From contig CATNEN010000033.1 of the NCBI GenBank assembly GCA_950097015.1, positions 434,001 to 498,000 on the forward strand: DNA of 64,000 nt, read 5' to 3'. Below, in pieces: positions 1 through 64,000 of the stretch; positions within the stretch are counted from its first letter, which is position 1; each line of letters begins with the position of its first letter. The translations under genes and the position numbers were made by a program. The DNA is from Macrostomum hystrix. Lineage: Eukaryota > Animalia > Platyhelminthes. The notes under the pieces were generated by a model. It searched no databases. It was not told the DNA's origin and worked only from the letters and a program-made list of their open reading frames with translations.

Positions 1-512
1 GTAGCTAGATGACGAGCTGAGTAGCTAGATGACCAGCTGAGTAGCTAGATGACCAGCTGAGTAGCTAGATGACCAGCTGAGTAGCTAGATGACGAGCTGA
101 GTAGCTAGATGACCAGCTGAGTAGCTAAATAACCTGCTTAGTAGCTAGATGACCAGCTTAGTAGCTAGATGACCAGCTGAGTAGCTAGATGACCAGCTGA
201 GTAGATAGATGACCAGCTGAGTAGCTAGATGACGAGCTGAGTAGCTAGATGTCCAGCTGAGTAGCTAGATGACCAGCTGAGTAGATAGATGACCAGCTGA
301 GTAGCTAGATGACGAGCTGAGTAGCTAGATGACCAGCTGAGTAGCTAGATGACGAGCTGAGTAGCTAGATGACCAGCTGAGTAGCTAGATGACCAGCTGA
401 GTAGCTAAATAACCAGCTTAGTAGCTAGATGACCAGCTTAGTAGCTAGATGACCAGCTGAGTAGCTAGATGACCAGCTGAGTAGCTAGATGACCAGCTGA
501 GTAGCTAGATGA
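1..512. repeat. 20-bp minisatellite (GTAGCTAGATGACCAGCTGA)n in the intron upstream of the USP exon
   Basis: About 25 near-identical 20-bp units are directly visible; the array runs off the window start and ends about 35 nt before the acceptor at 549. Confidence 0.95.
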
Positions 513-549
513 AGTGAGCTCATGACCGGTGCTAATATGTGCTCCTCAG

Positions 550-838
550 GTCCTTCGACTACACTGAGTACCAGAAGCAGACGAAGCCCTTGCTGGAGCG
601 AGCCCAGCGCCTCAAAGCGGAGATGATGGCCAAATGCGAGAAGAGAAATCTGCGCTGCAAGTTCATCACGGAGGTTGGCAGTCCGGCTAACGCGGTGCTG
701 GACGCGGCCAAGGACTTCTCGGCATCGGTCATTGTTGTGGGCAGCTGCGGTCAGAATTTTCACCTATTGGGCTCGGTTAGCAGCTATGTGTTGCAGCATT
801 CCTGCCGACCTGTGATTGTTGTGCCCAGGTTCGACTGA
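550..838 (+). CDS. 3' terminal exon of a universal stress protein (USP/UspA-domain) gene; 5' exon(s) lie outside the window
   Basis: Acceptor gctaat...ctcctcag|G at 549/550. The translation ...GSPANAVLDAAKDFSASVIVVGSCGQNFHLLGSVSSYVLQHSCRPVIVVPRFD* matches the USP C-terminal signature (IVVGSxG...LGSVSxxVLxHxxxPVxVV). AATAAA occurs downstream near 1088. Confidence 0.88.
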
Positions 839-1971
839 TTTGTATTGTTTCGAATGAGGGCCCGACAATGAGACTGTGAAATATAATATAGATATTCGCT
901 ATCTAGAATTTCAAGTGCTGCAAGTGCGGAGTGATTTTTGCCAATTAATAGACGAGGAGGAAGGGTTTGTGCTTTTTCATTCTACTGAACACTCAATGAA
1001 ATATGTGGGGAGGTTATTGTGAGGCGGCTGTGACCCAACTGTGTTAGCTGGGATTTATACTCTCTACTGGCCAATCAGAAACGCCGAAAATAAAGCGGAC
1101 TTTTTATTTCATTCCACTGGCCAATCAGAGCCAAGCTCGAGGAAGAGGCTGAATTATTTCATGCCTCTAGCCAATCAGAGACGATGTGGGGTCGCGCTGT
1201 TGTTCTAATCAATAGCGAGATAGTAATTAAATAGAATTTTATCTAAAGCTGTTTGCAAATTGACCAAGTCTGTCTTTTAAGACAAAGTTAGATCTCAGTG
1301 TCGCGAGTAAGCACATCCATATCCAGAGTATGTCAGATCAAATGACGACTGTTTTGTAGAATAAAAACATTTTTAATGCTGCTAATGCGACATTAAAAAA
1401 ATTTATTTCCGCTGTCACTTAACAACAAAAATACCTAATAGCCTAACACAGAAAATGATCTTTTTTAAAGAGATGTTTTGCTCGTCTCTTCTCCAACATT
1501 TTTGGCTTCGTTTTGAGTTCTCTTTCGTCGCATTGTTTCGATTCTTTTTTGCACTGGCATAGATTTTTAGGCCCACTGTCGACGTAGCTTTTGTGCTTTA
1601 CTTATTTAACGTTATTTAACTCGAAATTAATTTACTATATTTATTCCGTGCGATAACATTTTTTAATAACCATACTATATTAAATACATTCTTCAGTTTT
1701 AGTTTTCCGATGCAAAATTCTGTGATACATTCGTGGTTTGTTTACTCTGCGATTTGCATATTAATATCGCTTCGCCGTTAATTGATTCTCACCTGTGTCA
1801 TTTTTGTACGTGTGTTCAGCAAATCCGACTGGATTCTATTCCATTGTGAATTGACAGTTTTTGTTAGAGAACAGCTAAAGCAAGTGGGAGAATGCAACAT
1901 TGTTAAAGAAAGTAAAGAAACGGGAGAAAAGACGGGAGAGAGTAAAGAAAAGTGGGAAAAGAGGAAGTTAA

Positions 1972-3865
1972 GGAAAGAAGGAAGACGAGGGGAGAAGGAA
2001 GAGGAGGGGAGAAAGAAGAGTAGGGGAGAAGGAAGAGGAGGGGAGAAGGAAGAGGAGGGGAGAAGGAAGAGGAGGGGAGAAGGAAGAGGAGGGGAGAAGG
2101 AAGAGTAGGGGAGAAGGAAGAGGAGGGGAGAAGGAAGAGGAGGGGAGAAGGAAGAGGAGGGGAGAAGGAAGAGGAGGGGAGAAGGAAGAGGAGGGGAGAA
2201 GGAAGAGTAGGGGAGAAGGAAGAGGAGGGGAGAAGGAAGAGGAGGGGAGAAGGAAGAGTAGGGGAGAAGGAAGAGGAGGGGAGAAGGAAGAGGAGGGGAG
2301 AAGGAAGAGGAGGGGAGAAGGAAGAGTAGGGGAGAAGGAAGAGGAGGGGAGAAGGAAGAGGAGGGGAGAAGGAAGAGGAGGGGAGAAGGAAGAGGAGGGG
2401 AGAAGGAAGAGGAGGGGAGAAGGAAGAGTAGGGGAGAAGGAAGAGGAGGGGAGAAGGAAGAGGAGGGGAGAAGGAAGAGTAGGGGAGAAGGCAGAGGAGG
2501 GGAGAAGGAAGAGGAGGGGAGAAGGAAGAGGAGGGGAGAAGGAAGAGGAGGGGAGAAGGAAGAGGAGGGGAGAAGGAAGAGGAGGGGAGAAGGAAGAGTA
2601 GGGGAGAAGGAAGAGGAGGGGAGAAGGAAGAGGAGGGGAGAAGGAAGAGGAGGGGAGAAGGAAGAGTAGGGGAGAAGGAAGAGGAGGGGAGAAGGAAGAG
2701 GAGGGGAGAAGGAAGAGGAGGGGAGAAGGAAGAGGAGGGGAGAAGGAAGAGTAGGGGAGAAGGAAGAGGAGGGGAGAAGGAAGAGGAGGGGAGAAGGAAG
2801 AGGAGGGGAGAAGGAAGAGGAGGGGAGAAGGAAGAGGAGTGGAGAAGGAAGAGGAGGGGAGAAGGAAGAGGAGGGGAGAAGGAAGAGTAGGGGAGAAGGC
2901 AGAGGAGGGGAGAAGGAAGAGGAGGGGAGAAGGAAGAGGAGGGGAGAAGGAAGAGGAGGGGAGAAGGAAGAGTAGGGGAGAAGGAAGAGGAGGGGAGAAG
3001 GAAGAGGAGGGGAGAAGGAAGAGGAGGGGAGAAGGAAGAGGAGGGGAGAAGGAAGAGGAGGGGAGAAGGAAGAGGAGGGGAGAAGGAAGAGGAGGGGAGA
3101 AGGAAGAGGAGGGGAGAAGGAAGAGGAGGGGAGAAGGAAGAGGAGGGGAGAAGGAAGAGTAGGGGTGAAGGAAGAGGAGGGGAGAAGGAAGAGGAGGGGA
3201 GAAGGAAGAGGAGGGGAGAAGGAAGAGGAGGGGAGAAAGAAGAGTAGGGGAGAAGGAAGAGGAGGGGAGAAGGAAGAGGAGGGGAGAAAGAAGAGTAGGG
3301 GAGAAGGAAGAGGAGGGGAGAAGGAAGAGGAGGGGAGAAGGAAGAGTAGGGGAGAAGGAAGAGGAGGGGAGAAGGAAGAGGAGGGGAGAAGGAAGAGGAG
3401 GGGAGAAGGAAGAGTAGGGGAGAAGGCAGAGGAGTGGAGAAGGAAGAGGAGGGGAGAAGGAAGAGGAGGGGAGAAGGAAGAGGAGGGGAGAAGGAAGAGG
3501 AGGGGAGAAGGAAGAGGAGGGGAGAAGGAAGAGGAGGGGAGAAGGAAGAGGAGGGGAGAAGGAAGAGGAGGGGAGAAGGAAGAGTAGGGGAGAAGGAAGA
3601 GGAGGGGAGAAGGAAGAGTAGGGGAGAAGGAAGAGGAGGGGAGAAGGAAGAGGAGGGGAGAAGGAAGAGTAGGGGAGAAGGAAGAGGAGGGGAGAAGGAA
3701 GAGTAGGGGAGAAGGAAGAGGAGGGGAGAAGGAAGAGGAGGGGAGAAGGAAGAGGAGGGGAGAAGGAAGAGGAGGGGAGAAGGAAGAGGAGGGGAGAAGG
3801 AAGAGGAGGGGAGAAGGAAGAGTAGGGGAGAAGGAAGAGGAGGGGAGAAGGAAGAGGAGGGGAGG
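1972..3865. repeat. ~1.9-kb polypurine 17-bp tandem repeat (GGGGAGAAGGAAGAGGA)n
   Basis: Directly visible. It is almost purely purine on the + strand, with occasional GAGTA variants. The 744-aa and 690-aa PLLFLLPSSSFSPPLPS ORFs are repeat artefacts. Confidence 0.95.
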
Positions 3866-4403
3866 GGGTGTAGTGTAGAATTGCGGGTAGAATGAATCGA
3901 GGGTAGTTAGCCGTGTTTGGAGGGTTAGAGCGGAGGATGGGTTGGGAGGGAAATGGTGAGCAGTGATGAGAGAATAAAGGTTGAGTGCAGGAACAGGAGG
4001 GAATTGCTGCATTTAGGGATAATTCGGTTGCTTGGCGCACTGGGAATTGATCTCATCACCCAAATCATGATGGCTTTAGCTCTCAGCGAATTCTACTTGT
4101 GCTCGCACCCTTTAATTCCGACAGCTCCTAGCGAGACTGCTGGCCAGTTCTCAATTTGCAGGGGACGATAAAAAAAAATACGCTGCACATAAATTTCGGG
4201 CCCGTTCTGCTGTGTTCGCAGCTATAAAAATCGAAAATGGTATCAGCTTTTTTGCTGAATTCTAGCAAATTTTCCTTTTGACTGCTGTCATTGGTCTAGA
4301 CAGGCAAACTAGTGGATCAAGGCGCTGCTGCACTGTTAGATTTTGGAATATATAGGAACCCTTAATCTACGCGAATTCAGCATTATCCGCATTTACTTTA
4401 GTG

Positions 4404-4838
4404 CAGGGGTCGGCAAACAACGGCCCGCGGGCCAGATGCGGCCCTCGAAGCTCCCAAATCCGGCCCGTTGCCCCTTCTGACATCTGCAGTGTCCTGTTTC
4501 ATCTATCTCGTGTCTAATCTCTCCCGTGTCTTATCTCTCCCGTGTCTCATCTCTCCCGTGTCTCATCTCTCCCCTGCCTTATCTCTCCCGTGTCTCATCT
4601 CTCTCGTGTCCCATCTTTCCTGTGTCTCATCTCTCCCGTGTCTAATCTCTCCCGTGTCTCATCTCTCCCGTGTTTAATCTCTCCCGTGTCTCATCTCTCC
4701 CGTGTCTAATCTCTCCCGTGTCTCATCTCTCCCGTGTCTCATCTCTCCCCTATCTCATATTCATACAGTCAATGCGGCCCGTTGTCGTCTTTTAGGTTCT
4801 CTCTTTGGCCCGCCAGCAAATAAGTTTGCCTACCCCTG
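4404..4838. mobile_element. Non-autonomous hAT (Charlie-like) MITE containing an internal ~17-bp minisatellite
   Basis: TIRs CAGGGGTCGGCAAAC (4404) and GTTTGCCTACCCCTG (ending 4838) match at 14/15. Flanking 8-mers CTTTAGTG and CTTTAGGG form a 7/8 TSD. The subterminal CGGCCCGCGGGCC motif is typical of Charlie-type hATs. Confidence 0.8.
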
Positions 4839-6208
4839 CTTTAGGGGGGTTACAAATCTATAGAAATGCGAAAATTTGCTCAACCAATTTAAAGTTGTGA
4901 GCAGGCAAACAAGCCATGCAGACTGCCACTGCCAGTAGACATTTGGCAGTCAGCACTCCGATGATGACCGGGTGGGCAATGCCTACATAATTATGTAACT
5001 AACGACGCGATACTTTAACCTGTCTATTCTCTTTCACTATCTACCTAAGGTAATCTAAGGTAAAGATCACTTAGCTAACGGTCACTGAAAACGGGTTGCA
5101 TTGCACTGGCATAGCAGCTGTGGTCTCCACAGAAATATGTAATCGTTAGAGATTGATTACTGCTTGACTGCCATGTTGCTTCCTGTCAGAGTTATTAAGT
5201 GATTTCGAACTGACAGTCTCATAAATTTCGCACTGCTTTATCGGTCGTGGATTTATTGTTGCTTATATTTCAGCGCCCTCGATTTCTGTCGGAAGCTCTC
5301 AGCCGAGGCGGGCAGTTAATCGAGTTTTTTACTCTAGAAAGGGAGTGGCGCACCCGGGTCAATGATGGTCTGGTCCCATCCACTCTAATTCATGCATTGC
5401 ATAGTCAGCGTCTCACTTCCGCCTGGTCATTGCGGGGTGATGGCGGGGTCTCCATCAGCGCAGCATGCATCGCGCACTAAAACCGCTATATTGAGAGCTC
5501 GAAGCAGCTAGTATCTGTTAGACGCGACTAATGATGGCTGTAATAGCTCATTGCAGCCGAAGATATATCTATATTCCATATTTGCGCCGAAATAATGCAG
5601 CTGTCCCAAAGACGCGCTCTTTCCGTACTCAAAAACGCATTACTGTGTTGCGAAGTTGTACAGTTTAAAATAGTATCAGAATGGTTTCATTGTTCTGCAC
5701 GCGAATTCCAATCAGCACTATTGTATTGGCAGGCGCACTGTTTGCGCAGGTGCGTAGGTGGCTTAGGGAGCTGGCCAGCTGATTCTGACGTAGACCAAAA
5801 ATAGCCCTGCATAACTTACGTTGCCATGCCGACAGCAAAGCAATGGCTATTATAAAAACGGCAAATCTATAAAAAGCAATTCTTGTTTTATTATTGCAGT
5901 TTTGCACCGACTTAAAGCGTTGATCAGGTACATTGGCCAGGAGAGCTGGACCCCTCTGCGGGCCCACGGTGTTTGTCTTGCATTATTACAGAAGAAGCGG
6001 CCTGCATTGAGCGGCCCTGGACCCGGCGGGTGGGTCTGTGGCAATCGGCGAAAAAAGCTGCGCCAACCAAACCACGCCCAAAACTCCGTCTGTTTGTCTG
6101 GTCAATCATAGAGGGAGATTGAGGGCGCACTCCCACATCCATTCCCGTATCCCTTCCCCACCGGCCGAGATGCCACGGAATTGGCGGGCGACCTGGCACC
6201 CGATCGAG

Positions 6209-6215
6209 TATTTAA
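6209..6215 (+). promoter_or_regulatory. Candidate TATA-like box (TATTTAA) for the small secreted protein gene
   Basis: TATTTAAG lies about 100 nt upstream of the ATG at 6315 in otherwise GC-rich sequence. Confidence 0.35.
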
Positions 6216-6314
6216 GCTGCAACTCAGCGCTGGGCGGCTCCGCTACTCAAGAGCGCCTCCGCCATCACTATCCCGGCAATCCCAACCGAATTCGCTAGCT
6301 GACCCCCTGCAGTC

Positions 6315-6704
6315 ATGGAGCCGCGCAGCCTCCGCCGCCAGCCACAATTGGCCGCGCTGGCCCTGGTCCTAGCCCTGCTTCTCTGCCTGGGCGCCCAGGT
6401 GCCCAGAGTGGCGGCCCAGAACTCCGAGGTTGAGCGCATCTGCGGCCGCAATCCGTTCATGGTGCTGAAGCAGATTGCCGAACAGATCCTGATGCGATCT
6501 CTCACCGGTGGTGAGTACACCAAGAGTTTTTACCGACCACATTAAATCAAGTATTGTCAACTCCCCTCCCACCGTGCCGATGCAGCCGAGTTCAACATTC
6601 TGTTCAACCGAGCCCTGAACGACCCGGAGAAGGGACCGGACCTCAGGCGGATGGTCACGCGCTACCAGGAGTGCAGCCTGGGCGTTGAGAACGGACACTT
6701 CTGA
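6315..6704 (+). CDS. Small secreted protein of unknown family, 104 aa, 2 exons (6315-6510, 6586-6704)
   Basis: Hydrophobic signal peptide (LAALALVLALLLCLGA...VAA|Q). Donor G|GTGAGT at 6511 and acceptor TGCAG|CC at 6585 give a 75-nt phase-1 intron. Spliced mature part: QNSEVERICGRNPFMVLKQIAEQILMRSLTGAEFNILFNRALNDPEKGPDLRRMVTRYQECSLGVENGHF*. Codon usage is GC3-rich like neighbouring genes. Confidence 0.75.
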
Positions 6705-8094
6705 GCGCCAGAACAACTGCCAGTTCCTGATTCCTCTACTTTTGACACTTCTTTGGGCGCCACCAAACTGATATTATTTACCTTTCCACCGGCCCAATGG
6801 TATTTGTTTAATCACTGACTCACGGAATCGTTGCAGCTAGTCTTTGGCACCTGCAGATTCGCACCGATTAATCAGAGTGCACAAGACCCTCTAAATTAAC
6901 GGTACCTTTGTTACATCTAGAACTGCAAGCTATAATAAAATTTGTAAGCTTTTATGTCTCGGGGAAATGGCGTGGTGCCATTGTGTCCAGCTAAAACAAT
7001 GAAATAAATCGCAGCGCGGTTTCTTTGTCGGATAAAATACACTGCAAACCTTGCATTTCATTCATTTCAATTGGCAAAGGTGCAACCAGTCGCCTAAGTA
7101 GCCTTGGATAATTTGATAGGAAATTAGTGACTGAAAACGCCACCAAAATACCGCAAGTAAAAGTTGGACGTTTCCGGAAGCTACTATTTTAAATAAAGTG
7201 CTTCGGTGGCGTTAGGGAGTCGCTGCAGGGCCCCGGATTCAAGGATTTAACGTAATTCGCAAGAGAGACGTCACGAAGTCGTTCTCTGTTTGTTATTGAA
7301 GATCTGTATCGATACCAACTGGTGCATTGTGAGCTGCTCTTCAAGGACGGGCGCGCATTGCAAAAAAATATCGACCTTCGGACGCTGTGACACATTTTCA
7401 TGCTATACAATAGACTGTTCTAGAAAGTCACCCTTTCGTAGCCCGAAAGTGAAAACGATGGTCTAAGTTCTGCATTTGTACAGGACCAAGAGGCATTTAC
7501 AACTAACTAGTATTGCTTTGTTCAGTTCAAACTAATTCAACAAAGACTGTCGCTACAGAGAGTTAGTATAATACCTTGTGCCTGGTTCTGCCAGACCGTT
7601 ATATTGTTATTGTTGTTGACGGTTTGTAAGGCCATGCGCCGGCTTGGAAACCAACCTAAATAATGCACAGTTGCTTTTGCTTCAGTAACTTTATATGATA
7701 GCAATAATTACACGAATAATATATAATAGGAGTCCGAAACAGTTATGGGCAGTCAGAGAAAAATGGCTCATTAAACAGGCAAATCAATTTGCATGTAAGA
7801 GAACGCTAACTGTTACTGCGCTACGGCGGTGATTGTGTGCAAATCAATAGCATAATAATGAATCGCATACAGAATTACTGAGCCAGTGAATGAAATAGCA
7901 GGTATTCAAATATCGCCAGATTGGAATTATACAGCACAGAATCATTTCACGAACTAGCGATTAAATAAGAAATCGTTACAGATTTAAGCCTGTTGTCTAT
8001 TGCAAAGCTGAGCTCCGGATCTCAGACAATCTACTCAGCAGTGGGGTGGTCCCGCTACAACACATCCTAACTTAAGGATGTTATAAATGTCAAA

Positions 8095-9200
8095 ATATCG
8101 CCCTAGATTACTGATCAAAATCTTACCCTAGATTACGAAACATCAAAATCTCACCCTAGATTACTGAAGATCAAAATCACAACCTAGTAGATTACTGAAT
8201 ATAAAAATATTACCATAGTAGATTACCCATGAATCTCATCCTAGATTACTGAAGATCAAAATCTCACCCTTAGATTACTGAAGTTCAAAATCTTACCCTT
8301 AGATTACTGAAGTTCAAAATCTCACCCTAGATTACTGAAGATCAAAATCTTACCCTTAGATTACTGAAGTTCAAAATCTCACCCTTAGATTACTGAAGTT
8401 CAAAATCTTACCCTTAGATTACTGAAGTTCAAAATCTTACCCTTAGATTACTGAAGTTCAAAATCTTACCCTTAGATTACTGAAGTTCAAAATCTTACCC
8501 TTAGATTACTGAAGTTCAAAATCTCACCCTTAGATTACTGAAGTTCAAAATCTCACCCTTAGATTACTGAAGTTCAAAATCTTACCCTTAGATTACTGAA
8601 GTTCAAAATCTTACCCTTAGATTACTGAAGTTCAAAATCTCACCCTTAGATTACTGAAGTTCAAAATCTCACCCTTAGATTACTGAAGTTTAAAATCTCA
8701 CCCTTAGATTACTGAAGATCAAAATCTCCCCATTGATACTGAAGATCAAAATCTCCCCCATTGATACTGAAGATCAAAATCTCCGCCATTGATACTGAAG
8801 ATCAAAATCTCACCCTAGATTACTGAAGATCAAAATCTCCCCATTGATACTGAAGATCAAAATCTCACCATTGATACTGAAGATCAAAATCTCACCATTG
8901 ATACTGAAGATCAAAATCTCACCCTAGATTACTGAAGATCAAAATCTCCCCATTGATACTGAAGATCAAAATCTCACCATTGATACTGAAGATCAAAATC
9001 TCACCATTGATACTGAAGATCAAAATCTCACCATTGATACTGAAGATCAAAATCTCACCATTGATACTGAAGATCAAAATCTCACCATTGATACTGAAGA
9101 TCAAAATCTCACCATTGATACTGAAGATCAAAATCTCACCATTGATACTGAAGATCAAAATGTTACCATTGATACTGAAGATCAAAATCTCACCCTTAGC
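8095..9200. repeat. 27-29-bp minisatellite with two subtypes (TTAGATTACTGAAGTTCAAAATCTTACCC, then CCATTGATACTGAAGATCAAAATCTCA)
   Basis: Directly visible; the unit type switches near 8720. The ILIFSINGE and LKIKISPLI ORFs are artefacts. Confidence 0.9.
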
Positions 9201-9869
9201 TTGGTGAAGCTTTAAATCTCAAAATCTCACCCTAGATTAGTAAAGCTACAAATAAACAACTCCCATCCTTGTAGCAAATTTTGCTAAATATGAAAATATC
9301 ACCTTGGTTTAGTGAAGCAATAATCGGGCAATTCAGAAACCGAAAGATAAGATGGCTGAATGTGACGGTAATTTGCCCTCATTTAATAAATTATGTTTAG
9401 TCAGAGTTACGCAAGGGGACTAAAAGCGTCAGTAATTAAACATTACAGATAGAGTAAATCAAGGAAAAATAGAATTGGGGTATTTCAAGTTTTCACTGCT
9501 AAATTTTAATAGGCACATGTGAACTAAGCAATCAGATTAGATTAAAATAGTTTTAATAACAAGGTCATAGCGCCTGTCCAGCTTTTAGTTGCCAACCAGA
9601 CGCGCAGAGTCGATCAAGGCATGAGAAGGTCAAGCGAATTGTTATCAGGAGATCAGGAAGTTTGAGCGGGTTGAATGACAAGCCACAGGAAACACAGAGG
9701 CACTTAGACAGGATCAGTTAGAGAGAAGACGATAGGAAGAATTCGTAGCGGGACTAACCTAAAAAGTGTCCTACAACAAACTAATTAGACTTCAGTTCTG
9801 GTCACAAGCAACAAAATCAGGCCGAGCACCATTGGTTCAATGGCCGATGAAACTGACGAAACTGATCAA

Positions 9870-12800
9870 TCAGAAGAACTCAGAATCGGAGCTCTGGCTC
9901 GTGTCGCCGCCTCCGGCTCCTTGGACTCCGCCCGTGCAGCCGTCTCGGCGGTCAGTCGGCTTGCCGTCCGAAGCGGCGGCGGCGGCGTCGTTGGCCGCCC
10001 CTGCCGATTCGTCCAGGTTGGAGTCGTCGCCGGGCCGCAGGGAGCGCGACCGCTGCTGAAGCAACAGCCGGGAGAAGCTGGGGAACATGGCTGCCAGCAG
10101 CAGCTGGAGGCATTCGGCGGTACGAGCCGAGCTGGCGCAGGCCAGCGCTGGCACGCCGCCCTCGGCATCGGCGCAGAACAGGTTGGCCTTCTTGCTAATG
10201 AGGTGCTCAACAACGCCGGGCAGGCCGTTGCCGGCGGCCAAGTGGATCGGAGCGCGGCCCGCGGAGTCCAGCTGGCGGGTGTTGCGATGGGGATGTTGGC
10301 GGCTTGGGCTGAATCCAGGACCAACTCACTCTTGCGGGTAGACTGGATCCTTTTAGGGTCCTTGGGATTCCTTTGGGTCATTGGTGTATTTAGGAATCAT
10401 AGGAATCCTTACGGGCTATTAGGAATCCTTTGTGGATATTAGGAATCCATTTAGGGTTATTAGGTACCCTATGGAGTCATTATGATGCTTTAAGGGTCAT
10501 AAGGATATTTTAGGGTCATTTAGGAATCCCCTGGGGTTATTAGGAATCCTTTAGATTCATTAGGATATTTTAGGGTCATTATGATATTTTAGGGTAACTA
10601 GGATCTTATTGGGTTATTAAGAATCCATACGGGGATATTAGGAATTCTTTAGGGTCATTAGGGATCATTTAGGGTCATTAGGAATCCTTTAGGGTCATTA
10701 GGAATCCTTTAGGGTCATTAGGAATCCTTTTTGGGTCATTAGGAATCCTTTAAGTTCATTAGGATCTTTTGGGGTCATTATAAATCCTTTAGGGTCACTG
10801 GGACTCCCTAAGGGTCATTAGGAGTTTCCGATTGTCATTAGAGCCCCTTAAGGTCTTACAATCTCAGAGTTTTTAACTGGGATCACAAGAACATTGAGCT
10901 CAGTGGCAGCAGCACATTGAACTCACGGCATTGATGAGATCGGGGTCGACGATTCGCTCCAGCAGTAGCAGGGCGGCGCCTTCGTCGTTAGTTGAGCACG
11001 CATGGTGCAGACAGGTGCGCCCGTCGGCATCCACCACCGACACGGAGGCGCCAGCGTCGAGCAGCAAGCTGGTGGCAGCGGCGCGCGCTTTACCGGCCGC
11101 CAACAGCAGCGGCGTTGCACCCTCGGCATCGGCCACGTCGACAGTGGCGCCGTGGCGCAGCAGCAGGCTGGCCGCCTCGCAGTGATCTCCGTGGGCAGCC
11201 GCGTGCAGCGCCGTTCTGCCGCGAGAGTCACGCGCGTCAACGGGAGCGCCGGCCTCCAACAGAAGCTCTACGCAGGTGTCGTGACCCCGACCAGCTGCAC
11301 AGTGCAACGGGCTGTAGGCATTCCAGGTGCGCCACGCTGACTTACCTGACGAGGATGAGCTGTTCAGCTCTCCGACAGCCGCTGCCGGCTGCGGTTGCGT
11401 CGGCGGATGCCGCTGCAGCAGCAGCTCTACGCACCGAGTGACACCGTGATAGGCAGCGTAATGCAACGACGAGTAGCCCTTGGCGTCGGCGCTGGCAGCA
11501 GCTTCGGGATGGTCGCCGATGGCGGCTAGCAGCCGTTCGGTGGTGGCCTCGTGTCCGCAGGCGGCCGTCATGTGCAGGGCGTGCCGCTTTCTGAAGTCTC
11601 TGGCTAACGGATTGGCGCCGACTTTGATCAGCAGCTCCGTGCAGTCGTCGTGCCCGTTGGCGGCTGCCCGGTGCAGAGCGGTCCTCTCGTAGACGTCCGG
11701 CGTGTGCGGCTCGGCGCCGACCTTCAACAGCAGCCGCACAGCTTCCAGGTGGCCGTTCTGAGCCGCAAGCATTAGCGGAGTCCGCTCGTGAGCGTCGGCG
11801 CTGTCAATCAGCGGCCGGCCGCCGCGGCTCCACAGCAGCGCCTGCAGGACGCCGACATGACCGGCGGCAGCAGCGTAGTGAAGGCTGTTCCAGCCGAACA
11901 GGCCGTCAACCAGCTCCAGGGCGCAGCCGCTGCTGTCCAACAGGGCCTTGACAGCGCCCAGGTGGCCCCTGTGGGCGGCCAGGTGAAGCGGCGTCCGGCC
12001 CTGCGGATCAGCCGCAGAATTGGCTGGACTCTCCGGTGCCAACTGCTTGGACAGCAGCGCCAGCACCTCCTCGTGGCCGTGATAGGCGGCCAGGTGCTGC
12101 GGACTCGGCGAGGAGTTCCAGGCGGCGCGCAGGACGGGCGCCCTGGTGGCGTCGAGCAGGCGGGAGACCGTGTGCCGGCTGCCGGCACGGGCGGCGAAGT
12201 GCAGCGGCAGTAGCGGGCCGAGGTCGGGCACGTCGGCAGTCTGGCACGGATCGGCTCCATGCAGCAGAAGGTGGTCAGCAAGTTGGGCGTCGCTGGCTGC
12301 GGCAAGGTGCAGCGGCGTCAGGCCCTGCCGATCCGGCAAGTTGAACTGGGAGCCGCCGTTCAGCTGGTTGTTAGGAAGAGTGGATAGATGTTATGCATCA
12401 GAGCTCATCTCTACGTGACAGAGTTAGATAAAGTTATGAATAAATCAGACTCCCATTTACATAATCGTCTCAGATGGAGTCCCTGCTCATCTCACTTTGA
12501 ATGTCAGCTCATCTCAATTGGAATCCCTGGTCATCTCACTTTGGATCCCTGCTTATCTCAATTAGAATCCCTGCTCATCTGAACTGGAATCCCTGCTCAT
12601 CTCAATTAGAATCCCTGCTCATCTCAATTAGAATCCCTGCTCATCTCAATTAGAATCCCTGCTCATCTCAATTAGAATCCCTGCTCATCTCAATTAGAAT
12701 CCCTGCTCATCTCACTTTGAATCCCTGCTCATCTCACTTTGAATGTCAGCTCATCTAAATTGGAATCCCTGCTCATCTCACTTTGTATCCCTACATATCT

Positions 12801-15800
12801 CACTTTGAATGTCAGCTCATCTAAATTGGAATCCCTGCTCATCTCAATTGGAATCCCTGCTCATGTCAATTGGAATCCCTGCTCATCTCAACTGGAATTC
12901 CTGCTCATGTCAATTAAAATCCTTGCTCATCTCAATTAGAATCCCTGCTCGTCTCAATCGGAATCCCTGCTCATCTCAATCGGAATCCCTGCTCATCTCA
13001 ACTGGAATCCCTGTTTGTCTCAATCGGAATCCCTGCTCATCTCAATTAGAATCCCTGCTCATCTCAATTAGAATCCCTGCTCACCTCAACTGGAATCCCT
13101 GCTCATCTCAACTGGAATCCCTGCTCGTCTCAATTGGAATCCCTGCTCGTCTCAATTAGAATCCCTGCTCATCTCAACTGGAATTCCTGCTTATCTCAAC
13201 TGGAATCCCTACTCGTCTCAATTGGAATCCCTGCTCATGTCAATTAGAATCCCTGCTCATCTCAATTAGAATCCCTGCTCATCTCAACTGGAATCCCTGC
13301 TCATCTCAACTGGAATCCCTGCTCATCTCAATTAGAATCCCTGCTCATCTCAATTAGAATCCCTGCTCATCTCAATTAGAATCCCTGCTCATCTCAACTG
13401 GAATCCCTGCTCATCTCAATTAGAATCCCTGCTCATCTCAATTAGAATCCCTGCTCATCTCAATTAGAATCCCTGCTCATCTCAACTGGAATCCCTGCTC
13501 ATCTCAATTAGAATCCCTGCTCATCTCAATTAGAATCCCTGCTCATCTCAATTGGAATCCCTGCTCATCTCAACTGGAATCCCTGCTCATCTCAACTGGA
13601 ATCCCTGCTTATCTCAATTAGAATCCCTGCTCATCTCAACTGGAATCCCTGCTCATCTCAATTGGAATATCAAGTCATCACATTTGGATCTAAAAAAGCT
13701 CATTTTTAGCAATCAAGCAACAGTTGCTTGCACCTGGACTACGGTGGATTTTCTACTCAAAAGGTAGGCTGGTACTAGGGAGTGAAAATTCCACAGCTCC
13801 TCATTATAGAAGTTTAGCCTAGGCTAGAGCACAAGTGAGGCAGTCCTAGTGCCAATCAACTGTTAGAAATTGGTTCCCACTCTTTAATCTGATATTAGCT
13901 GGCAAAAATAATGACCTCAACAGCACTAGGCGATAGTTGTTGACTCGCACAGGGTCATGCAAATCAAAGCCGATCCATTGGGAGGATTAGAATCCTCAAC
14001 AAATGCACACTTGAACAAGTACAAGCACGAATATGCTAAACAAAAAGATATACATTTATTTATATCTAGTGAAGGCTTTGCAGCCATAAAAACTTCATTT
14101 TAACGGGAGAGCAGGTGATGACAAAGTTTGAAGACCACGATTTGTGTTTATCAGCCCGTAGAGAGAGTAGGGATAAATGGAGAGGAGAGGAAAGAGACAC
14201 GCACAGTGAACTGCAGGGCACGCGATGGTTGACACAGTTGAACAAGTGTGACTTCTCAAATTTAGCCCGACAACAAATGCCGGGTGTTCTCAACTAAAAC
14301 AATAATGAGTGGAATACATATGCCAACTAGGATAATATACGCCACATATTGCTGACACGTTGATGAATTGTTTCTAGGGAAAACCGACAGCAATGAAATA
14401 ACCATTGACGAAGAAGACACCCTGGACTGTCGGAAATACAAATCCAAGATAGACAGAGATGTGGACACTCAGGACAGAGACAGGCGGAGAGACACTCAGG
14501 AGAGACAGACAGACAGACAGGCGGACACTCAGGACAGGGAGACAGGCGGACACTCAGGACTGGGAGACAGGAGGACACTCAGGAGAGACAGACAGGCGGA
14601 CACTCAGGACAGGAAGACAGGCGGAAACTCAGGACAGACAGACAGCCAGGCAGACACTCACCAGTGCCACAGCCGCATTCCGATGCCCCTTAGCGGCGGC
14701 ATAGTGCAGCGGCGTTCGTCCAACCGAGTCAACAGCGTTTGGATCGGCGCCCTTGCCTAGCAGATATTCAACGCATTCAACGCGTCCTCCGACAGCGGCG
14801 GCGTGCAGGCAGGTGCGGCCCATGGCGTCCAGCCGGCCGATGGCCAGCGGCTGGGCCAGGGTGAGCCGCTGCACGCAGTCAAAGTAGCCGGACAGGCAGG
14901 CCAGGTGGAGCGGCGTCAGCTGGCCGGGCCCGACTGTCCGGTCGGGCGAAGCGCCGGCCTTCAGCATGACATCGAGAAACAAGTCGTGACCGCGCATGGC
15001 CGCTACACTGAGCGGAGTGTAGCCGGAGGCGTCCAGTGCGTCGGCGGTGGCGCCAGCGGATAGCAGCGATTGGGCCCTCGTGAAGCGGCCGTGAACTGCG
15101 GCCATATGCAGCGGGGTGCGGCCCTCCAGGCAGACAGCGTTCGGGTTCGCCTCCTCGTGGATTAGCCAGTCCAGGCATTGGGCGGAGTGTGTACCTGTGG
15201 AATGACGCAGCGGATGCGGTTGTTGAGGTTGCCCGACGTCTTCAGGGTTCCTACATAGCAGCAGGGTTTCAGGGTTGCTGCTGTTGCACTGGTGCAGGCG
15301 ATGTACACATCAGGGTTTCAGGAGCAGGCGGTGTGCACATCAGGGTTTCAGGTGCAGGCGGTGTGCACATCAGGGTTTCAGGTGCAGGCGGTGTGCACAT
15401 CAGGGTTTCAGGTGCAGGCGGTGTGCACATCAGGGTTTCAGGTGCAGGCGGTGTGCACATCAGGGTTTCAGGAGCAGGCGGTGTGCACATCAGGGTTTCA
15501 GGTGCAGGCGGTGTGCACATCAGGGTTTCAGGTGCAGGCGGTGTGCACATCAGGGTTTCAGGTGCAGGCGGTGTGCACATCAGGGTTTCAGGTGCAGGTG
15601 GTGTGCACATCAGGGTTTCAGGTGCAGGCGGTGTGAACATTAGGGTTTCAGGTGCAGGCGGTGTGCACATCAGGGTTTCAGGTGCAGGCGGTGTGCACAT
15701 CAGGGTTTCAGGTGCAGGCGGTGTGCACATCAGGGTTTCAGGTGCAGGCGGTGTGCACATCAGGGTGGGTGCAGGCGGTGCAGACTCACCAGCAGCAGCC

Positions 15801-17636
15801 AGGTGCATGGCGGTCTGTCCTAGCTGATTGCGAGCCTCCAGATCAGCGCCAGCCAGCTCCGAGCACAGCTGGTCGTTGCCGTTTAGGCAGGCCACGTGAA
15901 GCGCCGTGTTGCCCTGCAGTGTGGCCGCGTTGACGTCGGCTCCCAGGTCGACGAGTTTTTTGGCGGCAAAGATGTTGCCGCAGGCGGAGGCAGTGTGCAG
16001 CGGGGTGAAGGCCTGCTTGTCCCTGGCGTTGATCTCGGCTCCGTGACGCACCAGCAGGTCAATTAGCTCCACGCTGCCATTGTAGGCTGCCCAGTGCAGG
16101 GCCCGCCTATCGCGCTTGTCAAACGCGTTTACCATCTCCGGTGAGCGAGACAGCAGCAGCTCTGCCACCTCCGGATGACCGTTGAAGGCGGCGTGGTGCA
16201 GGGCCGTGTGGCCGGCCCGGTCGCTGACGTTCGGGTTGGTCAGGTGCGGCAGCAGCAGCTGGGCGCACTCCACGGCGTTGTTGGCCGCGGCCACATGCAG
16301 CGGAGTCTGCCAGTTCCGATCGCGGCACTGAACTTCGGCCTGGAGACAGTCGGGTGTGTAAACGGTGAACCAGTGAGCGGGCCTGCTTTCCTCCTCACTC
16401 TCATTCACTCTCCCTCACTCTCATTCACTCTCCCTCACTGTAATTCACTCTCCCTCACTCTCATTCACTCTCCCTCACTCTCATATACTCTCCCTCACTC
16501 TCATTCACTCTCCCTCACTCTCATATACTCTCCCTCACTCTCATTCACTCTCCCTCACTCTCATATACTCTCCCTCACTCTCATTCACTCTCCCTCACTC
16601 TCATATACTCTCCCTCACTCTCATTCACTCTCCCTCACTCTCATATACTCTCATTCACTCTCATTCACTCTCCCTCACTTTAATTCACTCTCCCTCACTC
16701 TCATTCACTCTCCCTCACTTTTATTCACTCTCCCTCACTTTTATTCACTCTCCCTCACTTTTATTCACTCTCCCTCACTCTCATTCACTCTCCCTCACTC
16801 TCCCTCACACTCATTCACTCTCCCTCACTCTCATTTACTCTCCCTCACTCTCATTCACTCTCCCTCACACTCATTCACTCTCCCTCACTCTCATTTACTC
16901 TCCCTCACACTCATTAACCTTAAATCACAGGTTATGAGCGCAAAACCTTAGAATTATCGCCACTAATACAATAATTTCCTAACAGGCAGAATGACGTCTG
17001 CAGCAGATGCTGGCAGTCAGAGCGGAACATGACTGACAGGCCTTGCACTGGTGGAGGAAGAGTGCCTAGAAACAGCACCTAGAAACCAGCGCAGCCTGCT
17101 CATCGATGCAACTCATTAACCTGAGAAGCATCGGGATTGTCATTGCCGTCATGATGTCAGTTTCACTCGCCAAGCAATTGAGACAGTCATTAAGAGAGGA
17201 ACATTTGTAGGGCCGAAATTTTTATAAGATTTGCTTAGTCTAATGTCTGGCCTCTAAACATGGGACGGAAAAATCCACACTTAGCAGAACTTTTCACAAC
17301 CAAAGCCTCATTGAGTTCAAGAGAAAAGCAAGTAAAAAAGCAGCTTGCCTGATGGTCCAGCAGCACCTGGACGCATTTAGCAGACTTGCTGGCGCAGGCC
17401 CTGTGCAGAGGCGTGTACCACTTGCTGTCCTTGCAATTCACCCGGGCTCCGGCGCACAGCAGCAGGCCGGCGATTTCCGGCTCGTCCAGGTGCGCCGCGG
17501 CGTGCAAAGCTGTCCGCTTCTCGCCGTCCTGCGCGTTGACGTCCTCGCGCTGGGCTGATAGGACGCAACGGACGCCGTCCGGATTGCTGCCGAACGTCTC
17601 CTGGATTAGCTCGGGCGCTGCGTCCAGCTTCAGCAT
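9870..17636 (-). CDS. ANKRD28/ANKRD44/ANKRD52-like: Serine/threonine-protein phosphatase 6 regulatory ankyrin repeat subunit (ANKRD28/44/52 family), ~1069 aa, 5 exons: 17636-17349, 16339-15790, 15194-14662, 12363-10927, 10271-9870
   Basis: The N-terminus MLKLDAAPELIQETFGSNPD...EDVNAQDGEKRTALHAAA...KWYTPLHRACAS, the internal HMAAVHGRFTRAQ and PALACA..., and the C-terminal SDSEFF match my recollection of vertebrate ANKRD28/44. All four introns have consistent phases and the exon sum of 3210 nt is divisible by 3. Confidence 0.92.
10340..10850. repeat. Degenerate ~20-bp minisatellite (TTAGGGTCATTAGGAATCC-like) in ANKRD intron 4
   Basis: Recurrent TTAGGGTCATTAGGAATCCT units are visible. Confidence 0.8.
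12480..13670. repeat. 22-bp minisatellite (GAATCCCTGCTCATCTCAATTA/CTG) in ANKRD intron 3
   Basis: Directly visible; the overlapping ORFs have a 22-aa period, equal to 3 units. Confidence 0.92.
14460..14655. repeat. Short degenerate repeat (GACAGGCGGACACTCAGGACAG-like) abutting the ANKRD intron 3 donor
   Basis: About 7 imperfect units end at the donor at 14661. Confidence 0.8.
15285..15782. repeat. 30-bp minisatellite (GGTGTGCACATCAGGGTTTCAGGTGCAGGC) in ANKRD intron 2
   Basis: About 16 near-perfect units begin within about 10 nt of the donor at 15789. Confidence 0.95.
16392..16912. repeat. 20-bp minisatellite (TCATTCACTCTCCCTCACTC) in ANKRD intron 1
   Basis: Directly visible. Confidence 0.93.
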
Positions 17637-18738
17637 CGTCAGTGGCGGGCGGTGACGCGCTGCGGCCGATGACTGGAAAAAAATCAAATCGCATTAAAAA
17701 AAATAACCAAATTTGCCTTCAAATTCACGTACGGTGACTTAAAAGAGCGTATAATATATAACATATAATGAGTGCACATTTATTATGTACACAGTCTGTA
17801 AATCGAATGTACACTGTATGTAAATCGAATGTGCACTGTATGTACATCGAATGTACACTGTATGTACGAATGTACACTGTATGTACATCGAATGTACACT
17901 GATTGCACATCGAGTGAACCCTGTATGCATATCGAATATGTGCGCCACATACAAGCTAAAATACTAGAAAATAATTTCCTCGGTAATTTTGGTCCTTACC
18001 GAAATCGATCAAGTCCCTAAATTATATTCCGATTTGGAATCTGGCTCAACCAAATGTTCCCTTCCTTCAATAAGACAAATGTTTAAAAGGTCCAAGAGAG
18101 ATAATTATAAAAATACAAAGCGAAAGAATTTCTGAAGGCACCTCCCCGAATATTAATGAAACCTGCCGAAATGCAAAAAAATTGCACAACCATCCAGCCA
18201 GTCCCTAAAAGCAATGGACTCAAGTTGCTGATATAAGTAAAATCATACTCTGCAATCTAGTTATTTAACCAACTAAAAAGCCTAACGGAATGCAATTAGT
18301 GGCGTCAAATAACAAGCCAAAAAACCGAGATTCGCCTTAATTGAACTCCAATCCATTTTTGATGGACAGGTGAAGGCTAAATAATTTTGTATAATTTCGT
18401 GTCAGCCTTTTTATGTATGACGCAGATACGCATATAACAAAGTACGGAATGTGTATTGCCCTAAAAGTGATGGGTATAGCTAAATCAAAGGTAGCTAAAT
18501 CAAATTTATTGCACATGACAGACCAGCTGGCCTAAAAGAATCAAGATTAAAAAATGGACGGCTAGATAGCTATTAGAATAGAATAAATCACAGAGAAAAA
18601 TCACTGCAATAAACAGCAACATACACTACTGACTCTTACACATATTTTAGTAGACAAACATGTTTATTGCTAAAGATAGTTTTCGTAAGTAAAGAAACTG
18701 GTAAAGTGTAGCAAATCGAGTGTAAAAAAGTATAATTT

Positions 18739-21700
18739 TCAGCGCCTGTTCAATGCCATCAAGTTGAGTCGAATGGCTAGCACACCTTTTGGATATTTGT
18801 GCAGGTGGACAACGCAGGAGAACTGCACTTTGGGCACAACGTCGCTGCTATCAACGTACATGCCGATTTCGTGCAGCTTTGTGTTGCGCACCTCCTGCAG
18901 AATCTCGTCCGTGGACATGTAGCCGAGGCGAAGTGAATAGCCGACAATCTGAAGGAAATTCAATGGAGGATAATGAGGCCATGAAGGATTCTAAGAGCGT
19001 CCCTGAATGATCGAGGATCAACAAAGGATTGCACCACTCACAATCTTGCTAGCAAACTGTTTGTTGTAGCTCTCCTTGGCAGCCAACAGCTGACTGGCTT
19101 CCGGATTGAAGTGATAAATCTCCATGCTGAAAAGGTGATGACAGTCAATATGGACGAGAAGTAAGAGCCAAATACAATCAGAGTACAGTAAGGTAAGCTA
19201 TCCAGGCTTCATTGGCGTAAAGAAATTAAATACTTATGAGCGCACATCTGGAGTGAGGTGGGAGTCTGGCTAGCAAGTGTACACTTGGAGTGAGGTGGGA
19301 GTCTGGCTAGCAAGTGTACACTTGGAGTGAGGTGGGAGTCTGACTAGCAAGTGTACATCCGGAGTGAGGTGGGTGGCTACTAGCAAGTGTACGTCTGGAG
19401 TGAGGTGGAAGTCAATATACGAGTAGTAAATGCAGAAGACAAGCGACATGGCAAATAGTTATTAATTTAAGTCTCTTGACTTAAATACCGATCGGACAGA
19501 TCTTAAAGATTTAGTATAGTCTACTACTAATAAGAGTTCTGTCTACGCTTGTATGTGTTTTTAGGGCACTGAATATTTTAGAAATCGAAGTACTGGTTGA
19601 TTGACGAGCTTAAAATTTACGTTTCTTACTATTTGAGTAGATCGCGGATTTCCCGGGTGCCCGCATTGTACCACAGTGTTGGCACTCGAGGCCGCCACTC
19701 GCTGATAGCTTTGCGAAGAGTAATCTCAATCTCGTACTCAATGTTGGCCATGTCAGATTCGGTCACAGCGCTGCCCGAATAGCTGATCGGCTGCTGGATG
19801 CATTCAAAAGTACGCTCGTTCGGCTTCTCAATGTGAAGCCAGTAGTTCTGATCCGTAACGCTGTAGTTGAGCACCCGAATACCTTCGTACGGCTTCTTGT
19901 TAACGTAAACTCCGCTGGCACAGATGAGGGAGTCAACACTGATCAAGGGGCAGCGGTCGCCCAAGGCGTTGAACCGGAGACCCAGTGATGGATTCCACAC
20001 GTATTTATCGTTACCGTCAATTTCCACTACATAGGCAGTGGAGCCTTCAGGCACGGCATTGCCAAGAACCAGGTAAATTTGAGTCCCAGATCCCTGATTC
20101 AGGTGCGCCAGGTAGTTGGCTAAGAGTACAGCGTGCTCCTCTTCGTCACCCGCCTGATAGTCCATGAACTCCTGAAGGCGAGGAGATATGGCTCTAGGAT
20201 GAATTGAACACATGAAATTTTTTTGATGCGCGTTAACTAGCCACATTGTGAGCTGACTTCAGTGAGCAGTCACCAGCCACATTGTGAGCTGACTTCAGTG
20301 AGCAGTCACCAGCCACATTGTGAGCTGACTTCAGTGAGCAGTCACCAGCCACATTGTGAGCTGACTTCAGTGAGCAGTCACCAGCCAGATTGTGAGCTGA
20401 CTTCAGTGAGCAGTCACCAGCCAGATTGTGAACTGACTTCAGTGAGCAGTCACCAGCCAGATTGTGAGCTGACTTCAGTGAGCATTTACCAGCCAGATTG
20501 TGAACTGACTTCAGTGAGCAGTTACCAGCCAGATTGTGAACTGACTTCAGTGAGCAGTTACCAGCCAGATTGTGAGCTGACTTTAGAGAGCAGTCACTTA
20601 AGCAGAGATTTACTAGCCCGGACTGAAACTTACCTCGCACGTGTTCCAAATGTCGATTAGGCCGGGAAAAGCGGACGCGTCGCTGACGAAAGGCACCAGA
20701 GAGACGTAACTGGCCACTATCAGCTGGAAAAAAAGTGGCCGGAGGCGGGCAAAACGCACATGTACACAAGTACTCATGTACAACAGTTTTCAGTGGTACA
20801 ATTTTTTCTCACCTTTTTATGATCCAGATTAGTAACTTCCTGGCCGCGAATAAACAGCTCTTCCGGCGGCGCTAGTCCGTTGGAACTCAGGTAGCAGGAG
20901 ACGAACACCTCTTTAACCTCCATGTTGACTACGAAGGCGCGCGGATGATAAAGAAACTCTTCAGGCTGAGCCTCCGGGTCCGACTGCATCTGGCGCATCG
21001 TCGCGGCCACCTCGTCGGCTAGGCGGGCCAGACTGTGCTTGGTGGCCCTAACCCAGTGCCTGGCCGGCTCGTGCACAGTGTCAAATGCCTGTTGCAGTAG
21101 GCCGGGCCTGGCTAGGTGCGGCTGCAGGGTGATGAACACGCGCACAGCCGGCGCTCGGGCCCGTCGTCGACCGGCGGCGCTGCCGTCTTCGGAGCCGCCG
21201 TAGCCTGCCACCAGATCGGGCACTCGCAGCTGCAGACGGCCCTGTACTTTCTCGTTAATGTAGATGGTGGAGAATGGAATAGACACGCTGCCTAAGAAGT
21301 GCTTCTCCTGCACCACAACGGAGCCGACGTCCGTAGCCTGCTGGCCCTCAGCTGGCCGACTGTAAGTCCGATCGTTGAACACCTTCAATAGCAGCGGATC
21401 TGATATGGTCTCGGGCTTCTGGGCGGCATTGCGCAGGCGAAACGGCAACTCTAGGCTGGCATTCCAGTCCGGATTAGTGCCGGACATTGTGGCTGTGCGC
21501 AGAGTGTTGCCCTGCATTGATTTAAGAGTTAATTTAGCTATTGCAAACATTCAAAAACATGAAAACATTTCTATAAAACATCAGGCTCTCTAAAGCCGGA
21601 AAATATACGTTAAAGCTGGAATATGTCCGTTAAAGCCGGAAAATGTACGTTAAAGCCGGAAAATGTACGCTGAAGCCGTAAAATGTACGTTAAAACAGGA

Positions 21701-24700
21701 AAATGTACGCTAAAGCCGGAAAATGTGCGTTAAAGCTGGAAAACGTACGTTTAAGCCGGAAAATGCACGTTAAAAGTTGGAAATTGTACTTTAAAACCGG
21801 AGATTGTACGTTAAAACCGGAAAATGTACGTTAAAGCCGGAAATTTACAATAAGAGTGTGAACTGACACGGGAAGTTCATACCTAACCCAAAAATACAAA
21901 AAGTCTGAAAGTTGTGCTAAGCCAACAGAGATTTTTCCTAGAAAACTCTTGTTGACCATTATGGTACGGTAAGTTTTTTGACGATCACTAAAGACGCTCA
22001 CCTGGAATGTAACCTCAACAAACGGACGCAGCAGCTGTTTGCTATCGTTGGGCATCGGAAGGTCCACGGCGTCGATAATGTTAACGCTAAGCGTTATTGG
22101 CGCCATAGCCAAGCTAAGTAACGGTGTGCGAGACACGACTTCCCTGGCGGGCTTCAGTGGCCGTTTACGGGTAAAAAGTGGCCGCAGTAGGGACAAGACG
22201 TCCACCACCACAGCCTTGGCCTCGTCGATCACTTCCTCGTAGGTTCGATATCCTTTGGCAGCGTTGAAAGCCTCGTTGACCTGCTCGCGCACGTAGCGCA
22301 TCTTGACCTCGTAGCGTAGGCGCATCTTCTGCAGCTCGCTGGCCCGGGTACGCGAGATCTCCGCCTCGCGCTTCGGCTCCTGAAAATGTGCATAGAAAAC
22401 GAATCGAATAAGCCGCTATCTCTATGATCAGATAATAATAAGCTATTAATAAAGGGTTAGATGGGCATTGACAAAAAACTGAAACTTTTCAAAATTAGTC
22501 GGTAACTATCTTAGTGAATCGCTAGGTGCTTCCGTTAATAGTGTTTGTTATAGTGGAATTATAGAAAAAATGAAGTCAATTAATTACTTGTATCACTATT
22601 AATTTATAGCCTTTTAGCCCTTGCAGCTTCGTGAACACTAGTTGCCAGTAAAGCGAAAACTTACAAATTGCATACTAATTGCAACTGGGGAGTAAAGGCC
22701 TGCGACTAAACAAGGTGCTTCCTTGATGGCCCGGCACACGCCTATCATCCTATCATCTCTCTCTACCGCCGAATTGGCATCCACCTGCCAATTTAAATGA
22801 CTGAACGCCACGCAAGGCGCAACCCGACAAGGACACAAGGGTTCCATCAGTGCGACCTGCACCCAACTGCAACTCAACGCAGAGGGGGCTATGCAACCTG
22901 CTGCTGAACATGCACGTGGAAGTGGCCTGTCTGCAGAGACCCAAATTAATGAAGGACGGGAACCGCGCTTGCAACGGGATTCAATGTTATTTGGCGCCAC
23001 AAACAGTGCAGCCGACGGCTCGAAGGTCCTACGCTTGGAGCAGGCGTGGCGATTATTATACGCAAGATGCTGCGATTTGAAAAGCTACATATAAGTGCGC
23101 CGGCGTCCAGGTCTTTCTCTGAGAAGAGCGTCGAGAAACCGGACATCCACTGTCTTTGCGTGCCGCCGATCAGAAATGCCGTGGGCGACGAGCGTTAACA
23201 ACGTTTTTAACTTTGTTCGTTGTTCGTTGTTCGTTTATCTTAACTCGTTGGGAGTGAAAAAGTGACCTGAACCTGGGACCCTGAAGCGGACGAAACGGAC
23301 CTGGTAACGACTGTCTTCGAGTGGTTTGTTGATTTCGATATGCGAGTCCTGAACGATGGTACTATATGCGAGCCTCGAATGCGTACTTCAGCCTTGACTC
23401 AAAAGCTGCTGCCTTGAGGCGTTCCTCCGCAGCCAAGCTGAATATCGCGCGGACAACGCCACCCCCCATCATGACGGGGACCCTCGTTGACCAGCGCACG
23501 CCCCTTCCAAGGCTGCTAGCACCGCGCAGCCATTCAGCTAGACATCTGTCAGATCCTGGACGGCCTTCCTCGCATCGACACGCACCTCGGCTGCGCCTGG
23601 GGCGCCTGGTGCGAACACGTCTCCTTTGACATGGACATTGCCAGAGCACAGCCTCCTCCGCACATCGAGGAATGTCGAGCAGTCCACCGCTGGCGTCCCG
23701 CTCGGCTAAAGTTGCCATCCGACGCGACCGTCAGAGGCTCGACGCGCGCAGGACCACAACCTCCACCTGACCGACCTTCGGGACCGCCTGCAGTCGAGCG
23801 GGTTTTTGTCCGAAGAAGTAGAAGAACACTGCACTTACAACTTCGTTATCCTGCGATTAATATCAAAACAGAACGAATTAAAATTACTACGAGTGTAGAA
23901 AATCCCTTCAATAACTACTGCTAGTAGTCTAATGGCTTTCCCATGCTTTAAAAACGAATATACGAGTACTACAACAGGAAACCAAAACAAAATCTAGAGA
24001 ATAAAGTAAGTTAAGTGATCAGTGGTCTTTTAAATGGTAAATTCTGTTTGTGGGTCACGTGACATTACCCATTTTCGAGGCTGAAATGAAGGCAATCGTT
24101 AAATGTTATCAGAACAAATGAGCTAGTGGCTATACGAATCAGGTGAAAGAAATCAAGCACAGTTATGTTTGTGAATTTTTTATAGTCTCCATTGATCCAT
24201 ACTATTACAATGAGAACCATGTGTGATGAAAAAGACAGAAAAGTGACAAAGCAAAAGACATTCTGGTGTAGAATTTAGCCCTACTCTGCTGCTGGTCAAT
24301 GTTGCATCGCCAAGATCATTACTGGCCAGTGGCGCTGCCTGAATGAGAAGGGCACAGCAAAACAACGAGGGGTAGTTATTGAAGAATGTTCATACTTCAA
24401 GTTATATATTTCTATTGCCTGCCCGTTACTGGCAAAACTTAATGATTCCACTATGATAGTCATAGTGGAAAACTGCCGATTGGATATAGTGAATGGATGT
24501 AGTTGGTTGAAACAGCTGCTTGGATGATGATGAGAAACAGCTGCTTGGATGATGATGAGAAACTGCTGCTTGGATGAGGATGAGAAACTGCTGATTGGAG
24601 GATGATGAGAAACTGCTGATTGGATGATGATGAGAAACAGCTGATTGGATGAGGATGAGAAACTGCTGATTGGATGAGGATGAGAAACTGCTGCTTGGAT

Positions 24701-27700
24701 GATGATGAGAAACTGCTGCTTGGATGATGATGAGAAACAGCTGCTTGGATGATGATGAGAAACTGCTGATTGGATGAGGATGAGAAACAGCTGATTGGAT
24801 GAGGATGAGAAACTGCTGATTGGATGAGGATGAGAAACTGCTGATTGGATGAGGATGAGAAACTGCTGATTGGATGATGATGAGAAACTGCTGCTTGGAT
24901 GATGATGAGTAACTGCTGCTTGGATGATGATGAGAAACTGCTGCTTGGATGAGGATGAGAAACTGCTGATTGGATGAGGATGAGAAACGGTTGATTGGAT
25001 GATGATGAGAAACAGCTGCTTGGATGAGGATGAGAAACAGCTGATTGGATGAGGATGAGAAACTGCTGATTGGATGAGGATGAGAAACTGCTGATTGGAT
25101 GAGGATGAGAAACTGCTGATTGTATGAGGATGAGAAACTGCTGATTGGATGAGGATGAGAAACTGCTGATTGGATGAGGATGAGAAACTGCTGATTGGAT
25201 GAGGATGAGAAACTGTTCATTGGATAAGGACAGGAAACAGCTGATTGGACAAAGTGAAGATAAGCTGAGTTAGCGTAATGTGGAAATCGTACAAAAAGAC
25301 TACACAGAAGGAGTTTTTTGTTAACTTTTTAAGAGACATCGACGCGACGAAAGCAAAAAATAAATAGCGATAGTTATACGAGTATTAAGACAACCTAACG
25401 GATAAAAAAATTAACGATTATAGCCAAGCACAGGTTACCTCAACCATCTCCTTGCTGATGAGGCTGGCAAACGGTGGTATACATTCGCCCTTAAGCTGCT
25501 CGGGACCAATTTCGCCCCGATCCCGCATAATCAGAGCGCGGAATCGCAGATCTGCGTCTAAATCCTCTGACGAGCAGAAGCCGAACTCCTCCTCGAAGAA
25601 GTTCAACCGGCAATAACCACTAGCTAACTGCTGCTGCTGCTGCTGCTGCTGATCCTGGCCCAGGGGGGCATTGTAGTTTAGCCGTACGAATGCCGGATCA
25701 TTGGGATCGCGCATCTCGGTCAGGCGCGGCAGCACCGGAGCGTCAGGAGCCGCGTCAACGTAGGTCTCAGTCTGCGGATCGTACACCTTCAGCATTGGCG
25801 CCAGGATGTTGCCCTCGGCGTCGGCGCGCCAGCCGCACCTGGCCCGCAGGATGCCTTTGTAATTATCACCTTGGCCTTGGGTCTGGCCGCGCTGACTGAA
25901 TCGGACCTCGGAGAAGTTCACCTGAGCTCTAGTGGTCTGCGAGTCAGGCCGGGGCAGCGCCGCTGTGCCGATTGTGCGCGTGGCGGCGCGGAAGCCGCCC
26001 CGGCGAGTTTCGGTCAGGTGCAGGCGGATGCGGCTAGGCGGCTGAACCACCTCCACCAGATAGATGCGGTTGAAATGCAGAGCAAAGCTGGAGCTCAGAG
26101 TTCTGGAATGGTTGGTAGCTGCGCATGTCATTCTGAGCACTCTCAACAGTAGGACTACCTTTTTTTTAATTCCAACAACTATTTGTCTCCCGAACGTAGC
26201 AACGCAAGCACACGAAACTTCGAGATATTAACGGTACGTCGGTTCGCTCCGTTCGGGTGACAAAAAATTATCGGGAGGGGGCGAAATCTCCCTCTTAGTA
26301 CGTAGTTCTACTGTTAAGACTCAGGGTCTGTGAGTACGCAAGCTCACACAGTCTCGGACGGTCCAACCAGTTTCTCATCGGCATATATTTGCACAGTATA
26401 AAACAATTCTGATTCCATTCGTCTGCGCCGAAGTTCCTCGGCGGCTCGGTGCTGTCTGAAAGTTGAAATTGTTTAAAATGCTGCAAAAATTGACATTAAG
26501 AGTGTGAGAAAGTTAAATTATAGTTTAATACTTGCTGTCCTTACTGTAATCTTACCCAGCCTACTGTAAGTAGAAATGCAAGAAAAAAAACATTTTAACT
26601 AAAAATCTAATTTAGTAACTTTTAGATTAGAAATAATAGTAAGTTCTCATTTTAATCGTTTCACTAAAATCTTTGCTAAACGAATGGCTAAATTGTAAAA
26701 TATAAGTTAGTCATATTTAAATAACACAATAAAGTAAAGCTTCAAGACAACTTAGGTCAGAAACTAACGCTGGAATATCGCTTAGCGGAGTCGGCACGTG
26801 CGAATTGTCCAGTAGGCGGACGCGAACGAGGGGCTCGCCTGGCTGGCGCCGGCGACAGGTGACCTGGCCTTGCTCGTCTTCGCCTAGGCGAACCAGGCGC
26901 TCAATCTGAATAGTAGAACATTGTAAAGAGTAGTAAAATCATACAGAATGCTCAACGTGCTTACCTAGAGTAATATTACCGGGAAATCTAAGCTTTAACT
27001 GTAAATCTATAGTGACTAATATACTATTTTTAGAAACAAAGTCATGCGACGTGAAACCGGGGAACCCAGGTTTTTGACAGCTGTATTGCTCATACTTCCA
27101 TATCTGGTTATGCTCATCTGAAAACAATAAAGACGCAGCTGAACAAGACCAAGACTAAGAAGACCAAGAAGACCAAGAAGACTAAGAAGACTAAGAAGAC
27201 TAAGAAGACCAAGAAGACTAAGAAGACTAAGAAGACCAAGAAGACTAAGAAGACTAAGAAGACTAAGAAGACTAAGAAGACCAAGAAGACCAAGAAGACC
27301 AAGAAGACCAAGAAGACCAAGAAGACCAAGAAGACCAAGAAGACCAAGAAGACTAAGAAGACCAAGAAGACCAAGAAGACTAAGAAGACTAAGAAGACCA
27401 AGAAGACCAAGAAGACCAAGAAGACTAAGAAGACTAAGAAGACCAAGAAGACCAAGAAGACCAAGAAGACCAAGAAGACCAAGAAGACCAAGAAGACCAA
27501 GAAGACCAAGAAGACTAAGAAGACCAAGAAGACCAAGAAGACTAAGAAGACTAAGAAGACCAAGAAGACCAAGAAGACTAAGAAGACTAAGAAGACTAAG
27601 AAGACTAAGAAGACCAAGAAGACCAAGAAGACCAAGAAGACCAAGAAGACCAAGAAGACCAAGAAGACCAAGAAGACCAAGAAGACCAAGAAGACCAAGA

Positions 27701-30700
27701 AGACCAAGAAGACTAAGAAGACTAAGAAGACCAAGAAGACCAAGAAGACCAAGAAGACCAAGAAGACCAAGAAGACCAAGAAGACCAAGAAGACTAAGAA
27801 GACTAAGAAGACCAAGAAGACTAAGAAGACTAAGAAGACTAAGAAGACTAAGAAGACCAAGAAGACTAAGAGGATCAGGAAAACCAAGCTCAACCAGCTC
27901 TACGAGGAAGAAGAACTACTGCAGTAAGTATCACGTGACCTTTTATAAATTCCTAGGCTTCTTTTAGACAATTAAAATTATCCTTAAATGTCTAGAAGTG
28001 GGAGTTTTGTGTGGCTGATCAACGCATTAAACACTTTAAAATAAAAAGTTGAATTGTTTAAAATCAACACCTAGGAAAAAGTTTCAACCCAAAGAACTAA
28101 AAGACCTACCTGCTGCACAAAGTTGTCCAAGTTCTCCGCCTGCGGCTCTATCGGCGGCTCCTCGTCGAACTCGCTCGTTGCCATGCCCGACTGCTCCATT
28201 GCCAGGCGTCGGCCTTCGTAGTCGGCTCGCCGTCGCTCGTACTGCTGCCGCTGGGCCAGGTACTCGGCCTGGAGTAGCTGATGTTTGGACTGGGCAGCCG
28301 CCTGCTGTTCTTCGGCCCAGTCGCGAATCTCAGCCAGGAGCTCCTGCTCGTCCTCCGAGCGGCTCTGCACCGTCTCCTCTATGTCGCAACGGACCTGAAC
28401 GCAAGTGAAAATGAATAATAGCAAGTTAGCAACCGATATGTATCGAAAAACCTGAGTACAAGAGTAGAAAAAGGGGTTGTAGTCGCGCTCACGACTCATA
28501 GGTCGGGGGTTCGATTCTTGAGTCAGCAGGAACAATTTGTTTCTAAATAGTCAGTTGTAACTCAAAAAAGGCAAACTGCAACTCACATCGGTAACAGAGA
28601 AGCCGGCCTCCTGTCGTACGTCGCGCACATCGCGCCAAGCATTGAGCAGATCAATTAGCAGAGTATAATGAGCAGCTTCTTCCAGTATCTTGCTGTGTCG
28701 GGTGGTGGCTAGCTCAGCCCTAGACGCAGAATGGCAAGAAAATTCAGTGAAGTCAAAATAATTAGAGGATGGGATAATGCTACTGTACAGGAAGGATCCG
28801 AGGATGGCATAATGCTACTGTACAGGAAGGATCCGAGGATGGGATAATGACTATACAGGAAGGATCCGAGGATGGGATAATGACTATACAGGAAGGATCC
28901 GAGGATGGGATAATGACCATACAGGAAGGATCCGAGGATGGGATAATGACCATACAGGAAGGATCTGAGGATGGGATAATGACTATACAGGAAGGATCTG
29001 AGGATGGGATAATGACTATACAGGAAGGATCTGAGGATGGGATAATGACTATACAGGAAGGATCTGAGGATGGGATAATGACCATACAGGAAGGATCTGA
29101 GGATGGGATAATGACTATACAGGAAGGATCTGAGGATGGGATAATGACTATACAGGAAGGATCTGAGGATGGGATAATGACTATACAGGAAGGATCCGAG
29201 GATGGGATAATGACTATACAGGAAGGATCCGAGGATGGGATAATGCTTTGTACAGGAAGGATCCGAGGATGGGATAATGACCATACAGGAAGGATCCGAG
29301 GATGGGATAATGACTATACAGGAAGGATCCGAGGATGGGATAATGACTATACAGGAAGGATCCGAGGATGGGATAATGCTACTGTACATGACAGATCTGA
29401 GAATGGGATAACCCTGCTGTACAGGACAGATCTGAGAATGGGATAATGCTACTGTGTAGGTATTTATCACAAACAACATCAAGTTAAACAGCTAAAGGCA
29501 CCTGTAAGCATCCAGCCGAGCTCGGTAGTCCTGCAGCACCATCTCGTTGCAATTTTGGCTTCTATCCATCCTGGCCGTCTCCTGCGCCAGCTTGGCAATC
29601 TCTCGCCTCAGAGCGGCGATTCTGTCGCGAAAATAGGCAGGAAAGTTTGATTTCTCGGTGCGCGAGTAGCGGCCATGCAGCTGTCGCAGTCGGCTGACCG
29701 CGGCGTGCTCCCGAGTGAACAGCGGATGCTCCAGAAACTGGACGCCACCGATGTCAACCTCCAGCTGCCAGGGCGTCTCCCGCTCCAGACTGGCGAATGG
29801 CGAGTCCCAGCGTCTGGCAGGGCGGTACTCGCAATGCGACAGCTGACGCAGCGCCGGCTGCTGACCGACGCGAATGTCATCGTCCTCGTCTGGCACCAGC
29901 GGCCGCATCGGCACGTCCTTCAACGGGTCGGGCAGCATTCGCAGGCGGCCATCATCGCCGAGCCAGTCCTGAAAATGAAATTTCGATTCGAACCCAAGAC
30001 CTTACTTATTTAAATCTAACTTCTATAGTCTCCTACATCTGCAGGCACGCAGAAAAGCTACAAGCCTTACCTTCTTAGAAGCGTACACATCAGCCTTCAT
30101 TGTGAGTATGCTCTGCAAACGGAGCACGTTGCCCTCGGTGACGCGGGGACGGCGACCAACGTAGAGACCCTCATCGGCGAGATCCACCGGGTGCTCAACC
30201 GACACTGGGGGAACTGGCAGGAGATTGAGAAAATAGGACGGCAGGGAAGACAGCACATGCCGTTATAGGTTGTTGTTATAAATTTATAGGTAGTAAGGTA
30301 GATAACCAGGTAGATTGGCAGGTAGACGGACAAACACGTTTTTAGGGTGACCTTAGCGTACAGGCGGGTGGACATGAGTAGATAAAGTAGTCAGAGGGGT
30401 GACCTTAGCAGACAGGCAGGGTAGACATGGGTAGATAAAGTAGACAGGGGGGTGACCTTATAAGATAGGCAGGGTAGATATGAGTAGATAAAGTAGACAG
30501 GGGGGTGACCTTATCAGACAGGCGGGTAGATATATTCTTATGCAGGGGGTAGAAATACTGGTAGACAATACTGAAAGTGGGGTCCATTGCTAACTATAAA
30601 TCTCTGAAGGCTCACCAGAAGCAGCAGACGGATAATAGTACAATTTGCTTTCGTCTGCCATAGGCGGAAAGACCGCTCGATGAAGGTAGACCTTCTCGCC

Positions 30701-33700
30701 TTCGTACACGTAGATTTCGTCGTCGGCTTGTGCCGCCAGCTCGGTGCCCGCTGCAGCAGCAGCGGCCGCGGTGGCAATTGTCCCATCGTCGGCAGCTGCG
30801 GTCAGTTCGTCGAGCTCCCAGATGGTGTTGGAAAAGAAGCTGACCTGCTCGTCCTCTGTCAGATCCTTCTTTTCGCGCAGTGCCTCCCAGGACATCTAGC
30901 AATCGTTCGGGCAGGTTTCAATTGCAGCACTCGCTATACTTTCATAATGCGAGTAAATACTGCTATAAGTAGTGGAATAATGTGTAACCGTAAGCAGTTA
31001 ATGATCATTAGTAGTTTCTATTGTTTCTAGGAAGGCGAATCGCCTATCAAAACCAAATCAACGGATACTGAGACATCAACATAAGACCCAGGAACAGTGA
31101 GACAGGCACCCGGGAACAGACAGACAGGCACCCGGGAACAGTGAGACAGGCACCCAGGAACAGTGAGACAGGCACCCAGGAACAGTGAGACAGGCACCCG
31201 GGAACAGAGAGACAGGACCCAGGAACAGTGAGACAGGCACCCAGGAACAGAGAGACAGGCACCCGGGAACAGAGAGACAGGCACCCAGGAACAGAGAGAC
31301 AGGCACCCAGGAACAGTGAGACAGGCACCCAGGAACAGTGAGACAGGCACCCAGGAACAGTGAGACAGGCACCCAGGAACAGTGAGACAGGCACCCGGGA
31401 ACAGGGAGACAGGCACCCAGGAACAGAGAGACAGGCACCCAGGAACAGTGAGACAGGCACCCGGGAACAGAGAGACAGGCACCCAGGAACAGAGAGACAG
31501 GCACCCAGGAACAGAGAGACAGGCACCCAGGAACAGTGAGACAGGCACCCAGGAACAGAGAGACAGGCACCCGGGAACAGAGAGACAGGCACCCGGGAAC
31601 AGACAGACAGGCACCCGGGAACAGTGAGACAGGCACCCAGGAACAGTGAGACAGGCACCCAGGAACAGTGAGACAGGCACCCGGGAACAGAGAGACAGGA
31701 CCCAGGAACAGTGAGACAGGCACCCAGGAACAGAGAGACAGGCACCCGGGAACAGAGAGACAGGCACCCAGGAACAGAGAGACAGGCACCCAGGAACAGT
31801 GAGACAGGCACCCAGGAACAGTGAGACAGGCACCCAGGAACAGTGAGACAGGCACCCAGGAACAGTGAGACAGGCACCCGGGAACAGGGAGACAGGCACC
31901 CAGGAACAGAGAGACAGGCACCCAGGAACAGTGAGACAGGCACCCGGGAACAGAGAGACAGGCACCCAGGAACAGAGAGACAGGCACCCAGGAACAGAGA
32001 GACAGGCACCCAGGAACAGTGAGACAGGCACCCAGGAACAGAGAGACAGGCACCCGGGAACAGAGAGACAGGCACCCAGGAACAGTGAGACAGGCACCCA
32101 GGAACAGTGAGACAGGCACCCGGGAACAGAGAGACAGGCACCTGGGTACACAGAGACAGGCACCCGGGAACAGAGAGACAGGCACCTGGGTACACAGAGA
32201 CAGGCACCCGGGAACAGAGAGACAGGCACCCAGGATTTAAACTGGCGGTGGTTAGATCATCTGCACCAATATATAATAATAAAATAGTTAGTTCATAAAC
32301 TATTTCATTTTCGTCAATATTCCGTTGACGAAATCAATCATTAATGTGACACGATCGAATTAGTATGTTTGTAAAATTATAGGGCAGATTTGTTGATGAA
32401 AAGCGAAAAGGAATTAAAATGAAATGCATTACTAAGCAGTTTGCCTTTAACTTACCAGTGTTATATAGGTTATAGTAAACATATTGAATATCTATTATAT
32501 TCAGTGGAACGCATGTTGTTATGTTGTGTTACCTTAGCTAATTTAACTGATTGTTCTTTCCTAGTGCGCATCAGTTCCTGGCGTTTGCGAGTGTGTGAGC
32601 GTTGCAGATAAGAATTACTTTGCTATGCATTATAAATCAATATGACATAATTGACAACAAGTAAAAGTGCGTTCCAAAATGAACAAATTAGTGATATTTG
32701 ATAGCGAAAAGCATTTAAAGAAAGCAGCTTAACTTAATAGTTTGAATATAATACAGAAATGACACCTACACACAGTTGGGCCTAAATGCTGTTGATTGAA
32801 TCATTCAGTTACGGGGCTTACGGACACAAATAGATTACCCGCGCAAAGAATCGAACCACAGATCTCCCGGTTACTAGTCTGGAAAGCTGTCTAACTCCCA
32901 GTTAACTCAATAAAACGGACTAACTTTTTTGCGCATCTTTTGAAACAACAATTAATTCGCCAGCCCTTTACACTGTCGAGATTTGCAACGGTTCTGGCCG
33001 AAGTTCAGATTTTTCCAATAAGCGCTAGTGTATTTCATACACCCCTTATACACAAATTTGCACTTGAAAAATCTCAGTGCGGCCTTGAAACTTTATGAGC
33101 GTGTCACCCGAATGTGCCTCCGACTTCGGTGGTCAACGATCTTTATCTAGACGGAGCTGCTGGACCTTCAACATATAATACTTGAGTTTAGGCCAATATC
33201 GAGGCTTAATCAGCGAAATTAGAAAAACTCGCTTTATGGACTCCATAGTCAGCTGGAGGCACTCTGCTGAAGGTGCTGATTGATAAACAGACTAGGCGAG
33301 GGTCCTGTGGTTGAGCTTTGTCCCATATTGAGGCTTGATCAGCGAAATGGGAGAAATTTGCATCAGGGTGTCTATATTCGGCTGGTGACACTTGTTGAAG
33401 GTCCAGCAGCTCCGTCTAGATGACTTGCAATTTTCGCCGATGAAAGCCAAGCTTCAAGGCACAGAGAAAGATTTAGGCAAATGTTCACATCTGTGTGAGT
33501 GTTCCGTGTGATACGAAGGATGTTCGTATCCTTCAGATTAGTGACTACCAGGCAACTAACCCATGTAGAGTAGAAAACATCAATAAATATTCATGCACAA
33601 AAGCGACCATAAATGCATTAGAATAGAAACAAAACAAAAAAGTGCAAAATAACACAGTAGACGAAACGAAACGAAGTTATCACAGAGACACGTACAAAGA

Positions 33701-34489
33701 TAAACATCTTCGAGTTGTCAATAGATAGCAAATATTGTAAACAAACCTTTGCTACCAGCGTTGGCAGCCTTGAAGCTCGATAGGTCAAGAGCTCTGCGTC
33801 GTCCATGCCCGACTCAAGCTTCGTACACGAGAAAGTAAACATAAGAGACAGGAAATTTAAATCCTAATCGCAATTAAAGTGCACTTCAATTTAGAAATCG
33901 AATTCCCATCCAGACAGCCTCCCAGCCTCACCTGAGCCGTGGCAATGTCAAATCGAGTTGTCCGATCCTCTCTGTTCAGCTTGGAGTGCGCCGCGCTGTA
34001 CATCTGGGCCTCCTCGGCCTGCTCGCGCTGTCGCTCCGCCTGCTGCCGCTGCTCTTCCTCCAGTTTCTGACGGCGCAGAGCCTTGGCAGTCATCGGCTTG
34101 CCGCTTGGAGCGGCTGCAGCTGCTGATTGCGCCTGTCCAGAAGCCGCCGCAGCTGTCTCCGTAGGAGCCGACGTCGGCGAGGATGGCGCCGCACCATCGG
34201 CATCAGCAGCTGGTCCTGAGTCATCAGCCAAACTCGTTCCAGCCCGACGCAGATCCTCGCGACTAAGCCTGATTCGCTCCTTCACCTGAGCCTGAGCCTC
34301 CAGTAGCTCGCCTTCGCTGGGCAGCTCCGCATTCAGCTTCTTGCGCAGTCGTCGCTTTTTAGTGTCGTGCTTTGTTTTAACTGCGCCACGCAGCTTGTCA
34401 GCGGCAGCGGCGGCATCAGAATCGCCTACCTCGGCAGAGGCTTGCTGCTGAGACTGCTCGTTCTGAGGCTGCGGCTGAGTGCTGGTGTC
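18739..34489 (-). CDS. CC2D2A: Coiled-coil and C2 domain-containing protein 2A (ciliary transition-zone MKS module). Exons: 34489-33932, 32622-32533, 30895-30616, 30213-30071, 29968-29502, 28719-28587, 28394-28110, 26905-26769, 26455-26348, 26102-25439, 22379-22002, 21511-20813, 20723-20634, 20171-19630, 19126-19042, 18948-18739; start codon not seen
   Basis: Motifs matching human CC2D2A as recalled: DEGLYVGRRP, WLGDDGRLRMLPDPLK, MRDPNDP, RPFVEVTFQ, C2 domain NPDWNASLELPF...FLGSVSIPFSTIY, AGDEEEHAVLLANY, GNAVPEGSTAYV, WNPSLG, HKYPKGVL. All introns are GT-AG with compatible phases. The exon sum of 4869 nt is 1623 codons, close to human CC2D2A (~1620 aa). Confidence 0.9.
19247..19410. repeat. 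37-bp minisatellite (TGGAGTGAGGTGGGAGTCTGGCTAGCAAGTGTACACT) in a CC2D2A intron
   Basis: Four to five units are visible. Confidence 0.85.
20240..20590. repeat. 36-bp minisatellite (GCCACATTGTGAGCTGACTTCAGTGAGCAGTCACCA) in a CC2D2A intron
   Basis: About 9 units are visible. Confidence 0.92.
21590..21840. repeat. 20-bp minisatellite (AAAGCCGGAAAATGTACGTT) in a CC2D2A intron
   Basis: About 12 imperfect units are visible. Confidence 0.88.
22830..22990 (+). mobile_element. Possible decayed non-LTR retrotransposon AP-endonuclease 5' fragment
   Basis: With frameshifts it reads QLQLNAEG..LCNLLLNMHVEVACLQ(ET)KL, resembling the APE start (LQLNxEG...DVACLQETKL). Confidence 0.3.
24515..25215. repeat. 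25-bp minisatellite (TGGATGAGGATGAGAAACTGCTGAT) in a CC2D2A intron
   Basis: About 28 units; the 264-aa SSFSSSSNQQ ORF is an artefact. Confidence 0.93.
26950..28040. mobile_element. Unclassified dispersed repeat, copy A, with an internal (AAGAAGACY)n 9-bp expansion at about 27148-27870
   Basis: Both flanks of the 9-bp array align by eye to 58900-59890 (CTATTTTTAGAAA...GTCATG.GAC.TGAAACCGG.GAACC and GCAGTAAGT.TCACGTGAC..TTATAAATTCCTAGGC...TGTCTAGAAGTGGGAGTTT.GTGTG.CTGATCAAC). Confidence 0.65.
28765..29455. repeat. 33-bp minisatellite (GAGGATGGGATAATGACTATACAGGAAGGATCC) in a CC2D2A intron
   Basis: About 20 units; the overlapping ORFs have an 11-aa period. Confidence 0.93.
30300..30530. repeat. 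Imperfect ~55-bp tandem repeat in a CC2D2A intron
   Basis: GTAGATAAAGTAGACAGGGGGTGACCTTA..AGACAGGC recurs about 4 times. Confidence 0.7.
31085..32235. repeat. 22-bp minisatellite (CAGGAACAGTGAGACAGGCACC) with a 483-bp internal duplication
   Basis: About 52 units. Near-identical ORFs start at 31382 and 31865 (offset 483). The three 370-400-aa Cys/Val ORFs are artefacts. Confidence 0.93.
33145..33421. mobile_element. MITE-like element with perfect 29-bp terminal inverted repeats
   Basis: ATCTAGACGGAGCTGCTGGACCTTCAACA (33145-33173) is the exact reverse complement of 33393-33421. An internal imperfect direct repeat (GAGGCTT.ATCAGCGAAAT) occurs twice. Confidence 0.65.
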
Positions 34490-34548
34490 CTGAAATTCAA
34501 GTTGAAAACATCTTGTACATACACTAGTATATACAATTATATTTACAG

Positions 34549-34904
34549 GAGTGCTGCAGCAATGGCACATCTTTTGGTAACACTAGACCCACAGCCAGCA
34601 AGGAGGCAATTCTGCCCATTGCACTGACTCCTGAGCACACACTCACAGACTCAGGCACAGACTTCATGCAGGCACAGACTCACACAGGTGTGTACATCTG
34701 CCCTGACTTTCTCATCGTCAGGCACAGTACACTTTCACTCACTGAGCCTTGGAGGTTGGCCCTCAAGGGGCCAAATTGCATGACAAGCCTGCAAGCCTTC
34801 TCTCTGTGGCTGCTCCTCAAATGAATGTGGCCTCAATGCAGAATTGAGCTCAAGGACCTTGGTGCGAGATGCAAACATGTTATAAAGCTCTGCCACTCAC
34901 CCCC
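34549..34904 (-). mobile_element. tRNA-derived SINE copy (CpG-decayed)
   Basis: The reverse complement aligns along its length with the 51343-51680 copy. Confidence 0.8.
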
Positions 34905-35677
34905 CTTAACATACATACACAGTAAATAAAAACAGGCGACCTCCAAAATGTAAGTGAAATATCAAACAAAACATATTAATTATTTGTAAATAGAATACAC
35001 AGACATAACAGCTAGCCAGCCCAGTTGGAAAATATGTACGAGCCATAGCAAGTGGCACAGCTGTAGCTTTTGTGCAATACTTCTAAAGAAATTGTATAGA
35101 GCTCTGTTCAATCAAAGGATTGTGGAGGACACACCATGCAAGCTCAATGATAAAACATTTTGCCACCAGGAAAACTCAAGCTCAAACTACCAGGCATTAA
35201 ACTCTTATAACAAAAACTAATTTTTTAATTATAAAAAACATTACCATGCACGAGCTACATGCCTAGTAGCTAAAATAATTAGATAGCTTAGCTTGATTTT
35301 AAGCAAATACAAAATTAAACAGGCTTGGGCCACTACTACTACTAGCTCAGACTACAAACAATTCTATGAGTTGTTTTCAAATTACAATGGTCAAGTATAT
35401 AATAGCTAGACTTAACTTATCATTTGACTACAAATGTAAAAATGCAAGGGCCTCATTCTGTAGTTTTACTTTCTTGAAGTTCAAATCAAATAAATAAGTA
35501 GATGATGTCAAGCTTACATAATATTAAAGCTAGCTAATATATTTTTAAGAATAGCTAGGCCTAGTTAAAGCTTTCAATATTGATTTCAAAAAAATTATCA
35601 TAATTTTGATTGAATATATAGGTATTCAGCCTCACAGGCATAACATGTTTAAACAACTTATCAACTAATAGGGCCAA

Positions 35678-36014
35678 GGTGTTGGTGGCATAGTTAATGA
35701 GTTTGCTTCTTGTACTATAGTCACTAAGTTTGATTCCATAGCAAAGCTACATTTATTTGGATGTAGGCACAGAGAGAAGTCTTAAGGGCTTGTTGTGCAT
35801 TTGATGGCCAACCTCTAAGGCACATCAAGAGTGTAGACTGCTTGACAACAAGAAAGTCAGGGCAGATATACAGACTTCTATAAGTGTATGCCTGTGTATA
35901 GTGTGTATCTGTGTGTATATGCTCAGGAGTCAGCAAAATGAGCAGAATTGCTTCTTTGCTGGCTGCAGGTCTAGTTTAATAGGGCTAAATGATGTGCCAT
36001 TGCCTGCAGCCCTC
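35678..36014 (+). mobile_element. tRNA-derived SINE copy (heavily CpG-decayed)
   Basis: Aligns with 51343-51680 (GCTACATTTATTTGG, GGCCAACCTC.AAGGCAC, GAAAGTCAG.GCAGAT, TAAATGATGTGCCATTGCC). Confidence 0.75.
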
Positions 36015-36155
36015 TTGCAACTATTATTATTATTATAGCTAATAGGGCTTTATAGAAATAGCTAATGTCATAATATCAAGATAGATAGAATAGGCCTAAT
36101 ATATTTCTTGTTATTAATATTAAAAAAATCATTTTATTTTATTCAGACCTATATA

Positions 36156-36798
36156 GGGTAAAGTATCATCAACCGAACAGTGTATCTTCAAAACCAAACA
36201 AGAATTTTGACTCCTTCGTTGGTCTTGTGCAAGACAGAAACAAGCTCTTGTATTTCACAGAACAACTATTTTGAATGTCAATGAAATTATTTACATGCTA
36301 AGGCATGACATGCAATGAAGCATTAAAAGGAAAGAAAGATATGGATGTTTCAGTAGAATTTTTTATCACAAAAGCATACTTTTTAAATAGCATTTTTTCA
36401 GCATGTACTTTAGACTAAGATTGTATGTGGTTGCTTTCCAATTAAATTACCATAAATTTAGTTATTTATAAAGCATGAAAAATGCTTTCAAATCACATAA
36501 TTCATGATAGATCACTCTTTAAAATAAGATTAAACCACTCACTCAAATTTTAAAACCAAACATCAAATTCTCTGTTTGGTTTGAAGATACATGAAAATCA
36601 TTGTTTGGTTTTAGATGAAAAACATGAATAACTTTTTTCTATTTGACAAAATTGCAAAAGCAGATACTATTTAAAAAGACAAAACAGTTTTCTATAACTT
36701 GGCTTTTGATTTATCATGATATCTTAAATAGAAAATCTGTAGCTTAGGTTTGAAGTTAAAAAAATGCATATTCTTGTTCGGTTGATGATACATTACCC
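36156..36798. mobile_element. AT-rich MITE with 24-bp TIRs and TA flanks
   Basis: GGGTAAAGTATCATCAACCGAACA and TGTTCGGTTGATGATACATTACCC match at 23/24 as inverted repeats, with TA on both outer sides. There is also an internal inverted subrepeat (TATCTTCAAAACCAAAC / GTTTGGTTTGAAGATAC). Confidence 0.65.
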
Positions 36799-37079
36799 TA
36801 ATACTAGGCCTAGGCCTAATTGCTTGCTTTTTAAACAAAAAATTACAGGGCAAATTTGTTTTCATATTTTTTTCATAAGAAATTGAGTGTCAGCAAAGAG
36901 TTTTGAATTTAGTAAATTAACTAGCATGTTTTGCCCCCCTTCGGGGAGCACTACTGGTCAGACAAAAAAATCTTGTGCAATGCAGAAGGACAAAACACAC
37001 ATAAAAGCAAACAAAAACGAAAACTCATTTCGTCAGTAATAATGCTACTGAGGTACAAGTGAATACTATCCCCTCAGCA

Positions 37080-37450
37080 ATAAAAAACTAATGTCCCCCA
37101 GCTGCAGAGAACTAATTTCCCCCTAATTCCCCTCAGCAGCAGAGAATTAATTCTCCCCTAATTCCGCCCCAGCAGCAGAGAACTAATTCCCCCCTAATTC
37201 CGCCCCAGCAGCAGAGAACTAATTCCCCCCCAATTCCGCCCCAGCAGCAGAGAACTAATTCCCCCCTAATTCCCCCAAGCAGCATAGAACTAATTCCCCC
37301 CTAATTCCCCTCAGCAGCAGAGAATTAATTCCCCCCTAATTCCCCTAAGCAGCAGAGAACTAATTCCCCCCTAATTCCGCCCCAGCAGCAGAGAACTAAT
37401 TCCCCCCTAATTCCCCCCAGCAGCAGAGAACTAATTCCCCCCTAATTCCC
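37080..37450. repeat. ~31-bp tandem repeat (CAGCAGAGAACTAATTCCCCCTAATTCCGCCC)
   Basis: About 11 units lie directly before the AT-rich satellite. Confidence 0.88.
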
Positions 37451-37459
37451 CTTATTTGT

Positions 37460-40400
37460 TGCTTTTTGTTTAGAAAAATGTTAAACACATTTAGAAAAAT
37501 GTTAAACACATTTAGAAAGCTGTTAAACACATTTAAAAAACGGTTAAACACTTTTAGAAAACTATTGGACACATTTAGAAAACTGTTAAACACAATTAGA
37601 AAACTGATAAACACGTTTAGAAAACTGATAAAACATTTAGAAAACTGTTAAACACATTTAGAATACTGGTAAACACATTTAGAAAACTGCTAAAAACATT
37701 TAGAAAACAGTTAAACACATTTAGAATACTGGTAAACACATTTAGAATACTGGTAAACACATTTAGAATTCTGGTAAACACATTTAGAGTACTGGTAAAC
37801 ACGTTTATAAACCAGGTAAACACAATTAGAAAACTGGGAAACACATTTAGAAAACTGATAACCACGTTTAGAAAACTGATAAAACATTTAGAAAACTGTT
37901 AAACACATTTAGAATACTGGTAAACACATTTAGAGTACTGGTAAACACGTTTATAAAACAGGTAAACACGATTAGAAAACTGGTAAACACATTTAGAAAA
38001 CTGATAAACACGTTTAGAAAACTGATAAACACGTTTAGAAAACTGATAAAACATTTAGAAAACTGTTAAACACATTTAGAATACTGGTAAACACATTTAG
38101 AATACTGGTAAACACATTTAGAAAACTGGTAAACACTTTTAGAAAACTGCTAGACACATTTAGAATACTGGTAAACACATTTAGAATACTGGTAAACACA
38201 TTTAGAATACTGGTAAACACATTTAGAATACTGTTAAACACATTTAGAGTACTGGTAAACACGTTTATAAAACAGGTAAACACAATTAGAAAACAGGTAA
38301 ACACATTTAGAAAACTGCTAGACACATTTAAAAAACAGTTCAACACATTTAGAATACTGGTAAACACATTTAGAATACTGGTAAGCACATTTAGAAAACT
38401 GCTAGACACATTTAGAAAACAGTTCAACACATTTAGAATACTGGTAAACACATTTAGAATACTGGTAAGCACATTTAGAATACTGGTAAACACATTTAGA
38501 GTACTGGTAAACACGTTTATAAAACAGGTAAACACAATTAGAAAACTGGTAAACACATTTAGAGTGCTGGTAAACACAATTAGAAAACTGGTAAACACAT
38601 TTAGAAAACTGCTAGACACATTTAGAAAACAGTTCAACACATTTAGAATACTGGTAAACACATTTAGAATACTGGTAAGCACATTTAGAATACTGGTAAA
38701 CACATTTAGAGTACTGGTAAACACGTTTATAAAACAGGTAAACACAATTAGAAAACTGGTAAACACATTTAGAATACTGGTAAACACATTTAGAATACTG
38801 GTAAACACATTTAGAAAACTGGTAAATAAAGCGGGTTAGGGTACTAATGTACATGAGAATACTATACCCAGCAGAGAACCAATGTGGCGTCAGAGAACAT
38901 TTAGAAAACAGTTATAAAAACACATTTTAAGAACTGTAAAACACATTTTAAAAACTGGTAAACACATTTAGAACACTGTTAAACACTTTTAGAAAACTGT
39001 TAAACACGTTTAGAATTATACACATTTAGAAAACATTTAGAGACCCAGTTTTAGAAAACTGTTATACACATATAGAAAACGGTTTAAAACACATTTAGAA
39101 AACTGGTAAACACATTTAGAAAACTGTTAAACATGTTTAGAATACTGTATAACAAATTTAGAATACTGGTAAACACTTTTAGAATACTGTTAAACACATT
39201 TAGAGTACTGGTAAACACGTTTATAAAACAGGTAAACACAATTAGAAAACAGGTAAACACATTTAGAAAACTGCTAGACACATTTAAAAAACAGTTCAAC
39301 ACATTTAGAATACTGGTAAACACATTTAGAATACTGGTAAGCACATTTAGAAAACTGCTAGACACATTTAGAAAACAGTTCAACACATTTAGAATACTGG
39401 TAAACACATTTAGAATACTGGTAAGCACATTTAGAATACTGGTAAACACATTTAGAGTACTGGTAAACACGTTTATAAAACAGGTAAACACAATTAGAAA
39501 ACTGGTAAACACATTTAGAGTGCTGGTAAACACAATTAGAAAACTGGTAAACACATTTAGAAAACTGCTAGACACATTTAGAAAACAGTTCAACACATTT
39601 AGAATACTGGTAAACACATTTAGAATACTGGTAAGCACATTTAGAATACTGGTAAACACATTTAGAGTACTGGTAAACACGTTTATAAAACAGGTAAACA
39701 CAATTAGAAAACTGGTAAACACATTTAGAATACTGGTAAACACATTTAGAATACTGGTAAACACATTTAGAAAACTGGTAAATAAAGCGGGTTAGGGTAC
39801 TAATGTACATGAGAATACTATACCCAGCAGAGAACCAATGTGGCGTCAGAGAACATTTAGAAAACAGTTATAAAAACACATTTTAAGAACTGTAAAACAC
39901 ATTTTAAAAACTGGTAAACACATTTAGAACACTGTTAAACACTTTTAGAAAACTGTTAAACACGTTTAGAATTATACACATTTAGAAAACATTTAGAGAC
40001 CCAGTTTTAGAAAACTGTTATACACATATAGAAAACGGTTTAAAACACATTTAGAAAACTGGTAAACACATTTAGAAAACTGTTAAACATGTTTAGAATA
40101 CTGTATAACAAATTTAGAATACTGGTAAACACTTTTAGAATACTGTTAAACACATTTAGAGTACTGGTAAACACGTTTATAAAACAGGTAAACACAATTA
40201 GAAAACAGGTAAACACATTTAGAAAACTGCTAGACACATTTAAAAAACAGTTCAACACATTTAGAATACTGGTAAACACATTTAGAATACTGGTAAGCAC
40301 ATTTAGAAAACTGCTAGACACATTTAGAAAACAGTTCAACACATTTAGAATACTGGTAAACACATTTAGAATACTGGTAAGCACATTTAGAATACTGGTA

Positions 40401-42815
40401 AACACATTTAGAGTACTGGTAAACACGTTTATAAAACAGGTAAACACAATTAGAAAACTGGTAAACACATTTAGAGTGCTGGTAAACACAATTAGAAAAC
40501 TGGTAAACACATTTAGAAAACTGCTAGACACATTTAGAAAACAGTTCAACACATTTAGAATACTGGTAAACACATTTAGAATACTGGTAAGCACATTTAG
40601 AATACTGGTAAACACATTTAGAGTACTGGTAAACACGTTTATAAAACAGGTAAACACAATTAGAAAACTGGTAAACACATTTAGAATACTGGTAAACACA
40701 TTTAGAATACTGGTAAACACATTTAGAAAACTGGTAAATAAAGCGGGTTAGGGTACTAATGTACATGAGAATACTATACCCAGCAGAGAACCAATGTGGC
40801 GTCAGAGAACATTTAGAAAACAGTTATAAAAACACATTTTAAGAACTGTAAAACACATTTTAAAAACTGGTAAACACATTTAGAACACTATTAAACACTT
40901 TTAGAAAACTGTTAAACACGTTTAGAATTATACACATTTAGAAAACATTTAGAGACCCAGTTTTAGAAAACTGTTATACACATATAGAAAACGGTTTAAA
41001 ACACATTTAGAAAACTGGTAAACACATTTAGAAAACTGTTAAACATGTTTAGAATACTGTATAACAAATTTAGAATACTGGTAAACACTTTTAGAATACT
41101 GTTAAACACATTTAGAGTACTGGTAAACACGTTTATAAAACAGGTAAACACAATTAGAAAACAGGTAAACACATTTAGAAAACTGCTAGACACATTTAAA
41201 AAACAGTTCAACACATTTAGAATACTGGTAAACACATTTAGAATACTGGTAAGCACATTTAGAAAACTGCTAGACACATTTAGAAAACAGTTCAACACAT
41301 TTAGAATACTGGTAAACACATTTAGAATACTGGTAAGCACATTTAGAATACTGGTAAACACATTTAGAGTACTGGTAAACACTTTTATAAAACAGGTAAA
41401 CACAATTAGAAAACTGGTAAACACATTTAGAGTGCTGGTAAACACAATTAGAAAACTGGTAAACACATTTAGAAAACTGCTAGACACATTTAGAAAACAG
41501 TTCAACACATTTAGAATACTGGTAAACACATTTAGAATACTGGTAAGCACATTTAGAATACTGGTAAACACATTTAGAGTACTGGTAAACACGTTTATAA
41601 AACAGGTAAACACAATTAGAAAACTGGTAAACACATTTAGAGTGCTGGTAAACACAATTAGAAAACTGGTAAACACATTTAGAAAACTGCTAGACACATT
41701 TAGAAAACAGTTCAACACATTTAGAATACTGGTAAACACATTTAGAATACTGGTAAGCACATTTAGAATACTGGTAAACACATTTAGAGTACTGGTAAAC
41801 ACGTTTATAAAACAGGTAAACACATTTAGAATACTGGTAAACACATTTAGAATACTGGTAAACACATTTAGAAAACTGGTAAACACATTTAGAATACTGG
41901 TAAACACATTTAGAATACTGGTAAACACATTTAGAAAACTGGTAAATAAAGCGGGTTAGGGTACTAATGTACATGAGAATACTATACCCAGCAGAGAACC
42001 AATGTGGCGTCAGAGAACATTTAGAAAACAGTTATAAAAACACATTTTAAGAACTGTAAAACACATTTTAAAAACTGGTAAACACATTTAGAACACTGTT
42101 AAACACTTTTAGAAAACTGTTAAACACGTTTAGAATTATACACATTTAGAAAACATTTAGAGACCCAGTTTTAGAAAACTGTTATACACATATAGAAAAC
42201 GGTTTAAAACACATTTAGAAAACTGGTAAACACATTTAGAAAACTGTTAAACATGTTTAGAATACTGTATAACAAATTTAGAATACTGGTAAACACTTTT
42301 AGAATACTGGTAAACACATTTAGAGAACTGTTAAACATGTTTAGTATTCTGTATAACAAATTTAGAATACTGGTAAACACTTTTAGAATACTGGTAAACA
42401 CTTTTAGAATACTGGTAAACACATTTAGAATACTGGTAAAAACATTTAGAATACTGATAAACACTTAGAATACTGGTAAACATATTTAGAATACTGGTAA
42501 ACACTTTTAGAATACTGGTAAACACGTTTAGAATACGGGTAAACACATTTAGAGTACGGGTAAACACATTTAGAATACTGGTAAACACATTTAGAAAACT
42601 GTTAAACATGTTTAGAATACTGTATAACAAATTTAGAATACTGGTAAACACTTTTAGAATACTGGTAAACACATTTAGAGAACTGTTAAACATGTTTAGT
42701 ATTCTGTATAACAAATTTAGAATACTGGTAAACACGTTTAGAATACGGGTAAACACATTTAGAATACGGGTAAACACATTTAGAATACTGGTAAACACAT
42801 GTAGAAAACTGTAGG
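37460..42815. repeat. 21-bp AT-rich satellite (TTTAGAATACTGGTAAACACA) with ~956-bp higher-order repeats
   Basis: A unique spacer (AATAAAGCGGGTTAGGGTACTAATGTACATGAG...) recurs at about 38825, 39781, 40737 and 41945, giving periods of 956, 956 and 1208 (956 + 12x21). All FRILVNT/FTSILNV ORFs are artefacts. Confidence 0.95.
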
Positions 42816-43229
42816 ACATTAAAAAAACTGTTGGACATTTAAAAATCTGTTGGACACTTTTCTCGATTGAAATTTTGTTAAAAATTTGATGATTTATATG
42901 TTGTAGTAAGAAAGTAGTAGGTGTCTCAATATATCGTTGAATTGAAGTCTGCTATGCACATTTTACCTATTCAAATCACACACACGGGTGAGAAAAGCTG
43001 TGATGTAATCTATTTATAAATTCGCACTGACTGTCTCGCCAGTGGGGTTGACATAGCTATGTACATTTGACACAGTGAAATTCTTATCAGTGTACTCACT
43101 ATTAACAAAACTGGCCCTGATGCAATCATTAAATGTACTCACTATTAACAAAACTGGCCCTGATGCAATCATTAAAATTGGCAGTGGAATGCACGTTGAC
43201 AAAACTGGCTCTGATGAAATGCATTAAAA

Positions 43230-43420
43230 ATCCTATCTAAAACAGTTTTTCGAATATTTAATCCCCTTAACAATGAAGTTAAGCTTATTAAAAATACGTG
43301 TAAAATTCTGCCCATATTTGGCATATTTTGGTGAAGAAATGGTGAAAATCGGTTGAGCCGTTCGGGAGAAAATCAATTACAAGCAACCAAGCAAGCATTT
43401 CATTTTTAGTATATAAGATG
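43230..43420 (+). mobile_element. Possible Helitron/Helentron-type non-autonomous 3' end
   Basis: GAAAATCGGTTGAGCCGTTCGGGAG...CAAGCAACCAAGCAAGCATTTCATTTTTAGTATATAAGAT resembles termini of invertebrate non-autonomous Helitrons, from recall only. Confidence 0.3.
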
Positions 43421-45141
43421 GAATACTAATTCAAGGCAAAATAACTATTTTGTTTAATATAAGCCTACAATACTGCCTTTGGCTTTATCATTTGCACATT
43501 TCTATCAATCAATCGATTCGGTCAATTAAAATAGACAAATTCAGCCTGTTGGGAATATTGGGAATACTGTGAATTACAGAAATTACAGTTGGTCCAATGG
43601 CAATAGAAAAAGAAAACAACTGAACTATGTACTACTACTAGGCCCTAGCTCTTGTAGTGCCACTCAAGGATTGTTACAATGTCGATAGCTAGAATATTAT
43701 TTTGCTTCAGGTATAATCTATAGTTTTTTTATCTACTGGACAAGCATGTCTTGCAAACTAGACTAGGCCTAGCTAGTAGAGCTCTGGTCTTGCTATATAA
43801 TATTTGTACTTTTTGACTTCGACACATAGCTAGCTTCCATTTTTATAAAAGACTCGTCTCGTCTTTTTTGTTAACCTCATATTACAACCTAAGGCTAAAA
43901 GTGACAAAATGTGTAAATCTAAAAAATAAATAAACAATTCAGGTCGATAAATAGTCTTTTTTGTCTCACGAGATTGGAAACCGAAGAAATAAATTATTAT
44001 TTTGCATTTTTGCAATGTTATGGTCGTGAATTTGAAAATTTTCATATTAAAATTACTTAAAAGGGATTGAATCATACCTACTTGATCAGAATAAATCTGT
44101 GCTTAAAAAAACTTTAGATTTTCTATTTTTATATATTTCGTAGATACGTTCTAATAAATATTTTGTTTGATCGGGAAGACATTTGCGACGCATGAATGTT
44201 GTCAGAAAAAATTGAAATGTCCCCATGCAGCACATCGACAATCAACCAATTTTTATCCTCTGACTCATACCACCTTTATTCGTATATGAAATATGAATCT
44301 TATATTCCGGATGCAATCCTTAAAAGGCTTTATTGGGTAGCATTATGCATATCCTTCGAGTATGCTTTTTCCACAATGTGATTTTCTCCTTCTTCGAAAA
44401 AATCTTTCTTCTTCGAATTCAAGATCATGTTTGCTTATGGAGTTGAAAAGGATACTCTGTCTACTTTTTTGTCCGTATAGTCAGAGGAAGTTCAATTTTT
44501 TACAAAATATTACAGTCGGCACACTCAATGACAACAAAAAAGAAGCTAGTTAACTAGATATAAAGATTGGCCTCCGGTCTACAGTGATTAATTATGTACT
44601 TGTATAAAAATATTTAGACTCCAAATTGCCATTTAATAGGCTCACGTGCATTGTTCTAAAATTAGGGTTAGTTTTTGGTTTCTTACAGAACAAATAGCCT
44701 ACTAGCTGCCTCTCCAAGCTGTTTGACAGAGAACAAACTGTACTAATCGGACTTTTCAGTAAACTCATCTGAACTCGCATTTCAATTGGCTTCAATTTTT
44801 TAAAGCGGGAATATTTGTTCAGATTTCAGTTTGTGGAATTTTAGAAGACCGGCCGAACGCCGTAATGTGCTCATAGTGATGAGTATAAATTAATTTCTGA
44901 GCAGCTTTTGAAGATTCTTAAATTTATCCTCAAAAGCAAGCCAAAGCCTTGGTTGGAACTCGCAGAAGTTTTTGTTTTTGAGGAATTTCAAGACAAGTTC
45001 TAAAATCCCTATCGGCTAAACTTCCATGTTTCACATCGGTGAAATGTTTTAGCAAACTAGTCCATGGCTCCATCGATTATTTGTTGTCTTTCAGAAATTC
45101 CTTGGGTATTAATAAGCCGATCGCTCATCAAAGGGCTGGCT

Positions 45142-46033
45142 TCAGCCCGCAATCCAAACTTCCTCCGATTCGCCAGCGAAGGCGGTGGCGAAGCTGCTAA
45201 GGCTGCAGCGGTCGCGGCCGTCGAAGCGAAATGCTGAGCAGTTGGCGGCCTGGGCACAGAAGGCGGCGCACTCGAACGGAACCTGAGCTGCGCTGTTCCA
45301 GGACATTGTGCCGGCGAATCCCGAGGTGACCAGCTGTGGGGCGGCCGATGAGTCGAACTTGCGGAATCGAAGGCCCTCGGAGGCTGCAACCGGCAAATCG
45401 AGTGGATCGTGCAAAACTTGGCAGTCTTTGGTGATGGAATCAATTAGAGAGACATCTATTCGAATGTGACAATGGCTACTTGTGTAAAGACCGGAATCAT
45501 TTCGGAATATTTTATCCAGCTACTTTCGGTTCAGTAATTTTGTTGTATATGAAAACCTCAATTTGGAAAAGTATGCATTCGGGTGTGTGGATCGACGAAT
45601 GGTGTTTGAAATTTTGAATATGAAATATTCTAATAAGCAAGACATGTCTTGTCACAAGTACTCACCAGTTGGGTACACATTTTCGTAGATTGTCAGACTC
45701 CAACGCAGAGCCCAAGGAGCCGTAGGAGGAGTCGCACATGCAGAGGGCTCGAGCCTGCAGAGCAGCGAATCGAAACCCGCCATAGGCGCAGATCTCGCCG
45801 CACAGCTGCACCGTCATGTCGCTTCTGGACAGAATCCCGTCACCCGAGATCTTGACGTTAAAAGGGCCAAGTCTGGTGACGCCAACGAGTCCCAGCATGT
45901 CTCTGTGGGGTGGCGCCTTGTCCAAGAAGCAGCCCACATAGAGCGGAGTGGCCTTGCGCTGGCACAGCGACCCGGTGACCAGCAGAACAGCTAGTGAAAT
46001 CTCTTTCAGCTTGAGATGCATCTCAGTCTGCAT
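45142..46033 (-). pseudogene. WSC + PAN/Apple-like secreted protein, copy 1, frameshifted (exons 46033-45666, 45383-45142)
   Basis: Paralogous to copies 2-7, but about 61 nt encoding CSLSCGGNALQMCGGPYRNS are replaced by 2 nt. This removes 3 WSC cysteines and shifts the donor from phase 1 to phase 2 (exon sum 610, not a multiple of 3). Confidence 0.8.
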
Positions 46034-46209
46034 CAGACGTGTCTGATGTGCAAGAGTTCACGAATATATTGGCAAGTTTTTCGCGACAGGCATAAGCAAA
46101 AAATATCCTTTTTGTATTTCGTTTCTTGTCCGTTTCTTGTTTGATTCGGGTGAATAGGGAATTGCTTCTAGATGTGCCGTTGCATCGCCATGTATTGATT
46201 TTGACTAGT

Positions 46210-47650
46210 TTGCGCGGGCTGCGCTAACTGGCGTTTGTGTACGCTGCCCACCCCTGCCCCCCCCCGCGGCTTCCCCCCACCCCCGGTGTTTGGGGTGGGC
46301 TGCGTGGCGGGGGGTTTTTATGCTCCGAGGTAGGCTCTCTGGCCTCGCTGTCGCTTGGCAATTGAAAATTTTTTTGAACTGTTACAACTGATGAGTCATG
46401 TCACACCATTCTCTGACGGTGAAGGAACTGCGCACGGCCTTGAGTGCTAAAGGCTTGCAAACCGCAGGCAACAAGCACACCCTATTGGAGAGACTTCTGC
46501 GGTCTCAAGGCTCAGCGGACACGGGTCTTATCGATAATTCGGACACCAGCAATCCATCGAGAAGGCGAGGGCCTGACGACAGGACGGCGGCGGTCGGCGG
46601 CGGCGAGGCGGCAGGAGAGATCCACGGGACTGGCGACCTGGACCGGGACCTGCTGGAGGCGGAGAAGCAGCTGCGCTTGCTGACAATTCGTCGGGACCAA
46701 GCGCGCCTGGAAGCCGAGATCCGTCAGCTGGACCGCCGTGCCGATGAGCCGCAGCGGCGACCCGCAAATGCCTCAGTGCCCGGTGAGTACTCATGCCTTG
46801 AGGATTTAGTGCTGGGACCTACTGTCAAAGTGCCGGATGATGTGCAGCGGGCGGGGCAGCAGCACCCGAATGCGTACCGGGTGCCGGAGTTCATCAGTGC
46901 TCGCAAGCGGCTGGCGCTGAACAAGTCAAGTCAAGCCGGCAAGCAGGCCGCCCTGGACAGCCTCTCTGTTGGCGACTGGATCACCGGGAACGCCAACGCG
47001 TTGATGCAGATGCTGAAGGACGGCAGACTCCTCGTCCTCCGTGATGGCGCTATCGACATGTCGGAGCTGCTGGAGTACCTGAAGCACACGGCCAAGATTG
47101 GCGACCTCCTCGATCTCGGATTCGACCGCGGCCGCGTTTTGCGCTATGACGATGAGTACAGAGTGCAGCAGGCTGAGGCCGGCGCCTGGGACAGCTCGGT
47201 GACCGACCTGAGACTGGTGGCGGCACACCTGATGGCTCCGAATCTTCAACTGCAGACCGGCTCAGTGGGCAGGTAATCAGCAAAGCGACCGGTCTGCTTT
47301 GACTTCAACAAGGTGTCCGGCTGCCAGCGCGATCCGTGTACGCGCACAGTTGTAGGCGCTGCGGCCAGGCGCACTCGGAGGCCTCCTTCCACAGAGCGGA
47401 GGGCGGCCAGGCGGCAAAAAACAGATGGACGGGGTTCAGCGGCAGGGGTCTCCTAACATCGAGTCGCCCGCCCCTGCCGCTGCTTCGGTCGAACCCCAAA
47501 ATGAGGGCGACTCAAGCGGGACCCTCTCCACCGACTTGCGCCTTGAAGCCTGGCGCCTAGAGCCGGCCGACACGGAGATGCCAGGGAAGCTCGCGCAGTT
47601 CGTTTTGAGCGGTGTGAAGGACGGTTTCCGCATCAGAAACGTCAGCAGTT
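46210..47650 (+). mobile_element. Decayed tyrosine-recombinase retrotransposon (DIRS/Ngaro-like) 5' part: SAP-domain gag-like ORF1 (46398-47276), broken CCCH/CCHC finger and start of the RT ORF
   Basis: ORF1 begins with a SAP motif (LTVKELRTALSAKGLQTAGNKHTLLERL) and contains EYLKHTAKIGDLL...VLRYDDEYRVQQA, a DIRS/Ngaro gag-like motif. After an in-frame TAA comes CFDFNKVSGCQRDPC/(frameshift)YAHSCRRCGQAH. The overlapping frame LRLEAWRLE...FVLSGVKDGFRI resembles the pre-RT segment of YR elements and is truncated near 47640. Confidence 0.65.
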
Positions 47651-47744
47651 CGGTGAAGCTGGAAACATGGAAGAGCTGGAAACATTCTCATAGACACTGT
47701 CATAGTTTTGTCAGTTTTGGAGTTTTGTCATGCAATTCACGCAC

Positions 47745-47870
47745 ACGAGGCCAACCTCTAAGGCAAAGGCAGAGTTATAGTGTACACTGCCTGAACGAAC
47801 GAAGTCAGGGCATCACACAATCGTGTGAGAGGGCGCCTTCGTACAGTATCTGTGTGCGTGGGCAGAATTT
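47745..47870 (+). mobile_element. Internal fragment related to the SINE family
   Basis: GGCCAACCTCTAAGGC...GTGTACACTGCCTGA..GAAGTCAG...GTATCTGTGTGCGT aligns to the 51343 SINE. Confidence 0.55.
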
Positions 47871-48102
47871 CTTATTCCTGGCTACGGGTCGACTGTCACA
47901 GAGGACAATTATGTGCCGTGAGTGTCCACCACCTTCCAGCAAAAAATAAGCAAATCATAGAAAATCATTCAAAACATCTTTTTGCTTCAAATTAACATCG
48001 TTATTTTTTATTAGCCTTCAGCCTGTACAAACAGTACTTCATAAATATTTTTGACATGCGAGTATAGTCTTCGGAGCTGTGTCCGTCTTCAATGCTCGAG
48101 CT

Positions 48103-49029
48103 TCAGCCAGAAACCCAGAGGGCACCAGTTTCGCCAGCAAATGCGGTGGCGAAGCTGCTCAAGCGGCAGAGGCCGCTGCTGAGGTCGAAGCGATAGGCGG
48201 AGCAGATGGTGACTCGAGCACAGAGAACTGAGCACTCAGCTAGGCTCCGAGCTGGACTGTTTGAGAATAGGGTGCCTGTGAATTCTGAGGTTGTGACCAG
48301 CTGAGGCCGGACAGAGGCATCGTTCTCGCTGAAGTAAAGTCCCTCAAAATCTGAAAATAAGAAGTTCAAGAAATACTTAACCGTTTTTTAGGTACTGGAC
48401 AGCAGTGTCAATTATTCTGCGTGTCACTCAGGACTGAGCCAATTAAATTTGAAAGACCGGTTCGGTTACAAAATAAGTTTGGTATAAAGTCAGAAGTAAC
48501 CACCGAGCCAACATTAAATGCCTCACTATCAGCGCAGCGCCACCACCTGGCTCGTCGCTGCTGAACCAAACTCACCAGATCGGTACACATTCTCGTAGAC
48601 GGAGTTTCGGTAGGGGCCGCCGCACATCTGCAGCGCGTTTCCGCCACAGCTGAGGCTGCAGTCGGACTCTGTTGCAGAGCCCCAGGAGCCGTAGGAGGAG
48701 TCGCACATGCAGTAGAGTGTAGCCTGCAGAGCAGCGAATCGAAATCCGGCATAGGCGCAGATCTCGCTGCACAGCGGCACCGTCATGTCGCTTCTGCTCA
48801 TAAATCCTTCGCTCGGGTCGTCAATGCTGAATGGACCAAGTTTGGCAATGCCAACCAGGCCCAGCATGTCTCTGTGGGGTGGCACCTTGTCCAAGAAGCA
48901 GCCCACATAGAGCGGAGTGGCCTTGCGCTGGCACAGCGACCCGGTGACCAGCAGGGCAGCCACTGCGATAGCCGCCACAGCTCTGAGTCTTATGAGCATC
49001 TGTTGAAGCAGGGTGTTGAGCTCTGGCAT
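48103..49029 (-). CDS. WSC + PAN/Apple-like secreted protein, copy 2 (exons 49029-48576, 48350-48103; ~233 aa)
   Basis: Signal peptide; 8-Cys WSC domain (YVGCF..MTV..C..IC...F..AALQ...CxC..YG.......C...C......CGG..RNSVY); phase-1 GT-AG intron; exon 2 carries C-x3-C-x5-C...F.F....C.L. Exon sum 702. Confidence 0.85.
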
Positions 49030-49932
49030 CCGTCGGATAAGCTTCGTTAATTTATGAGCTAGTCTCAAAACTTAATAGAGGTTGAAAATGGCGTCCCAAG
49101 AGAATCGAAATTTGCAGAATAGTCTATCTTTCGGACAGGATATTGCGCGTGTCATTATCATTGCCTTCGTTTTTTCTGAGTCTTGAAGCAAACCAACAGC
49201 AAATAAAGCAAGCCAATTATAACGAGACAGGTGCTCATTATCTGCATTTTCTCAACGGTTGCTCACACAATTTCGGCAATTCAGCTGAAAATTTACCACC
49301 CTCTAGCTTTGAAATTTTGGGAGTGATTGACGTCGAAAGCTTTCCAAATTCTAACGAATTATAAAAAATGAAAACAATGTAAAGCGATTTTATTCCTACT
49401 CGTACAATGAAATCAAGGCACTTCGGCACCCGTTATGCGTTGATGGCAGGACTAGTAAATGCCCATCTGGTAGTGAAATCTTCCTGCATTTGTAATCCGT
49501 GCGCCGATTTAATCTTTAGTAATGGTTTAGTTACAATGCACCACTCAATAATAATATCCATCAGGACAGACGGGACCCTGCACCGCGTCTACCGATCCAT
49601 ATTATATGTTTTTGTGTAAAACGACAGTCTGCACATCGTTTGTCCTTAGCGTAAGCATTCTTAACCAAATATATATTTACTAATTTTGAGGCGGTCGTAG
49701 TCCGTTATGGCATGGTTAGAGATCCAGACTCACGAACAGTTCGGGGTTCGATTTTTTACTCCACTGTAAAATTTTTTAACTCTGCATTGCTTTAATTCAA
49801 CCAACTTTTAAATGGGTACCAGCATTGTCTGGCGTAATTCGGAGTGGTGAGTATCCCCCAGTCCATGGACTGAACAGTCGTACGCATTTACAGTACAGGC
49901 TTGCTCTCAGCTTGACGAACGGGGGGGGCCAA

Positions 49933-50799
49933 TCACCAGCCGATAATCCAAATTTCGCCAGATTCGCTCACAAAAGCGGTGGCGAAGCTGCTGAGGCGGC
50001 AGAGGCCGCTGCTGTGAAAGCGAACGGAAGAGCAGTTGGTGGTCTGGGCGCAGGAGGCGGCGCACTCAAATAGACTCCTAGCTGGGCTGTTCCAGAACAG
50101 GGTGCCGGTGTATCCCGCATTGGTGATCAGCTGAGGGGCAGCAGAGGCCATGAACTTGTGGAAGCGGAGGCCCCCGGTGGCTAAAAATTGAAGATGTTTG
50201 CGAATGAACAGGATATTGAGCAAGGTCAGTGGAATGTAAATTTGGCAGAATCACTAAGTACACAAGTTTGACACCCTTGAGTACGCGAAATAAATGAATA
50301 AATAAATTTGAGCAAAGCTGAATTAGCTTCACAAAATATAGGTAGCAGTAGCAATTAGCTGCAGTACACTCGTTAACTGACGGCGCTCACCAGCAGAGTA
50401 TACGTTCTCGTAGATGGAGTTTCTGTAACCAGCGCCGCACATCTGTAGGGGATCGCCGTTGCAATTTTGGTTGCACTCAGATTCCGCCGCACTGCCCCAG
50501 GAGCCGTAAGTTGAGTCGCAAGAGCATTGGCCAATATTTTGTAGCGCAAAAAATTGAAAACCGCCGTAGGCGCAAATGTTGCTACAGAGCTGTATCGTCA
50601 TGTAGCTTCTGCTCACCATTCCCTGGCTCGAGTAGTTCACTTCGATAGGACCTAACTTGGAGACATGAACGAGGCCAACCATGTCTCTGTTGGGCGGTCC
50701 CTGGTCAACGAAGCAACCTACATAGCGCGGAGTGGCTTTGCGCTGGCACAGCGACCCGACGACCAGCACGGCACCCACTGCGACGGTCAACAATCGCAT
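49933..50799 (-). CDS. WSC + PAN/Apple-like secreted protein, copy 3 (exons 50799-50391, 50180-49933; 218 aa)
   Basis: Same architecture; exon sum 657. Confidence 0.85.
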
Positions 50800-51342
50800 T
50801 CGACTGTTAGCTGGCTGCGGTTGAGGAGTACAGTGTTCTTGGTTTTAAGCAGTTGTCGCTTGCAAAGTGACGCGTAATGTAGTGCTTCACTTTTATGTAT
50901 TTCAATCTTCCATCTGTCATGCTTTGTTTTGCTCTGGACAATAGGGAGGCATTTTAAAAGGCCTTCTTTAACAAGCCATCAAACAGGAGCCGATTGACAG
51001 CAGGCTATTTACCTCGCACCCCTGTACCCGTACTCTGGCTATCCCAACAACTTCATTCTGGTGTGAAATTTCTTTCGCATCAAGTTTTCAGTGGTAATTT
51101 TTACCATTTTACATGCACAAGAGGGGACTATTGTCTGCGTTGCCAATCACTTAGTCCTCAAATAAATGAGATAGCCACTTCGCAGTTTTCATTGGCTTTT
51201 CCTGGAGCTGCTGAGGGAGCCTCGTTGCGCCGATTGTACCAAAGTATTCTCATTGCTCGCTAAAGTTTTAGGCTGGTTAAATCTCTTGATTTTGTAAAGT
51301 GGCACTTGCAAACAAAGAGCGTGTTGACTAGGCCGACTGTCA

Positions 51343-51680
51343 GGGGGTCGGTGGCAGAGCGGTTAACGCGTTTGCCTCTCGCACCACGGTCCCTAAGTTC
51401 GATTCCACGGCGAGGCTACATTTATTTGGGGCGCAGCCGCGGAGAGAAGGCTTGGGGGCTTGTCGTGCAATTTACGCCCTTGAGGGCCAACCTCCAAGGC
51501 ACAGTGAAGTGTACACTGCCTGACGATGAGAAAGTCAGTGCAGATGTACACACCTGTGTGAGCGTTTGCCTGCGTAAAGTATCTGTGTGCGTCTGTGCTC
51601 AAGAGTCAGCGAAATGGTCAGAATAGCCTCCTCGCTGGCTGCGGGTCTAGTGTCACTAAATGATGTGCCATTGCCCGCAT
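51343..51680 (+). mobile_element. tRNA-derived SINE, best-preserved copy
   Basis: The 5' head has an A-box (TGGCAGAGCGG) and B-box (GTTCGATTCC) at tRNA-like spacing. The body is shared with copies at 34.5, 35.7 and 47.7 kb. Confidence 0.85.
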
Positions 51681-52345
51681 ATGGTTGGCAGTGACAGAAA
51701 TCTGTTCTAAAAAGCTTTTAACAAACCCTGTTGTTGATAGGAGCACGAGAAGCTGTTCAAGGAAACACTTTCACCAGACTTTTGACCACCATGCATGAAA
51801 CATGTTGGCTATCGGACAGTGTTTTTTAAACACAAAATTATGTCTTGACACTTTAATAAAAAATTTTTTTCTTCCGTGACCATTTTAGCCACAAGCCATC
51901 TGCACACCTGTGTTGTCGTTCCTCGTGCCGCCGCAGCCGCACCCGAGGTGCGCAAGACAGCGAAGTTACGCAGACCTCAGCGACCGCCAGGACTTCCCCT
52001 CCCCCGCGCACGCTCGATCTGACCGCCTAAATGTTCTACACTCCATATTGCTCTAAATTGAGCACTGCTCGTAGAATATTATTTTCTTTAGCTCCTTTTA
52101 TTATGGTTGTCCTAGAAAAGCAAGCTATCTTTTTAGAATAGCAGATCGACAATACGTCGATTACTAGCCCTGCAGCACTGAGTCCTGCAGATGAAGCCGC
52201 AGCATTAAGTCACTGAGGCCACCTTAAGACTTCCAACTTCAGAATGATCAAAATGAAAATTGTTTATTGAACTGAGGCTCGATTGAGGCTCAGAGGGAAA
52301 ATTTGGTTTTCTTATTCTTAATCAGCGCAGAAGTTAACTCCACAA

Positions 52346-53482
52346 TCAGCCGACAATCCAAACGTTCCCAGATTCGTTGCTGAATGCGGTGGCGAAGCTG
52401 CTGAGGCGACAGAGGCTGCTGCTATCGTTGAAGTGATAGGCGGAGCAGCTGGCGGTCAGAGAGCAAGTTAGTGAGCACACGACCAGGCTTTGAGCTGGGC
52501 TGTTCCAGAACAGGGTGCCAGAGAACTCAGCAGCTGTGAGCAGCTGGTTTTGGGCAGACGCATCGTACTTGCGGAAGTAAAGTCCATCAGCGACTGCAAC
52601 ACAAATTCAATGAGAAATGTGACCAACGAAAACCCCGAAGTAAGCTCGAACTGTAGGAGTTGGATTGATTTTTCAGCAATCTTATAACAAGAGTCCCTTC
52701 TTTTTTCTTATTGCAGTGTTCGCATTGTGGCTTTTAACGCGATCTGAATTATTATTGACTGTAGAAATTTGCACTGCTTCTTGAGCTTGAATCGAATTGT
52801 GAAAATTTATTAGCAAAATAAACTTGGATAGATAAACCAAGAACCACTAGGAGTAGTAGGATGGGAAACTAAGTTTCTTAGAAAAAAATTGAAGGCTGGT
52901 TTTTTTGCGCGAAAATATAATACAGAGATAAGAAATTATCTTATTGTTTAGATTGAAATGGTGAAAGCTTTTGATTGGAGGCAGATACAAAGCTTTTCTT
53001 TTGATATAACTTGCCTAACGAATTTATTCTCCTAGTGGTCCTTGCAATAAACATCTACTGCACTCACCTGATGAGTACAAATTCTCATAGACAGAGTTTC
53101 GGTAGTGGCCCCCGCACTTCTGCTTTGCATTCCCGCCACAGTTTAGGCTACAATTCGACTCTGGCACAGAGCCCCAGGAGCCGTAGGTGGAGTCGCAGGC
53201 GCAGCTGGTTGAGTGTTGCAGGGCAAAGTAGCGAAACCCTCCGTAGGCGCAGACTGCGCTGCAAAGCTCCACAGTCATATCGTTTCTGGTCACAATTCCC
53301 TGATCTGGTAGGTTGACGCTGACTGGGCCAAGCCAAGCAATGCCAACCAGGCCCAGCATGTCTCTGTGGGGTGGCGCGTTGTCCAGGAAGCAGCCCACAT
53401 AGAGCGGAATGGCTTTGCGCTGGCACAGCGACCCGGTGACGAGCAGAGCAGCCACCACAATGGCCGCCAGTCTTGGGCACAT
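52346..53482 (-). CDS. WSC + PAN/Apple-like secreted protein, copy 4 (exons 53482-53068, 52593-52346; 220 aa)
   Basis: Exon 2 is absent from the ORF track and was translated by hand (VADGLYFRKYDASAQNQLLTAAEFSGTLFWNSPAQSLVVCSLTCSLTASCSAYHFNDSSSLCRLSSFATAFSNESGNVWIVG*); exon sum 663. Confidence 0.85.
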
Positions 53483-54754
53483 CACTCGCAAGTCGACTTT
53501 GACAAATCTTAAATCACGAACAAGCATAAAAGCTGACTGAGCCAGCAGGAGGCTCTACTTACGATGAAGATCCGAAGTACCCGCCCTTGTTACACACTTT
53601 CTTGTTCTTCGGCAAAGACTGGCAGCCACGCCAGTGAGAAAGTCCCGCATTGCTCTTCGCAGTGGCAAACGAGAGTAGAAAACTGTCTTTTTAAAATTGA
53701 CTGTTAGCGATGCCGATGCAATTAGTCGACTAAAAGCTACTCAGAGCTACTATAGAGCTCTTTAGAAGAAAAGCTCACATTGTAAATGGATTGAGTGTAA
53801 TTTTGACTGGTGCGAAAGCGGTACTATCTTAATTGCATTGTTTCTTTCAGAGCAAATTTTGAGAGACAGTAGGCCTGCTTGCGCCTCATTTAAAGATAAA
53901 AAAATCGCGATAATGCTTTTGTTAGAACGGAACAAATGAGACATTATGCGGGTTTTATCACGATTCGCATTTTAAACATTCGATTCTGCAAATTGACAAT
54001 ATCAGTTACTAGATTGGTCTGAATGACTACAATCATACTGTAATTGCATTGTAACCGTACTGTAATTGACTGCAGTGAGCTGCAATTCAACTGTAAATGA
54101 CTGCAGTGAGCCGCAATGCAACTGTAATTGACTGCAATTGTCCCCCGTCAGTACTGCTTTCTCGGAGGCTTGAATAGTTTTAAAACATATGAAAAACAGT
54201 AAATTTTTCAGATCTGAAATTCTGACGGCTTTTTTTCTCAAAGCATAGATATTGCTTGCTTGGTTAGATGGCAAATTGATTTGCATCTGGATCCATAAAT
54301 CTAGATAATGTTTTTTTAGCATAATCTAAAACATTGGGAAAGTAGCAGAGACGGAATGCTGTTAAAAAGGCAGCGGAGTGCTGTAAAGAGCCTAGAAAAG
54401 TACGTCATGGTGGCAGAGATTCACAGAGTCTTTACAGAGATGGCAAAGCCCTGCTCAAAGGGATGCCAAAGCCATGGACTGGGATAATGGGGGACAGAGA
54501 GGGGCGAAGGAAGAGGCGACAGGTTCGGAGGAGGAAAGCCTAGGGTTGCAAACTGACCAGGCCTGTCTTGCAATCTAATCCGTACATTCGTGATTGAAAA
54601 GGTCGGGTTCCATTTTAAAGTCCCATGAGGCTTTTTTGCCTCTTATTTTTTAGGTTGCTCTCTCTGGTTCAAAAGATCCAAGAATGCACGATCATTGTCC
54701 CATTGTTCATCTGTGCCCAGTGTTCCAGTCTCCAGTCCAACTCCGATCCAAGAG

Positions 54755-55574
54755 TCACTTGACAAGCCAAACGTCGCTGTTGTCTTGGTTGTCAATGACG
54801 GCAGCGAACTGGCTGAGACGGCAGAGTCTGTTTGTCTCGTCGAACCGAAAGGCGGAGCAGTACACAGTCCTGATGACGCACAGATCGGCGCACTGCAATA
54901 CACTTTCTGCCGCGACGTTCCAGTCGAGGATGCCAGCGAAGTAGGAGGTAAAAACGATGCGCGGAGCGTTCTCGAATTTCAGCTTGGACAGTTGAAACCC
55001 ACTGTGGTCGGACTTTGAGGCTGCAGGGTGAGTCAAGATTTTTAGGGCTTCAGTGCAGGCTTCACTTCAGTGCTTCTGATTTTCTATCGAGTCCTTTAAC
55101 AGAAAGTTAAAGCTGTCTGTCTGATCTAGGAGCTGTCTAAATGAACTCACTAAAGTAAACAATTTCGTAGATGGAGTTTCGGTAGTCGCCTCCACAGATT
55201 TGCATGTCATTTCCCGAGCACGTCAGCTTGCAGTCAGTCTCATCAGCAATGCCCAGTGAGCCGTAACTTGAGTCGCAGGCACATTCTCTCTGAGCCTGTA
55301 CACCAAAGTAGCGAAAACTGCCCATGGCACAGACTTGACTGCACAGCTCCACATTCATGTTGGTTGCGCTGGAGTAGATGCCCTGGCTGACGTAGCTGAT
55401 ATTGTACGGCCCAAGACAGATGACTCCAACCAGGCCCGGCAAGTCCCGATTGGGCATGGCGGAATCCTTGAAGCAGCCGATGTAGTTGAGTGTTACAGTT
55501 CTCAAAGCCAAAGTTGGCGTAGTCAGGGCGGCAACCACTGACACCGCCGTCCACACAGTCAGCTTAGAAGACAT
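54755..55574 (-). CDS. WSC + PAN/Apple-like secreted protein, copy 5, divergent (exons 55574-55151, 55020-54755; 229 aa)
   Basis: Same cysteine skeleton and intron position; different signal peptide; exon sum 690. Confidence 0.85.
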
Positions 55575-56499
55575 GGTTGTCCAGGTGAATCGGACTGGGC
55601 TCACCTCTTGCTCTTTTGTAGCAGATTTTTTAATTCCATTAAGCAGAATTTGATTGGCTCCCCTTTTTACAAAAATTCAAGCAGCGGCTTCGTGGGTCTG
55701 CATGTCAGCCTCGGCTTGATCGCTTGCGAATTTCGAAATTCCATTAACGAATGCGCTGCCGGGTACCCTTTCAGAGTCTTGCGCTGTATGTGTCTACGCA
55801 GGTATTTATTTCGTTCCTTCAGTAAAGATCAGATGATAAACGATATTTAATCTCACGAAAGAGCAATGAAGGAACGACACTCCGAAAAGATCTGCACTTT
55901 AGGAATAAAACAAGCGAATGTACGAGATGTGAGTATGGCGGGAAGCGTTGAGAAACGATTATGAAAGTCGCTAGAAACTGCGAGACCAACAAAGACATTT
56001 AAGATGGAGATAGCCTACGACTGCAAAGCCATTTAAGACTTCCATTATTCAAAACCATAGACTATCATAGTTTTTTACCAGTTTTTCTTGCGAAATCGAC
56101 TCGAATTATGGAGTCTCCTGTTTCCATGGTAGCAAACCGGCAGAGAACGCTGTTAACATGGAACTAATCGAACTAATCGTTGTTTAGTAGTCCTTGAGTC
56201 AAACCAACAGCTCGCAGGGAGGGGTTGGGTTGTACGCGCTGGCAGGGTGGATGGGCAAATGTACGCAGAGCTGATTGGCGGGAGGTGCAAAGCCACGCAG
56301 GTCTGGGTAAGGGTTAACAGATAACGCCCGCGCCCAGCCAATAAGATGGCACAGAGCAGGGACGGGGGCGGAGGGTGAGAGAGAGCGAGGCGAGGGCCGG
56401 GCCGCCAACAAAACCGGCCTTAAACAACGGCCTTGGCGGGCAGTCGACAATGCCTAACCGCCTCAGGAACACAGGCACTACACAATCATTTTTGGGGTC

Positions 56500-56900
56500 A
56501 CAATGGGATCTCTTTTTATAGATTGCTTTCCCGAATGCTTGCCCGAGTCTTACTATTGCATTAAACAGCTTTAGCAATATGGATTTTAGCACCCTCTGCT
56601 TATTAATTATGTGCTCATTTGTTATACCATCCATTCCTGCAACATTTATTCTCTTCAGCTGTTTGACAGCTCTGTCGAGATCTTCAGTGCTAATTGGATC
56701 GCACATTGGCATGATGATTTATTGCCTTGCATATTTATAACCTTTATTAATGGACTCCCCTTGAAGGATTTTGCCTAATATGTATTTTTCAACAGTTTTT
56801 TTTCGAAATGTTCATATATCATCAAGCTTTTTCAATTGGACCTACCAAAGCAAGCTGCCTCGCTTGGCTCTTTTGATTGAGCATGGTTGCTTCGCCACTC
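56500..56900 (-). mobile_element. Decayed non-LTR retrotransposon (LINE) ORF2 fragment at the RT N-terminal region
   Basis: PISTEDLDRAVKQLKRINVAGMDGITNEHI...LLKLFNAIVRLG matches the pre-RT motif (I..E.V..A...LK...A.G.DGI..E....L..LFN). Confidence 0.7.
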
Positions 56901-57556
56901 TTTGATTTTTATCATGCCAGCGTATGCTTGCCATAATCGTCAACTATACAGAGGGAACTGGGTCCATTCCCGCCTTGTCTCATTCGATCACTCCTACAGA
57001 TTTCATTGCACAATGAGCTTGCCACTGAGGCGGAGAGAAACTGAACTCCGACAGCGAGCGATCACATACATCGGTGACAAAAATAGATCACAAAAGCCTT
57101 TTGACAGAGTCAGTAACCTTGCATATGTTCCAAGCAAAGAGGCTAGTTCCAAAATCATCGACAAGAGAAGGATGTTCATTGGTTTGAGAAGATTGAAGCC
57201 AAAAATGTTAACGATGTGTCAATAGAACAGTCCACTGCTTATAGTTCATTTTTGACGCTCCTGACAGATAAATATGCGAGTACGGACTTCACGGGCATAC
57301 TTTTCGAACTATTCAGAAAATTTCGGTAGACCCTTGTGAAAGTACAATCAAGGTTTGTTGCGATAAGAATTAAAGTAAAGAAGGACAGCTAATCAATTCA
57401 TTTTGTGCTGAGAACTCGGTAGACCTCTAACATATCGACTGGGTCAATCGGATCTTTGCGCGAAATCTGATTTCAACATTTGTTCATGTTGTGCTCCAGG
57501 ATGCAATCAGTCAGCCTCAAGTGGGGCTCCATCAGGCCGGACACCCAAGGAGCCAA

Positions 57557-58338
57557 TCAAGAGGCAATCCAAAGGTCGCCAGATTCGCCAACAAGGGCGG
57601 TAGCGAAGCTGCTGAGGCGGCAGAGGCTGCTGCTCCCATTGAAGCGGTAGGCGGAGCAGTTCAGCGTCTGGGCGCACGAGACGGCGCAATCGATGAGGGT
57701 TTGAGCCGGGCTGCTCCAGAACAGGGCGCCAGCGAATCCGACTGAGGTGATCAGCTGAGGTGCGTCTTCGGCACGGAATTTGGTGAAACGCAGACCTTCA
57801 AGGGCTGAATGCATTTTCATTGCGCATTATAGAAGACAGCAAAGCATTTTATGATTCTGAAAACAGTCTGTATTGGTAGCAGAGGTGAATATCAGGACGA
57901 AGCCTACCGGCTCAACTCACCCGTTGTGTACGCATTCTCATAGATGGAATTTCGGAGCGCGCCGCCGCACATCTGCAGCGCATTTCCAAGGCAGTATTGG
58001 TTGCACTCAGAATCGGGCACAGAGCCCCAGGAGCCATACGTGGAGTCGCATGAGCATTGGGCAAAGTTTTGCACGGCAGCGAATCGAAATCCGGCATAGG
58101 CGCAGATCTCGCTGCACAGCTGTACCGTCATGGCTTTTCGTGACACAAGTCCCTGGCTTGTGTAGTTGATGCCGAATGGGCCTAACCAAGAGATGCCAAC
58201 GAGGCCCTGCATGTCTCTGTTGGGTGGGACTTGGTCTACGAAGCAGCCCACATAGAGCGGAGTGGCCTTTCGTTGACACAGCGACCCAGTGACCAGCAGG
58301 GCAGCCACCGAGATGACAAATGGAAGTTGACGACGCAT
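57557..58338 (-). CDS. WSC + PAN/Apple-like secreted protein, copy 6 (exons 58338-57921, 57804-57557; 221 aa)
   Basis: Same architecture; exon sum 666. Confidence 0.85.
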
Positions 58339-58899
58339 GAGGAGCTTGAGAACTTGAGAGCTTGAGTTTCTGCTGGTCGCGATGAGCTTGGTTGTAATCT
58401 GAAACTGTTCCTGGTTAGCGATGCAGCCTAGCAGACAAGGTCCGAAATCGGATGCTGATTCGCAGCTTGAAGTCAGATCATACCAAGGCCTTTTGTTTGG
58501 GAAGGAAGGAAAGATTGGCCGATTGTTTGAAATTGCGAGAGGGTGTGACAAAGGATCCATGTTTCGCTTTTTATTTGATTTCCATGCATGCTATTGTGTA
58601 ATTTTTTACCAGCACAGCTACAAAAGACTAGATTCACCGAAGCTTTCCGGGATGTTGCAAGCTTTTTTTAGGTTGCGCAAGGTAAGCAGAAAAAAGACTA
58701 TTTCTTCACTTCCGTTCGTTCAGTGAATATCATGCTAGTCAAAGTAACGATTGAAAACCTTCGCCAAAGATAACAGTCACTAAATGTTAAATGTAAAAAA
58801 GAGATTTTAGAGCGAAAAACTAGAAAATACGATCTTGTAGAGAGTTGTAAAATGTGCTTTTGCTTAACGCGCTACTTAAAGTAATGTCACAAGGAAACC

Positions 58900-59890
58900 T
58901 TAGCTACAACGTTTAATCTATTTTTAGGAATGAGTCATGCGCTATTTTTAGAAATAAGTCATGTGACATGAAACCGGAGAACCGGTTCTTGACATCTGTA
59001 TTTGCTTGAATTCCAAATATGGTGAAACAAACAATTATGACTCATCAGTTTCTGCATCTGTATTTACAAAATATTCCAAATATGGTAATGTTCACCTGAA
59101 AAACCCCCAAAACGCATCTAATCAAACAAGTCTGACCTCACTGTGCAAACATGTATGCCCAATGTAAACACCCGGTAGTAGAACCGGTTTCCCCCCAAAA
59201 TTTTACTTTAAATACAAGCGAAAATCTGAGCTGAAAATTCAGACTCGGAGCGGTCCACCGGACTTCAAAACACCTTACGAAGAAGAGGACTCATCTCTGA
59301 GGGAAAGACAAGTGGTAAGCGCTTTACTAGACAGAGTAATTTATCGCTAGCGATCTTTGTTGAATCGAACTAAGTTTACGAGAGCCACATATCGTCGATA
59401 AATTTGAGAAAGGCCTCCTTGTTTCCTAGGATACATTCCTAGAGGATTATTGATTGATTTGATTTGAGTTATCCGTTATCTTTCGGAGGTAACGAAGAAG
59501 ACGCCCTTCAGGAGGACCTATTAGAGATATACAAGAGAGATCTCAATTTTCACTAGGGCGCACGTTTCTATTGTGAATTCCGAGCTCGAGGAAACCGACA
59601 AGTAATATGATTCGCTCTCGTCATTTATTGGCCAATAGACAAACTCAAGCAGCTGCCAAGAAGACAAAGAAGACAAGACAACAAAGACTCAAGAAACACA
59701 GACTCGAAACCTCACGGTCGACCAGAATAAGAAGAAGAACAAGGACTACAAGGACCCAGAAGACTACAAACTACTTAAGGAATAAGAAGCAATTGCAGTA
59801 AGTGTCACGTGACTGTTATAAATTCCTAGGCAATTGTTCCCCATTGTCTAGAAGTGGGAGTTTCGTGTGTCTGATCAACACGCAAAACTC
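58900..59890. mobile_element. Unclassified dispersed repeat, copy B (homologous to 26950-28040)
   Basis: Shares both flanking blocks with copy A. The middle is a non-repetitive A-rich AAGAAGAC-like stretch instead of the 9-bp array. Confidence 0.6.
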
Positions 59891-61369
59891 TTCAATCTTA
59901 AATATAATATTCCGTACGTTCTTTGACATAACCAACGACAAGAACACAACAAAATTAGAAAACAATTTGGTGAGAAAGTGTTATAAATATTTTTTATCAT
60001 CCACAAGAAGGCAAAGTTTGGGGGAATATTGTAATCAGTTGTGAGAGACGTGCAGTAAAATGCAGTAAAAAGTAAGATGGCAAATACCTAAAGGCGGGCT
60101 CAACCAGATGGACTCAGCTGTACTGCAGGGTCAGGCGGCTAAGTGCGAGGTCGACTGTCGTTCCTCAGGGGCGAAAGCGTGCCTAGACGGCTGGGGGGGA
60201 TGGGGAGCTAATATATATGGGGACTCGACATAAGAGGATAACTTTGGGGGAGGGGAGAAATATTTTTCATGGGGGAAAGTAGCAGGAGGACTAGTAGAGG
60301 GACAGGGGATCCAGTGTTGCTGAGCTGTGGGACGAAACAGAACAAGCACGCCCGAAGATGTCGGAACTTCTGGCTTTTTTGGGAGAAAAAACGACGAGAT
60401 TATATAGGGGAGAATTCCCGCATCAGGCGCGTGAACCGTTATGAAACGTCTCCGTTGACCCAGCCTTGATCCTGGGCAGTCTACAACCGAGCCCTGCCAC
60501 GCTCTGATTGGCCCGATGTTTTACAGTAAGCTTAGGGGGGAGGTGGGGCGGGTGATATTACATATTAGTTGCGCAACGGCTCATGAACTATGAGTTTGCT
60601 TATTAGCTCGTAATTAACGAAATTAGTAATGAAAATATTTGCTTTAAATACTACATAGAGGAGATAAATAAATTTAAGTAACATATGCGAAAATTATTAG
60701 CGATTCGCATAAATGAAAAGGACATTTGAAGGTTAAGCTCCCGTCACGCTTGAGTGAACCAGAACGATGGGAAGCGGAGGTGTGGTTGGCATTTTGAGGG
60801 GTCTGAGGGATCAAGACGATGACTCATCGAGTCACCTGTTCATCGAACTTCCCAGGCTGGCCTCAAGGCTCACTAACAATACTTTGGGGAAAACTGGCAG
60901 GTGATGGGCAATTTAAAGAGTAAATTTACATTCAAGGCCCCTGGGGTCGAGTTTGGACACATCAGAATGTCTATAGTAGATTCTTTCCTTGTCTTTCAGT
61001 CATTTAACGGCTTTTAGAAATGAATTAGGCTACCTAAGTGATTAGCGAATCAGTAATATAGAAATCTACCTGAGTCCTTGACCAGTTAAGGGTGTATAAA
61101 TACGATATCCTGTGCATCTCGTGCGTTTAGAAGCGCATTTTCTGCTTAATATTTGTTCTGGCCTCAGGTTCGCTTTGTTCATAAAAACAAAAAAAAAGAA
61201 TTTAAATCGATGGGTAGAAAAACTGTTAATTTATTTTAACGATTATTCGAGAGGGGTCGACAGCAGATTATTTCGTTAAGGTTTTTGCTCGTGAAATAGT
61301 CGCTTTATTCTTCGATTTTTTAGTTTTCAACTATACGACCACAAGTTCGAGTCTAGGTTTGTTCCGTAC

Positions 61370-62150
61370 TCAGCCGACAATCCAAACGTCGCTCGATTCG
61401 TTGCTGAATGCGGCGGCGAAGCCGCTGAGGAGACAGAGGCCATTGAACCGATAGGCAGAGCAGCTGGTAGTCATGGTGCAAGCGAGTGAGCACTCAGCGG
61501 GGCTCTGAGCTGGGCTGCTCCAGAACAGGGTGCCAACAAACTCAGAGGTGGTGATGAGCCGAGGCGCTTCAAAGGCGGAAAACTTGCGGAATTGAAGGCT
61601 TTTAGATACTGCAACCGATATTGGGTAAGATTGGCTCAAGCTGTAACAACAGAGCCATGCCCGTTAGCTGCTCTCAAAAAATACTAAACCAAAATAGTAA
61701 TTCAGACAGCTATAACAAGTACTCACATCTAAGATTTGTATTTTCATATATGGAATTGCGAAAGCTCCCTCCACACACCTGTGAGGCGTTGCCGGAACAG
61801 ACGTAGCTGCACTCAGACTCCGGCACTGAGCCCCAGGAGCCGCATGTGGAGTCGCACGAGCATTCGTTGGAATTCTGCAGAGCTGCGAATCGAAAGCCTG
61901 CATAGGCGCAGATCTCGCTGCACAGCCGCACCGTCATGCCACTGCTCGAGTAGATTCCCTGGCTCGGGTAATCAACGCCGAACGGGCCAATCCTGCTGAC
62001 TCCAACGAGTCCAATCATGTCTCTGTCGGGTGGAGCCTTGTCCACGAAGCAGCCCATATAGAGAGGAGCGGCCTTGCGCTGGCTCAGCGACCCAGTGACC
62101 AGCAGAGCAGCCATTGCTATGGCAACCAGAGATTTGGATTTTAGGGGCAT
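61370..62150 (-). CDS. WSC + PAN/Apple-like secreted protein, copy 7 (exons 62150-61727, 61608-61370; 220 aa)
   Basis: Same architecture; exon sum 663; TATAAA lies about 45 nt upstream of the ATG (62197-62202). Confidence 0.85.
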
Positions 62151-62969
62151 TGGCGACAAGTTCTAGCAGCAGTTCTAGGTATGTTTTTTTATCGCATTTA
62201 TATTTATTGCTGCTGCAAGCTAGTCCCAGGATCACGCTCGAGAAAGATTGTGTCGCAACTACATTAGGCTTTACTGTTTGCTGTTGCAAGGTTCTGCACC
62301 GGAGGGGAAGTTTGAAAAAAGAAAGAATGGAGCAGATCGGATATTCACTAACAGGGAGGCACTGTTGGTAGTACAATAATAGGCCTGCCATTGTACCACG
62401 AACAAAAAAATGCAAAAAGCAGAAACAGAAGGTAAAATAATCTGTTGGATGGGAGCTGGAGTGAGTCGGAAACAGTTTTGTGTCCCGAGACGGACCAGCT
62501 GGCTTTGCCTCACGACCTTTACGAGCAGGCAGACTCAGCACTCCAGTCCTTCTACTTGCCGGCGAACTGTTATACTAAACATGCTGACAGAAGGCCGACA
62601 ACCGGGGTCGCAATAATGCACAGGCCCTGGTGGCTAAATGTCCCAGTTTTGAACCCAAAGTTTCATAATACCGAGCCTAAACACACATACTTTTGCCGTC
62701 AGCTCTTGCTTCTCAACTCGTTGACTCACTCGTATTTACAGTACGAGTAATTGAGACGAAATATTCAATACTGTTTTCACGAGCAACAACAAAACATGTC
62801 AACAAAAGCATCTATACTCGCGATACGGTCATGTAAGGCTTGCATCAAATGCGCACATGGTTAGGGTGGCGGTGGGGTGGGTGACAGCACTTCATTTCAA
62901 TCATTTCATGATTAATTTAACATGTTTACTGCACTTGGTGCCTTGATTATGAGCCAGGGCCTACGGAAG

Positions 62970-63052
62970 AGTGACGTTTTGCGCGTCACTGACGTTAGTT
63001 GCTATTTTTAGAAACCACGTGATTCCACGTGCAAGGTCCCTGCCTATATAAG
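62970..63052 (+). promoter_or_regulatory. Promoter-like motif cluster: TGACGT x2, MEF2-type CTATTTTTAG, CACGTG x2, TATATAAG
   Basis: The motifs are read directly within about 85 bp and end in a TATA box at 63045. The downstream gene is not resolved. Confidence 0.4.
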
Positions 63053-63158
63053 AAGCACCGCTTCCTCGCTCCTCTTCATGAGTTTGTTTCATTCTAAAGA
63101 TTCAACTCCAGTTTGTGTCATATGTGCTATCGGTGTTCGAGTTCCCTGCATCTGTCTC

Positions 63159-63160
<2 letters not shown>

Positions 63161-63196
<36 letters not shown>
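63161..63196. repeat. (TG)n microsatellite
   Basis: Directly visible. Confidence 0.95.
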
Positions 63197-63197
<1 letters not shown>

Positions 63198-64000
63198 TTG
63201 CAAGCTCCGTTCTGGCTAAGTCCCGAAACAAACGTTGCCTTCCATCCTCACTGGAGCTACCCAGGACTCTGATAGTCTGACTGTGCCTGGAAATCAGCAC
63301 GGTGTGCGACTCTCGAGACTTCTTGGCTTCATCCTTTCGGGCCAAGGACCCTTCACCTCACCGAAGGCCAAAGACCTGACGCCCTGGTGGCAGTACTACT
63401 ACGCAACATTTGACTTCACATTGGAGTCTACCGGATCCCGCAGTGTTCAGCAGGACAGCCGGTACAACAATATAGATTTCTGCCCAACGCTTCTTCGTCG
63501 TTGTCAATTTAGAATAACAAAAATGCAAAGCAAATCATATAAAGGGCAGAGAGAACTACAAGACGCTGATCTAAGCATGAAGCTAGAGAAAATTAATTGA
63601 GTAAGTCTCATAAAAAATCTACTGATTCATCTAGACACGGATGGAATTACGGTATTACCTTATTCTATTCATTTAGTAAGTTTTTGTCTGGTAATAAAAC
63701 AAGACGAAGACCACTAGTTAAGTAACATACTGGAGTTTTCCACTTAGTTCTTACAAAAAAAAATCGATTTGTGATATAGCTCGATCGTACGAGGCACTAC
63801 AAGAGTGTTTTAAACTAAACTATTGATCTGTACGAAATCTTATGCTATCGTCCAAATAGACTTTTCAAAGTGCATTAAAGTATTTAGCCAGCAGCAGTTT
63901 AGAAAGGTTCAACTGGTCGTTACGCACAGCAGCTCAGCTGGCAATCCATACATCGCTGGAATCGCCGCCTCTCATAGCAGCAAATCGGCTGAGCCGGCAG

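Follow-up and report, generated by a model that had tools for sequence, protein, structure and literature searches.

Tandem genes for putatively secreted WSC-PAN proteins in Macrostomum hystrix belong to a large Macrostomum multigene family

The window analysed here, 64,000 nucleotides of a contig from the flatworm Macrostomum hystrix, carries at 45142-62150 seven minus-strand two-exon genes, in which a signal-peptide-like start and a WSC exon are followed by a PAN exon. Taken as a whole, these genes are probably best explained as part of a Macrostomum multigene family of secreted WSC-PAN proteins that act as soluble extracellular binders. The small two-domain WSC-PAN form is seen so far only in Macrostomum. 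The copies in the window are the following (Pfam scores in bits).

Copy 1 (pseudogene), 45142..46021, minus strand: ATG at 46021, exon 1 45666-46021, exon 2 45142-45383; WSC 33.6 (profile positions 20-66), PAN_1 23.5.
Copy 2, 48103..48999, minus strand: exon 1 48576-48999, 225-nt phase-1 intron, exon 2 48103-48350; WSC 56.0, PAN_1 26.2; splice sites read.
Copy 3, 49933..50799, minus strand: exon 1 50391-50799, 210-nt phase-1 intron, exon 2 49933-50180; WSC 53.2, PAN_1 29.1; splice sites read.
Copy 4, 52346..53482, minus strand: exon 1 53068-53482, 474-nt phase-1 intron, exon 2 52346-52593; WSC 55.6; exon 2 139.8 against the local exon 2 model.
Copy 5 (most divergent), 54755..55574, minus strand: exon 1 55151-55574, 130-nt phase-1 intron, exon 2 54755-55020; WSC 56.9, PAN_1 25.6.
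Copy 6, 57557..58338, minus strand: exon 1 57921-58338, 116-nt phase-1 intron, exon 2 57557-57804; WSC 49.5, PAN_1 25.2; exon 2 modelled.
Copy 7, 61370..62150, minus strand: exon 1 61727-62150, 118-nt phase-1 intron, exon 2 61370-61608; WSC 54.6, PAN_1 19.7 (below cut-off), PAN_4 21.7; exon 2 130.4 against the local exon 2 model.
Copy 8, 63940..64000, minus strand: 3' end of exon 2, running past the window edge; exon 2 and exon 1 found in the adjoining contig sequence.

A preliminary description of this DNA had placed seven same-strand, two-exon paralogues here, 1.8-3.8 kb apart, and that layout holds (ATG-to-ATG spacing 1800-3812 nt). It had also given every copy an eight-cysteine WSC domain and a phase-1 intron, which is right for copies 2-7 and wrong for copy 1. 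In copies 2-7 the intron is phase 1 because exon 1 is 409-424 nt long; donors read GTGAG, acceptors are pyrimidine-rich and end in AG, and introns span 116-474 nt. Both exons remain open in all six copies, with consensus splice sites and the full set of 12 cysteines. Exon 2 of copy 4, which has no start codon and is therefore missing from the open reading frame list, was found intact by three-frame translation. The N-terminal signal peptide, judged by eye, consists of a basic start, a hydrophobic run of 10-12 residues and small residues preceding a Gln. The motif GSL[CS] followed by QRKA, described earlier for most copies, occurs in six of the seven (GSLC in copies 1, 2, 3, 4 and 6, GSLS in copy 7), the exception being copy 5, with TLA followed by LRTV, which branches outside the core clade. 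Every copy is matched by the local profile models at 128-261 bits, and at the nucleotide level the copies resemble one another in their exons alone, introns and spacers having diverged beyond detection, so the likeness within the array is not a matter of chance.

Exon 1 of copy 1 is 356 nt long; 61 nt have been replaced by 2 nt (a net loss of 59 nt), and a further 9 nt have been lost in frame. The larger deletion takes out WSC Cys6-8, leaving five cysteines, and results in a phase-2 donor, so that exon 2 is no longer read in frame; for these reasons we regard this copy as a pseudogene. Its exon 2 shares 94% identity with those of two copies in a second array on the same contig (see below).

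The WSC profile (PF01822, curated cut-off 27.8 bits) matches all seven exon 1 pieces, at 49.5-56.9 bits in copies 2-7 and 33.6 bits in copy 1. Its eight cysteines and CGG motif are present in copies 2-7 (copy 3 has CGA instead of CGG) and across the members found in Macrostomum lignano. A full-length model (pLDDT 84, pTM 0.73) contains two alpha/beta modules, with a hairpin at residues 45-53 and a disordered stretch at residues 1-18 (pLDDT <50); it is a model of the M. lignano homologue P0070, 35-45% identical, and not of a window copy. This homologue is predicted to fold as WSC domains do, with a long loop, stapled by disulfides, around a PAN-like core, and its model matches the WSC domains of Kremen1 (5FWS, E 7.7e-6) and yeast Wsc1 (7PZ2, TM 0.72 by target).

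For exon 2, the pattern C-x3-C-x5/6-C...C with the ending W[IVL]xx-stop is kept in seven of seven copies, and its four cysteines are invariant over 29 sequences. The scan with PAN_1 (PF00024, curated cut-off 21.4 bits) took in six exon 2 pieces, those other than copy 4; five exceed the cut-off (copies 1, 2, 3, 5 and 6, at 23.5-29.1 bits) and copy 7 falls just under it at 19.7. Copy 6 exon 2 was modelled at pLDDT 91.7, with plasminogen PAN and the HGF N domain as best matches (Z 7.5, 64-70 residues aligned, rmsd 2.4-2.7), and nearly all of the model's top structural matches are PAN/Apple modules. Exon 2, as modelled, is thus predicted to have the PAN fold; the earlier reading of it as a PAN module is borne out by both score and fold. 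The WSC domain itself adopts a PAN/Apple fold, with two disulfides in common (PMC9024836), which makes the protein a tandem of two related modules rather than of two unrelated ones.

Pfam, models and structural matches agree with the proposed architecture of signal peptide, one WSC and one PAN, with no anchor and no other domain. The array proteins stop directly after the last strand of the PAN module (W-x-x-x-stop), so there is no room for a membrane anchor. Each gene would encode a putatively secreted protein, about 220 residues long and shortened to about 200 by removal of the signal peptide. It would comprise an N-terminal WSC-type module with four predicted disulfides and about 20 extra residues past the RD motif (forming a beta-hairpin in the M. 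lignano homologue model), then a C-terminal minimal PAN module with two predicted disulfides, and apparently no membrane anchor, catalytic domain or other module. By analogy with known domains, the product is most likely a soluble binder built of two PAN-fold modules. With two binding surfaces it could, to judge from WSC and PAN domains elsewhere, coat or bridge glycans or glycoproteins; secretion, binding function and ligand class are what we infer for the array proteins. "Lectin" may be the wrong word, because PAN and WSC can also bind proteins (the Kremen1 WSC contacts Dkk and LRP6).

Known proteins share parts of this design. By structure, the N-terminal module comes closest to the WSC domains of human Kremen1 and yeast Wsc1 (Foldseek E 8e-6 to 1e-4), with which it has the eight cysteines and CGG in common, but the array-type WSC, unlike either, carries an extra hairpin after its first strand. 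The array proteins lack the other parts of both: Kremen, a membrane receptor, combines kringle, WSC and CUB, and Wsc1, a membrane sensor, has a Ser/Thr-rich stalk. Membership of the Kremen family was rejected on finding WSC and PAN only, in a protein that ends after PAN with no kringle, CUB or transmembrane segment. A fungal Wsc-type cell-wall sensor was rejected likewise, as W-x-x-x-stop follows PAN and there is no Ser/Thr stalk, transmembrane helix or cytoplasmic tail. WSCD1 and WSCD2 also have two PAN-fold modules in tandem and give an ESM Atlas structural match (TM 0.49-0.51 over 126-133 residues), but they consist of two WSC domains plus a sulfotransferase, whereas the second module of the array proteins is PAN_1; this family too was rejected, no member having a sulfotransferase match. 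In the Macrostomum literature WSCD2 is the human protein that WSC-type seminal-fluid candidates are said to resemble (PMC6953679). WSC-type best matches are common among M. lignano seminal-fluid candidates (in the parts of PMC5977470 Table S1 consulted; PMC6953679), and a seminal-fluid role was not among the options of the preliminary description, which did name gamete recognition. Among multi-WSC proteins of fungi and protists (copper radical oxidases; WSC lectins, e.g. SiWSC3), some also combine WSC with PAN, as do the metagenomic proteins P0149 (two WSC and PAN_4), P0081 (three WSC and PAN_4) and P0005 (PAN_1 and two WSC). Multi-WSC proteins, however, are larger, have several WSC repeats in a different order, often with a catalytic domain, and are not a one-plus-one secreted unit. 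For exon 2, the best Foldseek matches include the apple domains of SML-2 (the tandem apple lectin of Sarcocystis muris) and TgMIC4 (probability 1.00, TM 0.54). Like the array proteins, both are small, soluble, secreted tandems of PAN-fold modules only; these apicomplexan microneme proteins nevertheless have no detectable sequence homology to the array, and both of their modules are of apple type, neither being WSC.

No named or described family with the WSC-PAN design was found, in keeping with the earlier remark that the architecture was not recognised as a named family. A search of 1.84 billion proteins returned small proteins spanning both domains from M. lignano alone, all of them unreviewed "WSC domain-containing protein" entries; the literature searched holds no description of them. 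A0A1I8JKN1, A0A1I8IAD4 and PAA52995.1 / BOX15_Mlig005479g1 (205-224 residues) are of the same family and architecture, and lie in an orthologous tandem array; the first two match copy 2 in exon 1 at 60-64% identity. Such entries are automatic, with no described function, and the two closest models each contain a local frame error. WSC-PAN members found in M. lignano are Mlig005479, 006881, 015848, 021789, 023418, 025784 and 003588, and protein models of 205-219 residues are colinear across the exon junction. The orthologous M. lignano locus has at least seven copies in tandem, with only one partial gene annotated. That most copies there are unannotated could reflect low or restricted expression.

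In M. hystrix, the array runs on beyond the window with two more copies, nine in all. Within contig piece 497501-503500, copy 8 lies on the minus strand (exon 2 at 440-676 and exon 1 at 890-1312 of the piece), and exon 1 of a ninth copy is at 3236-3625. About 74 kb away is a second array of five copies in opposite orientation, three of them truncated or frameshifted, so that convergent arrays of nine and five copies share the contig. Genome-wide, at least 150 WSC exons of the array type were scored, with 409 candidates; a PAN exon lies downstream of the WSC exon in 12 of 14 sampled loci, and distant members keep the identical intron position and phase. In M. hystrix the family counts no fewer than 150 members and perhaps several hundred. 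The local amplification proposed earlier is supported, but what had been described as an array of seven is not self-contained: it forms a single branch, numbering 9 + 5 copies on the contig, within a family of hundreds, and copy 1 is a pseudogene.

Divergence among the paralogues is old (dS 0.5-2.7), with reading frames retained and all cysteines conserved. dN/dS is 0.16-0.39 for exon 1 and 0.28-0.70 for exon 2, values that point to moderate purifying selection on the array paralogues. No 9-codon window with pN/pS >1 and no hypervariable loop was found in the array subfamily. The phrase "amplified and diversified" in the preliminary description is therefore sound in its first half, while diversification is weaker than it implied (dN/dS 0.16-0.70, no window with pN/pS >1). 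Array copies form species-specific clades. The family probably evolves through tandem duplications and losses and through turnover particular to each species, with moderate purifying selection acting on it.

What such proteins do may be read in several ways. That the array is mostly dead DNA, a set of decaying, unexpressed duplicates, is very improbable. Copy 1 is broken, three of five copies in the mirror array are damaged, and the M. lignano locus shows its single partial annotation among at least seven copies; yet six window copies keep exons, 12 cysteines and splice sites at dS 0.5-2.7, amid diverged introns and spacers, and dN/dS is well under 1. A structural or adhesive secretion, with small cross-linkers in mucus, rhabdites, eggshell, cement-gland material or temporary adhesive bridging glycosylated matrix proteins, would suit two binding modules with no other part, but structural components seldom occur as hundreds of divergent paralogues, and we consider this reading unlikely. 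A tentative possibility, along the lines of the preliminary description, is that the family is a diversified set of lectins, secreted by epidermis, gut or gland cells for pattern recognition or as part of mucus, whose ligands would be glycans of microbes or fungi (beta-glucan or chitin, for example). The family has hundreds of members, and invertebrate immune repertoires typically show large lineage-specific expansions of secreted binding modules, which counts for this reading, although cysteine-rich secreted families expand for many non-immune reasons too. The nearest small soluble analogue by fold, SML-2, binds galactose, and the WSC of fungal lectins and enzymes binds beta-1,3-glucan, chitin or xylan (cited in PMC9024836). 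Neither a hypervariable loop nor positive selection was detected in the array subfamily, which speaks against such a role.

A reproductive secretion is an equally tentative possibility: seminal-fluid proteins of the prostate or genital glands would bind glycans of sperm or partner tissue, and array turnover would come from sexual selection. In two of the three parts of Table S1 (PMC5977470), about 26 prostate-limited M. lignano seminal-fluid candidates have a WSC-type best match (annotations counted there are "WSC-domain-containing", "fungistatic metabolite", "transmembrane receptor" and "copper radical oxidase (WSC...)"). A likeness to WSCD2 is described for Mlig-pro46 and "several other" seminal-fluid candidates (PMC6953679), and the prostate-linked RNA815_80.4 has two WSC domains (PMC4490696). 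Several WSC-type prostate transcripts map to multi-copy gene groups (e.g. Mlig021499.g3/g4/g8/g10), and the species-specific clades and pseudogenes are consistent with turnover of this kind. Against this reading, the Mlig gene identifiers listed for 18 of the 76 seminal-fluid candidates do not overlap with the WSC-PAN members found, and the orthologous M. lignano locus contains none of the 18 primers scanned (nine pairs, one for each of nine candidates annotated as WSC-type). Several of the prostate transcripts show alignments of 210-290 residues with multi-WSC proteins and so look like proteins of two or more WSC domains rather than WSC-PAN. Moreover, a family of hundreds far exceeds the known seminal-fluid candidate set, and no window has pN/pS >1. 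The stronger proposal, that the WSC-PAN family is a Macrostomum-specific recognition repertoire including major seminal-fluid or genital-gland proteins, its turnover tracking sexual conflict and the shift between reciprocal and hypodermic mating, is speculative and rather doubtful.

Work on regeneration, adhesion and hermaphrodite sexual selection uses Macrostomum as a model, and WSC domains sit in a large share of its unexplained secreted proteins. Recognised here is a specific two-exon unit of one WSC and one PAN, present in hundreds of copies; conserved as tandem arrays between species yet nearly unannotated in M. lignano, it offers a concrete family to test. A WSC with an apple-like hairpin insert beside a minimal PAN also bears on the relation of two branches of the PAN superfamily. 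Should this be only a generic expanded lectin family, the interest would be local. If instead it is a seminal-fluid repertoire, hundreds of genes in a 220-Mb genome would make post-mating sexual selection in hermaphrodites accessible to direct molecular tests.

Seven minus-strand genes, each with a single intron, lie between positions 45142 and 62150 of the window, as established from six-frame ORFs, junction sequences and a coordinate script. In copies 2-7, exon 1 (409-424 nt) runs from the ATG through a hydrophobic leader and a WSC region to a GTGAG donor, where one base of the next codon is left, giving a phase 1 intron. Exon 2 (239-266 nt) is preceded by a pyrimidine-rich tract and AG, and neighbouring copies are spaced 1.8-3.8 kb apart, ATG to ATG. 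Pfam recognizes WSC in every exon 1 piece (49.5-56.9 bits for copies 2-7, 33.6 bits for copy 1), with an alignment that begins at profile position 17-22 for most copies, and PAN_1 scores above cut-off in five of the six exon 2 pieces scanned, copy 7 reaching 19.7 against a cut-off of 21.4. (Exon 2 of copy 4 is missing from the ORF list because it has no start codon; it is intact.) An insert after the RD motif, described earlier from the sequence, is confirmed: between the first strand (Y-x-G-C-F-x-D...RD) and the M-T-x-x-L-C helix lie some 20 additional residues.

The extent of the local cluster was determined with profile models made from the window exons and run on flanking DNA. Two extra minus-strand copies (copies 8 and 9) lie just past the window end, one having an exon 2 that begins at window 63940. 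A mirror array of five plus-strand copies, three of them truncated or frameshifted, occupies 397.9-405.4 kb of the same contig (C33). The two arrays are convergent, with about 74 kb between them. The window holds these further features:

9840-17700, minus strand: ankyrin-repeat gene (Ank_2, 231.7 bits), between the arrays
19600-34600, minus strand: CC2D2A-like gene with CC2D2AN-C2 and CEP76 peptidase-like domains, between the arrays
1778-4040, 15.2-16.9 kb, 27.1-27.9 kb, 28.7-29.5 kb, 31.0-32.2 kb and 38.0-42.8 kb: long minisatellites that look coding
46398-47276, plus strand, between copies 1 and 2: ORF of 292 residues, SAP domain at the N-terminus (34.2 bits)
56314-56712, minus strand, between copies 5 and 6: ORF of 132 residues, judged by eye to resemble a reverse-transcriptase fragment

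The SAP-domain ORF sits in GC-rich DNA (57%), on the strand opposite to the array, and could be a gene or a mobile-element remnant. The 132-residue ORF has zero Pfam matches at E<=0.01. A 21-bp minisatellite at the stop codon was looked for behind the WSC-PAN copies and is absent there.

Copy 1 is a pseudogene. Alignment with copy 2 and one mirror-array copy shows 2 nt in place of 61 nt in its exon 1, a change by which the last three WSC cysteines are lost and the donor becomes phase 2, putting exon 2 out of frame. The seven-gene array of the preliminary description is real, and accurately described for copies 2-7, but includes one broken member. Exon 2 of copy 1 (window 45108-45418) is 94% identical over 308 nt to L001:4808-5115 and L001:8632-8939, which are exon 2 of two copies of the mirror array (contained in stretch L001), some 75 kb distant. 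Every other match between copies in the nucleotide comparison is only 67-85% identical and confined to exons; the contrast suggests recent local gene conversion or duplication involving this exon alone.

The proposed reading of the two exons as WSC followed by a PAN/Apple-like module is upheld by the Pfam matches, the exon 2 model and the invariant cysteines. Modelled alone, exon 2 of copy 6 gives a pLDDT of 91.7, and nearly all of its top structural matches are PAN/Apple modules (plasminogen, the HGF N domain, SML-2 lectin, TgMIC4, the PAN of plant S-locus receptor kinases, factor XI), with Z up to 7.5 across 64-74 of 81 residues. That Z value is middling in itself; it is the uniform match list, taken with the Pfam matches and the four invariant cysteines of exon 2, that makes the assignment of exon 2 as a PAN module firm. 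Inter-domain geometry was taken from a natural M. lignano homologue, P0070 (208 residues), the window genes being modelled by exon. The full-length P0070 model (27-row alignment; pLDDT 84.1, pTM 0.73) has residues 1-18 disordered, then two alpha/beta modules, the N-terminal one resembling Kremen1 and yeast Wsc1 by Foldseek, and it forms the insert into a hairpin (strands 45-48 and 51-53). WSC itself has the PAN/Apple fold, with two disulfides in common (PMC9024836), so the WSC-PAN protein is a tandem of two PAN-superfamily modules. Canonical apple domains have hairpin insertions and WSC is without them (PMC9024836); judging from the P0070 model, the WSC module of the WSC-PAN proteins would bear an apple-like hairpin. 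One alignment (MAFFT, A2) placed the C-terminal half of the WSC exon (W-G-S...C-x3-C...C-G-G) on the PAN exon (W-x-S...C-x3-C-x5-C), because the C-x3-C...C pattern is common to both exons, and this misplacement may reflect, at the level of sequence, the common PAN fold.

The nearest database proteins, at 60-64% identity, are from M. lignano. Word-index protein searches gave 2, 6 and 2 matches and were too insensitive for taxonomic range, so that an exhaustive search was needed. Run against 1.84 billion representative proteins, a profile from an alignment (A1) whose misplacement is limited to the first six residues of each exon 2 piece yielded 5152 matches at E<=1e-3. Among the best 150 of these 5152, the majority match over several stretches, resembling multi-WSC proteins, and the ones whose source was looked up belong to fungi, a diplonemid, M. 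lignano and metagenomes. Within the same best 150, single-stretch matches spanning both domains comprise eight proteins of 176-219 residues, all eight from M. lignano; six have PAN_1 at E<=0.003, four above cut-off. Some metagenomic proteins combine WSC and PAN in other arrangements, and a shape search of the ESM Atlas found no small two-domain cluster. The same atlas does contain a cluster of rotifer WSC proteins, each 209 residues long; were their C-terminal half to prove a cryptic PAN module, the architecture would predate Macrostomum. The small form is seen only in Macrostomum among the best 150 of the 5152 matches, in databases with few flatworm proteomes, and should be called not seen elsewhere rather than absent elsewhere. 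In WSC-PAN, known domains are arranged in a new way. The family is very large, has so far been seen in one genus only, and has database entries that are unnamed and automatic.

In M. lignano the locus NIVC01002389.1:56285-76752 (L017), which encodes a close relative, carries at least seven two-exon WSC-PAN copies in 20 kb. Of these copies one alone is annotated, as the partial gene BOX15_Mlig006881g1, and the family is strongly under-annotated in that species. In a separate tree for each exon, the M. lignano copies form a clade of their own, as do the core M. hystrix copies, and earlier branches lead to copy 5 and to the lineage of copies 8 and 9, a pattern that fits birth-and-death turnover or concerted evolution inside arrays. 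Pairwise dS is 0.5-2.7, and dN/dS is 0.16-0.39 for exon 1 and 0.28-0.70 for exon 2 (Nei-Gojobori); by these estimates the window copies are old, constrained and moderately fast-evolving. A scan of the nine local copies, crude in that it uses pairwise counts with synonymous sites close to saturation, found 0 windows of 9 codons with pN/pS above 1, and so offers no indication of hypervariable loops or of positive selection in the window subfamily. The predicted mature N-terminus Q-R-K-A-T/A-P is common to window copies 1-4, 6 and 7 and to the M. lignano protein P0002; it is kept across both species despite near-saturated synonymous sites among paralogues, and could bear a pyroglutamate or be a motif for processing or recognition.

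The architecture argues for a predicted soluble extracellular binder with two surfaces. The immune or mucus recognition originally suggested for it is plausible; a serious rival is a reproductive role, in which WSC-PAN proteins would serve as seminal-fluid proteins. PMC5977470 gives 76 prostate-limited seminal-fluid candidates in M. lignano, 45 with any BLAST match, and by our own count from part of its Table S1 the best match is WSC-type in about 26 of those 45; WSCD2 similarity of Mlig-pro46 and others has also been noted (PMC6953679). However, the gene ids in the PMC6953679 supplement do not overlap the WSC-PAN members found, the orthologous M. lignano locus contains none of the 18 candidate primers scanned, and several candidates resemble proteins with at least two WSC domains. 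Looking for the gene ids of WSC-PAN members in the literature found none.

The M. hystrix genome was searched over 220,453,370 nt in 42 contigs. The WSC exon of copy 2 gives 150 scored matches among 409 first-look candidates, on many contigs and mainly clustered. The PAN exon of the window subtype has 11 genomic matches only, all on C33; with a broader PAN model, 12 of 14 sampled distant loci show a PAN exon downstream of their WSC exon, and intron position and phase are identical in two distant members. Two distant genes on contig C1 (L018:250-1023 and L019:301-999, near 25.95 and 26.04 Mb) read as single open frames of 232-257 residues. An identity as intronless retrogenes was rejected, the ORFs being read-through of 69-nt phase-1 introns that have no in-frame stop; these frames are no independent proof of a joined protein. 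Such open introns in distant members are a trap for ORF-based annotation. The genome-wide WSC matches, the downstream PAN exons and the common intron together indicate that the window array is one branch of a larger family, which by these matches numbers at least 150 genes and possibly several hundred.
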